Source: Candidatus Zhuqueibacterota bacterium
Lineage (GTDB): Bacteria > Zhuqueibacterota > QNDG01 > JABMRT01
Direction: 5' to 3'
Assembly (NCBI GenBank): GCA_013202295.1
Contig: JABMRT010000292.1
Coordinates: 12,486-76,485, forward strand
DNA length: 64,000 nt
In this document: positions 1 through 64,000 of the stretch, in pieces
Layout: the number at the start of each line of letters is the position of its first letter
Numbering within the stretch: position 1 is the stretch's first letter
Translations under genes and position numbers: made by a program
The notes under the pieces: model-generated
What the model was told of the DNA's origin: nothing
The model's input: the letters and a program-made list of their open reading frames with translations, nothing else
Databases searched by the model: none

Positions 1-1150
1 GATCACCGGCTTTAACGGCTTCAATCGATGCATTCAACGCAAGGATATTCACCTGTTCCGCTATATCCGAAATCACACTGACGATGGTGCCAATCTCAGT
101 AGAATTGTCTTGAAGTAGAACCAGTTCATCCCGGAATTGTTGTTCGCCATCACGGATTATCGTCATGGTTTCTTTCAAGCCAACATTAATTTGTTTGCCC
201 GCATCAGCGTTCTGGCTGTTTTGTTGAGCCTGCTCAATCATTTGCCCGGAATTACGTGAAGCCTCTTTCACATAAGCGGACAGATCCTGAATTGTTCCTA
301 AAATCTCCTTCATCTGCTCAGATTGATTCTCTGTATTGGTCGTCAATTCGCTTGAACTGACAGAGACCTCTTTAAATGCAGTCGCAAGATTTTCAACAAG
401 CGTCTGTACTTTCGCAATAATCTCTCTCAATTTCTCGGCAAAAAGATTGTAATTCTGCGCAATCTCCCCCATTTCGTCCTTTGATTCTGCTTCGAGCCGG
501 AGAGTGAGGTCACCCTCACCTTCTGAAATATTATGAAACAGGGCGATGAGGCGGCCAAACCGTTTTTGAGTTCGTAAGCTGAAAAGAAAACCGATGACAG
601 CGGTAAATAAAACAGCCAGAACAGATCCTAAGAGGAACATGTTTATCACACCCTGCTTTTCCTGATCAAGTTGATCGGTTCCTGCCTTGATGTAGAGTGT
701 ACCAAGATATTGACCGCTCTCTGAACGTATGGGAGTCATGCAAATAATAAAAGAATTGCCATCTTGCTTAAGGCGATTGATGTGGGCATTGACGGAGTCT
801 CCCTTTTGCAATTCATAATATCCGGTCACGGACAGTTCACTTATGGATTTATCCCGATATTCTGGGTTCAATGAATAATAGACTTTGCCATCAGCGCCGA
901 CAAGGAGGGCATCAGTGATGTCTTTACCCACAAACTGTTTCATAGTTTCAGCATCATTCACAGATCGATACCGAAGCGCAGCTTCCAGCATCAATCGGCC
1001 GGGTACCTTAATTTGCTGTACGAATCGCTCTTCGATTTTCTGACTGAAATAGTGCGTATTTGTGTATCCGAGAATGCCAAGAACCATGATTTCAATGAGG
1101 ATAATAATGGCAACAGTGCGGATAATGAGACTATCCAGAATATGGCGCAT
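1..1150 (-). CDS. Methyl-accepting chemotaxis protein, 5' part (runs off the left edge)
   Basis: Manual translation from ATG at 1150 (aaggaa upstream): MRHILDSLIIRTVAIIILIEIMVLGILG (TM1), a periplasmic region, TM2, HAMP (GEGDLTLRLEAESKDEMGEIA), then the signalling hairpin IGTIVSVISDIAEQVNILALNASIEAVKAG. Absent from the ORF track because it is open at the edge. Confidence 0.92.
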   Translation of the reverse strand, partial: MRHILDSLIIRTVAIIILIEIMVLGILGYTNTHYFSQKIEERFVQQIKVPGRLMLEAALRYRSVNDAETMKQFVGKDITDALLVGADGKVYYSLNPEYRDKSISELSVTGYYELQKGDSVNAHINRLKQDGNSFIICMTPIRSESGQYLGTLYIKAGTDQLDQEKQGVINMFLLGSVLAVLFTAVIGFLFSLRTQKRFGRLIALFHNISEGEGDLTLRLEAESKDEMGEIAQNYNLFAEKLREIIAKVQTLVENLATAFKEVSVSSSELTTNTENQSEQMKEILGTIQDLSAYVKEASRNSGQMIEQAQQNSQNADAGKQINVGLKETMTIIRDGEQQFRDELVLLQDNSTEIGTIVSVISDIAEQVNILALNASIEAVKAGD

Positions 1151-1794
1151 GATGAATTTCCTTTACGATACTGTGTTGCTGTCTCTATTAAGTCTGCTTT
1201 TTGCAGTCAATATCAAACTCAGGACAACATGCTTGCGCTGTGTTCCCTTCTGGTAAACTTGCGAAAACCAGATATGTTTCATGCTAAAAATAGAGACTGG
1301 CAAAATCTCTGCCAACCTTCTCTTTAATACACTCTGATTTTAATCATAAAATGAGAACAGAACAAGGATTAAAACTGCGGAAAACATTGTTTGACAACCC
1401 TAGGTTGTTGAATTTATTTATCTTCGCTTAATTTTGTATAAATTCTTCATGCCGCCTGAATAAAATTCCAAACTTATAAACAATAACCAATGAAGGATTA
1501 TATAAAAGATACAACCATTCACATCTGAAACCATATGAGTTCAAAATTAAACCATAACTGAGTCCAATGAGGAATATTCTACCAGGACTTGCATTATGCA
1601 ATCATATCAGTCACTTTCCAAATCTTACATCTAATGACTTGATACGAACTACCTGCACCCAAATTAACCCAGATCGGACAGATTTCATTTTCCGATTATG
1701 ACATTATTTTACTTGATTACTGCCTGCCCATCCCTTATGTTGTACAGTTATGCAGAACACCTGCTTGGATAGAAAATTTATCGGAGGATTCATC

Positions 1795-3759
1795 ATGCAC
1801 CGTCTGTTACATAGCTTTTTTAAAACCTGCCCGAAAACAGGTCGAATTACAGGAGTACAAACCAATGTATCCCGCTGGTATTTCCCGATTCTCGGCGTAG
1901 CCGCTTTTGTGTGGCTCTTAATTCGTGTCATTCCCAAACCCAGCCGGGTTGGCTATCCCTGTATCAAGATTGCAGCACCGATTGCATTCTCCTTCGCCCT
2001 CTATATCACAGGCCTATTCACATCCGCGCTATTCTATAGAAAAGCAAGAAAATATTTAACACAATCACGGCATCTAATGGCATCGCTCGCATCATTGACT
2101 GCAATTTTCCTGTTCGCATTCTCAATTATGCAGGATTCAAAACCCGCGAATGCCATCCCCAATTTTACTTTGGAACCCCCGAACACGCCCATGGGTGAAG
2201 GCGTGGGCATTTATCCCGGCCGCGTAGCATGGGTGCATAATGCGGATGCCACGGATGAGAACTGCCAGAATCGCACAAATGATTACTGGTCCGATGAGGA
2301 CAATACCGATCAAGCCGTGGTGAATCAGATGGTCTCCGACGGGCTGCAAGCCATGACAGGCGAAGCAACGGATGCAGCTGCATGGGATGCAATTTTCCGC
2401 TACCACAATGCCAACCATGGCAAAGGCGATGTTGGTTATACCTCTGGAGAAACATTCGCTATTAAAATCAATTTAAATGGTCTCGGTAACGTATGGGGCA
2501 CTACACCCCCCCAAAACATAAATACATCACCGCAGCTTTGCCATGCCATATTAGATCAATTGGTCAATGTCGCCGATGTTGCACAAGGAGACATCTACAT
2601 TGGCGACACAAATTTCGACATGGACAATACAACCTATAACAAATGCAATGGAAGTTTTCCCGATGTGAACTACTATGGTGGTAATACCGGCAGAACAGAC
2701 GTGGTTCGCTCTTCTTCAAAAGTATTTGTCGCAAGTGACGGCTCTACAGAAGATTATTTACCCCAATCCTATGTGGATGCAGCCTATCTGATCAACATGC
2801 CTGTTTTAAAGAAACATCACCGATCCGGAATTACATTGGGCAGTAAAAACCATTTCGGTTCCATCGCAGCATTCACATCTGGCGCCTGGCATCTGCACCC
2901 CTCTTTGATCAGCCCGGATGCGACCGGACAGCCCGATAATGGGGAATACGGTGCCTATCGGGGTATGGTGGATATCATGGGTCACGAGCACTTGGGTGGA
3001 AAGACCATTCTCCATCTCGTGGACGGTATCTGGGGTTCTCCCAATTGGGGCCACCCGCCTGTAAAATACCGCATGACGCCCTTTAATGATGACTGGCCGA
3101 ATTCACTCTTTTTTTCCCAGGACCCGGTGGCCATTGCATCGGTCTGCTTTGATTTCCTGTATGAGGAATATGATGAAGACCATCCCACGGAAGGCAGCCC
3201 CGCTACAGGCAACAAAGGCCCCTTCCCACGCTGGCCAGGTGTAGATGATTATCTCCACCAGGCAGCAGATCCGGCAAACTGGCCGGATGATACCCAGTAT
3301 GATCCGGAGGATGACGGAACCCTGCTCACCGGCATGGGAGCCCATGAGCATTGGAACAATGCCGCCAATAAACAATATACGCAGAATCTGGGTGGAGATA
3401 CCGGGATTGAACTGGTCACCATCTCCGGATCTTCGGCAGTGAATCCAGATCAAATTCGAGAACTTCCGGCTGGATTCGTATTAAGTCAGAACTATCCCAA
3501 TCCATTTAATCCTTCGACCGAGATTCAATATCAGCTTCAGGAAAGCTCTTACCTTGAAATTGGCGTATACCAGGTCAATGGACAGCTGGTTCGCAATCTT
3601 TTTAAGGGATATCAAGATGCTGGAACTCACACCCGGCAGTGGAATGGCCGCTCGGAGAGCGGACTTCCCGTTTCTTCGGGTGTCTATGTGTACCGCATTA
3701 TTGCGCGTCACAACGGCGGTGTGTTTCAGCAATCAAATAAGATGGTACTCAGCAGATAA
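1795..3759 (+). CDS. DUF362-domain protein with a C-terminal T9SS-type/FlgD-Ig sorting domain
   Basis: ORF 1750-3759; likely start ATG 1795 after GGAGG. DUF362 motif LINMPVLKKHH..GITLGSKNHFG; C-terminal LSQNYPNPFNPSTEIQY...WNGRSESGLPVSSGVYVYRI. Confidence 0.8.
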   Translation: MHRLLHSFFKTCPKTGRITGVQTNVSRWYFPILGVAAFVWLLIRVIPKPSRVGYPCIKIAAPIAFSFALYITGLFTSALFYRKARKYLTQSRHLMASLASLTAIFLFAFSIMQDSKPANAIPNFTLEPPNTPMGEGVGIYPGRVAWVHNADATDENCQNRTNDYWSDEDNTDQAVVNQMVSDGLQAMTGEATDAAAWDAIFRYHNANHGKGDVGYTSGETFAIKINLNGLGNVWGTTPPQNINTSPQLCHAILDQLVNVADVAQGDIYIGDTNFDMDNTTYNKCNGSFPDVNYYGGNTGRTDVVRSSSKVFVASDGSTEDYLPQSYVDAAYLINMPVLKKHHRSGITLGSKNHFGSIAAFTSGAWHLHPSLISPDATGQPDNGEYGAYRGMVDIMGHEHLGGKTILHLVDGIWGSPNWGHPPVKYRMTPFNDDWPNSLFFSQDPVAIASVCFDFLYEEYDEDHPTEGSPATGNKGPFPRWPGVDDYLHQAADPANWPDDTQYDPEDDGTLLTGMGAHEHWNNAANKQYTQNLGGDTGIELVTISGSSAVNPDQIRELPAGFVLSQNYPNPFNPSTEIQYQLQESSYLEIGVYQVNGQLVRNLFKGYQDAGTHTRQWNGRSESGLPVSSGVYVYRIIARHNGGVFQQSNKMVLSR

Positions 3760-3770
3760 GTGCAGGGATA

Positions 3771-4466
3771 ATGATGTATAAAAAAATCCTATACCTGTTA
3801 CTGTTTACATTGATCATTGGAACAGGGTGTATTCGGCAGACGACTGAGCCGGATCCGCCCCCATCCCATGGCGCACTTCAGGGCACCGTTACATCAGACG
3901 GCAATGTGGTACACCCTTCCTACATTTTTATGGGCGACAGTCTGATTGCTGAATCCGGTCTGGACGGCGCATATCAGATCGATGCATTAACATCGGGAAC
4001 GATTCAGATCACATGTTCTGCGCTCTCTTTTGCGGATACCACAGTGGGAGTTACAATCCAGGGTGATGAAACCACATTACTGGATTTCGATTTAACACCC
4101 GATTCCACAAAGGGCTTTCTGATCGGTGAATTTCAGGACGACAGCCTGTTTCAGCAGCGTCTGCTGGAGGATCCTTCTCTTACGGATTGGACCGATAAAG
4201 AGATATGCGATGCCTTTACCGGCGCAACAATTCAGTACAAGACACTGAAACCGTTTATCCCCTATAGCTATGTCTATCTCGGTGATGATTCTCTCATACG
4301 GGCGGATAATTGGGGACAGTACGCAATCCAGATTCAATGCGGGACCTACCCCTTTACTGCCATATGTAATGAATATCAAACTGTGACAGGAGTTGTACGA
4401 GTAGTCCCTGAGGGACATCCTGATGGACGCGCTTATCTTAATTTTTTCCTTCCTCGGGACAATTAA
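3771..4466 (+). CDS. Lipoprotein with a carboxypeptidase-regulatory-like (transthyretin-fold) domain
   Basis: Lipobox IGTGC; GALQGTVT...DGAYQIDALTSGTIQITCSALSF pattern. Confidence 0.6.
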   Translation: MMYKKILYLLLFTLIIGTGCIRQTTEPDPPPSHGALQGTVTSDGNVVHPSYIFMGDSLIAESGLDGAYQIDALTSGTIQITCSALSFADTTVGVTIQGDETTLLDFDLTPDSTKGFLIGEFQDDSLFQQRLLEDPSLTDWTDKEICDAFTGATIQYKTLKPFIPYSYVYLGDDSLIRADNWGQYAIQIQCGTYPFTAICNEYQTVTGVVRVVPEGHPDGRAYLNFFLPRDN

Positions 4467-4503
4467 GGGATAATTCATTTTTCAGAATGATGGAGAAATC
4501 ATC

Positions 4504-5628
4504 ATGGGTACATCGAAAATCAATCGACGCACATTTCTTCAGGCCGGTACGATGGTAGCGGTTGCGGCTGGTGTCCCGTTGCATGCCAGTCAGGACTCGA
4601 CACCTGACCCAAAGAAAATTCTGAATTATACCGAAGGCATGCCTTATCGCGCTCTTGGAAAAACTGGCATTCACTTTTCTGCCATCAGCCTGGGCGGTTC
4701 CGGTCTGCAAGCTGATCTTGCCGGATACGCCATTGAAAAGGGTGTGAACCTCATACACATGTCACCAACTTACAAAGGTGGTGATTCTATTCGAGAACTT
4801 GCGAAGGTTCTTAAAACCAGTCGGAGCAAAGTTTACATTGCACTTAAAGATCAATTTAACGATATCGATGAACCATTAAAAATAATGGGAACGGATCATG
4901 TGGATTTCATCATGTTCAATCGGCACAACGCCTCTGCGGTAGCAACGGATGAAATCAAAGAGAAGTTCGCGAAATGGAAGGCGGCGGGAAAAGTCCGCTA
5001 CGCCGGATTGACCACGCATGATGATGTGAAGAATTGTGTGCGTGCGGGGATAGACAGCGGCATATACACCCTGATGATGCCTGTGCTGAATCAGCCAGCC
5101 TATGAATCCATGCAGGATGAAATCCGGGACGCACAAGCCAAGGGCATCGGATTCATGGGAATAAAAACCATGAAGGACATCCCGGATGAGGCCATGCAGA
5201 ATGCGCATGTGGCCAAACTGATGAAGAATCCGGGTGTGACCACAATCTGCAAGGGCATGCAGAATTATGAGCAGATGGACAAGTACATCGCGGCTGTGAA
5301 AGAAGTACTCACCGGTTCGAAGGAACTTGAATTATATCGCTATGCGAATGCAAATCGGGAGAATGCATGCATGATGTGCTCGGAATGCAAGCGTGCTTGT
5401 CCGCAAGGCATTGAAGTCTCGACCCTGCTGCGCTCGAAATTTTATTACGCAGATCAATTGGGAGACCAGAAGGAAGCCATTGAGACTTTTAGGAATATTC
5501 CTGAGGACAAACGCGATCTCTCTGCATGTAATGATTGCGGTCTATGTGAACAAGCCTGCCCGAACGGCATCCAGATCGTCAGTCGCTTGCGTGAAGCTGT
5601 GGACAGTCTCGAGAACCGGATCGTATAA
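4504..5628 (+). CDS. Aldo/keto reductase with a C-terminal 4Fe-4S dicluster, Tat-exported
   Basis: RRTFLQ twin-arginine signal; MPYRALGKTG..SAISLG AKR start; CMMCSECKRACP and CNDCGLCEQACP motifs. Confidence 0.88.
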   Translation: MGTSKINRRTFLQAGTMVAVAAGVPLHASQDSTPDPKKILNYTEGMPYRALGKTGIHFSAISLGGSGLQADLAGYAIEKGVNLIHMSPTYKGGDSIRELAKVLKTSRSKVYIALKDQFNDIDEPLKIMGTDHVDFIMFNRHNASAVATDEIKEKFAKWKAAGKVRYAGLTTHDDVKNCVRAGIDSGIYTLMMPVLNQPAYESMQDEIRDAQAKGIGFMGIKTMKDIPDEAMQNAHVAKLMKNPGVTTICKGMQNYEQMDKYIAAVKEVLTGSKELELYRYANANRENACMMCSECKRACPQGIEVSTLLRSKFYYADQLGDQKEAIETFRNIPEDKRDLSACNDCGLCEQACPNGIQIVSRLREAVDSLENRIV

Positions 5629-5650
5629 ATTATCATTTTATTCGGATCTT

Positions 5651-5687
5651 AATCCCGTTCTGGCATAGCTGGAGCGGGATTTTTTTT
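5651..5687 (+). terminator. Intrinsic terminator after the AKR gene
   Basis: AATCCCGTTC...GAGCGGGATT hairpin followed by a T-run. Confidence 0.75.
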
Positions 5688-5816
5688 AATATTTATCTCC
5701 TTGATCCGTCTATTTATCGAGTTATGAATCTAACCCCTCACTCCTAACGTTTTACCATTTCTTATTGCCATTAACCACCTGTTCATGTACATTTATATAA
5801 ACAAACTTGGAATGTT

Positions 5817-6959
5817 ATGACATATACCTATCAAAAAACATCCCACTATTTCGCGCAGGTCGCGGATGACATCAAGGACCTGGCGGAACAGGAATTGATC
5901 GCATTTGGTGCGCAAGAAATAAGGCCGGCCTATCGTGGTCTATATTTTTTGGCGGACAAGAAAGCCCTCTACACCATTAACTTTCATTCACGGTTAATCA
6001 ATCGCGTTCTTGCCCCCCTAATCACCTTTGACTGTCACTCGGATAATTATCTGTATCAAACCGCGTTAAAATTGTCGTGGGAAGATTTTTTTAATCCATC
6101 ACAGACATTCGCGATATTCGCGTCAGTATCACACAGCAAGATCACGCATTCAAAATTCGCCGCACTCAGACTCAAAGATGCCATTGCGGATGCTTTTAAG
6201 GACCGCGACGGCAAGCGTCCCTCAGTAGACACGCAGGATCCCGATGTATGGTTCAACCTGCATATCGATAACAACAGAGCCACCATCAGTCTCGATACCT
6301 CCGGTGGATCTTTGCACAAACGCGGCTATCGCAAACACAGCGTTGAAGCGCCTATGATTGAGACATTGGCCGCAAGTGTAATTCAATTATTGGAGTGGGA
6401 CAAGACGACTCCATTGGTTGATCCCTTCTGTGGATCCGGGACATTGCTCTGTGAAGCTTATATGGTCGCGTCAAACATGCCGGCAGGCGCGCTCCGTAAA
6501 AAATTCGGATTTCAAAAACTCCCTGATTATGATGCGCTCGTTTGGAAAAAGGTAAAGGATGAAGGATTAAAAAAATTCGTTCCCATCCCATCTGGATTAA
6601 TTTCAGGCAGCGATATTTTAAGAGATGCGGTGACTGCTGCGAAATCCAATTGCACGAATTTAAATCCAGACCACACCATGTTGATCAATAAAGGGGATAT
6701 CTTCAAAATCAATTCACTCGAAAACAAGATTATCGTTTGCAATCCACCCTATGGCATCAGAATGAAAGCGAATGAAGATCTATCCGATTTTTATAAGAAT
6801 CTGGGAGATTTTCTGAAACAAAAATGCAACGGATCCGTGGCCTTTATTTACTTTGGCGAACGTGCATATATCAAGAAAATTGGATTGAAACCTGCCTTTA
6901 AACGACCGCTCCAGAATGGCGGTCTAGACGGACGACTCGTCAAATATGAACTGTATTAA
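5817..6959 (+). CDS. THUMP-domain class I SAM-dependent RNA methyltransferase (RlmL/YpsC-like)
   Basis: SLDTSGGSLHKRGYR, APMIETLAA, DPFCGSGT and CNPPYG motifs. Confidence 0.9.
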   Translation: MTYTYQKTSHYFAQVADDIKDLAEQELIAFGAQEIRPAYRGLYFLADKKALYTINFHSRLINRVLAPLITFDCHSDNYLYQTALKLSWEDFFNPSQTFAIFASVSHSKITHSKFAALRLKDAIADAFKDRDGKRPSVDTQDPDVWFNLHIDNNRATISLDTSGGSLHKRGYRKHSVEAPMIETLAASVIQLLEWDKTTPLVDPFCGSGTLLCEAYMVASNMPAGALRKKFGFQKLPDYDALVWKKVKDEGLKKFVPIPSGLISGSDILRDAVTAAKSNCTNLNPDHTMLINKGDIFKINSLENKIIVCNPPYGIRMKANEDLSDFYKNLGDFLKQKCNGSVAFIYFGERAYIKKIGLKPAFKRPLQNGGLDGRLVKYELY

Positions 6960-6975
6960 CCGTAAGGAATCAATC

Positions 6976-8061
6976 ATGCACAAGATCATACTGCTTCTAC
7001 TGATTCCGCTTCTCCTCCTTTCTTGCAGACGTTTGAACAGTACATCCTTCCATGCAGTCGTGGATGCCGGATATATGGGCACAGCGGGTGAAATGATCAG
7101 CGGCAGCGCCAAATATTCCACAATTGGCGAGGCGCTTGCGGTCGTGCCGGAGAACAATAGCAAACCCTTCATTATTCTCATCCGGGAAGGCCACTATTAC
7201 GAAAAGCTGAGTGTCGACAAGCCCAATGTGCACATAATCGGGGAAAACCGGGACAGGACCATCATTACATTTGACACCCATGGAGACACCCCCTCACCCG
7301 ATGGGGGCCGATATGGTACATGGGGAAGCTTCACTCTGCGAATCACTGCAGTCGGATTTTACGCTGAGAATCTGACCATTGAGAACGGATTCGATTATCC
7401 GGCCAATGCGGTAAAGTCAGATGATGATCCCACAAAAGTGCAAAACGCGCAGGCCGTGGCCCTGATGACCGCCGAAGGCAGCGACAAAGCTGTCTTTCGG
7501 AACTGTGTGATTCTCGGATATCAGGACACCCTGTTTGCCAATGCCGGGCGTCAGATATATATCAACTGTCAAATCTATGGACATGTGGATTTTATATTCG
7601 GCGCGGGTCAGGCCGTGTTCGACCAATGCGATATCATATCACGCAACCGTAAAAATAAGAGTACGACCGGATATATCACCGCCCCGAGTACACCCATTGA
7701 TTATCCGTATGGATTTCTTTTTGTGGATTGCCGCCTTCTGAGAGAGACGCTTGATCTTCCTGCGGGAAATGTGCGACTCGGCCGACCCTGGCATCCCAGC
7801 GGCAATCTGCGTGTTTCTGGGAGCGCCGTGTTCATGAATTGTGAGATGGATGATCATATCAGCCCTGAAGGCTATGCACGTATCTCGTCCCGGAATTCTG
7901 AAGGGGATCGGATCTGGTTTGACATTGAACCGGATTCCCGATTTTTCGAATTTCACAATACCGGTCCCGGCGCCTTCGACAGTTCCAATCGGCCCAAACT
8001 GGATGAAAATGCAGCGGTCTGGTATATGGCCACCAATGTGCTGAATGGCTGGAATCCATAA
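6976..8061 (+). CDS. Pectinesterase (CE8), predicted lipoprotein
   Basis: QAVAL, GYQDTL, GHVDFIFG and LGRPW motifs; lipobox LLLSC; start ATG 6976 after AAGGA. Confidence 0.92.
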   Translation: MHKIILLLLIPLLLLSCRRLNSTSFHAVVDAGYMGTAGEMISGSAKYSTIGEALAVVPENNSKPFIILIREGHYYEKLSVDKPNVHIIGENRDRTIITFDTHGDTPSPDGGRYGTWGSFTLRITAVGFYAENLTIENGFDYPANAVKSDDDPTKVQNAQAVALMTAEGSDKAVFRNCVILGYQDTLFANAGRQIYINCQIYGHVDFIFGAGQAVFDQCDIISRNRKNKSTTGYITAPSTPIDYPYGFLFVDCRLLRETLDLPAGNVRLGRPWHPSGNLRVSGSAVFMNCEMDDHISPEGYARISSRNSEGDRIWFDIEPDSRFFEFHNTGPGAFDSSNRPKLDENAAVWYMATNVLNGWNP

Positions 8062-8125
8062 TCGGGATCATTTTTTCGTTTGAATAGTTTGAAACTTGGT
8101 AATTATCAATCATTGGAGGGATAAA

Positions 8126-9127
8126 ATGAAAACCAAATTGTTCTTAACCTGTGCGCTCATCCTGATTGTGACCGTATCCGGACTCACGTTTGCTGGTGAC
8201 GACAAGCAGGGAGTTTATGAGTATGTCATCCTCTCTGCCGAAGGTGAGTTTGACGCCATCTCGGATTCTCTCGAGACTGCCGCCCTAAGCAAAGGCTGGG
8301 AGGTGTTGACAGTGCATGAATCCGGTGTACCCGAAGGATGTGAATTTCGGGCAGCTGTTCTTGTGTTATATGACTCGGAATATGGCGAACAAATCATGCA
8401 GGCCAATTCCGAAACCGGACCGTTTGCTGTTGTGGATCGTATAAGCCTGTTTCAGGATAAAAATGGAACCCATGTGGCGATTGTCAATCCGAACTCAATC
8501 AACCGCACCGTACTTATGGAAGATGACACCAATCATGATTGGACGGAAACACATCGTTTAAAGCTGCGTGATCTTATAACAGCATCTGTTCAGGGAGAGG
8601 TTTCAGAAAAACAATACGGGCAATTCCGCAACAGGGGATATATTGGACGTACTATGGGTGTGATGGCTGGTGGATCTTTTGATGGAAAGATTAAGGAGAA
8701 GTTGATCCTGAACAACGAGGGTTTTTCAGAGATTGTCCAGAAAGTTAAACTTGCATTGTCACAAACCGGACCGAATAAGGGCATGACCTTGGTATATACG
8801 CTCGAACTTGAGGATCACAACACTGTGGTTTTCGGCACAACTGGTACACCCATGGACAGCAGGTCGTATGAAATCGTCAAAGCCGGATCAGATAAATCCA
8901 GGAAGAAATTCGCATATCCCGGCCTTGCTTATGTGGGTGCCTACCCTATCGAAGTGGTCGTCAGTAAAGTGGACAATGTCATAACAGTGCGGCTTGTAGG
9001 CATTATGTACCGCATGAAAATGTACTTCGAAGATGCTGGTAAAATGGCGTTCATGAAGAATATGGGCATGCCTGGAGATATCGAAGGCGAGCTTGAAAAA
9101 CAGATAAAATCTGCATTCTCTGAATAA
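8126..9127 (+). CDS. Secreted hypothetical protein, possibly two DUF302-like domains
   Basis: Signal peptide after GGAGG; two halves each ending in a ...ISLFQDKNGTHVAIVNP / YPIEVVVSKVDNVITVRLV beta pattern. Confidence 0.5.
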   Translation: MKTKLFLTCALILIVTVSGLTFAGDDKQGVYEYVILSAEGEFDAISDSLETAALSKGWEVLTVHESGVPEGCEFRAAVLVLYDSEYGEQIMQANSETGPFAVVDRISLFQDKNGTHVAIVNPNSINRTVLMEDDTNHDWTETHRLKLRDLITASVQGEVSEKQYGQFRNRGYIGRTMGVMAGGSFDGKIKEKLILNNEGFSEIVQKVKLALSQTGPNKGMTLVYTLELEDHNTVVFGTTGTPMDSRSYEIVKAGSDKSRKKFAYPGLAYVGAYPIEVVVSKVDNVITVRLVGIMYRMKMYFEDAGKMAFMKNMGMPGDIEGELEKQIKSAFSE

Positions 9128-9150
9128 ACAGCTTTTATAAACGTTTTAAG

Positions 9151-9186
9151 ATTCCCGGGGGAGAGATCTTCTCCGGGAATTTTTAT
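9151..9186. terminator. Hairpin between convergent genes, probable bidirectional terminator
   Basis: ATTCCCGG-GGGAGA-GATC-TTCTCC-GGGAAT followed by a T-run. Confidence 0.7.
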
Positions 9187-10529
9187 TCACCTCTAATTGA
9201 GACAATCGAATCCGGTGGAACCACATAGCTCATTCCTTGAATCCTTTTAATCAGAGTCCTACTCTTATCGGCGTGACGGACTCCCCTGTCTGGTGAGAGC
9301 GTGGTGATAACAGATTTGCCGATGATCTTCCGCCCTTCCTTACCCCAGAAACTTTTCGTCCGCAATCCCCAGGGATTGTGAAAAACCAGAGGACGATTTT
9401 GATCGTGGCCGATGTAAAGCATGATATGTCCCGGATACCACAGCAATGTCAGAAACGGTATCCCCTTTTCAAGAATGATATTCTCTTTATCCCGTATGGA
9501 CAATTCTGAAAGATTGATATAATTAAAACCGGCCTGAACCTGATGTGCCGAATGTCTCGGAAGCATGATCCCAAAAGGTGCGAACATATCCTTGATCGTA
9601 GCAGAACAATCCCTATTTTGAAACAGTCCGCCCCAGCCGTAAGACTCACCAATCAGGGCATCTATGATAGAAGCCAAATTGGAATTGGAAAGAACCAATG
9701 GTTTGCATGATGCGGAGGATTTGGGCAGCACAGCGATCATAGGCACTGCTCTCCGATCCGGGAGTGACACCGCGCAAAGAACATGGATGTTCAGGCTGTC
9801 CTCCCCCACTTTCGGAAATATTGATCCAAGCGGCGCGAGATAAAGAGTTCTTCCCTCTGTAGTATAAAGGGGGATTTCATCCCGTGTGACCACGATCAGG
9901 CTATCAGACTGCCATTCTATCATTAAGGATGAATCTACTTCCGCCAGATCCCGAGCGGGCAGCCACCCAGACGCAATATGGGATACCACATAAAACCAGG
10001 ATCGATCCAAAGAGGAATGTGTTAACAAAATCGGCGTGTTCGCCACGATACTGGAAACTTGCAGATAGTCAAAGGGATATCCTTCTCCCGGCAATTCGAA
10101 ATCACGGAATATCGGCTTGTTCGTGGGCAACGCGCGCAGATCGGAGTTGGCAGTGGTGATGCCGGACCAGCCCGCGTTTGGAAAACTGGAAGTGTCCGCA
10201 TTGATCGCTAGGGATGCAACCCATGTCGAATCACGCGGCAGCTTGTTCTCCCCCCAACCGGGTTTGGATTTATAATATTTGATAGAGTTTCTAATTGGCT
10301 TCAATGAAACGCTATCCGGTTCAAGATACCACGGCGCGAAGTACAGCAAATCATATTTCTGATCCATATGTTTTTGAAGCCCGGTAGAAATCAAGGGAAT
10401 TTCAGCCGTATCTGAATCGAGGTAGGCACGACCCTCTTGCGGCAGGGTGCGCACATCCTGAATCAGCAGTGGCCCCGGTGCGCAGCCAAGCAGAGACAAT
10501 AAAATTAATGGAACGAGAAGTTTCTTCAT
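9183..10529 (-). CDS. SH3-domain NlpC/P60 (C40) cell-wall peptidase lipoprotein
   Basis: Lipobox LLGC; YGWGG..RDCS catalytic Cys, GHIMLY His, FHN; start MKKLL at 10529. Confidence 0.88.
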   Translation of the reverse strand: MKKLLVPLILLSLLGCAPGPLLIQDVRTLPQEGRAYLDSDTAEIPLISTGLQKHMDQKYDLLYFAPWYLEPDSVSLKPIRNSIKYYKSKPGWGENKLPRDSTWVASLAINADTSSFPNAGWSGITTANSDLRALPTNKPIFRDFELPGEGYPFDYLQVSSIVANTPILLTHSSLDRSWFYVVSHIASGWLPARDLAEVDSSLMIEWQSDSLIVVTRDEIPLYTTEGRTLYLAPLGSIFPKVGEDSLNIHVLCAVSLPDRRAVPMIAVLPKSSASCKPLVLSNSNLASIIDALIGESYGWGGLFQNRDCSATIKDMFAPFGIMLPRHSAHQVQAGFNYINLSELSIRDKENIILEKGIPFLTLLWYPGHIMLYIGHDQNRPLVFHNPWGLRTKSFWGKEGRKIIGKSVITTLSPDRGVRHADKSRTLIKRIQGMSYVVPPDSIVSIRGE

Positions 10530-10708
10530 TTCAACCCGGATTTTAAAATATTGGATCAGATACAGCATACAAAACACCCGCGACAAAATCAAGCAGATTG
10601 GATTTATCGTTGTTTGCAGTTCCTGATTTCCCTATATTGCATGCATTCGTATCCAAGACTTTATCGTGAAATACCGGAGTTTAGAAAGATTCATGTAAGG
10701 AGATTTAC

Positions 10709-10945
10709 ATGAGAAGAAAAATCCTGTTTTTATTAATAGCTTTCCTCGCTATGAATTGCGACAAAGACAATGTCAAAAACTCCAAACCAGCGACTGCGGA
10801 TCACCGCTAGGAGATGCAGGATTTTGTGCAGGCCATCATTTTCGGAACAGAAAGCGCGTATCTGGATCAAATCCTGAATAGCGGATTTGACGGCGTCTAT
10901 CTCGACATCATCGATGCGTTTGAGTATTTTGAGGAGCAGGAGTAA
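10709..10945 (+). pseudogene. Collapsed remnant of a GH114/TM1410-type (endo-alpha-1,4-polygalactosaminidase-like) lipoprotein
   Basis: AGGAG then ATG 10709: MRRKILFLLIAFLAMNC...ADHR*(TAG 10808-10810)EMQDFVQAIIFGTESAYLDQILNSGFDGVYLDIIDAFEYFEEQE*. Only 78 codons, but both the N-terminal and C-terminal family motifs are present. Confidence 0.75.
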
Positions 10946-11082
10946 ACAAACGACCAATCGGATGCAAAGGAAATCTATGAATCACAGTTGCTTTAGAAAA
11001 AACAACAAACTGAAACGGGGTCATACAACTTCATTGGGTGTTGGACATACATTCTGAACCGTTTTTTTTGGAGGACGCTCTT

Positions 11083-12084
11083 GTGCGCCGCAGCCTGCTA
11101 CTTGTTTTATTGATGAATCTCTCCTGGCTTTCCCTGTCCTGTAATTTGGATGGCTACAACGACCTCGGTGAACTCGTGAATCGATTTACTCAGCTTGGAT
11201 CGAATGCATCCACATATATGCGTACTTTTGTGATGGAATCGGGACCCATGGTAGAGTTGATGACATTCAGCGATCTGCGGGAACCGTACGGGAGTTGTGT
11301 TTCCATGCAGGTAACCGATGAAGGGAATAAAATAGAAGTTGTGTTGAAGCTGGGCACTTTTCAGATTTCGGATGGTCAGATTGAACTTGAGTATAGCCTG
11401 CGCTATTTAAACACATACGTATTTACATCCAGCCCATCAAGCATTTCAGGCGCTACGCAGGATGAACTCTCACCTGAGAAGCATGAGGAGGCTCTGTGGA
11501 ATCATAATAGAGCTGCCGGAATCATTCGGATGGATGGAAAGCTTTATAAAAAGGTCGACAGGATTTTTGAGAACATTCTCTCTCAGGAATCTTCAGACTG
11601 GCCTGATCAGTTCATGAAAATATTTCTTCTCTGTACCATGGCCGCGCATACCCGGATTGAGGGTTTCGGCGGAATCGGCATGCTGCAATACATCAATAAA
11701 ACCACTATTTTTAATGGACTTCTGTTTGGCGAGATGGTGTTTCGCGTTGAGGGATTAACCACACTCACCACCACATTCAATTATACAAATCACAGTGATA
11801 TCGCCTGCGTGGTTTTAAATGGAGATATCATCAATAAGTCAGATTTGAGCGGCACAGGCGAAATGGATGGCGGACTTGCCTTCACCATCGATTGTGGGGA
11901 GAACATTTGGGAGGGCAACGTGGATTACTCCACCATTCGCATCTCGGAAACACTCCCGAACGCGGGTGAATATCGTTTGACTTTCACTGGATCGGATTCG
12001 ACATATACTGCTCCCTACGATTACGGAAATCCAGATCATTTCGATTTGACGGATGTATTGGATCCAAATCCAAATAACTGGTAA
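11083..12084 (+). CDS. Hypothetical lipoprotein
   Basis: GTG start after GGAGG; lipobox LSLSC; 333-aa ORF with no family recognised. Confidence 0.7.
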   Translation: MRRSLLLVLLMNLSWLSLSCNLDGYNDLGELVNRFTQLGSNASTYMRTFVMESGPMVELMTFSDLREPYGSCVSMQVTDEGNKIEVVLKLGTFQISDGQIELEYSLRYLNTYVFTSSPSSISGATQDELSPEKHEEALWNHNRAAGIIRMDGKLYKKVDRIFENILSQESSDWPDQFMKIFLLCTMAAHTRIEGFGGIGMLQYINKTTIFNGLLFGEMVFRVEGLTTLTTTFNYTNHSDIACVVLNGDIINKSDLSGTGEMDGGLAFTIDCGENIWEGNVDYSTIRISETLPNAGEYRLTFTGSDSTYTAPYDYGNPDHFDLTDVLDPNPNNW

Positions 12085-12150
12085 TTTATCAAAGACTGAA
12101 CATTATATTCGAAGTAAAATTGACGAATTAATTATAAGGGAATCTCCACT

Positions 12151-13251
12151 ATGAAAAGACGACACTTTCTAAAAACCAGTGCTGCTTTAGGAGCCGTGAC
12201 CATGACAGGACTAAGCTTGAGCGAAATGGGATGCACCTCCAAAGCCAATATGAAATTCCCACGATATCGCGGATTCAATTTACTGGCCAAATTCAGCGGC
12301 CGTGGTGCAAGAAGAAAATTCAAGGAAGAGGATTTTGAAATCATGGCCGAATGGGGATTCGATTTCGCTCGTATCCCCATGTCGTACTGGAACTGGGCAA
12401 CTCCGGAAGATTGGTACACAATCAATGAGGAAATCCTTGAGGACATCGATGAAGTCATTGAACTGGGCAAGCAATACAACATCCACGTCAATTTGAACTT
12501 TCATCGTGTGCCAGGTTACTGCATCAACGGCCGCGATTTGGAACCGGTAGACCTATTTGACGATACACCCAAAAATATGCAGAAGGCCTTGGATGCAGTT
12601 GTGCATCACTGGAAAGTATTTGCCCAGCGATACAAAGGTATCCCCAGTACTCGTTTGAGCTTTGATTTGATTAACGAACCGCCATCCATGGAAACTGAGA
12701 CACGATACGTGGAGATTATCAAGGCACTGGTTGCTGGCATCCGTGCTGAAGATCCGGATCGATTGATCGTGGCTGACGGCAAAGATGTCGGTCGTACACC
12801 CGTCTATGGTGTGGCAAATCTCGGTCTCATACAAAGCACGCGCGGTTATGATCCCATGAGTGTCAGCCATTATACCGCCGGATGGGTACCCAAAGAGGCA
12901 TTCGAGACATTTAATGAACCCACCTGGCCGCTCAAAGGAGATGATGGTAAAGTATGGGATAAGACCGCACTCAAAGAAAAGCTGATTGATTTATGGAAAC
13001 CACTGACAGATCAGGGTGTGTCCGTGCATGTGGGTGAATGGGGATGTTATAACAAAACCCCACATGATGTCGCTTTAAGATGGATGCGCGATTTACTTTC
13101 ATTATGGAAAGAAGCTGGCTGGGGCCATGCCATGTGGAATCTGAAAGGATCCTTCGGCGTATTAAACAGCCAGCGAAGTGATGTAAAATACGAAAGCTAC
13201 AAGGGCCATCAACTCGATCGAAAGATGTTGGAACTACTGAAAGAGTTCTAA
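12151..13251 (+). CDS. Glycoside hydrolase family 5, Tat-exported
   Basis: MKRRHFLK Tat signal; RGFNL, LINEP (acid/base) and HVGEWG (nucleophile) motifs. Confidence 0.92.
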   Translation: MKRRHFLKTSAALGAVTMTGLSLSEMGCTSKANMKFPRYRGFNLLAKFSGRGARRKFKEEDFEIMAEWGFDFARIPMSYWNWATPEDWYTINEEILEDIDEVIELGKQYNIHVNLNFHRVPGYCINGRDLEPVDLFDDTPKNMQKALDAVVHHWKVFAQRYKGIPSTRLSFDLINEPPSMETETRYVEIIKALVAGIRAEDPDRLIVADGKDVGRTPVYGVANLGLIQSTRGYDPMSVSHYTAGWVPKEAFETFNEPTWPLKGDDGKVWDKTALKEKLIDLWKPLTDQGVSVHVGEWGCYNKTPHDVALRWMRDLLSLWKEAGWGHAMWNLKGSFGVLNSQRSDVKYESYKGHQLDRKMLELLKEF

Positions 13252-13324
13252 TCAAATTCGATTATTATAAAGACGGATGGTTTAAAAATAATCTATAAAT
13301 GGATGCGGCTTAAGGTACTTAGTC

Positions 13325-14467
13325 CTAAATCAGTTCTTTCAGTACTTCAACGATTCGATCCATTTCATCAATCTGATTTGTACAGTGCGGTGAGAAGCGA
13401 AGCACATCACCGCGAGCCGCTGCGATGATTCCCTGTTCCTGCAATTTCTTTTGAATCGTGTCAGGATTAGAAATTCGGAGGGACACAATCCCGGCGCGTA
13501 AGTTGGGATCTTTAGGTGTGAGAAGTTGGACTGGCAATTCTTTCAATGCCTCAATCAGCTGTGTTGTCAATGCCTCTATCCTGGTGTGGATTTGCACAAC
13601 ATCCAAATCAACGAACTTATTGAGGATGGTCTCCGCAACGCTGAAACCCATGAAATTCTGCCCACCGACCGTAAATTTATCAGCAGACTCCAGAAAATCG
13701 AGATTATAATCCAGCATGTTCCATGCATTTTTTACAGAGACCCACCCCGCGTATGCGGGTTGAAGCTGATCGAGTAGACGTGGACTGACATACAGAAATC
13801 CCGTGCCCATCGGCCACATCAGCCATTTATGTCCACCACAGGCCCAGCCATCAACCTGCCATTTCTGAACGTCGATTGGACAGACTCCTGTGCCTTGAAT
13901 TCCGTCAACGATGAAAAAGATGTTTTGATCCCGGCAAAGCTGACCGATGGCTTCCAGATCCGCGCGAAATCCAGTGAGAAATTGCACAAAGCTAATGGAG
14001 AGCATTCGTGTATTCGGGTGCAATTGTTTGTGGATCATTTCGGGTGTGATTTGAGAATTCACCGGTTCGATCCAATCAATGAGGACACCCTGTTTTTCGA
14101 GATTCAGAAAGGGATAGATATTGGTTGGAAATTCATCCCGGATGAGGAGGATGTGGTCACCTGGCTTCCATTTTAGCCCCGTAGCAATGGCGTTCAGCCC
14201 ATACCCCGTATTCGGCATAAGTACGATTTGATCCGCACTCTCTGCATGGATCAATCCGGTAATTTGGAATTTCAGCCGCTGCATCTTCTCCAGAATATCC
14301 GGATACACATCCACAGGAAAATGCGCACGGTTCTCCCAGTATTTTTGCAAGACATCTCGGGTTAGTGTGGAGAATGGAGATACCGCCGCGTGATTGACAT
14401 AAATACCTTCATCGTATGCGGGAAATATTTTTCTGAATGTCTGGAATTGATCTTGGATTTTATTCAT
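13325..14467 (-). CDS. Aminotransferase class V / cysteine desulfurase-like PLP enzyme
   Basis: YVNHAAVSP, VDGIQG and GGHKWL (PLP lysine); the start is probably MNKIQ at 14467. Confidence 0.88.
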   Translation of the reverse strand: MNKIQDQFQTFRKIFPAYDEGIYVNHAAVSPFSTLTRDVLQKYWENRAHFPVDVYPDILEKMQRLKFQITGLIHAESADQIVLMPNTGYGLNAIATGLKWKPGDHILLIRDEFPTNIYPFLNLEKQGVLIDWIEPVNSQITPEMIHKQLHPNTRMLSISFVQFLTGFRADLEAIGQLCRDQNIFFIVDGIQGTGVCPIDVQKWQVDGWACGGHKWLMWPMGTGFLYVSPRLLDQLQPAYAGWVSVKNAWNMLDYNLDFLESADKFTVGGQNFMGFSVAETILNKFVDLDVVQIHTRIEALTTQLIEALKELPVQLLTPKDPNLRAGIVSLRISNPDTIQKKLQEQGIIAAARGDVLRFSPHCTNQIDEMDRIVEVLKELI

Positions 14468-14586
14468 AAATGGGAACCTATAACGGCCAGGCTCTGAGGC
14501 GCGGCCAAATGATCGCCCAAAGATTCCTATCTTTGGGTGTAATAAGCTGGAGGATTCTATCCTCCCCAAAAAAATTCGATCAAATT

Positions 14587-15279
14587 TTAGAAAAACGTTT
14601 TAAATCCAAATACAAATCTTATTCTTGAAGGATATATCGGATCGTCATTGTTTTCTCCAAAAAATGAATCTTTTTCATCTGTATATCCCAAAGTGACACA
14701 CTCATTTTCTGTGAGCCAAAATTCAATATCATTACCATACCCATATACCATTCGTTCATCTGTAATATTATGATCATTATTTTTTGCCGGAATTGTATAC
14801 ATCGCTTTTAAATGCCAGGAAAAACTTATAAAGTTTAAAAGAACTGGCGAACCGAAGGCAATTTTCCCATAAACTCCATAACCGGATGATTTATAAAAAG
14901 TCAAATCATCTTTAAAAACAGTCTCATCATTAAACATTTGCACACCAGTACTTATTCCAAATCTATAATCTTTCCTTTTTCCAATATAATCTCTGGTTAA
15001 TGATGCCCATGGTTTTTTACTTGTTCTAAACATATAACCTATTTCAAAATTTAAAGTATAATGAGTGCCTGTTTTAGCTCCTAAAAATAAACCAGATCCC
15101 CAATTTAAAGCATCACCTGGTGCATCAGAATTATTATCAACTTGTTCAGTATAGATTTTATCCAACCTTGTTTCAAGTGAATCAATTTTCTGCTGTAGCA
15201 TTTCGTAATTATCTTCTGCATATAAATTAGATAGCCATACAATACTGAATAAAAATATGATTGTACTTTTCGTCTTCAT
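14587..15279 (-). CDS. AT-rich hypothetical exported protein (possible small beta-barrel), beginning right after the last attC
   Basis: Signal peptide, short coiled coil, aromatic-rich strands and terminal Phe; a spot count gave 25% GC. Confidence 0.7.
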   Translation of the reverse strand: MKTKSTIIFLFSIVWLSNLYAEDNYEMLQQKIDSLETRLDKIYTEQVDNNSDAPGDALNWGSGLFLGAKTGTHYTLNFEIGYMFRTSKKPWASLTRDYIGKRKDYRFGISTGVQMFNDETVFKDDLTFYKSSGYGVYGKIAFGSPVLLNFISFSWHLKAMYTIPAKNNDHNITDERMVYGYGNDIEFWLTENECVTLGYTDEKDSFFGENNDDPIYPSRIRFVFGFKTFF

Positions 15280-15305
15280 TTTTTCTCCCTTATTTTCGTT
15301 TTCAT

Positions 15306-15425
15306 GTATAACGTTTGTTTGACCGGTTGAAAAACAAATGAATATGCCCTTAAAGAAGTGTTTCCAATAACCTGTAATAGAAAAGAAGTAACGTTTTTCA
15401 ATCCGCGTTGAAACATAGGTTATAC
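15306..15425 (-). mobile_element. Integron attC site (attC-3)
   Basis: Minus strand: R'' GTATAAC-CTATG-TTTCAACGCGGATTGAAAAAC ... GTTTTTCAACCGGTCAAAC-AAAC-R' GTTATAC; 120 bp, downstream of a co-oriented gene. Confidence 0.8.
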
Positions 15426-15492
15426 AGTGCCGGCCAAATCCTGTTCATTAATGTCTTATACTATTTTTTTAATTAATTTGTCTACAATACTT

Positions 15493-16386
15493 CTAGTGCC
15501 CTGTAGGTCCATCAATACATATAATGACTTTTACAGGTAGATGGTCCGATCCCACAATATCTTCTTGTCCGGTAGAAGTCCATTGGTTCTCAACGCGACC
15601 GATGTCGTCAATTAATTCCACGCTTCCATCTGTGGGTATCCAAATAAAATCTACCCCTTCTCCATACTGTGCGTAACCTTTATCTTTAAATCTTTGAGCT
15701 TCATTACTATTTGCACTTGCATTAAAATCGCAGGTGAATATATGAGGATAAGCTTGTTCGTCATCTGCTATATTGAAAATTTCCGTAATCTCGTTATACC
15801 TGGTGGTAGTATTCTCATAATGAAGATGAAAATCATAAAGAGTTAATAATGTTCCTCCTCCAAGATCAACATCTATCCTTAAAAGTTCGTCATCTCCTGA
15901 GGGCATCTCACTTTCATCATAATAATGACTGTAGGTGATCGGGAACTTGCTAAACGCACCCAGCCAGTGCCATCTACCTTTGTTGGGACAGAAATAATAC
16001 ATTCCTAATCGCTCAGCTAATTCTGCCATGATTTCCGGACTATGATCATCTATGCCGAAACCAGAACCAGTATTTGGTCCATTAGAATTTTCCTGGAGAC
16101 AAATTACATCTGCGTCCAGCGAATTTAATACATTTTCCCAGAAATCATAAAATGCCAAGCCATTAGCTACTATGCTCATATCCGGCACCCAATCTTTTTC
16201 CATATACGGTCCACTGGCGCTCCCGGAGCCTGCCCCTCCATGCCCCAGCCAATGTTTAATATTATAGCTTACTACTTTGACTTCTGTACTCTCTTGACCA
16301 TTTACTGTAAATGGAAAGAGGGTAAAAAGTAATAACCCGGCTGATCCCAGAATTGTTGCCACCATTTTTTTTCTTTTTCTTATCAT
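15493..16386 (-). CDS. Endonuclease/exonuclease/phosphatase (EEP) family protein, cassette-borne
   Basis: SYNIK, LQE, FHLH, CDFN, VDFI and SDHLP motifs; N-terminal signal/TM; start MIRKRKK at 16386 after GAGAGG. Confidence 0.85.
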   Translation of the reverse strand: MIRKRKKMVATILGSAGLLLFTLFPFTVNGQESTEVKVVSYNIKHWLGHGGAGSGSASGPYMEKDWVPDMSIVANGLAFYDFWENVLNSLDADVICLQENSNGPNTGSGFGIDDHSPEIMAELAERLGMYYFCPNKGRWHWLGAFSKFPITYSHYYDESEMPSGDDELLRIDVDLGGGTLLTLYDFHLHYENTTTRYNEITEIFNIADDEQAYPHIFTCDFNASANSNEAQRFKDKGYAQYGEGVDFIWIPTDGSVELIDDIGRVENQWTSTGQEDIVGSDHLPVKVIICIDGPTGH

Positions 16387-16593
16387 TTTGACCTCTCTTT
16401 TCAAAACGCAATATCTCCATTGCCATCTCACGCGATTATGGTTACACTTAAATTTGACATCCACACAATTACAGATGCCACTATGGCATAGCAAGATATT
16501 CTATTCATAATTTTACTCTTATTATAATCTAAATTTATAAATGTCTACCAAGTCTTTTTTTCACAGGGATATATGAATAATATTCTTCCATTC

Positions 16594-16691
16594 CCATAAC
16601 GTCTGTTTCAGGGGATTTAAACGCTCGACAAAACATCAAAATGCGAAGAAAGTGGACGCGTTTAAATTCCGACTCCAACCGCTGGTTATAC
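16594..16691 (-). mobile_element. Integron attC site (attC-2)
   Basis: Minus strand: R'' GTATAAC-CAGCG-GTTGGAGTCGGAATTTAAACGC ... GCGTTTAAATCCCCTGAAAC-AGAC-R' GTTATGG; 98 bp. Confidence 0.85.
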
Positions 16692-16844
16692 GCGATGAAG
16701 CCAAAAAATTACACCATAAGCATGAACGTTGAGTATATGAAGCTTTGGGAATTTCAAAATACCCTACTTTCAAATCCCTATGTCCTTTATTTACATTTAC
16801 TTTCGATTCACCACGTATATGTGCTACATGATTGGAAATCTCTA

Positions 16845-19649
16845 TTATTTATTTTTCTCTCTGTTTTCTAAACGATCTTCATCCTGTTCCTTGCTTTCGC
16901 GAATCATATCCTCCATATTATCAATTTGGGGAGACTCTTTAATAGCTTTCCAATCAAATTTTTCATTAAAAGGGTCGAGTGCTTTTTGAGGATCGAATAT
17001 CCTGCTATCTACCGATAAAGCATCGTATGGTTTGTAGTCAGGATAAGTTGTAAAAAAGTCAGCCAAATCCGTAGCCCCGGCATCATATTGATTTAAATAT
17101 GGCAGGCCCAAAATATTCCAGAATGATTTAAACAAACTGCCAAAACTATAATGTACATGACTAACATAGTCTTTTTTTACCCAGGGAGAAACGAGCATAA
17201 GAACACTGCGATGAGCATCAATATGATCAACGCCGTTTTGTGCGTCATCTTCTGTAATAACGATCAACATATTCTTCCAATAAGGTGTTCGTGAGAGATA
17301 TTCTACAATACGACCGACAGCTAAATCATTATCTGCCATATAGCTTTCCCGGAAAGGATACCCGGCATCCGGACGATCGCCCGCTCCGTGGTCATTTGGA
17401 ATTATTGCTGTAATAAATTCCGGCATAGTATCCTTGCCCATAATCCATTTCTCATCAAATTCTTTTATAAACTGATCTATTCTAAATTGATCCGGAATTG
17501 CCATGTTATAAGTCGGGTACATTTTAGAGGTCCATTCATAAAGGGGCTGTGGCATTGGGTAATTGATATACTGCCTATTTCCGGAATATTTATATTCAGC
17601 TTTATAAAGTGCCGGTTCAAACATTATACTAAAACCAAAATTATAAAATTTCACTTTATTACGCTTTAAATGATCCCACATAGAACCTGCTTCATTATAA
17701 TCTTCCGGATAAATTGCTCCTGCTGATCCATTCATCGCAAAAACACCGGGTGCATTTGAGTTTTCCCGATAATTGCGGTTACCTCCATAACTAGCTGCGG
17801 TTGATGTCTCACACCACTCATTAGGGTATGTGTTTACCAACCAGCGGTGGCCATCAGCTGAAACATCGGAATCCACATAAAAATTATCTGAAATGGCAAA
17901 TTGGCTGGCTAGAGCCAAATGGTTAGGCATTACCGTTGAATTTGAAACTGAGTTCGTTTTATTTCGATTTGAAAATGTCGCTCTTTTACCATATCGCGCA
18001 AGTGCTGAGTCACCTTCGCCTTTTTTAATTTGCCCGAAAACTTCATCATAGGTTCTGTTTTCCTTCGAAATAAACACAATGTGACGTATTGGACTAACTT
18101 TTTCCCCGGGGAATAATGGAATGGGATTATTTTCCCTGTTTTTAAAAACCAGGTCATCGGCTTTAGTAAAGTTAAAGTTGTTCGAAATGACCTGTTTTGT
18201 CATTTCCTTTAATTGTTTATCACCAGGAATATCGACTACCTGAACGGTTCCTTTCATTAACGAACCGATGTAACTTCCTACCGATCCCTGGTCAAAAGTT
18301 GCTCCTCCATTAGGGCCGCTGCCATAACCCTTAGCGTTGGCAATGATTAATTTTTTTCCATCATTGCTCACTTTAACTTTTGACGGAAACCAGCCTGTTG
18401 GAATATGTCCCGAGACTTTTTGATCTGAAACATTAATAACAGCAACAGCATTTATTCCCGATTCAGCTACATACAATCGTTTTCGGTCGGGGCTTAAGGC
18501 TAAACCAAAAGGAATTACTCCACGAAACTGCCTTATTCGATCATCAGGTTTAAGGTAGATTGTATTGACCACTGTATCCTGTTCCATAGAAATAACCGAG
18601 ATATTATCATTGGTTCCATTGCTGACGAATACATATTTATTGGTTGCAACAATTGAGTTGGGGCTGGATCCTCCAACAGCCGGGATATCTTCGACTAATG
18701 CTCCAACTAGGTGCCCGGTTTTAATTTTGGCAGCAACTATTGGATTTATTGAATCCTCAAGATTAATAGCAAATACTGAAAACGCCTCAAGAGAATTTAG
18801 ATCACCCAGACCGGGAATTACTAATGTATCATTTTCTATCCCCTCTATCATCTCTTTTGAGCCATAGGCAAAAGCAGGATAATCAATTGGCTTTACCTTT
18901 GATTCATTCGCATTTCCATCTTTTATCAGTGCATACTCAAACATTCCCACGTTGGCTACATAAGCCATCTTTTCATCAGGAGATAGACAAATCCCAAATG
19001 GATATCGTCCTACAGGAACTGAGTGTTTAAGAGTTTTCGTTTCTGTATCCAGGACAACCATTCTAAAACCTATCTGATCCACAGCATAGAGCGTTTTTCC
19101 ATCCTTCGTTAATTTAAGATCGCCTATATAGCCGTGAGTATAATCCACTTTTTCAGAAATAAAAGAGCAATCTATAGTTCCCTTTTTTCCTCCGGAATTG
19201 ACATCAAACAGGTATATCTTGTTCTCTTGCCCTCCAGCAACATAAATTGTTTGATTGTCAGGAGATATTGCCAACCCCATAAACACCGAAGCCAAAACAC
19301 CTTTGTCAGTAGATGGACCTGGAGGTATCTGTTGTACTTCAGGATTTTGCGATAAAATATTGCGAACAATCGTAATTGACAATGGACTGGTTCCTGAATT
19401 GGCTGTAACCGCAGTATTACCATCCGGACTTAGTGCTAATCCGTATGGATGTGGTGCCGTTACTAAACTTTTCCCTGCTGGAGTAATGTATCTTCCATTA
19501 GGAATAACAGTTTTTCCGGTTTTATCAATTTTTGTGAATTTATTTCCAGCAGGTGCTGACGCTATCCAGAGTGTTTTATCCTTTGAATTATTTTGTAGGC
19601 TGCAACCAGAAAAAGGTAGCATTATTAAAAACAGAATTATAGTTTTCAT
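16845..19649 (-). CDS. YncE-like beta-propeller / alkaline-phosphatase-superfamily phosphoesterase fusion lipoprotein, cassette-borne
   Basis: Lipobox FSGC after MKTII (19649); YVTN-like propeller repeats (P.GLALSPDG..LYV); KENRTYD..FG and SADGHRW phosphoesterase motifs. Confidence 0.88.
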   Translation of the reverse strand: MKTIILFLIMLPFSGCSLQNNSKDKTLWIASAPAGNKFTKIDKTGKTVIPNGRYITPAGKSLVTAPHPYGLALSPDGNTAVTANSGTSPLSITIVRNILSQNPEVQQIPPGPSTDKGVLASVFMGLAISPDNQTIYVAGGQENKIYLFDVNSGGKKGTIDCSFISEKVDYTHGYIGDLKLTKDGKTLYAVDQIGFRMVVLDTETKTLKHSVPVGRYPFGICLSPDEKMAYVANVGMFEYALIKDGNANESKVKPIDYPAFAYGSKEMIEGIENDTLVIPGLGDLNSLEAFSVFAINLEDSINPIVAAKIKTGHLVGALVEDIPAVGGSSPNSIVATNKYVFVSNGTNDNISVISMEQDTVVNTIYLKPDDRIRQFRGVIPFGLALSPDRKRLYVAESGINAVAVINVSDQKVSGHIPTGWFPSKVKVSNDGKKLIIANAKGYGSGPNGGATFDQGSVGSYIGSLMKGTVQVVDIPGDKQLKEMTKQVISNNFNFTKADDLVFKNRENNPIPLFPGEKVSPIRHIVFISKENRTYDEVFGQIKKGEGDSALARYGKRATFSNRNKTNSVSNSTVMPNHLALASQFAISDNFYVDSDVSADGHRWLVNTYPNEWCETSTAASYGGNRNYRENSNAPGVFAMNGSAGAIYPEDYNEAGSMWDHLKRNKVKFYNFGFSIMFEPALYKAEYKYSGNRQYINYPMPQPLYEWTSKMYPTYNMAIPDQFRIDQFIKEFDEKWIMGKDTMPEFITAIIPNDHGAGDRPDAGYPFRESYMADNDLAVGRIVEYLSRTPYWKNMLIVITEDDAQNGVDHIDAHRSVLMLVSPWVKKDYVSHVHYSFGSLFKSFWNILGLPYLNQYDAGATDLADFFTTYPDYKPYDALSVDSRIFDPQKALDPFNEKFDWKAIKESPQIDNMEDMIRESKEQDEDRLENREKNK

Positions 19650-19835
19650 ATGTTTTATTAAAATCATCGTTTTCACGTTTGAAATCCAATGTTTGTATGT
19701 ATTCATTGTGTTTATCCTCTCAATTTAGCAATATTAACACAATCGTTAATATTGTTCTTTTACAATATATATTAATACTATTCAAAAAAACCAGCAAGAT
19801 GATTCTTAATTCTAATAAAAGATTTTTGATACAGC

Positions 19836-19934
19836 GTATAACATCTGTTTCAGCGGTCACGAGCCAAGAGCAAGTATCCCGCAAGTTGAGTTTAGAATTC
19901 CATGTTAGCGATCCGCTGCAAACACGGGTTATAA
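19836..19934 (-). mobile_element. Integron attC site (attC-1)
   Basis: Minus strand: R'' TTATAAC-CCGTG-TTTGCAGCGGATCGC ... GTGACCGCTGAAAC-AGAT-R' GTTATAC; 99 bp. Confidence 0.85.
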
Positions 19935-20277
19935 GCCCACCTAAAGTGAATGACGTCTCTTTCGTTTCAAAATAAAAACAATAGCTCAAAATCTCAATAT
20001 TATTTCTGCTGAATTAAATTCTTTTTAGGTCCGGGACAAATACAAAAACTCAGCTCTTTCGGTTTCAATTCAATAGCCAGACTGATTGAACCCTTTGCCC
20101 AAAGTACCTTTCACCTTCAACCTGAACAGGGAGTGATTCAGGGGTATGGGTTTATGACCTCTTCCCCCAATCTTTGAGGTTCAGGGGATGAGGCAGTTTA
20201 TTGATTTTGCCTTCGACCTTTCAACCTTTTCAAAGAACTCGGATTTGCAGAGCGTATTGCTGTATCAAATTATCTAA

Positions 20278-20296
20278 CTTATAACCTAAGTTTATC
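20278..20296 (-). mobile_element. Array-start recombination core (attI-like or relic)
   Basis: Minus strand GATAAA-CTTAG-GTTATAAG. The GTTATAAG matches the attC-1 R'' (CTTATAAC), and the TAAA-N5-GTT spacing resembles attI1. Confidence 0.45.
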
Positions 20297-20322
20297 GACC
20301 AATAATTATCATCCCGAGGTGA

Positions 20323-20460
20323 TCAGCTAAAACCATCAATAATTTCCAAATAGTAACGTTTCCCATTTGAACCCTTATATGGAAATAATGCAGGCACATA
20401 TTGTCGGTATCTCATATAGGGTTCTCCAAATTGTTCAATTAACTCTTTTTCCTCAGGGTT
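20323..20460 (-). pseudogene. C-terminal fragment of an isoprenylcysteine-carboxylmethyltransferase (ICMT/PEMT)-family gene
   Basis: Reads PEEKELIEQFGEPYMRYRQYVPALFPYKG...FS* with no start; abuts the stop of the upstream gene. Confidence 0.65.
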
Positions 20461-20481
20461 GCTGTTTAATTTTGCACTCTT

Positions 20482-21279
20482 TTAAAATTGCCGGGCCCAT
20501 TGAAAATCGAACAGAGGCAGCAACAAATGCCATTGGGTACCAAAAGGATATTCCGCGTAGACAAGTTTGTAGCCCAGACACATTTGAAAGCGTGTACTTT
20601 TTCGCCATATAATCAATCCCTTATGTTCAAACGCGAAATTTTCCTCTGCTTTCGGCACCAGAAAAATATCAGAATCCACAACATAATGCCAGCGCCTAAC
20701 AATCAATCCTTGAAGGTCAATCCCCATCCTAAAATTGTAGGTATTATAAAACACTGCCAGTCTCGGGAATATGAGAGGCAGATCGATAGTGGTTCGCTCA
20801 TCAAGGTCTTCAGATGTATAAGCGAATGTCAGTCCTGCTTTTGCTGTCACAAGTAATCGCGGGTCGAACCGTTTTGATACCAGAATTTCATTGTGGAAAG
20901 CTACCATATGGGGCATGGTGAATTCAGGTGAAATCAGCCCGCCAATGCCTTTTTTGGAAACCGTACGCAGTAATGGGGTCGGATAATAAAAACTGTGCCT
21001 TGTCGCCCAGTCATATCCTGCGATTGCAGAGTGCTTCCATTTAACACTCAGATTGGGCATCAGGATATTCGGCAGCACATAAGTGGACAATTCCAGAGAT
21101 TCAGAAAGACCATAAGCAGCGGGTTGAAATATGCCAAATTCCAGACGATCTTTCGGAAGCAAATAGGCTGTCCCTGATGACCAAAGAGAAACATCGCCTT
21201 CATTTATTTCTCCTGCCATAATGCAAGGTATCCCCCACATGAACAGGACGAGTCCGATCAGGATTTTAGAGATCTTCAT
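20482..21279 (-). CDS. Hypothetical exported/outer-membrane protein
   Basis: Signal peptide MKISK..., terminal Phe; ATGA overlap with the upstream EEP gene. Confidence 0.7.
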   Translation of the reverse strand: MKISKILIGLVLFMWGIPCIMAGEINEGDVSLWSSGTAYLLPKDRLEFGIFQPAAYGLSESLELSTYVLPNILMPNLSVKWKHSAIAGYDWATRHSFYYPTPLLRTVSKKGIGGLISPEFTMPHMVAFHNEILVSKRFDPRLLVTAKAGLTFAYTSEDLDERTTIDLPLIFPRLAVFYNTYNFRMGIDLQGLIVRRWHYVVDSDIFLVPKAEENFAFEHKGLIIWRKSTRFQMCLGYKLVYAEYPFGTQWHLLLPLFDFQWARQF

Positions 21280-22367
21280 TCTGGCACCCCCCATCTGACA
21301 CTAATTGGTGTATGGTCGGACCAATCAGTCGCTTCCTGATGTGTGGAGTCGGAACCCGCAATCCACTGGTAATTGGTAAACAAATAATCCAATTTCTTTT
21401 GCCAGAAACCATCCCAGTGGGATGTATTCGTAAAATAGCGCTCTTCGTTTGTCAGATATTCATCCAGAGGAACGGCAGATTGATACGTATCGTATAGATC
21501 CTGAAGCCAGGTTACTTCCTTGGTGAAATCGCAGCCTTCCATTTCGTTAACATCTTCACCGAAACAACGATCCTCAAGACAGAAATATGTTTTAGTCGCT
21601 CCGGGCGGTAGAGTATTCAAATCGCCACCGGCAACAAAGTAGGCACCCGCTTCGTGTAGTTCATCGAGCTCTGCCTTGAATATATCGATATGTTTCATTT
21701 TAGTGTCGTCCTTGGCAAAGGCAGAGGTATGGACATTTACGGCATAAAAATTGGGAACATTGGGGAGGTCAATTTTTACTTTCAGAATATTCCGTCGCAA
21801 ATAGAAATACTTGGTAAGTTCATCCTGATCGCCGCGCTGAGGCAGAGGGATACGGATGGCTTCAAGAATGGGCCACCGAGATAACACCGCATTGCCCATG
21901 TTCATACGTCCCAGTCCGTCGCTGGGGATGAACTGAACTTTCCAGACTGAAGCAAAAGCTCCGTAATTAAAATAGGTATGGTCCAGCAGCCACTGCATTT
22001 GATCGATATATGCCGACCGTTTAGATTCAATATCGATCTCGTTGATGATCAGGACGTCGGGTTGAATTTCATTGATTTTGTTGGCTATACCTTGCAGATG
22101 GGTGAACACTTCATCTTTTGTGAGAATCACACGGTCGCCGCAGGAATCCCCGAACCAGGGGATACGACCAGCGCCAAAACGGATGTTCCAGGTCATCACG
22201 GTGATAGTTTCAACCGTGCTGGGTGGTGCCGATTTCTGTTCGGCTGTATAAATGACCGCATCACCTATTTCCTCAAATTGCTCAACCCAGGGTTCACATC
22301 GCAGCCAGGTGATGGACACGACCAGCCATACAATGATCATGAATCGAGGATTCTTAAAAGAAGTCAT
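21276..22367 (-). CDS. Endonuclease/exonuclease/phosphatase family protein
   Basis: TWNIRF, INEID, NVHT, GGDLN, KLDYLF and SDHTP motifs. Confidence 0.9.
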   Translation of the reverse strand: MTSFKNPRFMIIVWLVVSITWLRCEPWVEQFEEIGDAVIYTAEQKSAPPSTVETITVMTWNIRFGAGRIPWFGDSCGDRVILTKDEVFTHLQGIANKINEIQPDVLIINEIDIESKRSAYIDQMQWLLDHTYFNYGAFASVWKVQFIPSDGLGRMNMGNAVLSRWPILEAIRIPLPQRGDQDELTKYFYLRRNILKVKIDLPNVPNFYAVNVHTSAFAKDDTKMKHIDIFKAELDELHEAGAYFVAGGDLNTLPPGATKTYFCLEDRCFGEDVNEMEGCDFTKEVTWLQDLYDTYQSAVPLDEYLTNEERYFTNTSHWDGFWQKKLDYLFTNYQWIAGSDSTHQEATDWSDHTPISVRWGVPE

Positions 22368-22631
22368 TATTGATCTCCTTTCTCATTAATTCACCGCGAC
22401 CCCGGGCTCCGCCTGGGATCGACCAAGAATTGAGTGACTTCCATAAGGTTCCCGGTTGGAGACTGGAAACCAGGTAAAATCCATAGATAACGAAAATTAT
22501 ATTCAGCGGGGAACACAGATTTTCCGCCTAAAATACAATGATCAATGCCATGTAATAATATGAAATTCTAAGAATAATTTACGAAGACTTGATGAAAATG
22601 CAAGGAGTTTTTTAAATCCCTCTACCAGAAC

Positions 22632-22664
22632 AAACCTGACAGTTTTTGAAGACTTGTCAGGTTT
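22632..22664. repeat. REP-like palindrome (AAACCTG family), likely the original tolC terminator
   Basis: AAACCTGACA...TGTCAGGTTT 10-bp perfect stem; a related copy lies at 34844-34875. Confidence 0.65.
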
Positions 22665-22674
22665 TTAAATCTGT

Positions 22675-22802
22675 CTACTCCGCATACGAAGAAACAATAC
22701 CGCCCGTGAGACGCAGCAATTCTGTATGGGCCTCGATCAATCGGTAAATAGATTCCAGCCGTCCGAGAGCTGCGTTCAAGTAAATTAACTGGACATCACG
22801 GA
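22675..22802 (-). repeat. Orphan copy of the last 128 bp of the tolC-family gene (direct repeat of 23980-24107)
   Basis: Encodes RDVQLIYLNAALGRLESIYRLIEAHTELLRLTGGIVSSYAE*. It has 12 mismatches to the tolC copy, 11 of them synonymous; 22760-22802 is identical. Confidence 0.97.
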
Positions 22803-23839
22803 TTGACAATCACTTTGGTCCGCTCCTCACCCCCCATCACCTTCAACGCTTGATGAATTTCGCTTAGCGGGAAGCGGTGAGAGATGATCTTCTCTGTATC
22901 CACCAGCCCGGAGTCCATCAGGCGGATGGCACGGGACATTGCCAGCGGCGTGGTGCCGAAACTGGCATCCATGCGCCCTTCCAAGAAATGTGTGAGACCG
23001 CCGTCCAGCTCAAACGTCTCGTGGGTAGTGATGCCAAAGACGTTCCACCGGGTTCCCCGCCGCCGCAGGCTTGACATCAACTTGACAGCCTCGATCGGCC
23101 CCGCCGCTTCGATGATCAGATCAGGGCCGCCAGGGATGATCTCATAGACGCGCGATTTGGCATCTTCGCCCACGGGATCGATCGCGTGCGTCGCACCCAG
23201 CGCCAGAGCCTGCTGCCTGGCATAAGGGCTGGGATCTATGGCGATCATTTGCGCCGCCCCGGCGGCTTTTGCCACCATCTGGCATAACAATCCCATGCTG
23301 CCCGCCCCGATGATGACCACGTCGTCCCCGACACGCATCTCGCTATACTGGACCACACCCTTCCACGCACCAGAGAGTGGCTCGGTGAGAGCCGCGGCAT
23401 CGAATGACAGGCCGGCGGGCTTGAGAAAGAGACTGTTCTCGGTGGTGCACATGTACTCGGCGAACGCCCCAGGCCAGACGTCGTCCTGGCCATCCCCACC
23501 GGTAACGAAACCGTGCATGCAATAGTGGGTGTTGCTGGCACGGCAGTGCTCACAGACCCCGCAATAGCCCATCGGCTGGCAGATAATCTCGTCCCCTTCC
23601 TTGAAGTGAATAACACCCGGCCCCACCTCAGCGATGATGCCACTTGGCTCGTGGCCGACGATGGCAGGGAAGGTGACGTTCGTACGGACTCCTTTGACCG
23701 CCTTGTAGTCGGTCCCGCAGATGCCGCATGATTTTACACGCACCACTACGGTACCGGGTGCTGCGGGCTTGGGACGGGGCACTTGTTCCAATCGCAGGTC
23801 ATTGAAATCGTGTAAGACTGCAGCAAGCATCGTTTCCAT
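22796..23839 (-). CDS. Zinc-dependent (MDR) sugar-alcohol/threonine-type dehydrogenase, GC-rich
   Basis: CGICGTD, GHE, structural-Zn CGVCEHC..C and GAGSMG motifs. Confidence 0.93.
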   Translation of the reverse strand: METMLAAVLHDFNDLRLEQVPRPKPAAPGTVVVRVKSCGICGTDYKAVKGVRTNVTFPAIVGHEPSGIIAEVGPGVIHFKEGDEIICQPMGYCGVCEHCRASNTHYCMHGFVTGGDGQDDVWPGAFAEYMCTTENSLFLKPAGLSFDAAALTEPLSGAWKGVVQYSEMRVGDDVVIIGAGSMGLLCQMVAKAAGAAQMIAIDPSPYARQQALALGATHAIDPVGEDAKSRVYEIIPGGPDLIIEAAGPIEAVKLMSSLRRRGTRWNVFGITTHETFELDGGLTHFLEGRMDASFGTTPLAMSRAIRLMDSGLVDTEKIISHRFPLSEIHQALKVMGGEERTKVIVNP

Positions 23840-23928
23840 TTCTATACACTCCGAAAAAAGTATACTTCGGCCAACATATTTATATCGTGACGTACTATAT
23901 TGTAAATGGTTTTTAACATCCCTATTTC

Positions 23929-23956
23929 GTAGGGGTGGACGGCCGCCCGCCCTTAC
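23929..23956 (+). repeat. GTAG-type REP element
   Basis: GTAGGGGTGGACGGCCGCCCGCCCTTAC; near-identical copy at 30669-30696. Confidence 0.75.
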
Positions 23957-23979
23957 ATGAGTATCATCGGAATTAAATT

Positions 23980-25278
23980 CTACTGCGCATACGAAGAGAC
24001 AATCCCACCCGTGAGTCGCAACAGTTCAGTATGGGCCTCAATCAACCGGTAAATAGATTCCAATCGTCCGAGAGCTGCGTTCAAGTAAATTAACTGGACA
24101 TCACGGAAGTTGAAGGAATTTATCGCACCTGATTTAAATTTCTCTTCAGAGATTTGAAGATTGAGTTCAGCCGTTTCCAGCGCTTCCTGTGAAATTGAAA
24201 GGAGTTTTTCGCGGACATTATAAAGATCGAGTTGGGCAGCCAGACGATTGGAAAGACTATGTTCAATCGACGCGATCTCAACTTCGCCGATTTCACGATC
24301 CAGTTTGGCGATATCGATCGCACGCTTGCGATTGCCACCATTAAACAGATTCCAGTTTAAAGTCAGTGTGCCATACGCATTGCGTGAATCGCTATCGGCC
24401 CAGTCCGAGATGTCCGTTTTGGAACGAGTGAGGCTGGTTTCGGCACCGGCGCGGAGCGACAAACTGGGCGACCACGCACTTTTTGAAAGTTGAACTTGTG
24501 AATTGAGAAGCTGCTGTTGAATGAATTTATTTCGCAATTGTCGATTGTCCGCGAGCATGCGTTCACGCAGCAGATCGAGTGAATAGAGCTGCCAATCCAA
24601 TTCGAACGGATCAGTGAATGCATAGCTCTGATCTTCAGAAATGCCCATGAGATAATTTAAATCACGCACCGCATTGCGCGCTGTGGTCTCCTGTTGAAGG
24701 AAACGGGCTTCATCCTCAAGCCAGGCGTTCTTTGCTTGAAGGACATCATAAGTAACCAATGCCCCAATTTCTTTTTTCTCAAGAACCTGCGTGTATCGAT
24801 CATTCGAAACCTGCCGCACCGTATCGAGCACTTGAAGCCGTTCATTTTGAAGCAGAACATTGTAATATGCCAGGATCACTGCCTGCATCGTCTGTTCTAC
24901 CAGAAGGGCAGTATTCCCGGCGGAAAGTTCTTCAAGCTGAGACAACTGCGCCTTTTGGATCCAAACCGAAAACCCCCTGAACAGCGTCCAGCTCAAAGTG
25001 GCACTGCCCAAGCCGCGCTGCTGTGTCCAATCATCGTCAGGATCAATGCTTTGACTCTGTGTACCGCTCGCAGACAAATCAAGGGAGGGGAGCATTCCGG
25101 CCTGGCCCCAGCTGTTATTTTTTTCAGAGATGGATTCATCCAGCTGGATCACACGAATATCATAATTGTTCTCAAGCGCCAGGGTAATCGCTCCGGAAAG
25201 GCCAAGTGTCTGTTGTGCGTGTAAATGTGTGGACAATCCAGCTATTAGAAAAAGGATAAATATATCAATCCGTTTCAT
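23980..25278 (-). CDS. TolC-family outer-membrane efflux protein
   Basis: Signal peptide, two OEP repeats (ALENNYDI..LPSLDL; WSPSLSL..WNLFNGG); third gene of the RND operon. Confidence 0.92.
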   Translation of the reverse strand: MKRIDIFILFLIAGLSTHLHAQQTLGLSGAITLALENNYDIRVIQLDESISEKNNSWGQAGMLPSLDLSASGTQSQSIDPDDDWTQQRGLGSATLSWTLFRGFSVWIQKAQLSQLEELSAGNTALLVEQTMQAVILAYYNVLLQNERLQVLDTVRQVSNDRYTQVLEKKEIGALVTYDVLQAKNAWLEDEARFLQQETTARNAVRDLNYLMGISEDQSYAFTDPFELDWQLYSLDLLRERMLADNRQLRNKFIQQQLLNSQVQLSKSAWSPSLSLRAGAETSLTRSKTDISDWADSDSRNAYGTLTLNWNLFNGGNRKRAIDIAKLDREIGEVEIASIEHSLSNRLAAQLDLYNVREKLLSISQEALETAELNLQISEEKFKSGAINSFNFRDVQLIYLNAALGRLESIYRLIEAHTELLRLTGGIVSSYAQ

Positions 25279-25331
25279 GGATTTTGCTCCGATAAAAAAC
25301 TGACTATTGGATTTCAACTTGATGGCATCCC

Positions 25332-28300
25332 CTATTCGATTTTACGTTTGGCATAAATGAGCGCGATTTCGACTTCTTCCGGTTCGGAATCTTCACCTGT
25401 CCAAAGTTTGTGCATCCATCGCCGAAAATCATTGAGCACATAAATCAGCACCGGAAAGAAAAGCAGGATGAAGAAGGTGCCGAACGCCACGCCATAGGCC
25501 AGACTGATCGCCATGGGGATTAAAAACTGTGCCTGATGACTGCTCTCAAGGATGAGAGGAAAAAGACCGATTGCTGTGGTCAAAGTTGTCAGAATGATCG
25601 GTCGCAAACGGGACTTGCCCGCCTCGGCAATCGCCAGCGAGACCTTCTTCCCTTTAGCGACAAGACTGTTATATCTGGAAAGAAAAACAACCGCATCATT
25701 AATAATCACACCTGAAAGCGCAACCATGCCCATTGCCGATAGAATGGAAACGGGCTTGTCATGAATCCAATGGCCCCAAAAAGCGCCGACCAGGGACAAA
25801 GGAATCATCGCCAGAATAATGAGAGATTGCTCCACACTCTTGAAATGGATCATGAGAATCAGCACGATCACGAGAAAAGCAAGTGTAAAATAGGTTTGGA
25901 GTTTGTCTACTGTTTGCATGCTCTCGCGTTGCTGCCCCTGATACAGCACCTGAATGGAGGGGTATTTGGCCTTAATCTTGGGAACAATAGTCGCGTCCAC
26001 TTGAGCCAGAATATCAGGCACTGAAGCATAAGGATCAAACAGATCTGCTTCAACGCGCATCTCACGCTGGCCGTTAAACCGGCTGATGCCTACCGGGCCG
26101 CGTTTGATTGTGTAATCAGCCAATTCGGCAAGTGGATATATTCCTTGCGGAGTTTTGATCTTCATCTGTTCGAGTTGACCGATATGACTGCGATCACTTC
26201 GCGGATACCGTACCCAGACGCGAATTTCATCTCGGTTCTGCTGCAACCGCTGCACTTGATGACCATAAAATCCTTGCCGGACCTGATTGGCTATCGCAGA
26301 TTCATCCAATCCCAAAAAGGTAGCTTCGGGCTTGAGTTTGAGGAGAATCTCTTGCTTGCCCTGAGCATTGTTATCCACAATATCTTTTAGAACCGGAAAG
26401 TTCTGAAGCTCAGTAATCACCATATTCTTGGCTGCCTCAAGTTCCTCCAGATTCCGGCTCATCAGGCTGATCGAAACCGGTGATCCCCAGCGATTGCGCC
26501 CCCCAACCGTATACTTTTCAGCCTCTGGCACCGAACCGATCTTTTCCTTCACCAATGCGGCAATCTGAAGACCTGTCAGATCAATATTGGTTAAATCAGT
26601 GGAGTAAACTACAAGGCGGCCGGCGTGTGCACCGCGTTCCTGACCACTGAATGCGTTGCCCACCTGAAGCCGGGTATCGCGCACGAGATCCTCATCACGA
26701 TCCATTTGAGATTTTAAATCGTCATTCACTTCCCAAACGGCTTCTTCAAAACGGTGCAGATATCGATAAGTCTGATCCTCGCCCGAACCGGGTACAAATG
26801 CAATATTAAGCTCAAAGCTGTCAAAATCCACAACCGGGAAATAGGTATTCTTGATAAATTCCCCGGCAAATAAACCGATCGTAATCAAGAACAGCGCAAC
26901 TGGTACGGCCATGAGAACTGCCCGCCATTGAATTGCCCAGAGAATGTACGGACCATAAATATGATCTCGAAGCCAGAGGATGGTATCTTCAATGACCCGC
27001 TTGACACTGTGTTTTTTCGCTTCAAAACGTTTTCGGTTCAGGACATGTCTGTTCCCCAAATGCGCGGGCAACACAAAGAAAGCCTCGACGAGGGAAAGCA
27101 GAAGAGACACAATCACAATGAATGCCATTTCCCACTGGCTTTCCATGTTGGTGCCCTGCAGGAAAAGCAGGGGCAAAAAGGCCACGACTGTTGTGGTCAC
27201 AGAAGTCACGACAGCCGGAAGCACCTCCATGGTACCATCCACTGCGGCGAGCATGTGTCCTTTGCCTTTTTCAAAATGCGTGTATATATTCTCACCGATC
27301 ACAATGCCGTCATCGACCAGAATTCCAATCACGAGAATCATACCGAAAAGCGAGACCATATTGATCGTGATACCGTACAGATTGGCGATAATAAACATTG
27401 CGAGAAAAGAAGCAGGGATACCCCAGGCCACCCAGAAACTCACACCGAATGAAAGGAAAAGTGTCAGTGCAATCACGACGAGGATAAAACCGATCAATCC
27501 ATTATTGATGAGTACCTGAAGACGGCTGTTTAGGATTTCTAAAAAGCTGAAATTAATTCGTAATTGCACACCGGGATTGGCCTGGTTGAACTCTTCGATA
27601 TAGGTCTTGGCAAATTTATCAATTTCTTCCAGATCTTCTTCTGGTAATTTTTCGATGGAAAACGTGACAGAAGGCTGACCGCCCCTGAAAGCGGGATAAA
27701 AACTTTCCGGCGCCTGCTTTTTCACAGTCGCCACATCACGGATACGTAAAAAACCGCCTGAAGGCGTACCACGCAATGCGATATCTGCGATCTCATCCGG
27801 ATCAGTACTGCGTGATCGCAGCCGAATCATCATCTCTTCTTCACTCGATTTTATCTGGCCGCCTGAGACATCTCGATTGTTATTCCAAACCGCATTGGCC
27901 ACTTCGATCAAGCTGAGATCGTACTGTAACAGATCCGCCTCACGGATTTCAATGCTGATTTCAGGAGAAGGCGCACCGCGCAAAGTCATCTGGGTAACGA
28001 CACCGGAATTCAGAAAATCATCTTCTATTCGATAGGCATAATCTTTCAGCGTGAAAAGATCGTCCGTACCGGAAAGGGTAAGGAACAGGGCACGCGACGT
28101 ATTGCGCCGTTTGGAGACAGTCGGCCGCTCCGCAGCAGAAGGAAATGCATTGATGCCGTCCACCGCATTCTTGACTTCCATCAGAGTCTCATTGATATCA
28201 TACATGCCTGTGGTTTCGATGGAAACGCGGGAGGAGTTCTCACTTGAAGTGGAGGTGATCTCCTTGATCCCGACAATGCCCCGTACTGCCTCTTCAACGC

Positions 28301-28499
28301 GGCTGGTGACACCTTCTTCCATTTCAATCGGAGACGCGCCTGGATAGGAAACCGAGATGGAAATGAATCGGGAAGACACTTCCGGGAAAAAGGATTTTTT
28401 CATGTTTCCCAGAGATAGCAATCCGCCAATCACAATAACAGCAATCACCAGATTGGCGTAAAAAGGAAATTTAACAAAGATACTAATTAGTTTTCGCAT
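25332..28499 (-). CDS. RND efflux transporter permease (AcrB/AcrD/AcrF family)
   Basis: 1055 aa; GILVDDGIVIGE and SRLRPIILTTLTT motifs; 12-TM pattern. Confidence 0.95.
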   Translation of the reverse strand: MRKLISIFVKFPFYANLVIAVIVIGGLLSLGNMKKSFFPEVSSRFISISVSYPGASPIEMEEGVTSRVEEAVRGIVGIKEITSTSSENSSRVSIETTGMYDINETLMEVKNAVDGINAFPSAAERPTVSKRRNTSRALFLTLSGTDDLFTLKDYAYRIEDDFLNSGVVTQMTLRGAPSPEISIEIREADLLQYDLSLIEVANAVWNNNRDVSGGQIKSSEEEMMIRLRSRSTDPDEIADIALRGTPSGGFLRIRDVATVKKQAPESFYPAFRGGQPSVTFSIEKLPEEDLEEIDKFAKTYIEEFNQANPGVQLRINFSFLEILNSRLQVLINNGLIGFILVVIALTLFLSFGVSFWVAWGIPASFLAMFIIANLYGITINMVSLFGMILVIGILVDDGIVIGENIYTHFEKGKGHMLAAVDGTMEVLPAVVTSVTTTVVAFLPLLFLQGTNMESQWEMAFIVIVSLLLSLVEAFFVLPAHLGNRHVLNRKRFEAKKHSVKRVIEDTILWLRDHIYGPYILWAIQWRAVLMAVPVALFLITIGLFAGEFIKNTYFPVVDFDSFELNIAFVPGSGEDQTYRYLHRFEEAVWEVNDDLKSQMDRDEDLVRDTRLQVGNAFSGQERGAHAGRLVVYSTDLTNIDLTGLQIAALVKEKIGSVPEAEKYTVGGRNRWGSPVSISLMSRNLEELEAAKNMVITELQNFPVLKDIVDNNAQGKQEILLKLKPEATFLGLDESAIANQVRQGFYGHQVQRLQQNRDEIRVWVRYPRSDRSHIGQLEQMKIKTPQGIYPLAELADYTIKRGPVGISRFNGQREMRVEADLFDPYASVPDILAQVDATIVPKIKAKYPSIQVLYQGQQRESMQTVDKLQTYFTLAFLVIVLILMIHFKSVEQSLIILAMIPLSLVGAFWGHWIHDKPVSILSAMGMVALSGVIINDAVVFLSRYNSLVAKGKKVSLAIAEAGKSRLRPIILTTLTTAIGLFPLILESSHQAQFLIPMAISLAYGVAFGTFFILLFFPVLIYVLNDFRRWMHKLWTGEDSEPEEVEIALIYAKRKIE

Positions 28500-28513
28500 A
28501 CCTGTATCCTGAA

Positions 28514-29698
28514 CTATTGAGAAGCTGTTTCTATGGGCGGTTTTTGCAGAGAAGCAGGATCTTCGGCCTGATCCACACCCAGAATTTTAACCGGCGTATT
28601 CTCCATCACATTGATAAGCGGCTGTGTGACCACGTACACACCTGAATCAATCCCGCGGATCAGCACTGTAGTTTGATTCAACTTGACAACTTCGACTTGC
28701 TGGATCCTTAATTGCCCGTCAATCACTGTGAACACTTCATCATAATTAAATATTGTATTTCTGGGGATTTCAAGCACTTCGGTCACTATCCCCCCCTCGA
28801 ATTCTGCATTTAGATACTCACCTGCATACAGGGACAACTGACCGTTCAGAGGTACGCGGGCGAACACACTGCGGGATTGTGTGGCCACATCCACAAAATC
28901 GGAGATACGGGTCACTCGACCATGCCATACCCTCTCTTTGTCGATAGAAGCCAGTTGAACCGGATCATTGGGCCGAATCCACCCGGTACTTTCATTCCCG
29001 ACTGGAATCTCAACTTCGAGGGCATCTGTGGCAATCATCTTACCAATGCGCCCCCCCGTATTGGTATACGCACCGGCTTCGACATACACATCCAGAAATG
29101 CACCCTTAAACGGAGCAAGAATCGTATGTCGTGAAAGTTTAAGTTCAGCTTGTTGAACTGCGAAATATTCAGCGAGTACATTTCGGCTCGCCAGGAAAAT
29201 GCGTATGGATTCGGATTCATATTCCGGGAGCGGCGGCAATTCATTGTTTAGCTGAATCGAGTTGAAAAAAGATTGAAAGGAGGCGTACTGGTCTGGGAAA
29301 TCCACACGGATATCGGGGAGCAGATTGGCAATAGTATTCAGAAACTGACTTTTCTGAGCGCTCAAAGCCAGTTCAGCCTCATCCTTATAGATCGTTAGAA
29401 GAACCTGACCCTTCTGAAAATTCTGACCTTTTTTCAGAGGGACTTCTCCTGATTCCACACGTCCGGAAGCTTCAGCTACCAGCTCGACTTCTGCGGTGCT
29501 AACCACGCGTCCTTTGGCAATTACAGAGGAGAGAACATCCCCATAAGCAGCCATTTCAGCACGAACCCAACGATCACCCGGCACCGGCGGCCTGACCGGA
29601 AGGTCCTGCTTCTGAGCGATCAGCAGCCGCATCAGGCCGAAACTACCGAGGAGGATGGCCGCGATACTGCCAATAATAATACGCTGTCGTTTTGTCAT
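28514..29698 (-). CDS. RND periplasmic adaptor (membrane fusion protein)
   Basis: N-terminal anchor, VAEASGRVE..KKGQ..KGQVL lipoyl half, ILAPFKG. Confidence 0.92.
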   Translation of the reverse strand: MTKRQRIIIGSIAAILLGSFGLMRLLIAQKQDLPVRPPVPGDRWVRAEMAAYGDVLSSVIAKGRVVSTAEVELVAEASGRVESGEVPLKKGQNFQKGQVLLTIYKDEAELALSAQKSQFLNTIANLLPDIRVDFPDQYASFQSFFNSIQLNNELPPLPEYESESIRIFLASRNVLAEYFAVQQAELKLSRHTILAPFKGAFLDVYVEAGAYTNTGGRIGKMIATDALEVEIPVGNESTGWIRPNDPVQLASIDKERVWHGRVTRISDFVDVATQSRSVFARVPLNGQLSLYAGEYLNAEFEGGIVTEVLEIPRNTIFNYDEVFTVIDGQLRIQQVEVVKLNQTTVLIRGIDSGVYVVTQPLINVMENTPVKILGVDQAEDPASLQKPPIETASQ

Positions 29699-29936
29699 TT
29701 TCCGATTTTCCTTATTGAGATTTTGCTTATTGTATCACAATTCAAATATATATAATTAACATAATTTTGACAAATGAATATACAATTATATTCCCCTTTC
29801 AACCGTAAAAGAATGTCATATGTTCCGTGGTTTATTAGTCGGAATTTTAGAGAGGTAGAATAACACATTTCTGATTCTAGGAAATGGAGCATCATTCATT
29901 TACGAATTTAGGGTAATGTGAGAGTTTATACTATTG

Positions 29937-30263
29937 TTATGATTTCTTCTTTTTGGGCTTGGGTACAGGCAGTTCTTGTGCTGTAATTCTAACCAAATTA
30001 CTGATCCATTCCCGATCGTCAATTTTGTCTTCAATAAGAAAAGACAATTTTGCTCCCGGGTAGGCTGGCGCCTCGACGACATCTTCTATGAAGACTCGTC
30101 CTCCCTCAGTGGGTTTGATAAACAGTTGATTGTCGCAAATCAGTGCGACAACTTTCGCATTGCAATAAACCGCATACTCGCCAAACATTTTTTTGAATCT
30201 GATTTCACCTGCATCTTCTATCTGATCAACCACAAATTCAACAAAACTTAAATCTGATGCCAT
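29937..30263 (-). CDS. TfoX/Sxy N-terminal-domain family protein
   Basis: KKMFGEYAVYCN.KVVALICDNQLFIKP motif. Confidence 0.88.
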   Translation of the reverse strand: MASDLSFVEFVVDQIEDAGEIRFKKMFGEYAVYCNAKVVALICDNQLFIKPTEGGRVFIEDVVEAPAYPGAKLSFLIEDKIDDREWISNLVRITAQELPVPKPKKKKS

Positions 30264-30294
30264 TTTATTGCCTTTTTATTGTTTGATTTACCTT

Positions 30295-30782
30295 GTTCCC
30301 AGACTCTGTCTGGGAACAACAAAACCTGAATCTTATTGGGGTTCCCAGTCAGAGACTGGGAACCAGAGAAAATCCCTTCGGGAAACCGATATTATTTGTA
30401 TTTATCATATTCAATTGAATATTGATCGCGCCAGGGTTCTACCCTGGTGCGAATATTATGCGAGGATTCAATCCTCGCTTCTTTCGAGCCCAAAGGTGTA
30501 AACCTTTGGGCGATCAAGTCAAAAACTGGGAACCAGAGAATAATTCTGCAAACAACTGAGCGTCTCTGCTTAAAATGCAAATATTGATGTCGCACAAGAT
30601 GAATATAATCTGACTGAAATATAATAACACATTTTGGAAATGCAAAGTGTTTTTAGAACCACCATTTCGTAGGGGCGGACGGCTGTCCGCCCTTACATTC
30701 TTTATATAAATATTTTTCCGGATAACAGAATTGAAGGAATTAAAAAGAGAGAATGAGCACGGGCAGACTCTGCCCGTGCTCA
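30295..30782. repeat. Intergenic mosaic of seven short palindromes (BIME-like)
   Basis: Hairpins at 30295-30317, 30341-30363, 30431-30447, 30460-30478, 30488-30511, 30669-30696 and 30754-30782. Confidence 0.8.
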
Positions 30783-30788
30783 CAGATG

Positions 30789-33035
30789 CTACAGCATATA
30801 CGCGTAACCCAATTTCGCGAATATTGTACGGTTGGTCTGTGTCATGTCAATCTGATTATCGCCATAATAGTCGTCGGAGTATCCGAGAAAGAAAACCGTT
30901 TGTGGATTGATCTTATATGAGAAGAGAAACTGCGTGAACAATCCTTTTGACCGCGGATCGGTCTCTTCATCATTATAAAGCGCCACATTTCGCTCATAAT
31001 CACGGTATTGAAAAATTCCCCGCAAGAAAGTCCTCTTTGTAAACTGATAGATCACCCGAAGCATCCCGATATTGGCCGTATATAACCAGCCTTGATCCAC
31101 ATCCAAACGTTCCCAGGTATAATTGGTCTCCACCTTTAAACGAAGCCCGAGCCTCAGTTCCACTTCAGGGCTGATTCGAAGTCGCTCACCCAGCTGACAA
31201 TTCGCATAATCGATCTGATCGCCATATTGCGCGTAAATATGCATCCAGATCAAACCTGAGGGACGTAAACCCGTGCAACCCTGAATCCAGTTCCCGCGGT
31301 ATTTCTCGCCATCATACATATTATGGCCAACCTCTCCATACAACATCGCGTGAGATTGCATGGGGCCTTCATAATTTAGTCTGATTGACTGCACCTTATG
31401 TAAAGGATTATTAAATTTGTCACGTTTGTAATTAAAGCTGGTATACGCACCGAGCCAGGTAAACCAGCTTCCGGGATCTCGTTGAAGCCGGTAGGATCCT
31501 CCAACTTCAGTATACGTAAATCCGGCCTGTGTCATGAATCCCATATCGGCGCGGAAATCTTCATCAACCTGCCGGAAAAAGGAATATACTTCCCAGTTTC
31601 GAGTGTCATGTCCATAATAGAATTGATAGGCCATGCCATCAAATTCAGATTCGGGTTGATCAAAATTCGCGACAATCGAATCAGGATACTGCGTTCGTGA
31701 TCCGGATACCTGAAAACGGATATGATCGGTTTGAGTGAACTTGATATCGCCGTCAAATCCGACAAGCCGGTTATAGTAAGCATCTCCCTCGCGATCTGTC
31801 ATGATCACACCCAGATTACTGGATTCTCCCACATCCCTCTTATAACGAAACACAGATCCGGTTGATCTGCGATCCTCTGATCTTGAGCTTGATCCTTCAG
31901 CGCTGGGAATCATAAAGTTGGTCAGTTCATCCTGCACCGTGAAATAGCCGATGCCATGGGGTCCCTCTTTGCCCGTGAGTTTTGCGCCCCAGATTGGTTC
32001 TGCCATAGTGCGTGTGTATACAATGTTTAGCGGTGTGGAAAAGAAATCCTGTCCTTCGAGGAAAAATGGTCGCTTTTCAGGATACCAGAGCGCGAACTGT
32101 GTGTTGATGTCAAGCTGGACAATATCGGCCTCAATATTGGAGAAGTCAGGATTCACTGTGGCACCAAGGGTCAAATTGGGAGTAAAACCCCACTTCGCGG
32201 TAATTCCTGGATCAAGTTCTTTGCGGCTGGTGTTAAAAGGACCGGATGTATAATCTTCTCTCTCCTGAGTGACGATGCCGGAAACAGTGGGATCGAATTC
32301 AATATTTTTACCCGGTGATGCGCCGGCAAATCCGATCATCTTGAGGGACTGGCACATGTAACAGTTGTTATCCCTATCGCGGGGAAAGGAGCCGATATGA
32401 TGCCGCACGCTGCGCGGATAACTCCGCACCACATCAAATCCCCAGATCATGTCTTCGCTGGAACGGGGAAAACCAAGCGCGCGGAAGGGAATGGCCATTT
32501 CCACGAAGTAGCCTTCATTTGTGACTTTACCATCGGATTCCCAAATCGCGTCCCAGGCGTCGCCACCACCAGTCGGCGTTTCAATCATATCACCTTGAAT
32601 GCCGAATGGATTGCATACAAAATCGTAGGTACGGCGCTGATCGTTGAAGGTATCAAAGAGGATGAGAATCCAGTCATCGTCCCAGATGTTGTCACGGTCA
32701 GTAAAATGCGCACGAATCTGACTCGGGTCCGGATCATAACAGCGAAAACCGATAAAAACATGTGATTCAGTATATAGAAATAACGCTTTCGTTTTGACGG
32801 GCGCATCAATGTTCTCACCTGGACGTACTTCGATGTTGGCGTCTACAACCAGCGCCTGCTCCCAAATGGCTTCATCAAGCACACCATCCACCACAATCTG
32901 CTCATTGACTTTGGGAATTCTGAAAGGCACCTTTTCTTCGGGGATCTCCTCCTGGATTTCTTGAGATGCATTGGCCAGGGTTGTGATTAGAATAAAGCTT
33001 GAAATCAGAATTGAAAAGTACTTTTGCATGGACAT
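30789..33035 (-). CDS. CBM9-like + DUF5916 outer-membrane protein
   Basis: VDGVLDEAIW, DNIWDDDWI..FDTFND, GATVNPDFS.IEAD..D.N.QFAL.YPEKRPFFLEG motifs. Confidence 0.88.
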   Translation of the reverse strand: MSMQKYFSILISSFILITTLANASQEIQEEIPEEKVPFRIPKVNEQIVVDGVLDEAIWEQALVVDANIEVRPGENIDAPVKTKALFLYTESHVFIGFRCYDPDPSQIRAHFTDRDNIWDDDWILILFDTFNDQRRTYDFVCNPFGIQGDMIETPTGGGDAWDAIWESDGKVTNEGYFVEMAIPFRALGFPRSSEDMIWGFDVVRSYPRSVRHHIGSFPRDRDNNCYMCQSLKMIGFAGASPGKNIEFDPTVSGIVTQEREDYTSGPFNTSRKELDPGITAKWGFTPNLTLGATVNPDFSNIEADIVQLDINTQFALWYPEKRPFFLEGQDFFSTPLNIVYTRTMAEPIWGAKLTGKEGPHGIGYFTVQDELTNFMIPSAEGSSSRSEDRRSTGSVFRYKRDVGESSNLGVIMTDREGDAYYNRLVGFDGDIKFTQTDHIRFQVSGSRTQYPDSIVANFDQPESEFDGMAYQFYYGHDTRNWEVYSFFRQVDEDFRADMGFMTQAGFTYTEVGGSYRLQRDPGSWFTWLGAYTSFNYKRDKFNNPLHKVQSIRLNYEGPMQSHAMLYGEVGHNMYDGEKYRGNWIQGCTGLRPSGLIWMHIYAQYGDQIDYANCQLGERLRISPEVELRLGLRLKVETNYTWERLDVDQGWLYTANIGMLRVIYQFTKRTFLRGIFQYRDYERNVALYNDEETDPRSKGLFTQFLFSYKINPQTVFFLGYSDDYYGDNQIDMTQTNRTIFAKLGYAYML

Positions 33036-33279
33036 GTCTCCCGGAAAGGTTTTAACTACAAAATAAAACGTGGTCAAATTATTAGACGGAAAAATTGGAT
33101 AAAGGGTTGAATACTTTTACATTTCATGACATCTTGCTCTGTAATTATTCATATTAGGATAATACAGTGAAGCTGTTGAAGTTTCATTTGTTGGATTTGT
33201 GTTTTAGATCACGGCACATTTTAGTAAAAATATCCGTAGACTAATCCATATCCCAACCATACATGGAGAAAATATCAGG

Positions 33280-34836
33280 ATGAATAATAATACTCTGAAA
33301 TTGGACCGAACTGACTGGTTCCTTCTCGGCATTCCTGCTTTGGCTGCGATCATTCTACACCTGATAACAATCAATGAGTTTGGATATTTTCGCGATGAAT
33401 TCTACTATCTCGCCTGCACCGACCACCTGACGTTCGGGTATGTGGATCAGCCCCCACTCTCAATCTTCATTCTCAAACTGGTAAGAATGATCATGGGTGA
33501 TTCGCTGATTGCCATCCGGATTCTGCCTGCCTTAACACACGGCATCGTGGTTTTCATGGCCGGAATATTTGCACATGCTTTGAGTGGTGGACGATTCGCC
33601 ATATTGCTCGGAGGGTTGGCTGCATTGGCGCCTGTCGGCAATCTCTTTGTATTTCACTATTTTTCCATGAACTCTCTGGATATCCTCATCTGGCAATTGC
33701 TGATCTTTATTGTCATTCGGATTATCCAAACCGACAACACGCGCCTCTGGCTATTATTTGGATTAATCGCGGGAATTGGCCTTCAGAATAAAATCTCTAT
33801 TTTATTTCTGGGATTTGGATTGATCATCGGACTGTTTTTAACACCCCTTCGAAAACAGTTGAAGGATAAAAATCTCTGGCTTGGTGCGGCCATTGCCGGA
33901 TTGCTCTTTCTACCCTACATCATTTGGAACGCCACACACAACTGGCCGATGCTGGAATTCATGCACAATGCCAAAACCTTTAAGATGGCTGCGGTGTCGC
34001 AAGTCGGATTTTTCATGGGCCAGCTCCTCTACAACAATCCCCTTGCAGTGATATTTTGGATGGCTGGTTTGGGCTTTCTTATTTTTCATCCTCAAGGAAA
34101 GCAGTATCGGATTTTCGGATGGATGTTTCTCGCCATCTATATCCTTTTCACCATTCAGCAGGCAAAGGATTATTATACCGCAGCCATATACCCGATCCTG
34201 TTTGCTGCAGGTGCTGTCATCTGGGAACGTTGGCTCAAATCGGGTTGGCGAATCTGGCTTCGGCCGGTTCTCATCCTCTATCTAATATTAGCCATTGGAT
34301 GCTTTGTTCCCTTCGTACTACCCATACTTTCTGTTGAAAAAACCGTTGCCTATATTCAGGCATCTGGTATTCAGGGCACTGCAGGCGAAAACCATGAAAT
34401 GGGCGTGCTGCCGCAACATTTCGCAGATATGCACGGCTGGGAGGAAATGGTTGAAACAGTTGGGGATGTTTATGCCGATTTATCAGAGAAAGAACAGGTT
34501 AACTGCCTGATCTACGTACGAAATTACGGTCAGGCAGGCGCCATCGATCTGCTCGGCAAGAAATACAGACTGCCTAAAGCCACATGCGCACACAATAACT
34601 ATTGGCTCTGGGGCCCAACTAACTGGGATGGAAAAGTCGCCATCATTTTGGGATGGTCCCAAAATGTGCTGGAAAATTTATCGGATCTCGAACAACGCTT
34701 CGAAAGCGTGGAGCATGCTGCAACATTCACACATCCCTACAACATGCCCTATGAAAGCAACCGCCACTGGTTCATCTGTCGCAATGCCAACTTCAGCTTC
34801 ACCGAAATCTGGCAACACGAAAAACATTATAATTGA
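33280..34836 (+). CDS. Glycosyltransferase family 39 / ArnT-like membrane protein
   Basis: YFRDEFYYL..GYVDQPPL motif; multiple TM helices. Confidence 0.88.
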   Translation: MNNNTLKLDRTDWFLLGIPALAAIILHLITINEFGYFRDEFYYLACTDHLTFGYVDQPPLSIFILKLVRMIMGDSLIAIRILPALTHGIVVFMAGIFAHALSGGRFAILLGGLAALAPVGNLFVFHYFSMNSLDILIWQLLIFIVIRIIQTDNTRLWLLFGLIAGIGLQNKISILFLGFGLIIGLFLTPLRKQLKDKNLWLGAAIAGLLFLPYIIWNATHNWPMLEFMHNAKTFKMAAVSQVGFFMGQLLYNNPLAVIFWMAGLGFLIFHPQGKQYRIFGWMFLAIYILFTIQQAKDYYTAAIYPILFAAGAVIWERWLKSGWRIWLRPVLILYLILAIGCFVPFVLPILSVEKTVAYIQASGIQGTAGENHEMGVLPQHFADMHGWEEMVETVGDVYADLSEKEQVNCLIYVRNYGQAGAIDLLGKKYRLPKATCAHNNYWLWGPTNWDGKVAIILGWSQNVLENLSDLEQRFESVEHAATFTHPYNMPYESNRHWFICRNANFSFTEIWQHEKHYN

Positions 34837-34884
34837 TTCATTCAAACCTGCCAAGTTTTAAAACCTTGGAGGTTTTATGGAGAG

Positions 34885-35247
34885 CTACTGATTAACCAAC
34901 CACTCTTTTGCTTCATCAATCGTTTCACTCGCTGTAAGAGGCATGCCGGTGACCCGAGTAACGGACCGCATGAGCATCATGCGAATGGTGCCCACACCCA
35001 CTACGGTTGTGGCGATCATATGGGGTTTGCACACTTTTGCGGATGCGTATAAAGCATTCATAATTTCCGGAGTCCCCGGTGTACCCCGAACATCCACGAG
35101 GAGTCGGACAGAAGAGTTAGGCGCACTGGTAATGGTGTCTGTTACAGAATCCACTTCATTTTGAAATATTTCTATATCTTTATCAAAATCATTATAAGCA
35201 GCGTAGAGGATATGTTTCCCCTGGTGTTCGATCCATTTTGACTTCAC
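34885..35247 (-). CDS. STAS/SpoIIAA-like small protein
   Basis: RLLVDVRG ... TIDEAKEWL pattern; 120 aa. Confidence 0.6.
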   Translation of the reverse strand: MKSKWIEHQGKHILYAAYNDFDKDIEIFQNEVDSVTDTITSAPNSSVRLLVDVRGTPGTPEIMNALYASAKVCKPHMIATTVVGVGTIRMMLMRSVTRVTGMPLTASETIDEAKEWLVNQ

Positions 35248-35279
35248 TCGACCTCCGTAATAAAATTTCCCATTTCATT

Positions 35280-36029
35280 TTACAATCCATTCTTCTGCCA
35301 GGCTGACCTAGCCCGGCAAATCTCCTTTTGATCAGATTCGCGAATCAAACTATGAACAAAATTCATGCCGTCCACCTCATCCTGTTTCAATTGGACCACA
35401 TCACCGGACAGGGCTTCAGACTGAAATAGAATTTCGAATTCTCGAAGTTGATGCGACTTATGGAAATCCAGTGGCATACTATCCAGAACCCACTCGATGT
35501 ATCGGATGTTATTCACATGCTCATTCACATCCAAATCAGCAAAGCTCACTGGGTATCCACGTTGCACTATTTCCGATTCGACCGGAGGAACCTTTATCAG
35601 GGCTTCCGGCCATACCTTTTCGGCTGCATTATAATCCGTATGAAAATCGAGCTTGTCCCTACTCGGTCTTCGATTTTCCAGATCCACTATAATCCACTTC
35701 GTGGTTGCGACTCCGACTGGCAAATCATTTATTAAAATACAATAATCGCGAAAATAATAAATCCTCTCATTGCGGGAAGGCCAGGTTTGTACCTGAATGG
35801 TATCGTTCCATTTGGGATATTGATTCATGCGAATGGCTAGGCCCAGTAACATCCATATTTTATTTTGCCTCGACAACGCTGAATGACCGACACCTAAATG
35901 CTCAGCGTGATAGTAAGCGGATTCCTGCAGGTACCGGCATAGATTCGGAACCGTCACCCGGCCATACATATCGACTTCATATGAGTGAACAAGATAAGAG
36001 CTGGGCCATACTTGTTTGAATTCTGACAT
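35280..36029 (-). CDS. Acyl-ACP thioesterase (FatA/B-like, double hot-dog)
   Basis: VHSYEVD.YG, DLDVNEHVNN..YIEW motifs. Confidence 0.9.
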   Translation of the reverse strand: MSEFKQVWPSSYLVHSYEVDMYGRVTVPNLCRYLQESAYYHAEHLGVGHSALSRQNKIWMLLGLAIRMNQYPKWNDTIQVQTWPSRNERIYYFRDYCILINDLPVGVATTKWIIVDLENRRPSRDKLDFHTDYNAAEKVWPEALIKVPPVESEIVQRGYPVSFADLDVNEHVNNIRYIEWVLDSMPLDFHKSHQLREFEILFQSEALSGDVVQLKQDEVDGMNFVHSLIRESDQKEICRARSAWQKNGL

Positions 36030-36099
36030 AATAAATATCTTCCTTCCTTTGTTCGCAAACTCCTGTTTGTGAACGAACCAAACATGGAATAGTGAATGG

Positions 36100-36924
36100 T
36101 TATCTGCAGAATTTCACTTCTATTTGAGACTGATTCCCCCAGTCACTGATCTGCTTAAAAACAGGCATGTAATATTCATGCTTTGATTTTGAGGATGAAA
36201 ATATCTGTTCCCATTCTTTTACCAGATTCGGATCTACCGCATGGACTGCCTGCTTTAATCCGACTTGGCTCCCCCCTTTGATATTCAGTGTATCCACGAG
36301 AATATAATCCACTTTATTCTGGATTGCCTTGAGCAGTTCTAGTAAGTACTTCGTGGTGAGTGTTGGCATCACCGGCGCGAGGAACACCCAGGTGCGAATT
36401 CCTTTGTCATGAATCTGCTTCAATGCATCAATTCGCTTTTGAATGGATGGAGCTCTCGGTTCGAATACTTTACGGATGGAATCATCCATAAGCGCCAGGC
36501 TGAATCCTACTTCGATATGATCTGGAAGGAATTGTTTCAAGATATCCAGATCACGGAGCACCAGATCGGATCGTGTTAGAATTGAAACTGTAAATTCTGT
36601 GCTGAATAGGATGTCTAATAATTGTCGGGTAATTGCATATTGTTTCTCGGGATGCTGATAGGGATCCGTCACTGTGCTGAGCGACACCAAACCGGGAGGC
36701 AGCTTACCAATTTGCTTTTGGAGAATCTCAGGCGCATTGACCTTGGCTTCGCAGAACTGCCCCCACGGAGCAGGATGCTTCGCAAACCGGGTCATAAAAC
36801 AGGCATAACAGTAAACGCACCCGTGCAGGCATCCTATGTATGGATTGAGGGTATAATCCAGTCCGGGGATGCGCGAGCGGTTTAATATCGACTGGCAGGT
36901 AATTTCATGAATGGATGTGCTCAT
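36100..36924 (-). CDS. Radical SAM protein (SplB-like / Rv2578c-type)
   Basis: LNPYIGCLHGCVYCYA (CxxxCxxC), STVTDPYQ..E, FEP.APS...R. Confidence 0.9.
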   Translation of the reverse strand: MSTSIHEITCQSILNRSRIPGLDYTLNPYIGCLHGCVYCYACFMTRFAKHPAPWGQFCEAKVNAPEILQKQIGKLPPGLVSLSTVTDPYQHPEKQYAITRQLLDILFSTEFTVSILTRSDLVLRDLDILKQFLPDHIEVGFSLALMDDSIRKVFEPRAPSIQKRIDALKQIHDKGIRTWVFLAPVMPTLTTKYLLELLKAIQNKVDYILVDTLNIKGGSQVGLKQAVHAVDPNLVKEWEQIFSSSKSKHEYYMPVFKQISDWGNQSQIEVKFCR

Positions 36925-37415
36925 TCTGCGAGAATTTGATGGATGTCATCGAGAGAAAAATAAGTCTTCTTTGAAATGGCCGGGAGATCCATCCCCTCCC
37001 CATGCAATCGACGGACAACCTCTTCCATGGGTTCACTGATTTCTATAATATGCCCGTCGGGATCTTCAACACGTATGCCCCGCTGCCCCCAATCATGCTC
37101 CTTCATGGGATGAACAAAAGGCACACCATGCTCATCAAGATTTTGAATGATGAAATCCAGCTCGGAGGTTTCAAAATAAAGTTCGCAGTTTTCGGAGCCG
37201 TAGGAGGCACGGTTGTCCGGCTTACCGCGGATAAGCTCAAGCGCATACGATCCATCCCAGATGCCAAATCCGCCTTTGAATCCCACGAACCGACCAAAAT
37301 CATCCTCAATCTCCTGGCTCAATACGTCGGCATAAAAATGTTTGGAGCGGACCACATCCTTCACAAAGAGAACGGAATTTCTATATTTCAACGATTTGTT
37401 TGGAGACTCCTGCAT
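36921..37415 (-). CDS. VOC/glyoxalase family protein
   Basis: LFVKDV..SK.FY..VL; EH.WGQR..R..DPDGHIIEI. Confidence 0.85.
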   Translation of the reverse strand: MQESPNKSLKYRNSVLFVKDVVRSKHFYADVLSQEIEDDFGRFVGFKGGFGIWDGSYALELIRGKPDNRASYGSENCELYFETSELDFIIQNLDEHGVPFVHPMKEHDWGQRGIRVEDPDGHIIEISEPMEEVVRRLHGEGMDLPAISKKTYFSLDDIHQILAE

Positions 37416-37416
37416 T

Positions 37417-40400
37417 TTATGTTTTTTTTCTTCGCCCAGCAAAAATGATGATCAGAAACAAAACAATCAGACCTATAAAAAATCCGATGGGCAAAGTGGG
37501 TTTATCGCCGGATGCGTAAGAATGCATTCCTGAAAGATAGAGATTCACGCCAATATAGGTAAACGCCACAGCGAATAATGCGACCACCGATCCGGTAGCG
37601 AGCACATACGGCGAATTCAACTTCGGAATGAAACGGAGATGAAGCACAATCGTGTAAACCAGAATCACAATCAGCGTCCAGGTTTCTTTGGGGTCCCATC
37701 CCCAATATCGCCCCCAGCTTTCATTGGCCCAGACTGCACCAAAAAAATTACCAATAGTGATCAACACAAGACCCATGAGAAGGGACTGCTCAATCACTCG
37801 GTATAAAGCGAGCATGGGCGAGGCCAGGCCCTGCTCTCGTTTTTGGCCTCGGAATAGAATAAAAACCAAAGTGATCAAACCTAAAACGGCCCCCAATCCG
37901 AAAAAACCGTAACTGGCGGTGATGACTGAAACATGTGTGATCAGCCAATGCGATTTTAATACAGGATGCAAATTAGTCAGTTTGGGATCAAAAGAAGCCG
38001 TGTTCGCAACCGTGAGAATCAACCCGGAAAGCATTCCGGCACCCGCAAGTGACATCCTTGCCTTCCTGAGAAAAACGACACCAGCCAGCAGAATGGTCCA
38101 AGCAATATAAATCATGGATTCATACTTATTGGTCCAGGGAGGATGCGCCGCAGCAATCCAGCGTAGTATTAAACCGACTGTTCCGGAAAGGAAACACAAT
38201 ACCAGTCCGAAGCCCGATAGCCAGGCCATACGTCCGAGCCATTTAAAATAACGAAGCATCTGGATGGTTTCAAAAACAAGGAGTACCAGCCCCAGTACGA
38301 GAGTCCAGAATGCGAGCTTCTGAAAAATATTAATCTCATTATAAAAGACCTCGACTCGGCATTGAAAATCAGAGGGCAGTAAGTCAAATCCATACTTGCT
38401 CTGCCAGGCACTGATGTCAAGAAGCGTGGTGTTCACCTTATGCCATTGCTGTGAGGAAATCGCGTTTTCGACTTCAGATTTACACGATTTTACAAGGTTA
38501 AGGATTGGGGCGGCATGTGTGCTGTCCAACATCTGAGATGCACCAGTATAAGCCGTCCATTGCTGAGTTGACACATCGGGCAAGGGGAAAATACGGAAGA
38601 GCCCGCCCTGCTGAATCATTTGGCAATAGGCCATTCGATCCCGAATCGCAAGTGCCTCTTTTTCAGCACCATTGCGTTGCGATCTGGTTTTCGACTCGGC
38701 GGATTGAATGACAGGATCAAGGATATTCTGCCCGGTCTGCTTGCTCATCATTTGCATGATGGAGATATGGGTTTCTTCAGGCATTAAGCCAAGTTGATCA
38801 CGAAGTGATGTATTTTCAACGCGGATAAGTGGAAGAATCTGACTCAATTCCGGACGCAGCCAAAGCGCCAGACTCAGCTGATCGGGATGCACCCCAAGAA
38901 ATCGATCGGGATATCTAAGTTTAAACATGATTTCATGCGACAGAGAATTGACCGGTTTCATGCGGCCGCGCATGTCCTGTACAATCAATCGGCCAAACTG
39001 AAGGCCATGATCTCTCTCAATATTTCGCACCATAGCCATTGCCTCATCGGTTGAGTCTGCTGCAAATAATGGCGTGATGTATAAAAATCCGAAGCCCAGA
39101 CCTAGAATTAAAATAACGGCACTTCGGTTGGCAGTGATTCGTTTTGCCAGCTTTCGAAAACGGCCATTCGGATTACACAGACTTAAAATCAATGCAATGA
39201 CACATAAAAAATATCCGATATACGTCGGCACTGTTCCCGGATCATGCGACCATGACAGGACAGAGCCTGCTTCATCCTCATCAAAACTGGACTGGAAAAA
39301 ACGATACCCGCGATACTTGAGAATGTGATTCATGTAAATACGAAACGGCCGTTCAATGCCCATCTCTTCATCGTGAATGATGACTTCACTCGCAAAACTG
39401 GATGGCATCCGGCTGCCCGGATAGCGTTCAATTTCGAAATCGATCAACTCAAGTCCAAAGGGCAAGGTCGTGGATTTCGAACCGAATGTCAGTGTGAGTT
39501 CCGCCTCATTTATTTGTAAATGGATGGGATCGCCTTCAAATCCGCTGCCACCAAACAGCGCGACCTGTTGTGTCATGCCATTGAATGCCACATCCACGAG
39601 TAAAGCGTCCGGTGGTTCATCGGCTGCCATCGGACTATTGGACAGCTCAACATTTTCCGCACTGATCCGACCTTTGAGAATAAATTGCTGCATCGCAAAT
39701 CTAAAATCAGATGTGGAGATTAACACACCCGGCTCCAGTATAATTTCGGTAAGAGGTGGAACCTGCTCTCTCATACCCTCTCTCATGGAAACACGGCCAA
39801 GCGTCAAACTTGACAGTATATGAGGCGAGTCATCCTGAAAATATATGTGGATAAAATCACCCGAATCCGGTGGTAGGTCAGTAGCATTTAAAAGTATAGA
39901 ACCGATAGTCTTCGTTTCCCCTGATTGGATAGTAAGCGGGTAGGAGATCCCTTCCTCGGAAACGGAGAGCAATAAAACCGGCCCGCCTTTCTCATCTTCA
40001 ATCAGTTTCGGAACCGCATGTGGAATGTATTCTGTGCAATGGACAGTAATGGTTTGATCATCCAATTGGAGTTGTTCGGAAAATCTAACCGGGGATATTC
40101 TGGAGAGCCATAAGGCATGCTCCTTATATGTGGTTTTATTTTCGGATTCGAGAGTGGCCTGAAAATACGATCGGCTGGACAGAACTTGATCAGTACTTTC
40201 TCCCTCGCGAAAATGGAGAATTCCCTCCTCCCCGAAATAGCGTGTCAATGCCGCGCCCAGTAGGATGAGAAGGAATGCTGCATGAAACAATCCGGAAAGC
40301 CACTTCTCTCTTCGCCACATTCGAAATCGAATCAGATTCATAATCAAATTGATTGCCAACATCACATAGAGAATAGTCATCCACCAGGCATTGTAGATAA

Positions 40401-40527
40401 CCGCGCGCGCTGTCTCTGAATCATGATGGGTTTCGATAAAAGTGGCTGTGCCAATCGACAAAGCAATCACAAGAACCATAACCACCATAGCGGGCATTGA
40501 AAAAAAGAGGGTTTGGATTAATTTCAT
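37417..40527 (-). CDS. ccsBA: Fused System II cytochrome c biogenesis protein (ResB-ResC / CcsBA)
   Basis: N-terminal ResB region (MNHIL.YRGYRFFQSSF); C-terminal WLITHVS and GAVWANESWGRYWGWDPKETW (WWD domain). Confidence 0.93.
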   Translation of the reverse strand: MKLIQTLFFSMPAMVVMVLVIALSIGTATFIETHHDSETARAVIYNAWWMTILYVMLAINLIMNLIRFRMWRREKWLSGLFHAAFLLILLGAALTRYFGEEGILHFREGESTDQVLSSRSYFQATLESENKTTYKEHALWLSRISPVRFSEQLQLDDQTITVHCTEYIPHAVPKLIEDEKGGPVLLLSVSEEGISYPLTIQSGETKTIGSILLNATDLPPDSGDFIHIYFQDDSPHILSSLTLGRVSMREGMREQVPPLTEIILEPGVLISTSDFRFAMQQFILKGRISAENVELSNSPMAADEPPDALLVDVAFNGMTQQVALFGGSGFEGDPIHLQINEAELTLTFGSKSTTLPFGLELIDFEIERYPGSRMPSSFASEVIIHDEEMGIERPFRIYMNHILKYRGYRFFQSSFDEDEAGSVLSWSHDPGTVPTYIGYFLCVIALILSLCNPNGRFRKLAKRITANRSAVILILGLGFGFLYITPLFAADSTDEAMAMVRNIERDHGLQFGRLIVQDMRGRMKPVNSLSHEIMFKLRYPDRFLGVHPDQLSLALWLRPELSQILPLIRVENTSLRDQLGLMPEETHISIMQMMSKQTGQNILDPVIQSAESKTRSQRNGAEKEALAIRDRMAYCQMIQQGGLFRIFPLPDVSTQQWTAYTGASQMLDSTHAAPILNLVKSCKSEVENAISSQQWHKVNTTLLDISAWQSKYGFDLLPSDFQCRVEVFYNEINIFQKLAFWTLVLGLVLLVFETIQMLRYFKWLGRMAWLSGFGLVLCFLSGTVGLILRWIAAAHPPWTNKYESMIYIAWTILLAGVVFLRKARMSLAGAGMLSGLILTVANTASFDPKLTNLHPVLKSHWLITHVSVITASYGFFGLGAVLGLITLVFILFRGQKREQGLASPMLALYRVIEQSLLMGLVLITIGNFFGAVWANESWGRYWGWDPKETWTLIVILVYTIVLHLRFIPKLNSPYVLATGSVVALFAVAFTYIGVNLYLSGMHSYASGDKPTLPIGFFIGLIVLFLIIIFAGRRKKT

Positions 40528-40694
40528 GAAAAAGGCCTCCAGATCTTCGTGGAATGAAAGAAGCGGCGCTGCTTCGTTTGGTCTCCAAGCTTAAAGAAAA
40601 AAAGGTATGGAAATGAACATATGATTAAAAAAGGGTACTGAACAATATATAACATTCAGCACCCCGAATACAACAGAAAATTTATGAAATGGTA

Positions 40695-41861
40695 CTAAAA
40701 GCCGCTCACCATCCCCAAAACCATTCGATTTTTTTCATTCATCAGATCACGTGTGTATTCAAGTGTGAAACGTAAATTCCGGGCAACCAAATAGGTTCCG
40801 GCCAGAGTGGCGGTTTCATAATTATAAATATCCATATCCGACTCAACCGCATTATAAAGCGCAATTAGATACCAGCGGGATTTATCCAGTTTGGGTGAAT
40901 AAACAGCTTCAACCACAGAGCCGGTAGTCTTGACCGAAACTGGATCGGTAAACGTCGGATTGGTATCCTCCCTCTCAAGATATTGTGCTGTCACCTCAAT
41001 GGGGCCGACCCGGATATTCATATCAGGTCCCCAGTATGTAATCTCATTTTCAATATCGAATAAATTCTCTTTGCCAAGATAATAAAATCCGCCCACACTA
41101 AAAAGACCGGCCACATCCTGATTTAACCGGACTCCTAAATTCTTATCCGAGTCTACATCAAATTTCTTTGTGTCCTCATCAGCCATTGGTTTTCCATTTC
41201 CATTGACCACGAAACCCACAATCTCCGTTCCAGTTGCATCAATACCATAGAGCGCCATCACACCCCTGTCATAGGTCAAATTACATTTTGAATCACCGAC
41301 ATGCACCTTATAAATCATATAATCTTCGAAAGTCAAACGTAGCTCACGCTTCATTAAAGGATCAGAAGTCTGGAACTGACCGACCATGAAATCCAGATTA
41401 GCACCGAACACATTGTCAAAATGAATGTATGCATCTTCCACACCGGCGACTTCCCCACGTTCGGACATATAAAAGTAAAAGTAATAACCGATGTTTTTAT
41501 AAAGCGTGCCGCCGGACAATAATTTCAAACCCCAGGGTGACTGCAGATCGTTCTCCACTGGATGATCCTGATCGTACACACCGAATGCCTCGAACCGCGC
41601 AGCCACAGGAAAAGTGCGGTTCAGCCAGAGAAGATCATCCCCTGCGGATACATAATCCCGTTCTTTCTCTTCTTCTTTGAGGATCATGCCCGCACCCGCG
41701 AAATCTTCTCCATACTCTTTCAGTTTCGGAAAGGGTGCATGACACGTCGAGCAGGATATCTTATACCGCCGCGCAAATGCCGGAATCGCGAATGCATCGG
41801 CTGTTACAATAACAGTGATAAGCATTACACAGACTAGGATGGACCATTTTCGATATTTCAT
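40695..41861 (-). CDS. Outer-membrane porin-like beta-barrel with an N-terminal CxxCH heme motif
   Basis: AIPAFARRYKISCSTCH after the signal peptide; amphipathic strands; terminal Phe. Confidence 0.72.
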   Translation of the reverse strand: MKYRKWSILVCVMLITVIVTADAFAIPAFARRYKISCSTCHAPFPKLKEYGEDFAGAGMILKEEEKERDYVSAGDDLLWLNRTFPVAARFEAFGVYDQDHPVENDLQSPWGLKLLSGGTLYKNIGYYFYFYMSERGEVAGVEDAYIHFDNVFGANLDFMVGQFQTSDPLMKRELRLTFEDYMIYKVHVGDSKCNLTYDRGVMALYGIDATGTEIVGFVVNGNGKPMADEDTKKFDVDSDKNLGVRLNQDVAGLFSVGGFYYLGKENLFDIENEITYWGPDMNIRVGPIEVTAQYLEREDTNPTFTDPVSVKTTGSVVEAVYSPKLDKSRWYLIALYNAVESDMDIYNYETATLAGTYLVARNLRFTLEYTRDLMNEKNRMVLGMVSGF

Positions 41862-41899
41862 TCCATTCTCCTTTCAGACATGCTATACACCTAAAGGGC

Positions 41900-41992
41900 T
41901 GTCATTCTGATCCCGCGTAGAGGGAGAAGAATCTCTCTCTTCCTCCACCCCAAGATACTTCGTCCTGCTTTACAGCAGGACTCAGCATGACA
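41900..41992. repeat. TGTCATTCTGA...TCAGCATGACA REP-like element
   Basis: Terminal inverted repeats with the internal GAAGAATCT / AGATACTTCG motifs typical of this widespread palindrome class. Confidence 0.65.
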
Positions 41993-42034
41993 TTCCGCAT
42001 ATTAACTCCTATATACTGTATACCGTATACTGCT

Positions 42035-43378
42035 TTAATCAACCACTTCTATCCACGTCTCTGCCGTGTTTACCAGCATGATCTCACTTTCATCTTCAGG
42101 CACGTTCAGGAAATCAGCGACTGGCTTGACCAGTTTTTGATAATTCAGCTGGGCCTTGAATGTGACCTTGCCCAGTGCTATCTCATCGGGGAGTTGCCAC
42201 GTAAAAGTCTCGATCTTGGTCTCTCGCGGTCCGATGCGATAATCCGTACCGAGCGTTTTCGTGTTCCACTGCATAATGGTCATACGCCCTTCGGGATCAA
42301 AATAGGCCATGCGGAATATACGGTCGCCCAAGGGCACGCCGTCACGGGGTACACCCTTGAAATCCGGGATGTCCAGCGGCAGCCCCATATCCTGATATGC
42401 CAGTTCGTTGGATGCGATTGTGTATTCTTCACCCTCAAATCCTTTGGTGTCGACAGGAAGATGATACTCATTTCCATCCGCGTCAGTGGCGGTCACATGC
42501 AGCCAGAGAATTCGGTCCTCCACCGATCCGGTGGGGATTTTATGACCGGCCTTGCCATTGAATAGTTGCACACTGATTTGCACGGCATCATCATAGAGTA
42601 CGTCCCGCTCATCCGGATGCATACGCAGTTCAATCGCACCCCCGACCTTGCCGGGATCATGCGCGCCATGAAACAGATGCTGGGCGACCATATCCGGCTC
42701 CGACATTTTCGAATTTTTTCCCCACGCTTTGGGCATATGACACTGATGGCACGCCACACCATCCTCACCATACGGGCCTTCTTTCCATTCGAGCTGTGTG
42801 GATTTAACCCAGATCCCATACGGATTCATCTCATTGTGACAGTTTCCGCAGAATTCGGCCTGTTTATAAACATCCAGTTCTTTCGTGTCATGATGCGGCG
42901 AGACCAATCCCGGTTTGGGGCCATATTTCGTTCGTCCCGGATTGGAAATGTAACTGAAATTATGGGGCACATCCCCTTTGATCCCCGTGATGGAGTGACA
43001 CAGATCACAGCTCACGCTCTCATTGGCGCGCGATCCCTCTTCGGGACGCGGAGGCGTGACATCGCCAGCCAGATACGCCAGTGGTGTATGGCAGCCGTTA
43101 CAGCCATCCACAACTCCTTTAAGAGCAGGAACCTTCTTGGCATGCTCCACGGCCAGATCGAAATATTCAATTTCATCCCAGTGATGGGTGTAGGCCTTGG
43201 ACATCATAGCCTGATCCCACTGCCAGTAAATATCTGTATGGCATGACTTGCAGACCGCCGGCTTCTCAAAGTCGCTGTATTTGCGAGATCCGAGCGCATC
43301 TTCACCCGCCAGCTGTTCCTCACCCAGTAAGACTGTTGGGATCAACAGGCAGAGCAGAAATTCCTTTTGAAATTTCAT
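42035..43378 (-). CDS. Pentaheme c-type cytochrome (cytochrome c554-like domain + C-terminal Ig-like domain)
   Basis: Five CxxCH motifs (CKSCH, CNGCH, CDLCH, CGNCH, CHQCH); signal peptide from MKFQK at 43378; AGHKIPTGS..DR motif. Confidence 0.92.
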   Translation of the reverse strand: MKFQKEFLLCLLIPTVLLGEEQLAGEDALGSRKYSDFEKPAVCKSCHTDIYWQWDQAMMSKAYTHHWDEIEYFDLAVEHAKKVPALKGVVDGCNGCHTPLAYLAGDVTPPRPEEGSRANESVSCDLCHSITGIKGDVPHNFSYISNPGRTKYGPKPGLVSPHHDTKELDVYKQAEFCGNCHNEMNPYGIWVKSTQLEWKEGPYGEDGVACHQCHMPKAWGKNSKMSEPDMVAQHLFHGAHDPGKVGGAIELRMHPDERDVLYDDAVQISVQLFNGKAGHKIPTGSVEDRILWLHVTATDADGNEYHLPVDTKGFEGEEYTIASNELAYQDMGLPLDIPDFKGVPRDGVPLGDRIFRMAYFDPEGRMTIMQWNTKTLGTDYRIGPRETKIETFTWQLPDEIALGKVTFKAQLNYQKLVKPVADFLNVPEDESEIMLVNTAETWIEVVD

Positions 43379-43487
43379 GGCCAATCCTTTTGGAAAACAA
43401 AAAAGGTAAGAATGATTACATTGCACTGTAACTGTGGGTATTTTAAAAAAAGTTGCAACAAAAAGCAAGAGATTTATTCAAAGATTA

Positions 43488-44081
43488 TTAGAGCGAAAGC
43501 TGAAATGCAATAGTAGACATAACAGGTGGCACAAAAAATACAAGTGGCCAAAACGGACCTATATCATTTTTTGTAGTAAAAGCAGAAACAGCAATCGTTC
43601 CTATTATCCCACCAGCCAATGTAGCAAGGTAAGATCCTTTACCAGTCTTATGCTTGCCAATCAGGTAAACGCCAGTTACACTCCCAATAGTATAACCAGG
43701 AACAGATCCTAAAAGGGCTTGGCCTAAACCGATTTCGTCTTCAGATCCAGAATCAAATTGTGCACCAAGAATCCAACCCAAGAATCCACAAAGCATTCCA
43801 AGCCCCAAACCCGGTATAGGTTGCAGGATGATCCATTTGCGATCCTGAACAGGAGTATCCACTTCCAACTTATCAGTTTGTGACGTGTCAGATGGAGCAA
43901 CCCCAAACGCCAGAATCATCTCCGAATCAACAGGTTCATTTGGCGTGAGTAGTGCCATTCTGAACGACAGCTCTGGACGCGACAATCCGGAGAATGAATC
44001 GATTTCAGTTTGAGATTGAACAAGGGTAGTACTTAAAAAGGTAATTGTGAGGATAATCCAAATTGTATAAGGAGACTTCAA
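43488..44081 (-). CDS. Hypothetical membrane protein with Gly-zipper helices
   Basis: Signal peptide; GLGLGMLCGFLGWILG and GYTIGSVTGVYLIG hydrophobic Gly-rich segments. Confidence 0.6.
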   Translation of the reverse strand: MKSPYTIWIILTITFLSTTLVQSQTEIDSFSGLSRPELSFRMALLTPNEPVDSEMILAFGVAPSDTSQTDKLEVDTPVQDRKWIILQPIPGLGLGMLCGFLGWILGAQFDSGSEDEIGLGQALLGSVPGYTIGSVTGVYLIGKHKTGKGSYLATLAGGIIGTIAVSAFTTKNDIGPFWPLVFFVPPVMSTIAFQLSL

Positions 44082-44115
44082 ACTATTACCTCCTGCTTCA
44101 CTTGGATGTTTTCAC

Positions 44116-44181
44116 CCTCCCGAAGGCTCCTTGAATTTAAAATGCCTTGAGAGAATCAAAATTTTAAAAGCCTTCGGGAGG
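44116..44181. repeat. 13-bp perfect inverted repeat, REP/terminator-like
   Basis: CCTCCCGAAGGCT...AGCCTTCGGGAGG with an AT-rich spacer. Confidence 0.6.
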
Positions 44182-44189
44182 ATATTCTG

Positions 44190-44879
44190 CTACCACGACT
44201 TCGACAGCGCAACGACCATTCCGCCTTCGGGTAGACCGAAAAAACCAATCCGGGTTCGGTTCTCATCGGGTTTTCCCGCTTTACGCGCGAGACGCACCGC
44301 ATCAATCCCGCTCGTGATATGATTCAGCACAATCGCAGCGACCACAATCATGGATCGATTAAACGCCTGATCACTCGAAATCCGCATTTTCTCATAGGCT
44401 TCACGGGAGGTTTCGTTGTCCCAGTTCCAATCCCAGTACTCGGTTTCAGGATACACCGCGCCCAGATTGCGCTGTTGCAATTTGGCATCATTAAAAGCTA
44501 CAAGACTCATATAATCTTCAATGTCTACAAAATACTGATCATTCTTTCCGGACAATTCAACACCTGCATGTGCCACAGCATAGAGATGGTAATCGTTCCT
44601 TTTCCAATTACCGTAAATTCTGAAGGACGCGAAAGTAGTCCAAAGGGCGAGTTCGGTACTTGCGAACACCGTAGCCATTGTTTTTGATCCGGCATAGTAT
44701 TCACCCGCACCTGGCAACACGAATGAAAGCAGAAATGCCTTGGCCTGCGAAGGTGATGTCCCCTTGAGTGTGGAAGACTTCTCCTGCTGATCAACCAGCT
44801 CGCTTCGAAATCCCTGCGCCTGAACCTTCTGCGCTGTCAATGCAATCGTCAAAAGGATGAACAAAATTCGCTTAGTCAC
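44190..44879 (-). CDS. Hypothetical membrane protein (DUF5683-like)
   Basis: KAFLLSFVLPGAGEYY.G; NHITSGIDA motif; paralog-like to the next gene. Confidence 0.65.
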   Translation of the reverse strand: MTKRILFILLTIALTAQKVQAQGFRSELVDQQEKSSTLKGTSPSQAKAFLLSFVLPGAGEYYAGSKTMATVFASTELALWTTFASFRIYGNWKRNDYHLYAVAHAGVELSGKNDQYFVDIEDYMSLVAFNDAKLQQRNLGAVYPETEYWDWNWDNETSREAYEKMRISSDQAFNRSMIVVAAIVLNHITSGIDAVRLARKAGKPDENRTRIGFFGLPEGGMVVALSKSW

Positions 44880-44954
44880 TTTTATACCTCGATTTCATTT
44901 TATCTCGAATCTTCAGATTCCTTCAACCTACAACATCCGACCTACAGTTTTCAC

Positions 44955-45809
44955 TTACCACTCGATATTAAATCCATAAAACGGCATCAGCTCATCACGG
45001 ATGGGTTTAAGATCCACATGCATGGCCGCCCGTATTTCCCGGTTTTGTTTTGAGATCGTCCATGCCGCGTCAAGGGGCGAAATCAGGTGATTCGCCATCA
45101 CAACCATGGCACAGGTTGATGCCCGCTTGAATTCGACATTGCTGCTATTGCGCATGTTTTCATATTTATTCCTCAGCGGCGTCAATTCCGGTTTGTTCAC
45201 ATCATAATCTTCCCATCCCACTGCAAAGAAATCATATTTTCCGATCACTTCAAAATATTGCTGAATTCTCTCTTCAGGCAAGGTATGATGATGATTTTCA
45301 TGTTCGTACTCACGTATGAGATCTATATAATCTAAATAATCTGCATCGCCATATATTACATCTTCTAATACGGCATAATCAGTCGGAGAAGATGCATATG
45401 CATCTCTCGCAACGGACAGCCAATATCTTGCTTCGCTCCAATATTGATCAGCAAAGTCGTGAAATTGATTTCGCCAGTCCACACCTTCATTATAAAAAAC
45501 GAGATACCCGGCCCAGAGACTGATCTCGGCACCAAGGAAAAGCGCACCTTTCAGCCATGAACCTCCGTACATCTCACCGGTTCCCGGCAGGATCGCGGAA
45601 AAGAGCGCGGCTCGTCCCGGTTTTTTCAGCGGCACCATCGCGCTCTCTTTAGAGACCACGGAATTCTCGCTCTCAGCTTGCTGCAATCCCACCATCGCAT
45701 ATCGCAATGACGTGGACTGTGTGTCCTCAAACAATACCGGATTCTGCGCCTGAAGTGAAATTACCAAACTGAAGATCAGAAGAATACCCATCCATTGTTT
45801 CGCCATCAC
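44955..45809 (-). CDS. Hypothetical membrane protein (DUF5683-like)
   Basis: KKPGRAALFSAILPGTGEMY.G; ANHLISPLDA motif. Confidence 0.65.
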   Translation of the reverse strand: MMAKQWMGILLIFSLVISLQAQNPVLFEDTQSTSLRYAMVGLQQAESENSVVSKESAMVPLKKPGRAALFSAILPGTGEMYGGSWLKGALFLGAEISLWAGYLVFYNEGVDWRNQFHDFADQYWSEARYWLSVARDAYASSPTDYAVLEDVIYGDADYLDYIDLIREYEHENHHHTLPEERIQQYFEVIGKYDFFAVGWEDYDVNKPELTPLRNKYENMRNSSNVEFKRASTCAMVVMANHLISPLDAAWTISKQNREIRAAMHVDLKPIRDELMPFYGFNIEW

Positions 45810-45929
45810 AATCTCCTCAAAAGAAATGTTCCATCATTAAAATCCTCAACAAAGGATGTCATTCTGGGAATCTCCCGATTCCACTTGAGATTCCTCTCCC
45901 ACCAGAGCGGGATCAGAAAGACAGTTTGC

Positions 45930-48878
45930 TCAATCCAGAAAATCAAAAAGCAATCCAAAATACGGCCGCCATTCATGGCCATATTGAACACCCACACGCT
46001 CAAACGTATCCAGCCCATAAGCAGCGCCCATGAAGAATCGAAGTGGAAAACCGTAAAATCCGAACAAATTCATTCGGAGCTGAGCACCTGCATCTCGCCG
46101 CCACTGGATATCTTCGGTTTTATCCGAATTCCAGGCATCCCCAATATCTGCGTAAACCGATCCCCAGATCTGGTCAATATTAATAAAGAGAAAACGGAGA
46201 CCCGTTTTTCGCCAGATCGGGAAACGATATGCCGCGCCAAATTGAAGCAGCTTGCGCCCCTCAATACTGTAATAGGGATATCCCCGCAATCCATCCAGCC
46301 CGCCGGCAAAAAGGTCGTAAAAGCTGTCGACATTGCGGTCAATCCATCCTGCTTTAAGGCGAAGGGCAACGCTGTGACTCGGTATCAGGGAAGGCACATA
46401 CTCGCGCCAATCCAGCTGACATTGGAAATAATTATAAGGCACATATGTTTCAACCAATGTGCCGTAATCCGTATGCACTTCAAATCCTTCAATAAAATTA
46501 TTTCGCGAATAGAGAGTTTCTAACTCGATCTTGCGGCCCGCACTCGGTGCAATCACCGAATGCATGGTCGGCTCGACGGCCTGATGAAACCAGCGCAATT
46601 GAATCGCATTGCCCGTATGATAGGTGTAGGTGATGTCAATATCCTGCACATCGGCCTTGAGCGTCATGGTCGCATCATACCGGCTGAATTGATATGCCGT
46701 GCGAAGCTCATCACTCTCACTCAGCTTCCAATCCGCTCCAATATCCGAACCCATCAAATTGTACTTATACTTGATATCCATATCAGTGGTGTGCCGCCGC
46801 TGCTGATAAAGCTCGATAAACAATGTGGGCGTGTATTTGCGATACTGAAAAATCGTGTATACATCCGAATCAAACAATTTATTTGCTGCAGCTGTTCCAA
46901 ACACAGAGAACTGATCGAGAAAATCGCTGGAGTAAAAATAGGTGCCCAGCTTCCACTTGCCGGGATAGTCATGGTAAACGCGGGGCAGAAACATCATCTT
47001 CGCATATACCGGCTTATAGGGTTTGGATTCATATTCGGGAACGTCACGATCATTGTATTGTTTGATCGGCCAGGATTTTTCACTATTCACAATCCGGATC
47101 GGGTTATAGGGCGATTCATACAGTGTTGGAATTAAGGAACGGATGGTGTCTAACACCGCGACCTTGTACCCTTCGGATGTGAAAAGGGAGTAAACGAGCT
47201 GCCCATTTTTATTGGCGGATGGCATGAACGCGCCGCCCGTCACATTTGTCACCGGGCCGGATTGCTCTGAACTCAAATCATAGCGATGGATATTAAAAAT
47301 GCCGCTCTCGTCATTTGCATAAAAAATAGATTTACCATCCGGGGATGGCCAGGGATCTCTTGTGTCGGATTCATTCTGGATGAGTGTATGGAATCCCGAA
47401 CCGGAGGAATCGATCATCGCAATATCACGTCCGCCCTGCCCTGTGAACATGGCAAAGATAATCTGTTTGGAATCGGGCATCCAGCGCGGTGTAAAAATTT
47501 GCTCGCCATTTTCGAAGAAAGTAATGACCTTCCATCCGCTGCTGTCAGGATGGACCAATGCCAAATTGGATGTCCCGTCCTGCTCGATCACGCAAACAAT
47601 GCGTTTTCCATCCGGGGACCAGTCAGGAAGACGGGCGCGTCGAGTTCGGGTAATCCGTGTTTTCTTTTTGGATTCGATATCCAGCTTGTACAGATCAAAA
47701 TATTTCTGCCCGTTGCGCTCCCGTACCTTGCGGGAGAAAACAATTTGTTTTCCATCAGGTGACCAGGATGCGGAAGAGGCTGAACCGCTTGCTATCTTTT
47801 TTGAATGGGCCAGCGTTGTATCTGTGATCCATAAGCTGCGCAGGGACATATAATCTTCACCGCGATTGCTCATATAGGCCACGCGTTTTCCATCCCGCGA
47901 CCAGATTGGATAGAGATTGCCGATCCCTTTATCCTCAAATATCTTACCTTGGATGATTTCCGATTGAATGGGTTGGATCCCGTCGGCATATCCTGTCTCA
48001 AGCCAGCTTTTCCATTCATTGTAAAGCTTGGATTCACTCTTGCCAAGCACTCGTTTGATTGCGGGATTAGAACTCACAAACCAGGGTGTGCGCATGGCCC
48101 GGGCCAGTTCGCCCAGCTTCTCCTCGCCAAACTGTTGCGCAATGTACAGGGACAATGCATACCCCTGATTGTACACGCGCTCATTGCCCACGGAATTCTT
48201 TCCGAAAATGCCCATCTCGGTTATGGACAACAAATCATCTTCCAACACAGCCGTGCGCAAGAGCATGTCACGATGTGTGTCCCAGGTATCGTATTCAAAT
48301 CCGGCGCGTTGAAACTGGGCCATACCCTCAGCCAGCCACATGGGCATGATCGTGCCAGCGAGCGGCATGGACATCAAAGTATTGGGATATCCGTGCAGCA
48401 CATCGGGGCGTTTTTCATCCTCATAATCGAGCCATTGAAAATAAACGGCGGGAAGCTGCCTCGGCATCTTGCGCGCTGCGCCCAGAGACAGCATGTGACT
48501 CAGCTCATGGGTCACCACATTGCGCAGCCAGTTATGATCGCCGCGCAGCAGAAAATCGGCGGGCGGCGCCCAGATCTCAACCTTGTTGTCATAATAAAAG
48601 GCCGCGCCATTGGCATTGTCTTCATGATCACGAATCACAAAATGGATTTGTGTATCCGGCTCGTATTGATAGAGTTCAGAGAGCGGATGATAAATGTCCT
48701 CTGCAATCTTCGCCACCAAACTCGCAGTGCGGGATTCATTTTGATGAAAATGCACATAAAAATGTTCGGTTTCGATGGATCGCCAATTGAGCTCAGGATG
48801 ATTGTATTCCAGAAACTGCCCATGCGCCGTACTGAACATCAATAGAAAGAGAAGGAGAATGAGTGTATTTTTTTTCAT
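45930..48878 (-). CDS. Outer-membrane protein: gluzincin (peptidase MA-like) + PD40/TolB propeller + BamA-type barrel end
   Basis: VTHELSH and WLAEGMAQF; P.WSPDGK repeats; C-terminal GGLDGLRGY...D.G.AW barrel motifs. Confidence 0.8.
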   Translation of the reverse strand: MKKNTLILLLFLLMFSTAHGQFLEYNHPELNWRSIETEHFYVHFHQNESRTASLVAKIAEDIYHPLSELYQYEPDTQIHFVIRDHEDNANGAAFYYDNKVEIWAPPADFLLRGDHNWLRNVVTHELSHMLSLGAARKMPRQLPAVYFQWLDYEDEKRPDVLHGYPNTLMSMPLAGTIMPMWLAEGMAQFQRAGFEYDTWDTHRDMLLRTAVLEDDLLSITEMGIFGKNSVGNERVYNQGYALSLYIAQQFGEEKLGELARAMRTPWFVSSNPAIKRVLGKSESKLYNEWKSWLETGYADGIQPIQSEIIQGKIFEDKGIGNLYPIWSRDGKRVAYMSNRGEDYMSLRSLWITDTTLAHSKKIASGSASSASWSPDGKQIVFSRKVRERNGQKYFDLYKLDIESKKKTRITRTRRARLPDWSPDGKRIVCVIEQDGTSNLALVHPDSSGWKVITFFENGEQIFTPRWMPDSKQIIFAMFTGQGGRDIAMIDSSGSGFHTLIQNESDTRDPWPSPDGKSIFYANDESGIFNIHRYDLSSEQSGPVTNVTGGAFMPSANKNGQLVYSLFTSEGYKVAVLDTIRSLIPTLYESPYNPIRIVNSEKSWPIKQYNDRDVPEYESKPYKPVYAKMMFLPRVYHDYPGKWKLGTYFYSSDFLDQFSVFGTAAANKLFDSDVYTIFQYRKYTPTLFIELYQQRRHTTDMDIKYKYNLMGSDIGADWKLSESDELRTAYQFSRYDATMTLKADVQDIDITYTYHTGNAIQLRWFHQAVEPTMHSVIAPSAGRKIELETLYSRNNFIEGFEVHTDYGTLVETYVPYNYFQCQLDWREYVPSLIPSHSVALRLKAGWIDRNVDSFYDLFAGGLDGLRGYPYYSIEGRKLLQFGAAYRFPIWRKTGLRFLFINIDQIWGSVYADIGDAWNSDKTEDIQWRRDAGAQLRMNLFGFYGFPLRFFMGAAYGLDTFERVGVQYGHEWRPYFGLLFDFLD

Positions 48879-48984
48879 TGAATTAATTCCACTATCCAAA
48901 TTTATAATTCATCATTCATAAATTGAAAATCACTATTCGTATATCATTTTTTTCGATCGCCAATAGCCTATCGCTCATTGCCGA

Positions 48985-51900
48985 TTATTTAACAACCGCA
49001 ATCTTAAACGTCGTTGTCTTTTCACCTGCATTGGATGTCGCAGTCACCTGGCAGAAGTACACACCGGAATCCACATCATCCAGATCCCAGACAATCTCAT
49101 TATCCGTCATGGGCACTCCCGGACCGGTAAACGACGCCACCCGATCGCCGGAGAGATCATAAATTTTAATTTGGACAGAAGCACTTTGTTCAAGCCGATA
49201 CCGGATGATTGTATAGTTCTCGATATTGGGATTTGGATAATTGTACGCCAGGTTTGTCGGGAAGAAATCCGCTTTAGACGTTGGAGAATCCAGCTCAATT
49301 TGAAGCCATCCCGAATGGCCTGAATCGTTCTGATACCCGGCCCATTGAATATCCTCTGGAGATCCGGCCAAATCAAAAACGGATAACGTACCCTCTTCGG
49401 ACACAGCAATCACTTCAATATCTTCATCCCCATCCAAATCACAAACGCGTGGTGTAATCGTGGAAGGACCACCTAGCGGCAGACTGGTCGATTCCCTCGA
49501 ACCATCTGTAGACACGATCTCCAGATTACCCTCGGAAGTCGTGACCAGAATCTCAGGAATTTCATCCCCATCCGTATCTGCGACGATTGGAGAGGACAAC
49601 TCAACATCGCGCTCAAAGGTTGGCACAGGAAATCCATTACATAAACTGCCATTGTGATTAAACGCCCAGACCTGGCCTTGAGCAGTGCAGATTAATTCAG
49701 GGATGCCATCGACATCAATTTCACCTGCCGCGAATACGATGAAGGATTCACTAACTCCGGGATACTCGAATTGTTGCGATTCGATGAGGCCCGTTTCATC
49801 ATCACCCCACAGGATCACTCCACCAGTTGAGGACCTCGCGTAAACCGCTAACAATGGAAATTGTTCAATGGTTGGTGAGTTGAGATTGACCGGAAAACCA
49901 ATGGGAATGCCCGTTTCACCCGGTCCATCCGCTGATGTGGTGTGGTCGAATTCATTTGCTGGTAAAATAGCGGCACCACCATCCTCAAGAGTCACCAATA
50001 GATACGAAGATTCAACTCTGCAAAGCCCGACTACAGCTGAACCATTTCCTGCATCGGATTCCCAGTCCATCTGATTATGCTGATCAATGGCTCGAACCAC
50101 ACCTTCGTTGGTGCCTATAATAATTCCGCGATCCCAAGCTGTCAGTGCCGTGATAGTACCTGAGGGCAATTGATTATCAATAATCATTTCAATTGCATCA
50201 TCTCGTATGTGATAAGCCCGGACATTATCTCCTTTAGCTAGGACAAGTTCATCATCCAAACCATCGTGGTTCACATCAAAAATCACTGGTGGAATTAAAA
50301 TGGAATCACCCACATCAAGAAAAAGGGCAGATGGATAATAGGTCGTATCCCCCGTAAAAGAAACGCGATATTGAATATCTCCACTATCAACCAACGGAGA
50401 ACCGTCCGCCTGCCACGCGAACACTTTGCCTTCACGGGTGGCCACAACGATTTCTGGAAATCCATCCCCATTGATATCACCCGTGATCGGTGGATAAGCA
50501 TCCAATCCTGATTCGAAAAATGCGGGGAATCCAGTTTGATTCAGATCATTAGAAACAGAAAAGCTCATGACCGTATCGGATTCTGAAAATCCGGAAATCA
50601 CAATATGAGAATTTGCACCGGAATAGGATCGGCTGTTCGGATGTGTATCAGGCGTGAAAGCGACAGAATCGAAATTGTTTCCCAATAAATTGATCTCATT
50701 ACTGGCCCAGAATGCATCATGCCACACACCCGATTCTGCACCCGCACCCGGATCAATCATACCATATGACTCTCCAATATCCTGTGCACCATCCGCTTCT
50801 TCCAGATCCACTGCCCGATGATGCCTGTCTGTATTCACCTGATTGTCTGCGATCTTGTCGCGAAGTATGGACTCATCAATGTGCCAGATCAGAATGCCCG
50901 AACCCGGAATGCCGTAATCATATTCATCGATCTCTACAATGACACCCACCGCTTCTTCAGCCTCGATCTGTCCGGTCTCTAAAAATCTTACTTCCTGGCC
51001 TGATGCATCACGCCCCACAGACACACCATCCCCATTGGGATCGTATTGCCGGTTTTCGATAAGGAAATATTCATCCGTACTGATGGATACCTTGTACACA
51101 GCGGGGGCTGATCCGGCAATCGAGCAGGCCACATCCAGATCATTTTGGGTTCGAACTTCAATTGGGGTCTGCCATCCCATAAACACCTTGGACCACGCGC
51201 ACGGTTCGGCCGGAAGCAATCCGTTAAAATTACCCGATCCCTGATCCATCAAGCCCCAGCGGCCAATTCCCGAATATCCATTCTGTGTATTCCACAGCGC
51301 GGGCAGACCGAGTTGAAATCCAAACATTAAAGTCATGGTTCCGATCAGCCCGATTTCATACCCTTCCTGACTCTGTGTTTCAGGTAAAATCAATCCTTCG
51401 GTCACAAAAAAACTGCCGTCTTCAACCGCAATACCATCGTAAGTGGGATCCTCATCCGCGAGATATTTACGAAGATCCTTCACTGTGAGAAACGCCGAGG
51501 GAATATCCCGCGGTGTGGGATCGTATCCCAAATCAATGTCTTTGCCCACACCCGCATGAAAAACAACATACACATCATAATCAGAAAACACGACACCATA
51601 ATCATCAGCCAAAGTAATCGCATCGCGAAACAGCTCGGCCAGCCCCTGATCTGTTGCAGCGTCTGATGAAGCCGGATTGTACTCGGCCATGTGATTTGGC
51701 AAATTAAGCACATAAGGATGGACCGTAAATCCAAGACCCAATTTTTGAGAGGACACGGTTCGATAGTAATTGGAAAGGGCGGTCAACTGATCTTCAAAAT
51801 AGGATTGATTATGCGGCGGTGGATCAATGACAGGGAGTTCCGGAATGGAAAGGTCGAATAATCCATCACCGTTGGTTCCACCATCCTCATCCGGCTGAAA

Positions 51901-52125
51901 CGCCACCATCAGCGCCAGAATGTGCAAAGAATCCGGTGCGGTTTGAAGAGTGGTCCCGGATCTCAGGATCAGAGCATCAGACTGCCAGCTGTATTGTGAA
52001 TGGGTGACCAGATTTCGCCTTGAAGGTTGATTCTTCCGGTATTGGAACCGAACGGAATCTTTTGCTGAAAGATTGATCGATAAGAGCAGACAGCCCATCA
52101 ATCCATACAAAGTCCATCGTTTCAT
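48985..52125 (-). CDS. Immune-inhibitor-A (M6)-like protein with FG-GAP repeats and a T9SS-type C-terminal domain; zinc motif degenerate
   Basis: VFHAG, GIGRWGLM, EYFLIENRQ and VDLEEADG (M6 features); GDINGDG.PEIV repeats; YNYPNP..GVYF C-terminus. Confidence 0.82.
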   Translation of the reverse strand: MKRWTLYGLMGCLLLSINLSAKDSVRFQYRKNQPSRRNLVTHSQYSWQSDALILRSGTTLQTAPDSLHILALMVAFQPDEDGGTNGDGLFDLSIPELPVIDPPPHNQSYFEDQLTALSNYYRTVSSQKLGLGFTVHPYVLNLPNHMAEYNPASSDAATDQGLAELFRDAITLADDYGVVFSDYDVYVVFHAGVGKDIDLGYDPTPRDIPSAFLTVKDLRKYLADEDPTYDGIAVEDGSFFVTEGLILPETQSQEGYEIGLIGTMTLMFGFQLGLPALWNTQNGYSGIGRWGLMDQGSGNFNGLLPAEPCAWSKVFMGWQTPIEVRTQNDLDVACSIAGSAPAVYKVSISTDEYFLIENRQYDPNGDGVSVGRDASGQEVRFLETGQIEAEEAVGVIVEIDEYDYGIPGSGILIWHIDESILRDKIADNQVNTDRHHRAVDLEEADGAQDIGESYGMIDPGAGAESGVWHDAFWASNEINLLGNNFDSVAFTPDTHPNSRSYSGANSHIVISGFSESDTVMSFSVSNDLNQTGFPAFFESGLDAYPPITGDINGDGFPEIVVATREGKVFAWQADGSPLVDSGDIQYRVSFTGDTTYYPSALFLDVGDSILIPPVIFDVNHDGLDDELVLAKGDNVRAYHIRDDAIEMIIDNQLPSGTITALTAWDRGIIIGTNEGVVRAIDQHNQMDWESDAGNGSAVVGLCRVESSYLLVTLEDGGAAILPANEFDHTTSADGPGETGIPIGFPVNLNSPTIEQFPLLAVYARSSTGGVILWGDDETGLIESQQFEYPGVSESFIVFAAGEIDVDGIPELICTAQGQVWAFNHNGSLCNGFPVPTFERDVELSSPIVADTDGDEIPEILVTTSEGNLEIVSTDGSRESTSLPLGGPSTITPRVCDLDGDEDIEVIAVSEEGTLSVFDLAGSPEDIQWAGYQNDSGHSGWLQIELDSPTSKADFFPTNLAYNYPNPNIENYTIIRYRLEQSASVQIKIYDLSGDRVASFTGPGVPMTDNEIVWDLDDVDSGVYFCQVTATSNAGEKTTTFKIAVVK

Positions 52126-52143
52126 AGGGACGCTCCAACTGAT

Positions 52144-52180
52144 AAAAAATACCCCACGACGGGAGTGTCTGTGGGGTATT
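52144..52180 (-). terminator. Intrinsic terminator after porV
   Basis: Minus strand AATACCCCACAGAC-loop-GTCGTGGGGTATT followed by TTT. Confidence 0.72.
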
Positions 52181-52235
52181 GAATCTCAATGAATCACTTA
52201 TATATGGTCATCATCGTTTGACGAATCCCCGATGA

Positions 52236-53288
52236 TTAAAATGCTGCCGTCAAAGAGAATCGCATGGTATCTGAAAGCGGATGGCCCTGCTCGGCTGCAA
52301 CATATCCGAAATCAAAACGAAATGATGAATACTGGAGACCGGCGCCGAAGGTCGGATATTTCACCTTGCCCTCTTCATCATAATAATATCCTGTACGGAT
52401 GAATATCATATTGGAATATACATATTCCAGACCGATGGAGCTGATAAGTTTTTCAGCTTGCTCGCTCAATGATTCATCCCCCCAGGAAGTAAAAATAGCC
52501 TGATAGAACGGCTGAGGTTTTTCATCCGCGTGACGCACGACAAGGAGTTTGTTGGTTTCAACAAGCACAGTTATCTTGTTAAACTCAGAGTTGATCACAT
52601 CGTACCCGAAACCTACTCTCAAATTCGTGGGCAATGGATCAGCTTGATCTGCATCGACATAGGTGATCTTCGGGCCCATGTTGGAAAGATTCGCTCCAAA
52701 ACGAAGCCCTTTGACGAAACCGAAATGATAGAGCACGCCAAGATCTACGGCAAACGCATTGCCAATACCCTTGCCTTTTTCTTCTCCGGCACCCATTGGG
52801 GCCAGATTACTGCGGATATACCGCATACCCACGCCGATTCCGAAATTATCAGTGAGCTTGGTCGCGTAGTTCAATGTGACAGCCAGATCCCAGCTCGTGA
52901 ATGTATCCAGTGGTTCAGGACTATCCCTCGTATACACCTGCTCACCCAAATTAAGAAAGGTGATGTTTCCGCCAAGCGTACCACCCAGATTTTCGACATA
53001 CTGTTTGTATGCGAAAAACTCATAAGACATGTCATCCACAAGCTGCGGAAGCCATTTGGCATGCATGAACGTCACTTCACGGCCAGTCTGAAAAGCCAAT
53101 CCGGCCGGATTCCAGAACGACGCGGTAGCATCGTCTGCAACAGATACAAATGCGTTGCCCATACCGGCAGCGCGAGCCCCAGGCGAAATGAGCAAAAAGA
53201 GGACGCCCGCCTCACTCACAGCAAATACATTAGATGCCGCGAACAGGGTGATCAGAGTCAGCAGCAGTGACAGGGTCCGTTTCTTCAT
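52236..53288 (-). CDS. porV: PorV/PorQ-family (FadL-like) outer-membrane barrel
   Basis: FLLISPGARAAGMG, DDATASFWNPAGL, GANLSNMGPK, DPLPTNLR.G and FIRTGYY motifs. Confidence 0.88.
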   Translation of the reverse strand: MKKRTLSLLLTLITLFAASNVFAVSEAGVLFLLISPGARAAGMGNAFVSVADDATASFWNPAGLAFQTGREVTFMHAKWLPQLVDDMSYEFFAYKQYVENLGGTLGGNITFLNLGEQVYTRDSPEPLDTFTSWDLAVTLNYATKLTDNFGIGVGMRYIRSNLAPMGAGEEKGKGIGNAFAVDLGVLYHFGFVKGLRFGANLSNMGPKITYVDADQADPLPTNLRVGFGYDVINSEFNKITVLVETNKLLVVRHADEKPQPFYQAIFTSWGDESLSEQAEKLISSIGLEYVYSNMIFIRTGYYYDEEGKVKYPTFGAGLQYSSFRFDFGYVAAEQGHPLSDTMRFSLTAAF

Positions 53289-53317
53289 GAGTTACCCTCC
53301 AAACACGTGATAAAATT

Positions 53318-53367
53318 AAAAAAACCGAACTGTCCGGAACACAAATAGGTTCCAAACGACGATTCGG
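53318..53367 (-). terminator. Attenuator terminator hairpin upstream of porV
   Basis: CCGAA-UCGUC-GUUU-GGAAC-loop-GUUCC-GGAC-AG-UUCGG then U7, ending about 30 nt before the porV ATG. Confidence 0.75.
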
Positions 53368-53418
53368 TCTGGCAAAGTTCGTTATACGAATCAATGGATA
53401 ATCGATTTAAAGAACCAA

Positions 53419-53469
53419 TTATTTTCTAATCCACCAGACCGTTAACGAACTTATATAGGCAATCTCCAT
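53419..53469 (-). CDS. Leader peptide MEIAYISSLTVWWIRK (TrpL-like, tandem Trp codons)
   Basis: ATG 53469, TGG TGG at 53436-53431, TAA 53421-53419; embedded in a 1:2 / 2:3 / 3:4 hairpin set. No clear Shine-Dalgarno. Confidence 0.65.
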   Translation of the reverse strand: MEIAYISSLTVWWIRK

Positions 53470-53489
53470 ACTTTTTTAAGATGGTTATA

Positions 53490-53518
53490 AATATATAAAA
53501 TCAAGATTTCAATGTCAA
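53490..53518 (-). promoter_or_regulatory. Sigma70-type promoter for the leader-porV transcript
   Basis: TTGACA-17 bp-TATATT on the minus strand. Confidence 0.7.
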
Positions 53519-53719
53519 GATTTATTTCTATCCACCCTTAATCATACATTAAATACATAATGCATAGATCATACCATAAAATAAGAGGAAAGGTTCCCAT
53601 TAATAATAGGGATTCATTCAATTTCCTGTTTTTTTGGATTTTGAATCCCTAAATTATAATTGGATTCTATCTGTGCTTCAGGATTGTATTCAGTTGTAGA
53701 ATTGTACTATTTTTCCACA

Positions 53720-54592
53720 TCAGGATGATTTTAGATCCTTTAAAAACCGTCGAAGCACTTCCACAACATCCGCTGTGTGTGTATTCTTATTCGTGCCCAT
53801 ATCTTCATAATGCACGTTCGGCAGCATCTCGACCATGCGTTTTAAATGTTGCGGTTCATGAAGTTTGTCCTTAGACGCACCGATCAATAACGTGGGCCGG
53901 TCAATGGTCTCAATGCGGTCCCAGATTGTATACTTCCAAAATTTCATGGCAGCTTTCTTAAGTTTAAAGGGATCGGCCGCATCAAGTGCGCGGCAATACT
54001 TGGTGTACTGGGCAGAGTCAACCTGCATATTGAGCCGAAAATGTTTCATATACCATTTAAGACCCGGTCTTAGAATTAAATACAATCTCGGATAAAAAAG
54101 ATAGATGATCAACTTCCAGTATCCGGGAACATTAAACACGGCATTCGGGGCCACCACTGCAATACACTTGGGTTTCTCCGGGATGCGATGGTAGCAATCC
54201 ATAATAACCGTCGCGCCCAGAGAACTGCCGAAAAGAAGGTAGGATCCATCTTTCAAATTCAGTTTAGCTACAAGATGGAGAATGTCATCCCCGATCGTTT
54301 CAACAGATAAAGTCACGTTCCCGCTAAGTTCGGATGATATTTTCTCACGCGTCTCAATCAAATACACACGAAACTCGCGTGTCATCTCAACAAGTACTTC
54401 CCGCCAACCTTCAAGCTGTGAGATCCAGCCGGGTACGAATATGATTGCGGGATAATCTTTTTCTTCAGCCGGTTCAAACGTCACAAGCCTGAGATGGACA
54501 CCCTCTGAAAGCTCGACCATCTGTTCAGAAGCAGTTGCCCCCGGTGCGCAAAAGGATTGAATGTCATTTGCATCCAATGCTTCATCATGCAT
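53720..54592 (-). CDS. Alpha/beta hydrolase
   Basis: IFVPGW, GSSLG nucleophile elbow, PTLLIGASKD; AGGAG before the ATG at 54592. Confidence 0.85.
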   Translation of the reverse strand: MHDEALDANDIQSFCAPGATASEQMVELSEGVHLRLVTFEPAEEKDYPAIIFVPGWISQLEGWREVLVEMTREFRVYLIETREKISSELSGNVTLSVETIGDDILHLVAKLNLKDGSYLLFGSSLGATVIMDCYHRIPEKPKCIAVVAPNAVFNVPGYWKLIIYLFYPRLYLILRPGLKWYMKHFRLNMQVDSAQYTKYCRALDAADPFKLKKAAMKFWKYTIWDRIETIDRPTLLIGASKDKLHEPQHLKRMVEMLPNVHYEDMGTNKNTHTADVVEVLRRFLKDLKSS

Positions 54593-55105
54593 GTATATAT
54601 CTCCTCGCTCATCCAATTGTACTACTTTTTATTCCGCTTGTATGCATTTTTAATTCATGGAACATATGGTCCTAAAGTAACTAATTCGCCAGATTCGATT
54701 TGTTGCCAATATGCGAAAATATTCAATGCGATGCAACTTGAAAGGTATGTTTTATTTAACCACGCTGGACAGAAAACAACATAAAAGAACCTTTTGGATA
54801 AAGTAAATTAGGAAGCATGTTCAATTTCAAATCTGTAAAGGATTCAACCATGGCTTCAGGATTTCAAGCTGTTGCTTGAGTATCCACCCGGCAATTTCAT
54901 CCTCTTCATTGCCCTGTTATCGAATAAATATTACCTGTTAGCACTCTCGCGTCCACACTGAAATCACTTGGACTTAGTCTCTATAAATCTCATAAAAATA
55001 AAAAAAAGGTGGAAATATTCATTTAATTTTTATAAGATGTTTTGCTAAGTTCTTAAGTAAAAACCATAAAAAGACAGCTTTGGTAAAAATACATCTGGAG
55101 GATCC

Positions 55106-56659
55106 ATGGGAAAAGCGGACGCTAAAAATAAAGAACTCAATGCCAAGGAAGCGCTGATCAAGCAGATGGGCGGCGACAAAGCTGTTGCCAAACAGCATGA
55201 AAAAGGCAAATTAACAGCGCGTGAAAGGATCGAAGCCTTTTTTGATCTTGACACATTCCGCGAAATTGACATGTTCGTGGAACATCGGAACAACAATTTC
55301 GGCCTCGACAAACTAACCATTCCATCCGATGGCGTAATTATCGGACATGGCCTTGTCAGCGGTCGGCCTGTATTCGCCTACTTTCAGGATTTTACGAGCC
55401 GTGGCGGATCACTTGGTGAAATGCACGCCAAGAAAATTTGTAAAGTGATGGACATGGCAGCCAAGGCCGGCGCCCCGATGGTCGGTTTTAACGATTCCGG
55501 CGGCGCACGCATTCAGGAAGGCATTGACGCACTTTCCGGTTTTGGCGAGATCTTCTTCCGCAATGCCCGCACATCCGGCGTGATTCCCCAGATCTCAGTG
55601 ATCATGGGTCCCTGTGCAGGCGGCGCCGTATACTCACCCGCCATGACAGACTGGGTGTTCATGGTCAAAAAAACCAGCTTTATGTACATTACCGGCCCGG
55701 AAGTCATCAAAACCGTGACCGGTGAAAAAACCAATCATGAGGAGTTGGGCGGCGCACTGGCCCATAACACCAAAAGCGGCAATGCCCACTTTGCCTGCAA
55801 CGACGAGCAGGATGCTATCAACGGCGTCAAAACCCTGCTCAGCTTCCTGCCGGACAACAACATGGGTGAGCCCCCCTATATCATGCCTTCGGACAGTCCT
55901 GAACGCATTTGTCCCGAACTGGACACCATCATTCCCGAAGACACAAAAAAAGCATACAACATGCGCGATGTGATCCACAGCATCGTGGACAACGGTGCAT
56001 TTTTTGAATCGCATCAGCACTATGCGGAAAATATCATCACAGCGCTTGCACGCCTGAATGGTCGTCCTGTGGGTATCATCGCCAGCCAACCACAATATCT
56101 GGCCGGTTGTCTGGATATCAATGCCTCGGACAAGGCCGCACGTTTTATCCGTACCTGTGACGCCTTTAATATCCCCCTGATTAATCTGGTGGATGTACCG
56201 GGTTACCTCCCCGGTAAAGACCAGGAGTGGAATGGCATCATCCGTCACGGCGCGAAACTGCTCTGGAGCTATTCCGAAGCGACTGTGCCCAAATTGACAG
56301 TGATCACCCGCAAAGCCTACGGTGGCGCTTACATCGCTATGTGCTCCCGCCATCTCGGCGCAGACATGGTCTTCGCATGGCCCTCTGCAGAGATCGCAGT
56401 GATGGGAGCCGAAGGTGCAGTCAATATCATCTACCGTAAAGAGATCGCAGCAAGCAAGCAGGGCGATAAGGTCAAAGAAGAAAAGATGGATGAATATCAG
56501 GACCTCCTCTACAATCCCTATGTGGCGGCCAGTCGTGGTTACATTGACGCGGTCATCCAGCCGCAGCAAACCCGCGTCCGGTTGATTGAGGCGCTGGAAA
56601 TCATGAAAACCAAAAATGAAACCCTGCCACCCAAGAAACACGGCAACATTCCCCTGTAG
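55106..56659 (+). CDS. Acyl-CoA carboxyltransferase subunit (methylmalonyl-/propionyl-CoA; transcarboxylase 12S-like)
   Basis: GKLTARERI, DSGGARIQEG, GPCAGGAVYSPA, RKAYGGAY and KKHGNIPL motifs. Confidence 0.95.
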   Translation: MGKADAKNKELNAKEALIKQMGGDKAVAKQHEKGKLTARERIEAFFDLDTFREIDMFVEHRNNNFGLDKLTIPSDGVIIGHGLVSGRPVFAYFQDFTSRGGSLGEMHAKKICKVMDMAAKAGAPMVGFNDSGGARIQEGIDALSGFGEIFFRNARTSGVIPQISVIMGPCAGGAVYSPAMTDWVFMVKKTSFMYITGPEVIKTVTGEKTNHEELGGALAHNTKSGNAHFACNDEQDAINGVKTLLSFLPDNNMGEPPYIMPSDSPERICPELDTIIPEDTKKAYNMRDVIHSIVDNGAFFESHQHYAENIITALARLNGRPVGIIASQPQYLAGCLDINASDKAARFIRTCDAFNIPLINLVDVPGYLPGKDQEWNGIIRHGAKLLWSYSEATVPKLTVITRKAYGGAYIAMCSRHLGADMVFAWPSAEIAVMGAEGAVNIIYRKEIAASKQGDKVKEEKMDEYQDLLYNPYVAASRGYIDAVIQPQQTRVRLIEALEIMKTKNETLPPKKHGNIPL

Positions 56660-56671
56660 GAGTGACCTGAT

Positions 56672-57007
56672 ATGAATAAAAGAAAAGCAGCAGCGATTGC
56701 GGGTGTCATGCATTACCTGCAGGAGGAACGGTCCCAACAGGAAGATGCGTCTCCATATGCACTTCCCCACCATCGTATTAATCCATGGGCCTGCTTTGGT
56801 CGTCGCACCACTGCCAGACTGAACAAACTGGTTCAGCTCCAATTATTCAGAAAACATCATTTCTGTCCGGATCACAATCAGCCGGAAAAAGGATTTCAGC
56901 TGCAACGTGCCAAATGGCTCGGTTCCCGGATGTGCCGCTCTGTTTCCTACAGAGCCACATCACGAATGCAGACAAGTATGCAACCGAGAGACGATAAGAA
57001 GGAGTAA
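56672..57007 (+). CDS. Small carboxylase-associated protein (epsilon-subunit-like N-terminus)
   Basis: AAAIAGVMHYL...W..FGR pattern between the two carboxylase genes; GGAG RBS. Confidence 0.55.
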   Translation: MNKRKAAAIAGVMHYLQEERSQQEDASPYALPHHRINPWACFGRRTTARLNKLVQLQLFRKHHFCPDHNQPEKGFQLQRAKWLGSRMCRSVSYRATSRMQTSMQPRDDKKE

Positions 57008-57016
57008 AAATAGATC

Positions 57017-58921
57017 ATGTTTTTTCTTAAAAAGAATAAAAAGATCGATGTGATGATGACCGCATTCCGTGACGGATTTCAATCCGTTTATGGCGCTCGT
57101 GTATTGACCCAGGATTTTCTACCCGCGATCCCAGTCGCTATGGAAGCTGGTATTCAGCATTTCGAAGTCGGCGGCGGTGCACGGTATCAGGCACCCTACT
57201 TCTACAGTAATGAGGATGCCTTTGACATGATGGACCAGATCCGTCAGACTACCGGCCCTGAAGCCAACCTGCAGACGCTCGCACGCGGTGTGAATGTGGT
57301 AGGTTTGGATTCACAAAGCTCAGACATAATCAAGCTGCACGCGGAAATGTTCAAAAAACACGGCATGACGACCATACGAAATTTTGATGCATTGAATGAT
57401 GTGGATAATTTGGATTACAGTGGCCGCTGCATTGTCAATGCCGGATTGAAACACGAAATTTGTGTCACATTGATGGGAATGCCTCCCGGACTCTCCGGCG
57501 CGCACACACACGAATTTTATATTGATGTGCTGAGCAAGATCCGGGCTGCGGATATTCCATTCGATTCGCTCTGCTTCAAGGATGCATCAGGCACAGCGCT
57601 GCCGCAAACCGTTTATAAAACGGTAAAAAAAGCACGCTCCAAGATGGGCAGAAAATTTCCTATCCGCTATCACACACATGAAACGGCAGGCATCAGCGTG
57701 GCATGTTATATGGCGGCCTTAGAAGCAGGTGCAAACGGTATTGACCTCTCCATGGCGCCCTGTTCAGGCGGCACGTGTCAAACAGATATCGTAGTCATGT
57801 CGCAGGCGCTCAAAGGCGGCCAATTTGATCTGGGGCTCGACATCGAAAAACTGATGAAAGCGGAAGCGTTTTTTAAAGAATGTATGAAGGATTACGTGGA
57901 TCTGCCTGAAGCCGTCCGGGTGGAGCCTATGATTTTCTACTCGCCCATGCCAGGCGGCGCATTGACCGCCAACACACAGATGATGCGTGACAATAAAATC
58001 CTGGATCGTTATCCCGAAGTGATCGCAGCCATGCGCGAAGTCGTCGCTAAGGGCGGTTTCGGCACGTCAGTCACTCCGGTTTCTCAGTTTTATTTTCAAC
58101 AGGCCTTTAATAACGTGATGGCCGGTCCGTGGGAAAAAATCGCTGAAGGATATGGCAAAATGGTACTCGGCTATTTCGGTAAAACCCCTGTACCGCCAGA
58201 TCCCAACATAGTGAAACTCGCCCAGGATCAGCTCAATCTACCGCCAACCACACGCAGTCCCCGCATAATCAATGATGAAGACCCCACCAAAGGACGCGCG
58301 GTTGCAGAGGCCATGTTACGGGAAAATGGTCTTCCTATCACAGATGAAAATGTGTTCATCGCCGCAACATGTAAGGAAAAAGGCATCATCTTCCTAAAAG
58401 GCGATGCTACAGTCAACATCCGCAAGAAAAAGCCGCAGAACGGGGACGATGTAAAACATGAATTCCCCGACGGCATGCCGGAAAAACCGGAGGACATCCG
58501 CAGCTTTGATGTCTATGTGGATAATGAATACTTCAAAGTGGAAGTCAATGATCCGTTGGGGCCACCGCGTATTCGCCATTATCCGGTCTTCCCCAATCCG
58601 ACCTTCCAGACCAGTGCAGCCCACACCCAAGGCGGCATGAATGCGGGGCCAGGTGTTTCTACTCCGACCAAGAAAAAGAAAGATTTTGCACCCGCTGAAG
58701 GTGAAATTGCTGTAACTGCTCCTCTGCCAGGTATCATCATCCGCTACGACAAGAAAGAGGGCGATACCATTAAAGAAGGCGAAACCCTAGCTGTCATTGA
58801 AGCTATGAAAATGAATAACAACATCGACTCACCGACAGATGGAATTATGGGAAAACTTCACTTCAAACCCGGAAAGACCATAGATAAAAGCGATGTGATC
58901 TGCACGATAAAAGCATCGTAG
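57017..58921 (+). CDS. Pyruvate/oxaloacetate carboxyltransferase fused to a biotin carrier (OadA / PycB / 5S-1.3S-like)
   Basis: FRDGFQS, FKDASG, HTHET, MPGG and C-terminal EAMKM biotinylation motifs. Confidence 0.93.
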   Translation: MFFLKKNKKIDVMMTAFRDGFQSVYGARVLTQDFLPAIPVAMEAGIQHFEVGGGARYQAPYFYSNEDAFDMMDQIRQTTGPEANLQTLARGVNVVGLDSQSSDIIKLHAEMFKKHGMTTIRNFDALNDVDNLDYSGRCIVNAGLKHEICVTLMGMPPGLSGAHTHEFYIDVLSKIRAADIPFDSLCFKDASGTALPQTVYKTVKKARSKMGRKFPIRYHTHETAGISVACYMAALEAGANGIDLSMAPCSGGTCQTDIVVMSQALKGGQFDLGLDIEKLMKAEAFFKECMKDYVDLPEAVRVEPMIFYSPMPGGALTANTQMMRDNKILDRYPEVIAAMREVVAKGGFGTSVTPVSQFYFQQAFNNVMAGPWEKIAEGYGKMVLGYFGKTPVPPDPNIVKLAQDQLNLPPTTRSPRIINDEDPTKGRAVAEAMLRENGLPITDENVFIAATCKEKGIIFLKGDATVNIRKKKPQNGDDVKHEFPDGMPEKPEDIRSFDVYVDNEYFKVEVNDPLGPPRIRHYPVFPNPTFQTSAAHTQGGMNAGPGVSTPTKKKKDFAPAEGEIAVTAPLPGIIIRYDKKEGDTIKEGETLAVIEAMKMNNNIDSPTDGIMGKLHFKPGKTIDKSDVICTIKAS

Positions 58922-58942
58922 ATTGATATAAACGTTTATGTT

Positions 58943-58976
58943 AATCCCGGAACAAACCTCTTGTTTCGGGATTTTT
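58943..58976 (+). terminator. Intrinsic terminator
   Basis: AATCCCGGAACAA-ACCTC-TTGTTTCGGGATT followed by TTT. Confidence 0.72.
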
Positions 58977-59032
58977 CTTTTAATAACTTATATTCGTCTG
59001 CATGTTTCAGTGTTACTCTGTGGTAAATTTTT

Positions 59033-59770
59033 ATGACCGATTTCAATATCCTCCACTTTGATCAACTCGACTCAACCAACACCTATGCCATGGCCCACTT
59101 GGACACCCTCCAAGATCGTCAAATTATCCTCTCTGAAAGTCAAACTGCCGGATATGGCCGTTTCAAGCGCATATGGAATTCAGATGCTCCAGAAAACATT
59201 TTCATGAGCATCGTGCTCAAACCAAAACTCGAACTGAATGAAAATTGCCCTATCGCTAATTTAACACAATATATGTCGCTAGTGCTCTGCGATATATTCG
59301 AACAATATGACGTGCATGCCACCATCAAATGGCCTAATGACGTGCTGATGAATGATGCAAAAATTGCTGGACTATTGAGCGAAGCATCGATATGCGACAA
59401 TCACCTGAAAGGAATTGTTCTTGGCGCTGGTGTCAATTTGAATATGAGCGCAGATCAAATTCAACGAATTGATCAGCCCGCTACAGCACTCAATCTCGTT
59501 ACTGGGATACAAATTGACAAGGATGATTTTCTTGAGAACTTACTAGAATTTTTCTTTGAGGATTATGAATCTTTGTTGAAGATCGGTTTCCCTGCCATTC
59601 GGGAGCGATATATTCAAAGAATTCCGTTTCTTGGCAAACGCATCACAGTCAACATGCAGGACCGGACAAAAACCGGTATCGCCGGAGGATTTACAGAAAT
59701 CGGCTGTTTGATACTTAAAACGGAAAGTGAAGGGGAAGTGATCATTACTGCGGGTGATGTAATCCTATAA
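59033..59770 (+). CDS. birA: Biotin--protein ligase without an N-terminal HTH
   Basis: DSTN, QTAGYGRFKR.W, KWPNDVL...KIAGLL and GVNL motifs. Confidence 0.93.
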   Translation: MTDFNILHFDQLDSTNTYAMAHLDTLQDRQIILSESQTAGYGRFKRIWNSDAPENIFMSIVLKPKLELNENCPIANLTQYMSLVLCDIFEQYDVHATIKWPNDVLMNDAKIAGLLSEASICDNHLKGIVLGAGVNLNMSADQIQRIDQPATALNLVTGIQIDKDDFLENLLEFFFEDYESLLKIGFPAIRERYIQRIPFLGKRITVNMQDRTKTGIAGGFTEIGCLILKTESEGEVIITAGDVIL

Positions 59771-59771
59771 A

Positions 59772-61142
59772 TCAGCGATTACCTTGATCCGGAATATACC
59801 AGACATCTTTTTCCAAATCTACACCACCACCCATCTCCTCCTGAACAGCGCGGTCTACTATGTAGACTCCCTTTTTTGCCATTTCTGAAAATGAGTCGAT
59901 GCCATCATTGGGGAAGCCCACACGGGTTCTATGGATATTGAACCGATCAGCAAAGGTTCGGTCAAACGCCTTCTCGACACCCGTTTTGCCAAGCATAAAA
60001 CCCAGGAGCCCGCCCCAGGTGGCCGTTGGATTGTCCGAGTCCCAGCCAGCCAGGGCACCGATTTTGATTGTCTCAACGATGTCCCCTTCCCCATAGAGCA
60101 GACTGACAATGCTTGCCGCAAAGTTAATTCCTGCAGCAAAACAGCCATTGCAGTATAATTTTTTGGATGTGATATCATATTCGTCCATCTGATCGACCTG
60201 ATACCGCTGATATACATTGTCCCGTGCCTCTTCCCACGGCACACCGGATTCATACCAGGATTTGACAAAATCAAACATCGCGGCAGAATATGAATCTTCC
60301 GGCAGATGTTTCCGTGCCTGTTCAGCCATCCAAAAGACCTGGTCTTTCATGCTCATATCCATATCCACACGGGATGCCAATGAATACATGATCACATAAA
60401 ACTCAGCGATCCAAGCTGCATTGTCTCTTGCGGTTGTCCGGATGGGGAGGTAAGCCATGATCAAAGCCACGTCAGGACGGGCAGGCGCGAACAGACCGAA
60501 AATTTCCGTGGTCAGCTGTGCATCGATCATCTCATAATGAGGATTCTTGTCCGGGTGGCTTGTTTCGGGTGGAACAATCCCTTCGCGCATTAAATCCAAT
60601 GCAGCCTGATTCGACACCCACAGATAGTTTTCCTCTTCTGCCTTAATGTGTTTGAGCCAACCTGCTTTGATTTGTTCTCCGGATAACACACTGGTCTGAT
60701 TTGAATACAACAGGTGCTGGTAGATATATTCAATGTCCGTATCATCATCGGCACCCCACACCTCCCCCGGTTCCTCAACCACAAAGTCAATCGTCGGAGA
60801 CAGTTCACTCGGCACCCCTTCGGCCCATATGCTGGGCTGATCCGGCTTGCCCCAATCCTCTCTGGTATAAAAAGCTCCGGTTTTTATTTCACCGATATTT
60901 CCAATCTTGTCCATCTCTGTCACGAGACCGGTCCAGTTGGCGATGCACTGGGCGAGCCAGAATCCCTCGAGTTTTTCCGCATACTCCGATCTTGAAATGA
61001 TTCTGTCAGTGCGTTCAGGAGTGTAGGCTTCATAAGTGAGCTGTGGATCGGCAGGTATTGTTGATCCAACCCGGTTTGAACATGAAGACATGAACAGGAA
61101 TATAACACCACAGATGATCATCCCCTGGTTCAGCTGTTTCAT
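59772..61142 (-). CDS. ADP-ribosylglycohydrolase-family lipoprotein
   Basis: Lipobox MSSC; DDDTD, IDAQL and GWDSDNPTAT.GG motifs. Confidence 0.85.
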   Translation of the reverse strand: MKQLNQGMIICGVIFLFMSSCSNRVGSTIPADPQLTYEAYTPERTDRIISRSEYAEKLEGFWLAQCIANWTGLVTEMDKIGNIGEIKTGAFYTREDWGKPDQPSIWAEGVPSELSPTIDFVVEEPGEVWGADDDTDIEYIYQHLLYSNQTSVLSGEQIKAGWLKHIKAEEENYLWVSNQAALDLMREGIVPPETSHPDKNPHYEMIDAQLTTEIFGLFAPARPDVALIMAYLPIRTTARDNAAWIAEFYVIMYSLASRVDMDMSMKDQVFWMAEQARKHLPEDSYSAAMFDFVKSWYESGVPWEEARDNVYQRYQVDQMDEYDITSKKLYCNGCFAAGINFAASIVSLLYGEGDIVETIKIGALAGWDSDNPTATWGGLLGFMLGKTGVEKAFDRTFADRFNIHRTRVGFPNDGIDSFSEMAKKGVYIVDRAVQEEMGGGVDLEKDVWYIPDQGNR

Positions 61143-61350
61143 TTTTTATCTCCGCAATGTTTATTGACAAAGTTATTAGAGTCACTTAAAAGATAATCAA
61201 TATCCTCCCCTTTGCAAAGCGCTTTCATGGCTTTCAGCTTCTACAGTGATTTGAATTAAGAAAGTATCTATATAATATTAGGCTGTTATCATTTATTTTA
61301 TTATTTTTTTATACATATACGACAAATCATTGTCGAAAGGAGACTGTTTT

Positions 61351-62130
61351 ATGAGAACGATGTTTCGCTATATGTCTGTTATGTTTATTCTCATAGCAGG
61401 ACATTCACCAGCCCAGGATCTCTCCGGTACTGTCACCTATCAGCAAATCACCAAACTCGATTTTGAAACGGTATTTGATGAAGAGGCAATGACCCGCATG
61501 ACACAGTATTTCGGCGGAGAATTACCCGAAGCGAGAACAGGTCAAAAAGTACTCACCTTTGATGTCGAATCTGCTCTGTTTGAAAGTGGGGAACAAGAAA
61601 GCGCTGACCCGATACTGCAGCGGATCACGATGCACATGGAAATAATGCGCCCACCCAGACCCAAGTTGGAAAAAATCTTTTACGATCTCAAAAAAAATGA
61701 AAAAATCGAGCAGGTCGAATTCATGACACGGTATTTTCGTATCGCGAATGAGATCGAAAACCCCGCCTGGAAACTCACCAACAAGAGTACGAATATTCTG
61801 GACTACACCTGCATGGGTGCGGAATTAAAAAGAGGAGATGAGTCCATAATTGCTTATTTTACCTCGGAGATTCCAGTTGCTCTCGGTCCCGGAGACTTTA
61901 TCGGTCTGCCTGGGCTGGTCCTGGCGGTTGAGAAAAACAGTGAAACTGTCTATCTGGCAACATTCATTGATCTTACACCACCGGAAAAGGATATCATTGC
62001 AGAACCAAAGGATGGCAAAAAAATCACACAGGAAGAATTTGATAATATACTGAAAGAAAAAATTGAAGAGTACAAGGAAACGCAGGAAAACGAAATAAGA
62101 AGAAGAAACAATCCGCATCGGGGCCGGTAA
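61351..62130 (+). CDS. GLPGLI-family protein
   Basis: AYFTSEIPVALGP..F.GLPGLVL motif; start ATG 61351 after AAGGAG. Confidence 0.9.
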   Translation: MRTMFRYMSVMFILIAGHSPAQDLSGTVTYQQITKLDFETVFDEEAMTRMTQYFGGELPEARTGQKVLTFDVESALFESGEQESADPILQRITMHMEIMRPPRPKLEKIFYDLKKNEKIEQVEFMTRYFRIANEIENPAWKLTNKSTNILDYTCMGAELKRGDESIIAYFTSEIPVALGPGDFIGLPGLVLAVEKNSETVYLATFIDLTPPEKDIIAEPKDGKKITQEEFDNILKEKIEEYKETQENEIRRRNNPHRGR

Positions 62131-62255
62131 CAATTCGCCCGTATTTATGTCCAATTCATACACGATTTTGTCAACCTGAAATCTTTTCATTTACAAATTA
62201 CACCTGCTTTTACTATCTTTAATGGAAATAGGGTATTAATAATGGAGCCCGATTG

Positions 62256-63022
62256 ATGAAGCGTTCAATTCTGATTCAGTGTGTTAGTGCAAGTATACTC
62301 ATTATGGTATCCAGTCTGTTATCCGCCGGGGACATAGAAGGTGGAGCCGTCAGATACCAGCATATTACAAAATATGATTTCCACACTGTTTTTGCACAGT
62401 TTGACGGTCCCAAAGTCAAAGACTGGCTCGCATCTTTGCCCCCAGAGAATAAGGGTGCCAAGGTACTTGCCTTCATAGAAAACAGAGCACACTACGGTAA
62501 AGATCCATGGGCCAAAGATTTTTTGCCTCAGCATGTCAAAGAGGCCCAGATGAAAGCCGATTATGTGCAGAGACCCAAATCCAATTTGATTGGCATTTAT
62601 TATGATTTCGAAAAAAACGAGATGATCCGTCAGATTGAATTTATGTCACGAGATTTTATGGTGACAGATGAGATCACAATTCCCCCCTGGAAACTCACCA
62701 CCCAAAAAACAAAAATCCTGAACTATCTCTGCATGAGTGCTGAACTCGAAGACGGAGACCGAAAAATCAGGGCCTATTTCACACCGGAAATCCCATTCTC
62801 CGTGGGTCCTGATGAATTTTTCGGCCTGCCCGGGCTCATCCTGGCTGTGGAAATCAATGGAGAAACTGTCTTTCTGGCTCAATCTGTGGACCTGACTCTG
62901 CCGGATGAATCCGTTCTGTCAAAACCGGACAAGGGCAAAAGGTCACACAAGATAAGTTCAACCAAATCATGAAAGAGAAAATAAAAGAGTATCATGAAGC
63001 CAACCAATGGGGCGAAAAGTAA
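62256..63022 (+). pseudogene. Second GLPGLI-family protein with a 1-bp frameshift near the C-terminus
   Basis: GLPGLIL motif. Adding one A at 62937-62940 restores KKVTQDKFNQIMKEKIKEY, matching the paralog, and ends at a TAA overlapping the next ATG. Confidence 0.8.
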
Positions 63023-64000
63023 TGATTCTTGACTTTGACCGGTTAAATCTTGTCAAAACTCTGAAGTGGAATTCTATTTTAATCAAGATTTTGTTTGTTA
63101 CGTTCCCCTGCTTCGCGCAGCACACCATCACCGGACGCGTTATCAACGAAGACGGTGATCCCTTAATCTATGCACAAATCGTGTTGTTAAATCCGGCCGA
63201 CTCCACGTTGCAGTATTTTGACGTGGCAGACGACAAGGGCATCTATGAAATCAAACGTATCCGACCCGGGCAGTATTTGATGCAGTTTTCATTTGCCGCC
63301 AAGGAGATCATATACAAGAGCGTGACCATTCCATCCGAATCGGGGAAAAATCTTGGAGATACCGTGATGAAGCCGGCCCTGACCGAGGAAGTGGTGGTAA
63401 CGGCAGATTATGTCCCGATTCAAATCAAGCAGGATACTGTGTCGTTTAATGCAAAAGCATTCAAAACCAAAAAAGACGCGGTCGTGGAAGATCTGCTGAA
63501 AAAGTTACCCGGAATCGAAGTGGACAAATCCGGAAACATGAAAGCCTTGGGGGAAGACGTCGAACGGGTACTGGTCGACGGCAAGGAATTTTTCGGCAAA
63601 GATCCTAAAATCGCCACAAAGAATTTACCTGCCAAAGCAGTGGACAAAGTGCAGATTTTTGATAAAAAATCCGAAGAAGCCGAATTCATGGGCATCGATG
63701 ACGGCGTGCGCGAGCGCACGATCAACCTCATGCTCAATGAAGATCACAAAAAGGGATATTTTGGTGAAATGGAAGCCGGTGGAGGGACAAAGGAACATTA
63801 TAAGGCAAGCGGGAAAATCTACCGCTTTTCAAGCAAACTGCAGAGCGCACTGCTGGGTATGAACAACAACATCAACGATTTCGGCTATACGGATGAACGT
63901 CATAAGGATTGGGGTAAACAGGTCAGCGGTCGCAACACCTCGGTGGCAGGAGGCCTCAATCTTTCCTATAACAAATCGAAAATCAACCGGTATTTTGGCA
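63022..64000 (+). CDS. TonB-dependent-receptor-like outer-membrane protein with an N-terminal carboxypeptidase-regulatory domain (partial, runs off the right edge)
   Basis: Manual translation: ...TITGRVINEDGDPL..EEVVVTA..KQDTVSFNAKAFKT..VVEDLLKKLPGIEVD..LVDGKEFFG.DP.IATKNLPA..VDKVQI. Confidence 0.9.
   Translation, partial: MILDFDRLNLVKTLKWNSILIKILFVTFPCFAQHTITGRVINEDGDPLIYAQIVLLNPADSTLQYFDVADDKGIYEIKRIRPGQYLMQFSFAAKEIIYKSVTIPSESGKNLGDTVMKPALTEEVVVTADYVPIQIKQDTVSFNAKAFKTKKDAVVEDLLKKLPGIEVDKSGNMKALGEDVERVLVDGKEFFGKDPKIATKNLPAKAVDKVQIFDKKSEEAEFMGIDDGVRERTINLMLNEDHKKGYFGEMEAGGGTKEHYKASGKIYRFSSKLQSALLGMNNNINDFGYTDERHKDWGKQVSGRNTSVAGGLNLSYNKSKINRYFG

Follow-up and report, generated by a model that had tools for sequence, protein, structure and literature searches.

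In integrons, the substrate of the integrase is the bottom strand of attC in its folded single-stranded form. An attC site measures about 57-141 nt in total (some are longer), has a variable central part and lies just 3′ of a co-oriented ORF; its polarity is set by extrahelical bases on the L″ arm, located 3′ in the bottom strand. Cassettes typically carry orphan or unannotated cargo. CALINs are defined as clusters in which at least two attC sites share a strand at distances below 4 kb and have no integron integrase nearby (Cury 2016), and these are seen as degraded integrons (Cury 2016; Neron 2022). Another source proposed for small CALINs is the insertion of cassettes into ordinary genomic sites by attC x attG recombination, which is efficient (Loot et al., bioRxiv 10.1101/2022.09.11.507474). 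Here, we describe a locus of this kind in an uncultured freshwater bacterium and consider how its sites, cassettes and ends compare with those of the known systems.

With considerable confidence, positions 14587-20481 of the window (the whole analysed stretch of DNA, 64 kb) may be assigned as a CALIN, in which integron cassettes are clustered in the absence of an integron integrase. It forms an AT-rich chromosomal island of about 6 kb, flanked by an RND efflux operon on one side and by a class-V aminotransferase gene on the other, in a bacterium that looks like a member of the FCB group. Being read on the minus strand, the island consists of an ORF-less remnant, attC3, cassette A, cassette B and a gene for a 230-aa protein devoid of attC. 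Its three attC sites are all on the minus strand and separated by gaps of 1169 and 3145 bp (1.2 and 3.1 kb), i.e., by less than 4 kb, and no integron integrase is present within cluster distance in the 64-kb window. The small size of the array and the lack of a nearby intI are usual for CALINs, 95% of which have no intI pseudogene in the vicinity (Cury 2016), as is the case here. It differs from them in belonging to an uncultured FCB-like chromosome rather than to a gamma-proteobacterium, and in having an unusually long cassette of 3.2 kb, a chimeric attC site and a terminal gene without attC. Since integrons have already been reported in the Bacteroidetes/Chlorobi group, the suggestion of the earlier note that they are little described in this lineage adds little novelty. 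CALINs as such are well known and the understanding of how integrons work is unchanged by this array, its main value being that of a clean natural example, documented now for an uncultured FCB-like freshwater bacterium.

In agreement with the earlier note, the window has no intI: tblastn with IntI1 over 64 kb gave a best E value of 1.5, revealing neither the gene nor a pseudogene signal, and Pfam detected no Phage_integrase in any large ORF. Hence the set of elements specifying a complete integron, namely, intI together with attI and Pc adjoining the first cassette, is not there. The source contig (87 kb) is longer than the window, and one might suppose that the array is part of a complete integron with intI just outside; this appears very improbable, since on the attI/intI side (higher coordinates) there are 44 kb of ordinary chromosomal genes without a tyrosine recombinase, and anything farther exceeds the limit of 4-10 kb set in the definition of integrons (Cury 2016). 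The immediate upstream neighbors of the array are host-like genes encoding EEP, ADH and RND efflux proteins. The arrangement is the same in the JGI contig and in two independent Logan assemblies, so that an assembly artefact was rejected, and a tRNA-targeted island was discarded because a tRNA scan found no tRNA. From sedentary chromosomal integrons, such as the Vibrio superintegron with its VCR family, the locus is distinguished by the absence of integrase, attI and Pc promoter, as well as by attC sites belonging to three different families where sedentary arrays are homogeneous. It resembles them in cargo mostly of unknown function and in having attC families with related copies beside different cassettes in one sample.

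The sites attC1 (15306-15425, minus strand, 120 nt), attC2 (16594-16691, minus strand, 98 nt) and attC3 (19836-19934, minus strand, 99 nt) have exactly the coordinates and ends ascribed to them from reading the letters, so that an integron cassette array proved recognizable by eye in unannotated sequence; their common minus-strand orientation agrees with both bulge polarity and gene strand. All three possess the outer inverted repeat [G/T]TATAAC...GTTAT[A/G] with the AAC...GTT of R″ and R′ (in attC1, R″ GTATAAC occupies 15419-15425, R′ GTTATAC occupies 15306-15312 and the crossover falls between 15311 and 15312), and their interiors are unrelated to each other. The variable centers and lengths are those of attC sites, and so is the placement of attC1 and attC2, which follow minus-strand ORFs; attC3 follows an ORF-less stretch. 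In the window, the pattern TATAACCN{55,85}CTGAAACAGAYGTTAT finds attC2 and attC3 with 0.00 matches expected, TATAACCNNNGTTT is matched three times vs 0.04 expected, and AAACNNNNGTTATA five times vs 0.10 expected.

As single-stranded DNA, attC1 (-15.0 kcal/mol, z -2.8) and attC3 fold with a closed R box, a 3x3 unpaired spacer and a closed L box, the inner repeat L″/L′ being paired in both. Bulges are restricted to the 3′ arm of the + strand, with three in attC1, one in attC3 and the same polarity in a repaired version of attC2 described below; therefore + is the bottom strand and minus is the top strand, the one that carries the genes. Folding of the bottom strands thereby revealed the extrahelical bases in attC1 and attC3, with polarity matching the gene strand. 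In attC2, both halves of the inner repeat are present and do not pair (z = -0.4). Thus, of the canonical geometry proposed in the earlier note, the ends (ATAAC...GTTAT), the spacer of 5 nt and the additional inverted repeat were confirmed for each site, and the pairing of the attC2 halves was not.

Covariance models were built from 10 (R1) and 17 (R2) known class-1 attC sites, serving as window-independent proxies and not being IntegronFinder's own. Both ranked attC3 as the top match in the window (R1: 21.1 bits, E 0.002; R2: 23.6 bits, E 6e-4), with an end-to-end alignment on the minus strand in which the bulged base takes its canonical place in L″, and real attC sites held out of the models reached similar scores (estX, 23.4 bits; arr-3, 21.3 bits). 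For attC1, R2 produced a full-length minus-strand alignment, which is weak (10.2 bits, E 3.8, third among the matches in the window), and R1 misaligned this site; attC2 was recovered from the 64-kb window by neither model. A complete lack of covariance matches, a sign against the sites according to the earlier note, was not observed with these proxies: attC3 matched at the first rank, attC1 weakly and attC2 not at all. In the plan R″-5 nt-L″(bulge)...L′-5/6 nt-R′, the sites are like those of class 1 (aadA1, aacA4, blaVIM-2, arr-3, estX), and attC3, the best-formed site of the three, aligns over the whole class 1 model with the same bulge position and scores like arr-3 and estX. Unlike class 1 sites, they are AT-rich and longer (98-120 nt), their R boxes read [G/T]TATAAC / GTTAT[A/G] instead of GTCTAAC / GTTAGAT, and the bottom-strand bulge is C in attC3 and G in class 1. 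Judging from sequence, attC3 and attC1 look recombination-competent. By GC skew and the known orientation of integrons, the bottom strands appear to be on the leading-strand template, as in sedentary chromosomal arrays.

It might be argued that these sites are ordinary intergenic palindromes, i.e., terminators, REP-like repeats or MITE ends, since they form hairpins 3′ of genes, the host has a genuine REP-like hairpin nearby at 14510-14566, and Rfam at gathering thresholds gave no match in the window (Rfam, however, is without an attC family). Such a reading is hardly credible and was rejected: only the ends of the sites are conserved, their interiors being unrelated, the bulges occupy one arm only, the class-1 model ranks attC3 at the top with a score equal to those of real attC sites, and, as detailed below, gene and site move together, the breaks being at G|TT. 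Scanning for TAAC...GTTA hairpins found no further attC in the window or in Bacteroidales loci.

Comparative evidence from cassette B is the strongest support for the array. This cassette (15312-16599, minus strand, 1288 bp) carries attC1 and a gene of the EEP family (15493-16386, minus strand) encoding a secreted 297-aa endonuclease/exonuclease/phosphatase-family protein (Pfam PF03372, E 1.5e-6; signal peptide MIRKRKKMVATILGSAGLLLFTLFPFTVNGQ), which has only two homologs among 5.8e9 proteins. Copies 94-98% identical to the cassette are found in at least three further metagenome contigs, where the flanks are unrelated. Positions 1293-2588 of contig L006 correspond to window 16600-15309 (98.4% over 1296 bp, unrelated flanks), positions 49-893 of L007 to window 16601-15756 (94%), and in cold-seep contigs of run X5 homology breaks at 16600 and 15309. 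In all of these, the common segment starts with GTTATGGG and ends with ...AAACGTTA, so that cassette B loses homology on both sides at precisely the G|TT crossover point of the R′ boxes; attC1 itself is 98% conserved in L006, where homology stops at ...AAACGTTA|. Cassette B is thus known from at least four contexts, in freshwater, sediment and cold-seep data, and its G|TT junctions are exact to the base. Gene order fixed in relatives, a sign against the integron reading according to the earlier note, was not observed: besides these transfers of cassette B, the closest relative found (L002, 70% identical) carries different genes in this interval.

The architecture and the G|TT breakpoints point to recombination at G|TT of the R′ box: an integron integrase would have recombined the folded bottom-strand (+) attC hairpins at AA|C, which is G|TT on the top strand. 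Since no integrase is encoded in cis, the cassettes would now be mobile only if IntI is supplied in trans. Neither excision joints nor circles were found in the assembled contigs, from which rare variants are dropped. It is cassette B, bounded by the still-canonical R′ of attC2 and the intact attC1, that is seen to move between contexts. Expression of the cassette genes is predicted to depend on promoters within the cassettes or on read-through.

Cassette A (16600-19841, minus strand, 3242 bp), delimited by the crossover points in R′ of attC3 and attC2, comprises attC2 and a gene for a beta-propeller/phosphoesterase lipoprotein, annotated as a 953-aa ORF at 16845-19706 (minus strand). Its true start is probably at 19649, giving a product of 934 aa with a lipoprotein signal (MKTIILFLIMLPFSGC). 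In Pfam the protein shows a Lactonase/Arylesterase/SGL beta-propeller and PF04185 Phosphoesterase, in NCBIfam it matches acid phosphatase and YVTN repeats, and it is 80-90% identical to proteins of Bacteroidota MAGs named "bifunctional YncE family/alkaline phosphatase family". At the nucleotide level, cassette A is 88% identical to non-cassette Bacteroidota genes, the homology stopping about 30-40 nt outside the ORF, and no attC was found beside the homologs of the 934-aa protein in the three loci inspected (L008, L010 and L011). A Bacteroidota-type phosphatase with known non-cassette relatives is thus carried in a 3.2-kb cassette.

The attC2 site of this cassette is chimeric and probably crippled, having swapped one arm with another family. 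Its right arm and loop (16613-16691) represent what we call the attC2 family, and its spacer and L′ (16600-16612) are attC3-family-like; the breakpoint of the hybrid is at the inner edge of L′, not at G|TT. The site as it stands in the window does not fold end to end. Contigs from runs X1, X4 and X5 have 16613-16680 in common with the window and differ on the left side, which reads ...ATAAC followed by 6 nt and CGGTTGAGC, and when this other left arm is combined with the right arm of the window (the repaired attC2), folding energy becomes -22.2 vs -11.7 kcal/mol. Relatives from the attC2 family do pair. Since the arms of attC2 are unpaired, cassettes A and B are probably fused into one less mobile block.

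Sites of the attC2 and attC3 families are found beside other sequences in the same and in other samples. A contig of run X4 is 99% identical to the window over the covered part of the cassette A 3′ UTR and attC2 (16613-16728) and then has a different continuation; five other X1 contigs match the left half of attC3 and adjoin other sequences. Searching the metagenome collection with a strict attC pattern, one that matches the window twice, gave no matches, and a looser pattern gave 44 single matches, about the number expected by chance, none of which folds as attC. In the same sample, copies of the attC2 and attC3 families have a host-like depth (5.5-7.6 vs 8), which is the reason for proposing that a larger active integron exists in the same genome. 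That such an integron is present in an FCB-type lineage, that attC2 records an undescribed exchange of arms between families and that cassette A was captured recently is, taken together, a doubtful proposition. Were it true, the larger integron would be located in an FCB-type lineage where none has been described, and cassette A as a recent capture would make cassette genesis testable. The array in any case offers substrates for studying the spread and decay of cassettes and possibly their genesis outside Proteobacteria.

The array is real but partly decayed, being eroded at both ends. Downstream, the cassette-like unit at 14587-15311 (minus strand) encodes a 230-aa exported protein (C-terminal ...KTFF), a possible outer-membrane protein with no Pfam or NCBIfam match; its gene begins 30 nt past the attC1 crossover. 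An attC after this gene had been considered and was dropped, as none is found from its stop codon up to the host-like intergenic repeat; divergence from a cold-seep homolog (87%) sets in 4 nt beyond the stop. Upstream, attC3 is preceded by the AT-rich stretch 19935-20481 (GC 0.377 vs 0.47 in the host), which has no ORF of 60 aa or more on the array strand and presumably represents a cassette body, decayed or empty, at the upstream limit of the island; the next upstream genes, encoding a 265-aa protein and EEP363, have host-like GC3 values of 0.44 and 0.50. Within it lies an orphan attC half-site, TATAACCTAAGTTT (20280-20293), to be read as R″-L″ on the + strand or L′-R′ on the minus strand, which is the third window match of TATAACCNNNGTTT (0.04 expected) and coincides with R″-L″ of attC1 in 13 of 14 positions. 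No partner arm was found for it, and a fourth full attC upstream of attC3 was dropped in favor of a half-site only.

These decay signs (orphan half-site, chimeric attC2, terminal gene without attC and ORF-less stretch) would suit the remnant of a resident integron that lost intI and attI and whose array eroded, as would the host-like depth of the attC2- and attC3-family copies; we give this origin nearly an even chance, in view of the missing intI pseudogene signal throughout the window, the host-like composition of the genes immediately upstream and the lack of the array at the locus in the closest relative. In this relative, L002, the flanking synteny is kept and the island is absent, and a scan of the genome collection with the flanking aminotransferase gave no closer locus, the best matches being 50-52% (Aminicenantes, Acidobacteriota). 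Alternatively, a few cassettes could have been inserted by a trans-acting integrase at a non-att site, along the attC x attG (SALIN/small CALIN) route, to which we assign somewhat less than an even chance. As in such insertions, the cassettes stand outside an integron platform in an ordinary chromosome and are absent from the relative; the array is small and has no IS or intI pseudogene nearby. However, attC x attG insertion should leave a complete attC downstream and a bare G|TT upstream, neither of which is seen here, the downstream end being without attC and the upstream end having an extra half-site; this route must therefore assume later deletion.

Whatever its origin, the array is compositionally foreign, its genes having three different GC3 values of 0.20 (230-aa gene), 0.33 (EEP) and 0.31 (953-aa gene) vs 0.50 +/- 0.04 in the host. 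The corresponding GC contents of 0.30, 0.40 and 0.385 vs 0.47 +/- 0.02 for host genes support the AT-richness proposed earlier, at a level less extreme than supposed (0.30-0.40 in genes), and the 230-aa gene is the most deviant in the window. The reported bias of the cargo to exported phosphoester-hydrolysing enzymes holds at the domain level, with signal peptides or a lipobox visible, and the domains suggest that its likely benefit would be the scavenging of extracellular phosphate esters.

The island at 14587-20481 lies in ordinary chromosome, on a freshwater metagenome contig that is likewise present in an NCBI MAG (87 kb), with genes (Pfam) for RlmL, an acyl-ACP thioesterase, cytochrome c biogenesis, a carboxyltransferase, a biotin ligase, and an RND efflux operon, as well as type IX secretion parts (PorV, Por_Secre_tail, and Porph_ging), and this gene content points to a host in the FCB group. 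The AT-richness ascribed to the region in the earlier note is borne out, if to a lesser degree than stated there: between 14.6 and 20.5 kb, GC drops from ~0.47 to 0.30-0.40. Composition of the island is foreign: GC3 amounts to 0.50 ± 0.04 in host genes and to 0.20, 0.33, and 0.31 in its 230-aa gene, EEP-family gene, and 953-aa gene, respectively, while the next two genes upstream, encoding a 265-aa protein and EEP363, have 0.44 and 0.50. The latter form a host-composition operon directly adjoining the island (20482-22367), in which a second EEP-family enzyme, of 363 aa, is paired with an exported protein of 265 aa that has ...ARQF at its C-terminus and resembles an outer-membrane barrel; this pairing of enzyme and putative barrel mirrors the island cargo. 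In the closest relative found (aminotransferase 70% identical), the flanking synteny RND/OEP ... aminotransferase ... NlpC/P60, RlmL, AKR/Fer4 is retained, and in place of the island the OEP-aminotransferase interval holds a metallo-beta-lactamase-fold gene, rubrerythrin, and DUF2520. Thus gene order is not fixed across relatives, such fixation being what the earlier note had named as evidence against its reading. The same interval of the window holds a second, high-GC foreign gene, a Zn-dependent alcohol dehydrogenase (22796-23839; GC 0.60 and GC3 0.72 vs. 0.47 and 0.50 in the host) without adjoining attC, and appears to be a general hot spot of gene acquisition.

All three attC sites, attC1 (15306-15425), attC2 (16594-16691), and attC3 (19836-19934), are placed exactly where first reported, begin on the minus strand with [G/T]TATAAC-C and end with AAACA-R-A-Y-GTTAT-R, while their interiors prove unrelated in alignment, in line with the mutual divergence claimed for them. 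Both attC2 and attC3 fit the two-ended pattern (0.00 matches expected), TATAACCNNNGTTT occurs 3 times (0.04 expected), and AAACNNNNGTTATA 5 times (0.10 expected), which is more than chance would give. Folded as ssDNA, attC1 and attC3 follow the textbook attC plan: an outer stem (R box) of 6-8 bp, a 3x3 unpaired spacer, and an inner stem (L box) whose bulged bases are confined to the 3′ arm of the plus strand, beneath a variable top. Since bulges occupy one arm only, plus is the bottom and minus the top strand, and this polarity agrees with the minus-strand orientation proposed earlier and with the island genes, which are all on the minus strand, each site being just 3′ of one. In attC2, both canonical halves are present without mutual pairing (z = -0.4). 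GC skew of the plus strand is negative across window 1-64000 and the minus strand carries most genes, so attC bottom strands would belong to the leading-strand template, as reported for sedentary chromosomal integrons.

Rfam, which lacks a family for attC, yielded no match in the window; proxy covariance models were therefore built from known attC sites, excised from annotated cassette arrays of class 1 integrons that were found in plasmids via IntI1. The first, R1, comprised ten aligned attCs, encoded the R and L pairing as well as the L'' bulge, and was applied unfiltered to the entire window; the second, R2, comprised 16 class-1 sites and one Bacteroidetes MAG site, with no window site in training. 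The best R1 match was attC3 (19836-19934, minus, full length, 21.1 bits, E 0.002) with the bulge at the canonical place, and held-out real attCs used for calibration scored alike (estX 23.4 bits, arr-3 21.3 bits). R2 raised attC3 to 23.6 bits (E 6e-4) and recovered attC1 at exactly 15306-15425, minus, full length, albeit with a weak score (10.2 bits, E 3.8, rank 3); attC2 was recovered in the window by neither model. attC1 and attC3 are probably competent for recombination and attC2 probably is not.

The locus is arranged as in the window in two freshwater runs. The right arm and loop of attC2 (16613-16680) are common to contigs in three runs, where the left arm reads ...ATAAC + 6 nt + CGGTTGAGC and pairs with the window L'' (GACTCCAACCG); a hybrid of this left arm with the window right arm folds at -22.2 kcal/mol with R and L boxes closed and bulges on the 3′ arm, vs. 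only -11.7 kcal/mol for window attC2, which remains unclosed. The 13 nt at 16600-16612 resemble the attC3 spacer and L'. Thus attC2 is chimeric, combining two families, and its breakpoint falls on the inner edge of L' and not on G/TT. We know of no integrase route yielding such a break; deletion or template switch between two neighboring hairpins is our guess.

The strongest evidence, which shows cassette units with G/TT boundaries, comes from cassette B (15312-16599, the EEP-family gene with attC1); its protein retrieved just two homologs from a set of 5.8 billion proteins. The similarity of one metagenome contig, L006, to the window is limited to 16600-15309 (98.4% over 1296 bp); that of another, L007, starts at 16601 (94%). 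The junctions are base-exact: upstream, three different sequences, ...CTGAAACAGAC in the window, ...CATACCGGT in L006, and ...CATTGCAGC in L007, join at GTTATGGGAATG, while on the downstream side ...CAAACAAACGTTA is common to the window and L006, which continue differently, with TACATG... and ATGCGT..., respectively. In contigs from a cold-seep run, homology likewise ends at 16600 and 15309, as predicted for IntI recombination at G/TT, and the shared breakpoints define 15312-16599 as a discrete cassette that has occupied four contexts or more.

Cassette A (16600-19841, the 953-aa gene with attC2) encodes a lipoprotein (lipobox) in which beta-propeller repeats of the YVTN/lactonase type are combined with a phosphoesterase domain (PF04185). 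Many Bacteroidota MAGs encode proteins annotated as "bifunctional YncE family/alkaline phosphatase family" to which it is 80-90% identical. Together with the EEP family of cassette B, this domain content sustains at domain level the noted bias of cargo to exported phosphoester-hydrolysing enzymes. Within 19649-19706, the true start of the 953-aa ORF is probably the internal ATG at 19649, which gives MKTIILFLIMLPFSGC (a lipoprotein signal), the homologs being 934 aa long; the 19 codons upstream of it are likely untranslated. DNA homology to Bacteroidota MAG genomes (~88%) is confined to 16807-19675, i.e., the ORF with ~30-40 nt on each side, attCs excluded, and in the Bacteroidales loci no attC was found beside the 934-aa-type gene. 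The family is therefore mostly chromosomal, and its member is packaged here as a 3.2-kb cassette. In one Bacteroidales MAG (L008, ~8830-9005), ~170 bp of extra sequence immediately 3′ of the 934-aa gene's stop codon, absent from another (L011, 3295), may be a small mobile insertion.

At the downstream end, the 230-aa gene, the most foreign in composition in the window, starts 30 nt past the attC1 crossover, with no attC 3′ of it and host-like sequence directly after its stop. Between it and the aminotransferase gene, a hairpin-containing intergenic element (14510-14566, CCCAAAGATTCCTATCTTTGGG...) has matches in two further contigs from the same sample and is probably a host REP-like repeat. 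Upstream, 547 bp without ORF precede attC3 and an orphan attC half-site remains at 20280-20293. The array is thus eroded at both ends. Origin from a degraded resident integron would suit this decay, as well as the presence in the same sample of five other contigs that match the left half of attC3 (85-92%) at comparable depth (5.5-7.6 vs. 8.1) and run into different sequence past the R' box. Origin by insertion into the genome via the attC x attG route (Loot et al., bioRxiv 10.1101/2022.09.11.507474) would suit the small array and its lack in the relative, but the end structure does not fit it. No integrase was found in the window, in accord with the earlier note: tblastn with IntI1, a query matching thousands of plasmids at 100%, gave a best E of 1.5 there and no match in 64 related loci, and Pfam detected no tyrosine recombinase in any large ORF of the window. 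The units would have been assembled by an integron integrase that recombined folded bottom strands, and could now move only with integrase supplied in trans; cassettes may be expressed from internal promoters, and their exported phosphoesterases and two possible outer-membrane proteins may serve phosphate scavenging.

The element satisfies the published definition of CALIN, a cassette cluster without integron integrase. CALINs are known in thousands, and the suggestion that integrons of this lineage are little described adds little novelty, as integrons are already on record in Chlorobi, Ignavibacteriae, Salinibacter, and Bacteroidota. A further CALIN, this one in Bacteroidota, is the attC pair of Bacteroidetes MAG GCA_022564965.1, 3-4 kb downstream of a 934-aa homolog of the cassette A gene (L012 12174-12238 and 13230-13301, equal to L077 16174-16238 and 17230-17301), scoring 30 and 14 bits with R1 and 59 and 14.5 bits with R2, following small co-oriented ORFs of 146 and 293 aa, and with no intI within 10 kb. 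L012 also carries at ~9990-10067 and 11526-11605 a 75-nt repeat, ...TTAGGATTAGAGGA.AGTC.TATAATCCTGTTAAGTAT.AGTTAGGC, closely preceding one ORF and closely following another within the same array-like gene series, which may be a second attC type outside the models' recognition.

Follow-up and report, generated by a model that had tools for sequence, protein, structure and literature searches.

The window, a stretch of 64,000 nucleotides, contains an efflux operon in the order MFP (28514-29698), RND pump (25332-28499), OMF, of which a tolC-family gene is the last member. This gene encodes 432 amino acids from its ATG, and an alternative TTG start at 25317 would extend the TolC-family protein to 445 aa. 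The product has the features of the TolC family, matching PF02321 (OEP) in two stretches (151 bits), while the genes upstream match ACR_tran and HlyD in Pfam, and the MFP-RND-OMF order is conserved among relatives. The last 128 nt of tolC are present twice, 1,305 bp apart (22675-22802 and 23980-24107). Between the two copies lie a 140-nt AT-rich spacer and a single intact Zn-dependent dehydrogenase gene, the only open reading frame of real size in this islet. The features of the locus are as follows.

14587..22367, minus strand: rest of the variable region, from tolC to a class-V aminotransferase gene (13325-14569), from Pfam and GC profile
22632..22664, no strand assigned: hairpin just past the orphan tail, with a 10-bp stem and a 12-nt loop (dG -17.9 kcal/mol, z -2.3)
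22675..22802, minus strand: orphan tail ("A-type"), ending in SSYAE and a stop in the tolC frame, without a tolC body upstream
22760-22802, minus strand: 43-nt identical block, orphan copy, from the alignment of the tail copies
22796..22802, minus strand: 7-nt microhomology joint TCCGTGA, common to the native dehydrogenase end (AATCCGTGA) and tolC (CTTCCGTGATG)
22796..23856, minus strand: foreign segment, made up of a ribosome-binding region (TTTCGGAG) and the complete dehydrogenase (CDS 22796-23839, including TGA)
23840..23979, minus strand: AT-rich spacer of 140 nt and 39% GC, from the tolC stop to the dehydrogenase start
23980..24107, minus strand: tolC-attached tail, the last 128 nt including TAG, ending in SSYAQ and the stop; the identical block followed by a diverged "B-type" end
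24065..24107, minus strand: 43-nt identical block, tolC copy, from the alignment of the tail copies
23980..25278, minus strand: TolC-family outer-membrane factor gene, 432 aa from ATG; Pfam OEP in two stretches, E 4e-44

A repeat finder returns the duplicated tail as a single 129-nt direct repeat (22674-22802 against 23979-24107, 91% identical, 1,305 bp spacing), and no other long direct repeat occurs in the 64-kb window. Read in the coding direction (minus strand), the two copies agree at every tail position from 1 to 43. The 85 nt that follow (positions 44-128) are 14% diverged, with 12 differences, 11 of them synonymous and one a CAG/GAG (Q/E) change in the last codon. Beyond the stop codon a faint similarity persists for about 10 nt (TAGA[CAG]ATTTAA) and then disappears. 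Repeat finder and alignment thus return the same spacing, identical block and substitution counts as the earlier note. Given a synonymous expectation of 26%, the probability that at least 11 of the 12 tail differences would be synonymous is 4e-6. By the NG86 method, dS is 0.77 and dN 0.017 over the last 28 codons, against a dS of 0 over the first 13. With 12 differences in all, the first 43 nt would be free of them with a probability of 0.0055, and an identical run of at least 43 bases would arise somewhere with a probability of 0.07. By their pattern of substitution, both tails have evolved as coding sequence, and this coding-type divergence rules out a recent simple tandem duplication, as the earlier note had argued. 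The tolC reading frame is kept whole, running through the B-type tail to its TAG. A programmed alternative C-terminus was also considered and rejected, as the tail peptides differ only by Q/E and an invertase is absent.

The dehydrogenase is 347 aa long and matches ADH_N (91.9 bits) and ADH_zinc_N (57.1 bits) above the Pfam thresholds. It aligns with its relatives over residues 1-347, that is, over its full length, and has the features of the medium-chain Zn-dependent family; among NCBIfam equivalogs it falls below every threshold. The segment has a GC content of 60% (range for the islet gene 57-65%) against approximately 45% in the flanks and the host, and its GC3 of 0.72 compares with 0.49 for tolC. 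The two nearest proteins (89% and 86% identical) are both encoded on 66%-GC contigs, where tolC is not nearby and the gene is flanked by a YkuD-domain gene and an unrelated convergent gene. The best GTDB matches are in Anaerolineae and Armatimonadota MAGs, and relatives also occur in Chloroflexota MAGs. By composition and affiliation the dehydrogenase islet is foreign DNA, and its donor was GC-rich and probably Chloroflexota-like. The earlier note had proposed a search for the dehydrogenase next to tolC tails in other genomes; a tolC context is absent both at 80 GTDB loci and at the two nearest homologues.

Where the foreign DNA ends can be read from its homologues. The homologue on one of the 66%-GC contigs (L175) is 85% identical at the nucleotide level from position -17 to the stop codon only, and in a second homologue (X7) divergence sets in immediately after the TGA. 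The native ending of the family is INP followed by the stop, i.e. AAY CCN TGA, and TCCGTGA is native to the dehydrogenase end, as indicated by L175 (AATCCGTGAGG), by the family-wide INP ending and by the X7 contig. The dehydrogenase stop codon falls inside this heptamer. Because the foreign homology ends at the stop in all three comparisons, the joint with the tolC tail lies within TCCGTGA.

The other end of the islet, the spacer, is less readily assigned. One part of it (23901-23958) is a 58-nt module that surrounds a degenerate version of a 28-nt palindrome, and a second copy of the module, 81% identical, occurs at 30641-30698 (2 matches against 0 expected by chance). In Anaerolineales, to which the nearest dehydrogenases belong, the core of the palindrome occurs as a high-copy element, and the flank beside the palindrome is common only to the two copies in the window. 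Contigs matching the module in two freshwater sequencing runs (X1 and X2) represent the locus itself only, among near full-length matches. The origin of the spacer is ambiguous on these grounds, with a core of Anaerolineales type and a flank that matches only another intergenic site of the same window. A possible promoter, TTTACA-16 nt-TATAAA, was picked out in the spacer by eye only, and a consensus promoter scan flagged no site there. On the far side, the earlier note had placed a palindrome or terminator just after the orphan copy. A hairpin with a 10-bp stem is indeed present at 22632-22664, but its T-run is on the plus strand and not on the tolC strand, and a consensus terminator scan left it unflagged and returned nothing convincing in the spacer or past the orphan.

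Machinery for mobility was sought in and around the islet. Pfam scans covered the islet and 23 ORFs between 9.2 and 45.8 kb and found no integrase, transposase, resolvase or excisionase and no other gene of an integrative element. The islet thus holds one dehydrogenase ORF and no recombinase, as the earlier note had stated. Phage, plasmid and viral-contig collections returned no match to the islet, the block or the dehydrogenase, and there is no tRNA target or known RNA family in the window. An integron cassette, an insertion sequence and a transposon were rejected for want of a transposase, an integron integrase, attC, and terminal inverted repeats at the islet ends. The islet is flanked not by a short target-site duplication but by a 128-nt repeat that belongs to a coding sequence. 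Joints of an excised circle or of an empty site did not turn up in the contigs, although assemblies at k=31 would not reveal them. The 43-nt block does place identical repeats at both ends of the islet, but homologous recombination also predicts such repeats, so they do not discriminate between mechanisms.

The islet lies at the edge of a region that varies among relatives. Between tolC and the aminotransferase gene, the window carries an EEP-family gene (21276-22367) with an overlapping partner (20482-21294), a gene for a 953-aa protein, a second EEP-like gene and a 230-aa ORF, and the GC content of the 14-21 kb interval is 35-41%. One relative (L173), with an 87% identical pump protein, has 2.5 kb of other genes between the same flanks (tolC and the aminotransferase gene). 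The nearest homologues of the EEP gene (86-75%) are found in unrelated contexts and are uninformative on the ancestral neighbour. Elsewhere in the window, a TfoX_N-domain gene at 29937-30263 is the sole hint on competence, and proves nothing.

Sequences outside the window bear on the polarity of the two tails. The exact TolC protein had no record in look-ups, and the closest relatives in GTDB genomes, JGI metagenome contigs and a set of 5.8 billion proteins are 76-78% identical and therefore too distant to polarise synonymous sites. At the 12 variable tail sites they agree about equally with either tail. Their TolC proteins end in E, as the orphan tail does, and not in Q. A search with TolC through the same three collections (GTDB, JGI contigs, the 5.8-billion-protein set) found no genome with an empty site or with the donor arrangement. 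A groundwater run (X5) contains a sister lineage in which the tail-spacer junction is 96% identical and B-type at 7 of 9 informative sites, as read from a few low-depth contigs of 150-230 nt. In other words, the second tail type exists in a sister lineage, beside the same spacer. Compared with the window, the sister lineage has 6 differences in 290 positions of the islet and 37 in 534 positions of the pump gene (Fisher p 0.003). One stretch of the dehydrogenase shows no difference over 139 nt in a lineage with a pump-gene difference of about 7%. No X5 contigs cover 19.8-22.6 kb.

We hypothesize, with roughly even confidence, that the locus, which borders a variable region, is a scar left by recombination, and that the islet was captured from a related lineage through a homologous crossover and a microhomology joint. 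The anatomy, the foreign origin of the dehydrogenase and both junction sequences are directly observed; the direction of the transfer and its enzymology we infer. A foreign piece of approximately 1.06 kb, consisting only of a ribosome-binding site and the full dehydrogenase, now lies behind a short AT-rich spacer directly downstream of tolC. A related lineage of the same bacterial group would have supplied a block made up of the spacer, the dehydrogenase and the last 85 nt of tolC. At one end of it, homologous recombination inside tolC would have been resolved at tail position 43/44, such that tolC now ends in the synonymously different tail of the other lineage. On the other side, an illegitimate joining event would have used TCCGTGA, which is found both in the stop region of the dehydrogenase and at a site in tolC 128 nt from its end. 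Because the illegitimate joint would fall upstream of the homologous joint on the recipient, the 128-nt tail of the recipient would survive as an orphan behind the new gene. This duplication geometry would require a second copy of the recipient locus (a sister chromosome, or break-induced or template-switch replication) or a circular donor, and a dedicated recombinase would be unnecessary. Such an event would leave tolC intact, and the islet could be lost scarlessly by recombination between the 43-nt repeats. The contrast between a dS of 0 over 13 codons and 0.77 over 28 codons fits with both copies being recipient-type up to position 43.

Parts of this process have precedents. The insertion of e14 or phage 21 into icd of E. 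coli leaves the 3' gene end in two copies (icd and icdC), with the insert supplying a replacement end whose differences are for the most part synonymous or conservative and the original remaining as an orphan fragment on the far side; recombination between the end copies restores a functional chimeric gene (PMC13626634). The tolC locus is alike in its doubled 3' end, intact gene and orphan end on the far side. However, e14 is about 15 kb long, encodes its own integrase and undergoes site-specific excision after SOS induction, whereas the islet is 1.3 kb long with one metabolic gene and no recombinase, and one of its boundaries is a 7-nt microhomology at the cargo stop and not an att arm.

Homology-facilitated illegitimate recombination, described in Acinetobacter baylyi, Streptococcus pneumoniae and Pseudomonas stutzeri, is RecA-dependent and combines one homologous anchor with a microhomology joint of 3-10 nt, a range that includes the 7-nt overlap seen here (PMC6382021). 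The tolC locus offers parallels to both components, in TCCGTGA as the short joint and in the tail of tolC, homologous or homeologous, as the putative anchor. Together with the sister lineage carrying a B-type tail and the spacer, this agrees with the suggestion in the earlier note of homology-facilitated capture from a related strain. Insertions by illegitimate recombination, as reportedly found by de Vries and Wackernagel in 2002 and by Prudhomme et al. in the same year, replace or delete recipient DNA. At tolC, in contrast, 128 nt of recipient DNA are duplicated, and to account for this takes an extra assumption, which counts against the import we propose.

Campbell-type insertion-duplication, in which a circle that bears part of the target gene integrates by a single crossover, does produce a direct duplication flanking the insert. 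The target also remains intact when the fragment includes the gene end, and loss through the repeats is reversible and scarless. However, the islet has no replication or vector functions, and no sign of a circular form was seen in the contigs. A reciprocal crossover also predicts two chimeric copies, with differences left on both sides, whereas the tolC tails are identical on one side; a 43-nt identity would follow only if the parents were already identical there. Microhomology-mediated break-induced replication, or template switching, is mainly described for rearrangements within one genome. It likewise combines insertion with duplication and has a short microhomology at the switch point, but for the tolC locus the use of incoming related DNA as a template is an assumption.

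The transfer may also have run in the opposite direction, which we regard as unlikely. Under this alternative, the native part comprises the spacer, the dehydrogenase and tolC as it now ends, and the DNA imported from a related lineage is the EEP pair and the genes beyond it. A linear fragment, whose left end took in the last 128 nt of a donor tolC, would have been anchored by homology further downstream (for example in the aminotransferase gene). Classical homology-facilitated illegitimate recombination would have joined this fragment at TCCGTGA, in place of the DNA that lay behind the dehydrogenase. The attraction is that a textbook mechanism suffices, with one linear donor, one anchor and one microhomology joint, and that this is the only reading under which recipient DNA is replaced or deleted; otherwise 128 nt of tolC have to be duplicated. 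The odd composition of 14-21 kb (35-41% GC), the variability of the tolC-aminotransferase interval, the unrelated contexts of the EEP pair in other lineages (never beside tolC there) and the gap in X5 contigs over 19.8-22.6 kb all point the same way. However, such an event leaves the 43-nt identity beside a dS of 0.77 unaccounted for, and later gene conversion would be unlikely to start between copies so diverged. It also predicts that islet and pump gene should be equally far from X5, and the islet is significantly closer (p 0.003). The terminal E that relatives share with the orphan also speaks against it, though this is a weak point. Capture of the islet from a related lineage accords with the proposal in the earlier note that the orphan is the displaced original: the E of the relatives, the crossover at 43/44 and the closeness of the islet to X5 lean weakly toward it, and the reversed transfer tempers it.

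An integrative element that has since decayed seems to us distinctly improbable. Here the tolC 3' end would be an attachment site, the replacement gene end would have been attP-borne, the 43-nt block would be the att identity, and a later deletion between two TCCGTGA copies would have removed the integrase and left the cargo gene beside attL. An identical block followed by a diverged but coding-compatible end is the product of such elements, as in icd/icdC (PMC13626634), and the 139-nt identical dehydrogenase stretch, against a pump-gene difference of about 7%, would be mobile-element behaviour. However, the scans of the islet and of the 23 surrounding ORFs, and the comparisons with phage, plasmid and viral collections, yielded neither an integrase or other element gene nor a match to the islet, and for this reason we do not follow the earlier note in likening the locus to attP-borne gene-end replacement. 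The deletion, moreover, would have to stop precisely where the intact cargo gene has its stop codon, and the spacer is similar to an intergenic, chromosomal module found elsewhere in the window. More improbable still is that the orphan is the remnant of a second, tandem tolC paralogue, with the spacer as its promoter region and most of the gene replaced by the dehydrogenase through two illegitimate joints, so that only the last 128 nt were left. This would account for the coding constraint on both tails and for a promoter-like spacer before the dehydrogenase, and would make a donor lineage for the tail unnecessary. However, in the relatives the pump gene is never followed by two OMF genes in tandem, the window contains a single tolC-like gene (the orphan belongs to no other intact tolC; the earlier note had named such a second copy as an outcome that would overturn its view), a dS of 0.77 beside a 43-nt identity is hard to obtain between old paralogues, and the X5 pattern is unaccounted for. 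Least credible of all, and very nearly dismissed, is an assembly artefact in which two strains, or a chromosome and a small circle, were stitched together through the 43-nt block. The k=31 graph is ambiguous at the block, the X1 and X2 Logan contigs break there, and an empty-site form adds no new k-mers. On the other hand, the dehydrogenase-tail joint shares only 7 nt with tolC, so an assembler could not have created it, and it is present in contigs of two runs. Over 4,472 bp, a separate JGI contig (L001) matches at 100% identity and covers both junctions, whose k-mers are also found in X1 and X2. An X4 contig (23949-24173) passes from spacer through tail and block into the tolC body with 0 differences and no branch. 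The exact dehydrogenase protein occurs on four contig-size classes of up to 87 kb, the depth over the islet equals that of its flanks (5-9x), and a circle of 1.3 kb that lacks a replication gene would not be kept at the copy number of the chromosome. Judged on contigs, the chimeric assembly that the earlier note had allowed for is thus unlikely.

A more far-reaching version of the capture, which we consider improbable, is that the 1,305-bp unit is a minimal "tail-carrying" cassette without a recombinase, in which cargo and a gene 3' end spread together by the homologous recombination of the host. If this were true, insertion would be additive, the target gene would stay unbroken and scarless loss would be possible; the near-identity of the dehydrogenase across a pump-gene divergence of about 7% would then reflect repeated spread and not one accident.

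The locus looks like an ordinary, well-preserved scar of recombination between related lineages and not like a new kind of mobile element, and it leaves the present understanding of gene transfer unchanged. Under the capture that we favour, it would be a natural record of how one useful foreign gene was gained without mobile-element machinery, the conserved gene next to it staying intact because it received the gene end of another lineage. Comparable junctions are mostly erased or unrecognisable; the tolC locus may serve as a worked example in genome searches for recombinase-free gene gain at the edges of variable regions.

The 3' end of the tolC-family gene in an efflux operon is present twice, and the two tails are separated by an islet composed of a spacer and a gene for a Zn-dependent dehydrogenase:

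28514-29698, minus strand: membrane-fusion protein gene of the efflux operon (Pfam)
25332-28499, minus strand: RND pump gene of the efflux operon (Pfam)
23980-25278, minus strand: TolC-family outer-membrane factor gene of the efflux operon (Pfam)
23980-24107, minus strand: attached tail, the terminal 128 nt of the tolC-family gene (repeat search)
23840-23979: spacer of 140 nt and 39% GC between this tail and the dehydrogenase gene
22796-23839, minus strand: complete Zn-dependent medium-chain dehydrogenase gene, 347 aa (Pfam ADH_N and ADH_zinc_N)
22675-22802, minus strand: orphan tail, a repeat of the 128-nt tolC end, 1,305 bp downstream in reading direction
22632-22664: hairpin after the orphan tail, with a T-run on the strand opposite tolC (fold prediction)

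The tails are the sole long direct repeat found by a repeat search of the 64-kb window. In reading direction their first 43 nt are identical and the other 85 nt carry 12 differences, 11 of them synonymous and the final one CAG/GAG (Q/E), as the earlier note had accurately described. At least 11 of 12 random changes would be synonymous with a probability of 4e-6, and the last 28 codons have a dS of 0.77 and a dN of 0.017. Both tails have thus been shaped as coding sequence in considerably diverged lineages. In the first 13 codons dS is 0; the identical block has a P of 0.0055 for its position and of 0.07 for a run that long anywhere, which marks it as a feature separate from the diverged part. 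Similarity between the tails dies out about 10 nt beyond the stop codon. The same note had placed a terminator after the orphan tail; the hairpin there is real, but its T-run lies on the other strand and a terminator scan did not flag it. We infer that tolC was kept intact, its sole protein change being Q for E at the last residue.

It is hardly credible that this arrangement is an assembly artefact. A 4,472-bp JGI contig matches 20281-24752 at 100% identity and covers both junctions, and the identical dehydrogenase protein occurs on contigs of four size classes, the largest of 87 kb. Contigs assembled at k=31 from two freshwater metagenome runs break at the 43-nt block, as expected, yet include the junction from the dehydrogenase gene to the block, and depth is even over islet and flanks (about 5-7x in one run, 7-9x in the other). 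A 225-nt contig from a third run of the same study joins spacer, tail, block and tolC body with 0 differences, and a sediment run from another study contains identical pieces of the dehydrogenase gene and tolC. We inspected contigs, in which a minority empty-site or circular form could go unseen, since it would add no new 31-mers because of the 43-nt block. The dehydrogenase-to-tail joint is no artefact, since it has just 7 nt in common with tolC.

The native end of the dehydrogenase gene is AATCCGTGA and tolC at the repeat start is CTTCCGTGATG; TCCGTGA is common to both, so this 7-nt microhomology, stop codon included, contains the joint. Judged from sequence, such a joint bears the signature of illegitimate joining guided by microhomology, and its length is within the 3-10 nt reported for homology-facilitated illegitimate recombination (PMC6382021). 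The other transition lies inside tolC, where the attached tail matches the orphan for 43 nt and then follows another allele, which reaches into the spacer, to about 10 nt beyond the stop codon.

The dehydrogenase, the only gene of the islet, has 60% GC and a GC3 of 0.72, against a GC3 of 0.49 for tolC and 45% GC for the whole window. It reached no NCBIfam equivalog threshold. Its best matches in GTDB representative genomes are Anaerolineae, Armatimonadota and Planctomycetota MAGs (70-78%), and the closest in a large protein set are two metagenome proteins (89% and 86%) from 66%-GC contigs, on which a YkuD-domain gene lies to one side of them and a convergent gene, unrelated, to the other, and no tolC is close by. 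At the nucleotide level, the 89% relative is homologous from 17 nt ahead of the ATG (TTTCGGAG, the ribosome-binding region) up to the TGA and not beyond. The native family C-terminus is ...(I/V)NP*, encoded AAY CCN TGA/TAG, and a rhizosphere contig from that GC-rich lineage departs from the islet directly after the stop codon. These limits indicate about 1.06 kb of foreign DNA (22796-23856), trimmed to the ribosome-binding site and stop codon. With all domains present and its own ribosome-binding site, the dehydrogenase is probably expressed, from the spacer or via read-through. Many donor-type genomes (loci L057-L134, e.g. L063, L065, L073, L101 and L131) have a second dehydrogenase-like gene directly after the first, its start overlapping the stop codon (CC ATGA.., encoding MKAIVNTGP...); the islet contains just the first member of this pair.

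Within the spacer, a 58-nt module (23901-23958) recurs, at 81% identity, in a second intergenic region (30641-30698), and its core is a degenerate form of a 28-nt perfect palindrome, GTAGGGGCGGACGGCCGTCCGCCCCTAC, with window copies at 23930-23957 and 30670-30697. In Anaerolineales and other Chloroflexota, the clade of the nearest named dehydrogenases, the palindrome is an intergenic element that stands alone and in high copy number (at least 119 loci in a GTDB genome scan, L177-L295); each genome has many copies, without conserved flanks, and this window with two copies is not from Chloroflexota. However, the 29-nt flank common to both window copies (72% identical) lies beside none of 207 Chloroflexota copies (maximum 52%, mean 31%). 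Either origin of the spacer is therefore conceivable: native to the host lineage, or moved along with the dehydrogenase gene. A putative promoter, TTTACA-16 nt-TATAAA, was seen by eye at a matching position of each module copy, unsupported by a consensus scan. A second hairpin family, GGTTCCCAG...CTGGGAACC and TTGTTCCCAG...CTGGGAACAA, apparently a REP-like repeat of the host itself, clusters within the 525-nt gap 30264-30788 (30296-30320, 30336-30370 and 30506-30540), with one copy downstream of the orphan tail (22443-22477).

A groundwater run (X5) yielded low-depth contigs from a related organism. Compared with the window, its pump-gene pieces have 10/151, 17/150 and 10/233 differing positions, its spacer-plus-tail contig (23895-24045) has 6/151 and its dehydrogenase contig (23603-23741) 0/139. 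Overall, 6/290 differences in the islet stand against 37/534 in the pump gene (Fisher p 0.003); the islet is thus more alike between the two lineages than the pump genes are. The spacer-plus-tail contig covers 66 tail positions with 9 informative sites, of which X5 shares 7 with the attached tail and 2 with the orphan, so a tail of the attached type linked to the same spacer is present in another lineage. The 12 unaligned leading bases of the dehydrogenase contig (23591-23603) are consistent with a 2-nt insertion (CCTTGAGAAGTG vs CCTTGAAGTG), which could be a frameshift in the X5 lineage or a low-depth error.

These data fit a recombination between the tolC-downstream regions of two lineages, with a homologous joint in tolC and a microhomology joint at the dehydrogenase stop codon. 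We hypothesize, with about even confidence for and against, that tail positions 44-128, the spacer and the dehydrogenase gene were imported from an X5-like lineage. The homologous joint would lie within the tolC tail and both 43-nt blocks would be recipient sequence, which explains their identity; import would also explain why the islet is nearer to X5 than the pump gene is, and why relatives share the orphan's final E. The two closest tolC relatives (78% and 76% identical) end in ...SSYME* and ...TSYLESK*, whereas the attached tail has Q; at synonymous sites they are saturated and uninformative. No closer tolC relative was found in GTDB, JGI contigs or the large protein set (at most 57% in the first two). 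The weak point of import is its geometry. The illegitimate joint would lie upstream of the homologous one, so that the recipient tail was duplicated, not replaced, and this order requires either that the locus was present twice (sister chromosome, break-induced or template-switch replication) or a circular donor. The reverse direction, in which the downstream genes and orphan tail arrived by classical anchor-plus-microhomology recombination, is mechanically simpler, but we consider it unlikely; it leaves both the 43-nt identity and the X5 pattern unexplained.

A decayed integrative element would leave the same repeat pattern. When e14 or phage 21 inserts into icd, it replaces the end of the gene and leaves icdC as an orphan (PMC13626634); the tolC locus likewise has a replaced end and an orphan end, but lacks the recombinase that is the defining test. 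We judge such an element improbable, because no element gene was found and its deletion would have to end exactly at the stop codon, and still more improbable that the orphan tail, which has no tolC body, is the remnant of a tandem tolC paralogue. Pfam searches of 23 ORFs (9.2-45.8 kb) and tRNA and RNA-family scans of the window revealed no integrase, transposase, tRNA or known RNA family nearby, and phage, plasmid and viral-contig collections gave no match. The islet thus has no recombinase, as the earlier note had observed, and its suggestion of attP-borne gene-end replacement is less supported than its other reading, homology-facilitated capture from a related strain, which the microhomology joint and the X5 tail and islet pattern favor.

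The genome of the 76% tolC relative has the same flanks (pump protein 87%, class-V aminotransferase 70% identical), but the tolC-to-aminotransferase interval is 9.4 kb in the window versus 2.5 kb of different genes in the relative, which makes the tolC 3' end the border of a variable region. The relative's interval genes are lactamase_B, rubrerythrin and DUF2520. In the window, the interval includes a low-GC block (14000-21000, 35-41% GC vs about 46%) with a 953-aa beta-propeller/phosphoesterase-like protein, an EEP-like gene and ORFs without family match. The EEP gene after the orphan tail and its overlapping 270-aa partner without family match (20482-22367) are a conserved pair in KSB1/Calditrichota-like bacteria (identities of 75-86% and 58-85%), with quite different neighborhoods in other such contigs (L296-L303). 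Sediment-run contigs with about 82-85% similarity to the beginning of the 953-aa gene (19190-19608) reach a depth of about 66x, against 2-3x for the window's own organism there, indicating a similar gene in an abundant relative. A small TfoX_N-domain gene (29937-30263) directly upstream of the efflux operon is a mere hint of natural competence, which TfoX-type proteins control in other bacteria.

The microhomology joint resembles homology-facilitated illegitimate recombination, which differs in that recipient DNA is duplicated at the tolC locus, and the layout resembles Campbell-type insertion-duplication, for which the circle here is hypothetical. We class the locus with a known kind of event, additive gene capture without a recombinase at the border of a variable region, of which it is a new natural case. 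Recombination of one 43-nt block with the other would delete the islet and restore a normal tolC.

Follow-up and report, generated by a model that had tools for sequence, protein, structure and literature searches.

A conserved structured leader with an intrinsic terminator precedes porV and polysaccharide export genes in KSB1/Calditrichota-type bacteria and lacks a conserved tryptophan leader peptide

The structured leader upstream of porV in the window (the whole 64,000-nucleotide stretch of DNA analysed here) is real and is not explained by chance, and the evidence supports a gate on porV consisting of a strong promoter, a leader whose pairings exclude one another and an intrinsic terminator (Table 1). 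The same unit, a near-consensus promoter followed by a structured leader of ~165 nt in the window and roughly 150-200 nt across the family that ends in an intrinsic terminator, is conserved in 73 distinct related leaders, which form our comparison set; alignment-based counts use 41 aligned leaders. The short tryptophan-rich upstream open reading frame (uORF) that had suggested classical Trp-codon attenuation turned out to be specific to the lineage of the window. We regard it as an evenly balanced proposition that the element is a promoter-proximal transcription attenuator belonging to an undescribed leader-RNA family of KSB1/Calditrichota-type bacteria, in which termination would be the default and read-through would depend on a factor.

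Table 1 Features of the porV leader region, with positions in the window
Feature	Position	Strand	Details
Sigma-70-type promoter TTGACA-17-TATATT	53490..53518	minus	11/12 consensus match; -35 TTGACA 53518-53513, spacer 17 nt, -10 TATATT 53495-53490
5' box A(A/U)GGAG-N3-GCCUAU	53455..53469	minus	conserved; unpaired in the window's clade; first three bases are ATG in the window
uORF MEIAYISSLTVWWIRK, 16 codons	53419..53469	minus	lineage-specific, not conserved; ATG 53469 to TAA 53419; TGGTGG 53436-53431
Hairpin 1 (segments 1 and 2)	53375..53452	minus	MFE fold and RNAalifold consensus; long stem AAGTTCGTTA 53452-53443 with TAACGAACTT 53384-53375; inner pairing TGGAT 53433-53429 with ATCCA 53399-53395
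X strand CGGUCUGG	53434..53441	minus	overlaps P3 and P4; CGGTCTGG 53441-53434 pairs with CCAGACCG 53372-53365
Z strand CCAGACCG	53365..53372	minus	its final bases double as the start of the terminator stem
Segment 3 CGAAUCG	53360..53366	minus	complementary to segment 2 UGAUUCG 53393-53387
Intrinsic terminator	53318..53368	minus	stem plus U7, predicted from sequence and fold; base ACCGAAT 53368-53362 with GTTCGGT 53330-53324; inner GGAAC/GTTCC; U7 53324-53318
porV, 350 aa	52236..53288	minus	PF19572 PorV, E 6.7e-38; SD GGAGGG 53300-53295; ATG 53288

The promoter proposed in the initial annotation is present and is the best-scoring site in 3.2 kb; its CTTGACAtt element and -10 hexamer are kept at equal distance in close relatives and in copies found in a polysaccharide context. 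Transcription is predicted to start near 53483. Only 29 nt separate the U-tract from the porV start codon, which, as originally argued, leaves too little room for a separate porV promoter. The regulated gene had been described as either PorV or a FadL-like barrel, and of these two labels the former stands: the product scores 131 bits against PF19572 (curated cut-off 27), whereas its score against FadL/Toluene_X, 18.9, falls below the cut-off of 29.7. The leader folds with a minimum free energy (MFE) of -53.4 kcal/mol, compared with -41.1 +/- 3.5 for shuffled sequences (z = -3.5). A repeat or mobile element was considered and rejected, as the stem sequence occurs once in the window and the covariance model finds a single copy of the leader there and one per locus in relatives.

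Among related genomes, the leader lies directly upstream of porV in 58 of 80 loci, to which 19 metagenome loci can be added, and a porV homologue follows it immediately in 71 loci. In four metagenome loci the same leader stands before a UDP-sugar dehydrogenase-Wza-Wzz-Wzy operon, and in one before a Wzx flippase-porV operon. Its carriers belong to KSB1/Calditrichota, plus one Ignavibacteriota case; among them is L059, a Caldithrix sp. MAG whose leader scores 43 bits. The genes most often located upstream of the leader are housekeeping genes, accC-, accB- and gcvH-like by reading of their sequences. Searches with the 4227 models of Rfam 15, T-box, known riboswitches and JUMPstart included, gave no match to the leader; there were no gathering-score matches in the whole window and 14 related loci, and the sole match at E <= 10 within 52900-54000 was a chance snoRNA (E 9.2). 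Three short metatranscriptome contigs (95-99% identity) run from the interior of the terminator hairpin into porV and provide weak evidence that read-through transcripts exist, these contigs being of low depth, possibly containing DNA and too few to reveal a terminated species.

These gene contexts bear on whether the ~165-nt transcript acts mainly as an independent small RNA, with porV expressed from constitutive leakage through the terminator. Such an RNA would fit with the strong promoter and terminator of its own, with a primary sequence that is highly conserved even in the terminator stem, and with the finding that the loops of the two hairpins are complementary to each other in a subclade, which suggests a compact fold. 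Yet the leader always adjoins a co-oriented gene that has no room for a promoter (15-77 nt from leader to start codon in genome loci), precedes three different but functionally linked operons, and carries covarying helices that overlap the terminator and argue for a switch. We consider the small-RNA explanation improbable. The loop-loop matches themselves join the apex of hairpin 1 to the terminator loop in contiguous helices of 9-15 bp with differing sequences (L004, L011, L016, L056, L108, L110, L128, L123 and L131). By eye, they can also be seen in the L012 clade and in L014. The window has a match of just 6 bp, not above chance, and a search for long gapped duplexes between the loops produced noisy output.

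Both hairpin 1 and the terminator covary in the RNAalifold consensus. The long stem of hairpin 1 is complementary at 10/10 positions in the window; the hairpin contains P2 (AAGUUCGUUA/UAACGAACUU) as well as P3 and P4 (UGGAU/AUCCA), which surround a variable apical region. Across the 41 leaders, 95.7% of cells are paired and compensatory changes occur at 14 pairs, although pair counts are inflated in alignment A2, which was fitted to the nested structure. The 5' strand of the hairpin is better conserved (0.93, 0.91) than the 3' strand (0.80, 0.72). The terminator stem and its U-tract are kept in all aligned leaders; sequence conservation is unusually high at the stem base (0.94 and 0.92), and the 5' strand of the terminator resembles segment 1 (GYUYAARGG versus GUUAAAGG). 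The 1:2 stem with its UGGAU/AUCCA extension and the 3:4 terminator with its seven uridines were correctly recognized from the outset. In the 5' box, column conservation reaches 0.83-1.00 for GGAG and GCCUAU. All-against-all column covariation gave no partner for this box, and in a distant clade its GGAG and GCCUAU are paired with downstream CUCC and AUAGGC.

Classical Trp-codon attenuation would have a ribosome stall at UGG-UGG, freeing segment 2 for pairing with segment 3 and allowing read-through into porV. All of the required parts exist in the window (the uORF, the tandem UGG codons and the 1:2, 2:3 and 3:4 pairings), and a ~94%-identical environmental DNA contig (run X7) retains both the ATG and TGGTGG. 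In the wider set of relatives, however, the triplet aligned with the ATG of the window is ATG in 3 of 41 leaders and AAG in 19, the position being occupied by AAG, TAG, GAG or AGG in 38 of the 41. The tandem codons TGGTGG are found in 16/41, TGATGG, which introduces an in-frame stop, in 10/41 and other sequences in 15/41. An open reading frame of any kind with two adjacent tryptophans occurs in only 4 of the 73 leaders, three of which begin it at another ATG (MVWWI...), and the closest relative fetched (L134; PorV 85% identical) has AAGGAG and no in-frame start. Moreover, no Shine-Dalgarno (SD) sequence precedes the ATG at 53469, a caveat that had been raised at the start. TGGTGG is one strand of a conserved helix, and the uORF results from one A-to-T change in the conserved AAGGAG box, read across that strand.

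Folding is unfavorable to a Trp-responsive switch. Positioning a ribosome on UGGUGG leaves the terminator fold (-29.8 kcal/mol) better than the 2:3 fold (-22.4 kcal/mol) by 7.4 kcal/mol. The regulated genes, porV and polysaccharide export genes, lie outside the tryptophan pathway, and the latter are not aromatic uptake genes, contrary to the suggestion of an aromatic or indole uptake channel. Comparative data already contradict Trp-codon attenuation, which we consider almost certainly incorrect. What remains of the trpL-like architecture put forward in the initial annotation are the three pairings, of which 1:2 and 3:4 covary when porV upstream regions are compared; the 16-aa leader peptide with its tandem UGG codons, although present in the window, is not conserved. 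One altered base in a conserved non-coding RNA can produce what looks like a textbook Trp leader peptide, which calls for caution.

The 2:3 helix is present as first drawn, with 7 bp in the window and also in L134, and relatives form equivalent helices from other sequences and in other registers. Both clades show a complementarity that favors the native partner specifically: 10 of 41 close-clade leaders rank in the top 10% against non-native partners, and the median rank in the distant clade, 0.15, makes 2:3 as well supported there as the accepted outer helix 1:2 (0.14). The pairing of GGUCUGG with CCAGACC (X:Z) had been listed as a competing structure and a caveat. It does exist, with 8/8 complementary positions in the window, but it is one of the better-supported alternative helices: it covaries (CG to UA, GC to AU), its cells are paired in 94% (alignment A1) or 85.8% (A2) of cases, its score is reached by 0/500 shuffles, and its Z strand overlaps the terminator base ACCGAAU. 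Some members have a broken X:Z (L128, L110 and L056), and the distant clade, where a different competing pair is used, has no clear equivalent. A general 1:2, 2:3, 3:4 layout, to which the mimicry of segment 1 by the terminator's 5' strand gives rise, is supported, and the attenuator architecture holds.

The energetics place both alternatives above the default fold. In the window the MFE is -47.6 kcal/mol, rising to -41.2 with X:Z enforced and to -29.5 with 2:3 enforced; the two helices are not both possible in one nested fold, and X:Z crosses P2, so that it can form only as a pseudoknot or with P2 open. In silico masking of the entire 5' arm abolished the terminator in only 17/65 leaders, as against 12% of shuffled controls, and the terminator survived in the window. 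Because the terminator mostly survives this masking, the alternative helices do not win on thermodynamics alone, and modelling suggests that they may be too weak to act alone.

In a riboswitch, a metabolite or ion would stabilize P2 together with the GGUCUGG:CCAGACC pseudoknot, thereby removing the terminator base and turning on envelope genes. Several features favor this: X:Z covaries, crosses P2 and overlaps a terminator that could serve as the expression platform, its fold lies just 6.4 kcal/mol above the MFE with the opening of P2 included, and it is flanked by conserved unpaired UAAA, the GCCUAU box and a U-rich linker. Terminator riboswitches with pseudoknot aptamers similarly combine a structured, covarying leader with a long-range helix that shares part of its 3' strand with the terminator stem, and the presence of the leader in two or three functionally related gene contexts would also be in keeping with a riboswitch. 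In contrast to such riboswitches, the porV leader matches none of the Rfam families, and its conserved nucleotides lie largely within helices, not at junctions; X:Z lacks a clear counterpart in the distant clade, and pathway logic suggests no ligand. Taken together, we find a ligand-driven switch rather unlikely.

Under the factor-dependent attenuation that we prefer, a strong and probably constitutive promoter would drive synthesis of the ~165-nt leader, in which segment 1 (AGGAG-GCCUAU-GUUCGUUAAxGGUCUGG) and segment 2 would form a very stable hairpin, leaving segments 3 and 4 to fold into the terminator ahead of porV, so that transcription would end there by default. Read-through would need a weaker alternative, either 2:3 or the pairing of segment-1 GGUCUGG with CCAGACC, the latter removing the base of the terminator stem. 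Given that segment 1 is invariant in sequence and that the alternatives are weaker than the terminator, we infer that, before segment 2 is transcribed, some factor acting in trans binds to segment 1 as it emerges or else stabilizes the alternative fold. This putative factor would most likely be an RNA-binding protein and possibly the ribosome. Since the leader also precedes an O-antigen/exopolysaccharide export operon, the signal probably has to do with the cell envelope or the state of growth, and not with tryptophan.

If a ribosome played this part, it would be recruited by the conserved SD sequence AGGAG to a mini-ORF with the near-cognate start AUH, cover segment 1 and favor the antiterminator, thereby tying the expression of porV and polysaccharide genes to the capacity for translation initiation. 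The mini-ORF usually has the form AUH-NNN-GUU-CGU-UAA and is reduced to AUA UAA in the window (53456-53451). In 44 of 54 leaders, 7 nt separate GGAG from AU; the first codon is AUA in 30, AUC in 18, AUU in 5 and never AUG, and a four-codon frame closes at the conserved UAA in 38/54. Of the 11 leaders that carry a +1 insertion, nine place a UGA or UAG in frame at one and the same site downstream, such that the ORF stays at 7 codons, and a ribosome located there would cover exactly the invariant segment 1. Nevertheless, AUA and AUC serve very poorly as start codons, conservation of the RNA sequence would by itself produce the pattern, and the link between insertion and stop may reflect just two or three independent events. 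In addition, the distant clade pairs its GGAG with CUCC, an AUH is missing from L052 and L028, and avoidance of AUG would be equally expected if translation were harmful. We therefore judge control by ribosome occupancy to be unlikely. A separate micro-ORF, NUG-CCU-AUN...UAA, starting 1-2 nt past GGAG, was rejected for its too short spacing and its absence from the L012 and distant clades.

Compared with the E. coli trpL, hisL and leuL leaders, the porV leader is alike in its promoter-proximal length of ~160 nt, its four segments with 1:2, 2:3 and 3:4 pairings, the resemblance of segment 3 to segment 1 and a U-tract terminator before the first gene. It differs from them in having neither a conserved translatable leader peptide nor conserved regulatory codons, in a 2:3 helix that is weaker than the terminator, and in its downstream genes, which encode an outer-membrane component of the type IX secretion system (T9SS) and polysaccharide export proteins. 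The closest functional analogy to the mechanism we propose is offered by factor-dependent attenuators such as B. subtilis PyrR-pyr, TRAP-trp, BglG/SacY-RAT and T-box-tRNA, where a terminator likewise competes with an intrinsically weaker helix and a trans-acting factor sets the choice on a sequence-conserved nascent leader, as is proposed here. Unlike TRAP-trp and the T-box, the porV leader has no (G/U)AG triplets spaced 2-3 nt (0/73 leaders) and no T-box or other Rfam match, and the family resides in KSB1/Calditrichota with one case in Ignavibacteriota. A boxA (NusB/NusE site) was also considered and rejected: CUUUAAC occurs on the 3' arm of 13/73 leaders, the window not among them, and its location on the less conserved strand points to a by-product of pairing with GUUAAAG.

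Resemblance to the RfaH-ops/JUMPStart, UpxY-opsX and LoaP systems lies in a conserved element in the 5' leader, in the association with FCB-group surface-polysaccharide operons and in read-through as the regulated step. By analogy, a NusG paralogue of the RfaH, UpxY or LoaP type, or a Q-like factor, loaded at a promoter-proximal element would carry RNA polymerase through the leader terminator and along the polysaccharide operons, one of which extends >8 kb behind the leader (L083). The conserved sequence 10-45 nt past the promoter is well placed for loading, and in Bacteroides UpxY is loaded at elements in the leaders of polysaccharide operons (PMC11685472). However, of the ops-type motifs defined there (PMC11685472), GCGGTAGC is found in 0/73 leaders and YGCGNAGCR in 1/73, with neither in the window, and in place of a GCGNAGC-type non-template hairpin the porV leader has covarying switch helices, for which processive antitermination has no need. 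The phmmer searches with E. coli NusG and RfaH as queries returned nothing at E <= 1 among 2721 ORFs from the window and 134 loci, so that no NusG-like ORF was recognized in or beside the operons in ~930 kb of loci plus the window. Moreover, porV is a short target. We see little prospect for processive antitermination here.

Regulation of the T9SS has been described at the protein level, through the two-component proteins PorX/PorY and the sigma factor SigP. Our literature search found no RNA-level control of type IX secretion and nothing linking porV or the T9SS to a riboswitch or attenuator. What emerges is a terminator-based conserved leader common to porV and Wzx/Wzy-type polysaccharide export operons in barely studied phyla. 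With 73 distinct sequences, a covariance model and alternative helices that lend themselves to testing, this well-defined orphan element makes an effector search practical. In Porphyromonas, T9SS cargo is anchored to surface lipopolysaccharide; where cargo is attached to a surface polymer, co-regulating the shuttle with that polymer would make biological sense. Tentatively, the leader might represent a class of RNA switches, undescribed until now, that respond to a ligand or to the ribosome. In KSB1, Calditrichota and some Ignavibacteriota, this class would coordinate the type IX secretion shuttle PorV with the export of O-antigen/exopolysaccharide, acting as a riboswitch whose pseudoknot recognizes an envelope-related metabolite or, alternatively, sensing translation-initiation capacity via the SD sequence and the AUH mini-ORF (a start-stop AUA-UAA in the window).

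The sequence features listed in the initial annotation were all found on the minus strand (see table), and the leader fold was more stable than that of shuffled sequence (z = -3.5). Neither the leader region, the window in full nor 14 related loci gave a match to an Rfam family, and in the domain search the FadL-type match of the porV product lay under its cut-off. In 64 of the examined loci porV is followed by a homologue of the window's FG-GAP protein, which makes the two a conserved pair. Upstream of the leader, distant-clade loci carry accB-, accC- and gcvH-like genes (judged by reading rather than by a Pfam run), and the window has carboxylase genes on the divergent side; thus a loose synteny with biotin-enzyme genes persists.

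Features of the porV leader, its surroundings and the copies before other genes (window coordinates unless a locus is named)
Feature	Position	Strand	Detail
Promoter TTGACA / 17 nt / TATATT	53518-53513, 53495-53490	-	11/12; top match in 3.2-kb scan
Hairpin 1	53373-53483	-	
uORF MEIAYISSLTVWWIRK	ATG 53469 to TAA 53419	-	16 codons; TGGTGG at 53436-53431
SD-like GGAG, 7 nt, AUA-UAA	53451-53467	-	start-stop with near-cognate start
Hairpin base AAGTTCGTTA/TAACGAACTT		-	10/10 complementary
Competing pair (X:Z) CGGTCTGG/CCAGACCG	53441-53434 with 53372-53365	-	8/8 complementary
Terminator	53368-53324, then U7 to 53318	-	intrinsic stem and U-tract
Covariance-model match	53318-53474		114.6 bits; exactly one in the 64-kb window
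porV	SD 53300-53295, ATG 53288	-	PF19572 PorV, E 6.7e-38
Terminator-like hairpin	52166-52151		between porV and the FG-GAP protein gene
FG-GAP protein gene	48985-52125	-	1046 aa; FG-GAP repeats, T9SS C-terminal sorting domain
Carboxylase genes	55106-58921	+	carboxyltransferase (PF01039); biotin-carrying carboxylase subunit (PYC_OADA, Biotin_lipoyl domains)
Non-porV copy, L083	8898-9070	-	~10-35 nt to gene start
Non-porV copy, L088	9606-9778		~10-35 nt to gene start
Non-porV copy, L100	980-1156	-	~10-35 nt to gene start
Non-porV copy, L113	310-476		~10-35 nt to gene start
Leader copy, L063	1437-1636		before a flippase gene

A scan with the PorV protein, using one genome per species, gave 80 loci, mostly from uncultured bacteria annotated as candidate division KSB1, as Calditrichota or only as "bacterium", alongside Ignavibacteriota and others. 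Across the ~20 closest, the 330 nt upstream of porV could be aligned although PorV identity was only 60-75%, with conserved blocks comprising the promoter, an A(A)GGAG box, GCCUAU and AGUUCGUUAAAGGUYUGRUGGAU on the 5' side, and AUCCAUCGRCCU..ACGRACU, CCARACCGAAU and AUUCGG-U7 on the 3' side. From 19 of these leaders a covariance model was made; it gave a single plus-strand match in 58 of the 80 loci, its end 15-77 nt from the porV start, where this was measured, and none in most of the Ignavibacteria and Bacteroidota loci among them. Together with a metagenome collection, in which a pattern scan returned 52 loci, 24 of them true model matches, 73 distinct leader sequences were compared.

RNAalifold, run on an unconstrained MAFFT alignment, returned three helices in hairpin 1 (P2 AGUUCGU/ACGAACU, P3 AGG/CCU and P4 GGUGGA/UCCAUC) and a fourth at the terminator base (ACCGAAU/AUUCGGU), with compensatory changes at six pairs. 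In a 41-sequence alignment, 95.7% of cells were paired and 14 of 23 pairs showed two-sided changes, values reached by none of 500 shuffles, the pair counts being somewhat inflated as this alignment was fitted to the tested structure. The GGUCUGG/CCAGACC pairing, previously mentioned as a caveat, proved to be a supported helix (X:Z): its cells were 94% paired in the MAFFT alignment, against 85.8% in the larger alignment, CG-to-UA and GC-to-AU exchanges were seen, no shuffle of 500 matched its covariation score, and pairing collapsed when the partner was slid by one column. Its 3' strand contributes the first terminator-stem bases, so its formation shortens the stem beside the U-tract; it also crosses P2 and thus needs a pseudoknot or an opened P2. 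A small-molecule riboswitch built on this pseudoknot is possible, although the leaders offer no hint of a ligand and, in the distant clade, nothing clearly corresponds to X:Z.

At its base the terminator stem (CCGAAU/AUUCGG) hardly varies in sequence within the family, an unusual trait in an intrinsic terminator, and the UUCG/CGAA core that the stem base shares with P2 (GUUCG/CGAAC) makes further alternative pairings possible. In nine loci (L004, L011, L016, L056, L108, L110, L128, L123 and L131) and, by eye, in L014 and the L012 clade, 9-15 bp of complementarity link the hairpin 1 apical loop to the terminator hairpin, either to its loop or to its interior, with duplex sequences that vary by lineage (for example CUGUAGAAGUAG/CUACUUCUACAG and UUUUCGGCCUGU/ACAGGCCGAAGG); in the window the match is only 6 bp. 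Such pairing could be a kissing-loop or an additional competing helix.

The general architecture first proposed, in which 1:2 is hairpin 1, 2:3 an antiterminator and 3:4 the terminator, was right. When segment 2 (the 3' strand of hairpin 1) of each leader was compared with the terminator 5' half of its own and of other leaders, native pairs of the close clade fell in the top 10% for 10 of 41, forming helices of 8-12 bp that differ in sequence (GCCUUUGAGCG/UGCUCAAGGGU, CGUUUACGGACU/GGUCCGUGAAUG, UUGACCUU/AAGGUCAA); in the window and its closest fetched relative, L134, UGAUUCG or CGAUUCG faces CGAAUCG. Distant-clade leaders have additional outer helices (GGAG.../...CUCC and GCCUAU/AUAGGC), whose 3' strand was equally complementary to the terminator interior (median rank 0.15) and to its accepted 5' partner (0.14), with CUCACCA/UGGUGAG, GGCUUCUUGCU/GGCGAGAAGCU and GCGGCUCACCUUGUGU/AUGCGAGGUGAGUUGU as covarying examples. 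The terminator 5' strand thus mimics segment 1.

The proposed sensor, a leader peptide with tandem Trp codons, did not withstand comparison. Across the 41 leaders of the model alignment, the position of the window ATG is occupied by AAG in 19 and ATG in 3, the rest being TAG, GAG, AGG or other; the ATG sits inside the conserved AAGGAG box, one base away from the AAG of most relatives. The aligned hexamer is TGGTGG in 16/41 and TGATGG, a stop in the uORF frame, in 10/41. An ORF with two adjacent Trp codons occurs in only 4 of 73 leaders, beginning in three of these at another ATG, immediately ahead of the two codons, and the leader of L134 (PorV 84.6% identical), UUUAAGGAGAUUGCC, is without an in-frame start. 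A run X7 DNA contig whose leader is ~94% identical retains the ATG as well as TGGTGG, which, against the poor conservation elsewhere, marks the uORF as recent and species-level. The conservation of TGGTGG itself is explained by its role as 5' strand of P4 and as part of X:Z. No tryptophan-related gene was present in any leader gene context examined, and the tryptophan reading is best abandoned.

The minimum-energy fold of the window leader contains hairpin 1 and the terminator (-47.6 kcal/mol); imposing X:Z raises the energy by 6.4 kcal/mol, even if P2 is open, and imposing the originally proposed 2:3 helix raises it by 18 kcal/mol. When a ribosome is placed in silico over the Trp codons, the terminator fold (-29.8 kcal/mol) still outcompetes the 2:3 fold (-22.4 kcal/mol), and only 17 of 65 leaders lost the terminator when the entire 5' arm was masked. 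Judging from these models, termination should be the default state and antiterminating folds would need help. Sequence is held invariant on the 5' strand, where the commonest-base frequency was 0.93 and 0.91, compared with 0.80 and 0.72 on the G-U-tolerant partner strand. We infer that a factor may recognise nascent segment 1 (AGGAG-GCCUAU-GUUCGUUAAAGG), or its alternative fold, before segment 2 emerges. Short metatranscriptome contigs (runs X5 and X6; 95-99% identical) span 53065-53354, that is, the terminator-hairpin interior, U-tract and porV 5' end, with hairpin 1 outside their coverage; their extension from 53354 into porV would weakly fit transcription that began at the leader promoter and passed the terminator.

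That factor might be the ribosome, acting at an SD-like GGAG and a near-cognate AUH mini-ORF. Suggestively, GGAG precedes AUA, AUC or AUU by 7 nt in 44 of 54 leaders (AUG never occurs among the 54), the frame mostly closes at a conserved UAA after four codons (AUH, three codons, UAA), and among 11 leaders that carry a one-base insertion, 9 show UGA or UAG in frame seven codons downstream. However, the lineages that show it may not be independent of one another, RNA sequence conservation would produce this pattern automatically, and AUA, AUC and AUU are weak start codons.

The 24 metagenome matches comprise 19 before porV, one at a contig end and four (L083, L088, L100 and L113) before a UDP-sugar dehydrogenase-Wza-Wzz-Wzy polysaccharide operon, these four having the same promoter as the porV copies and a terminator as well. 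In L083, dTDP-sugar enzymes lie upstream, and the leader is followed by a UDP-glucose/GDP-mannose dehydrogenase-family protein, Wza (Poly_export/SLBB), Wzz, a Wzy_C-domain protein (O-antigen ligase/polymerase family), Wzz and another Wzy_C-domain protein; in L063, an Ignavibacteriota locus among the 58 genome matches, a gene for a Wzx-type flippase (PF01943) separates the leader from porV and overlaps porV. The element thus appears to control both porV and surface-polysaccharide export. This context agrees with antitermination by a NusG paralogue, which operates on Bacteroides capsule operons (PMC11685472), but the leaders carry no ops-like motif and ~930 kb of neighbourhoods yielded no NusG-like gene.

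Taken together, the porV leader is a genuine cis-regulatory leader with a terminator switch, apparently undescribed so far, which ties T9SS to the export of polysaccharides at the level of RNA, in phyla that have been little studied.
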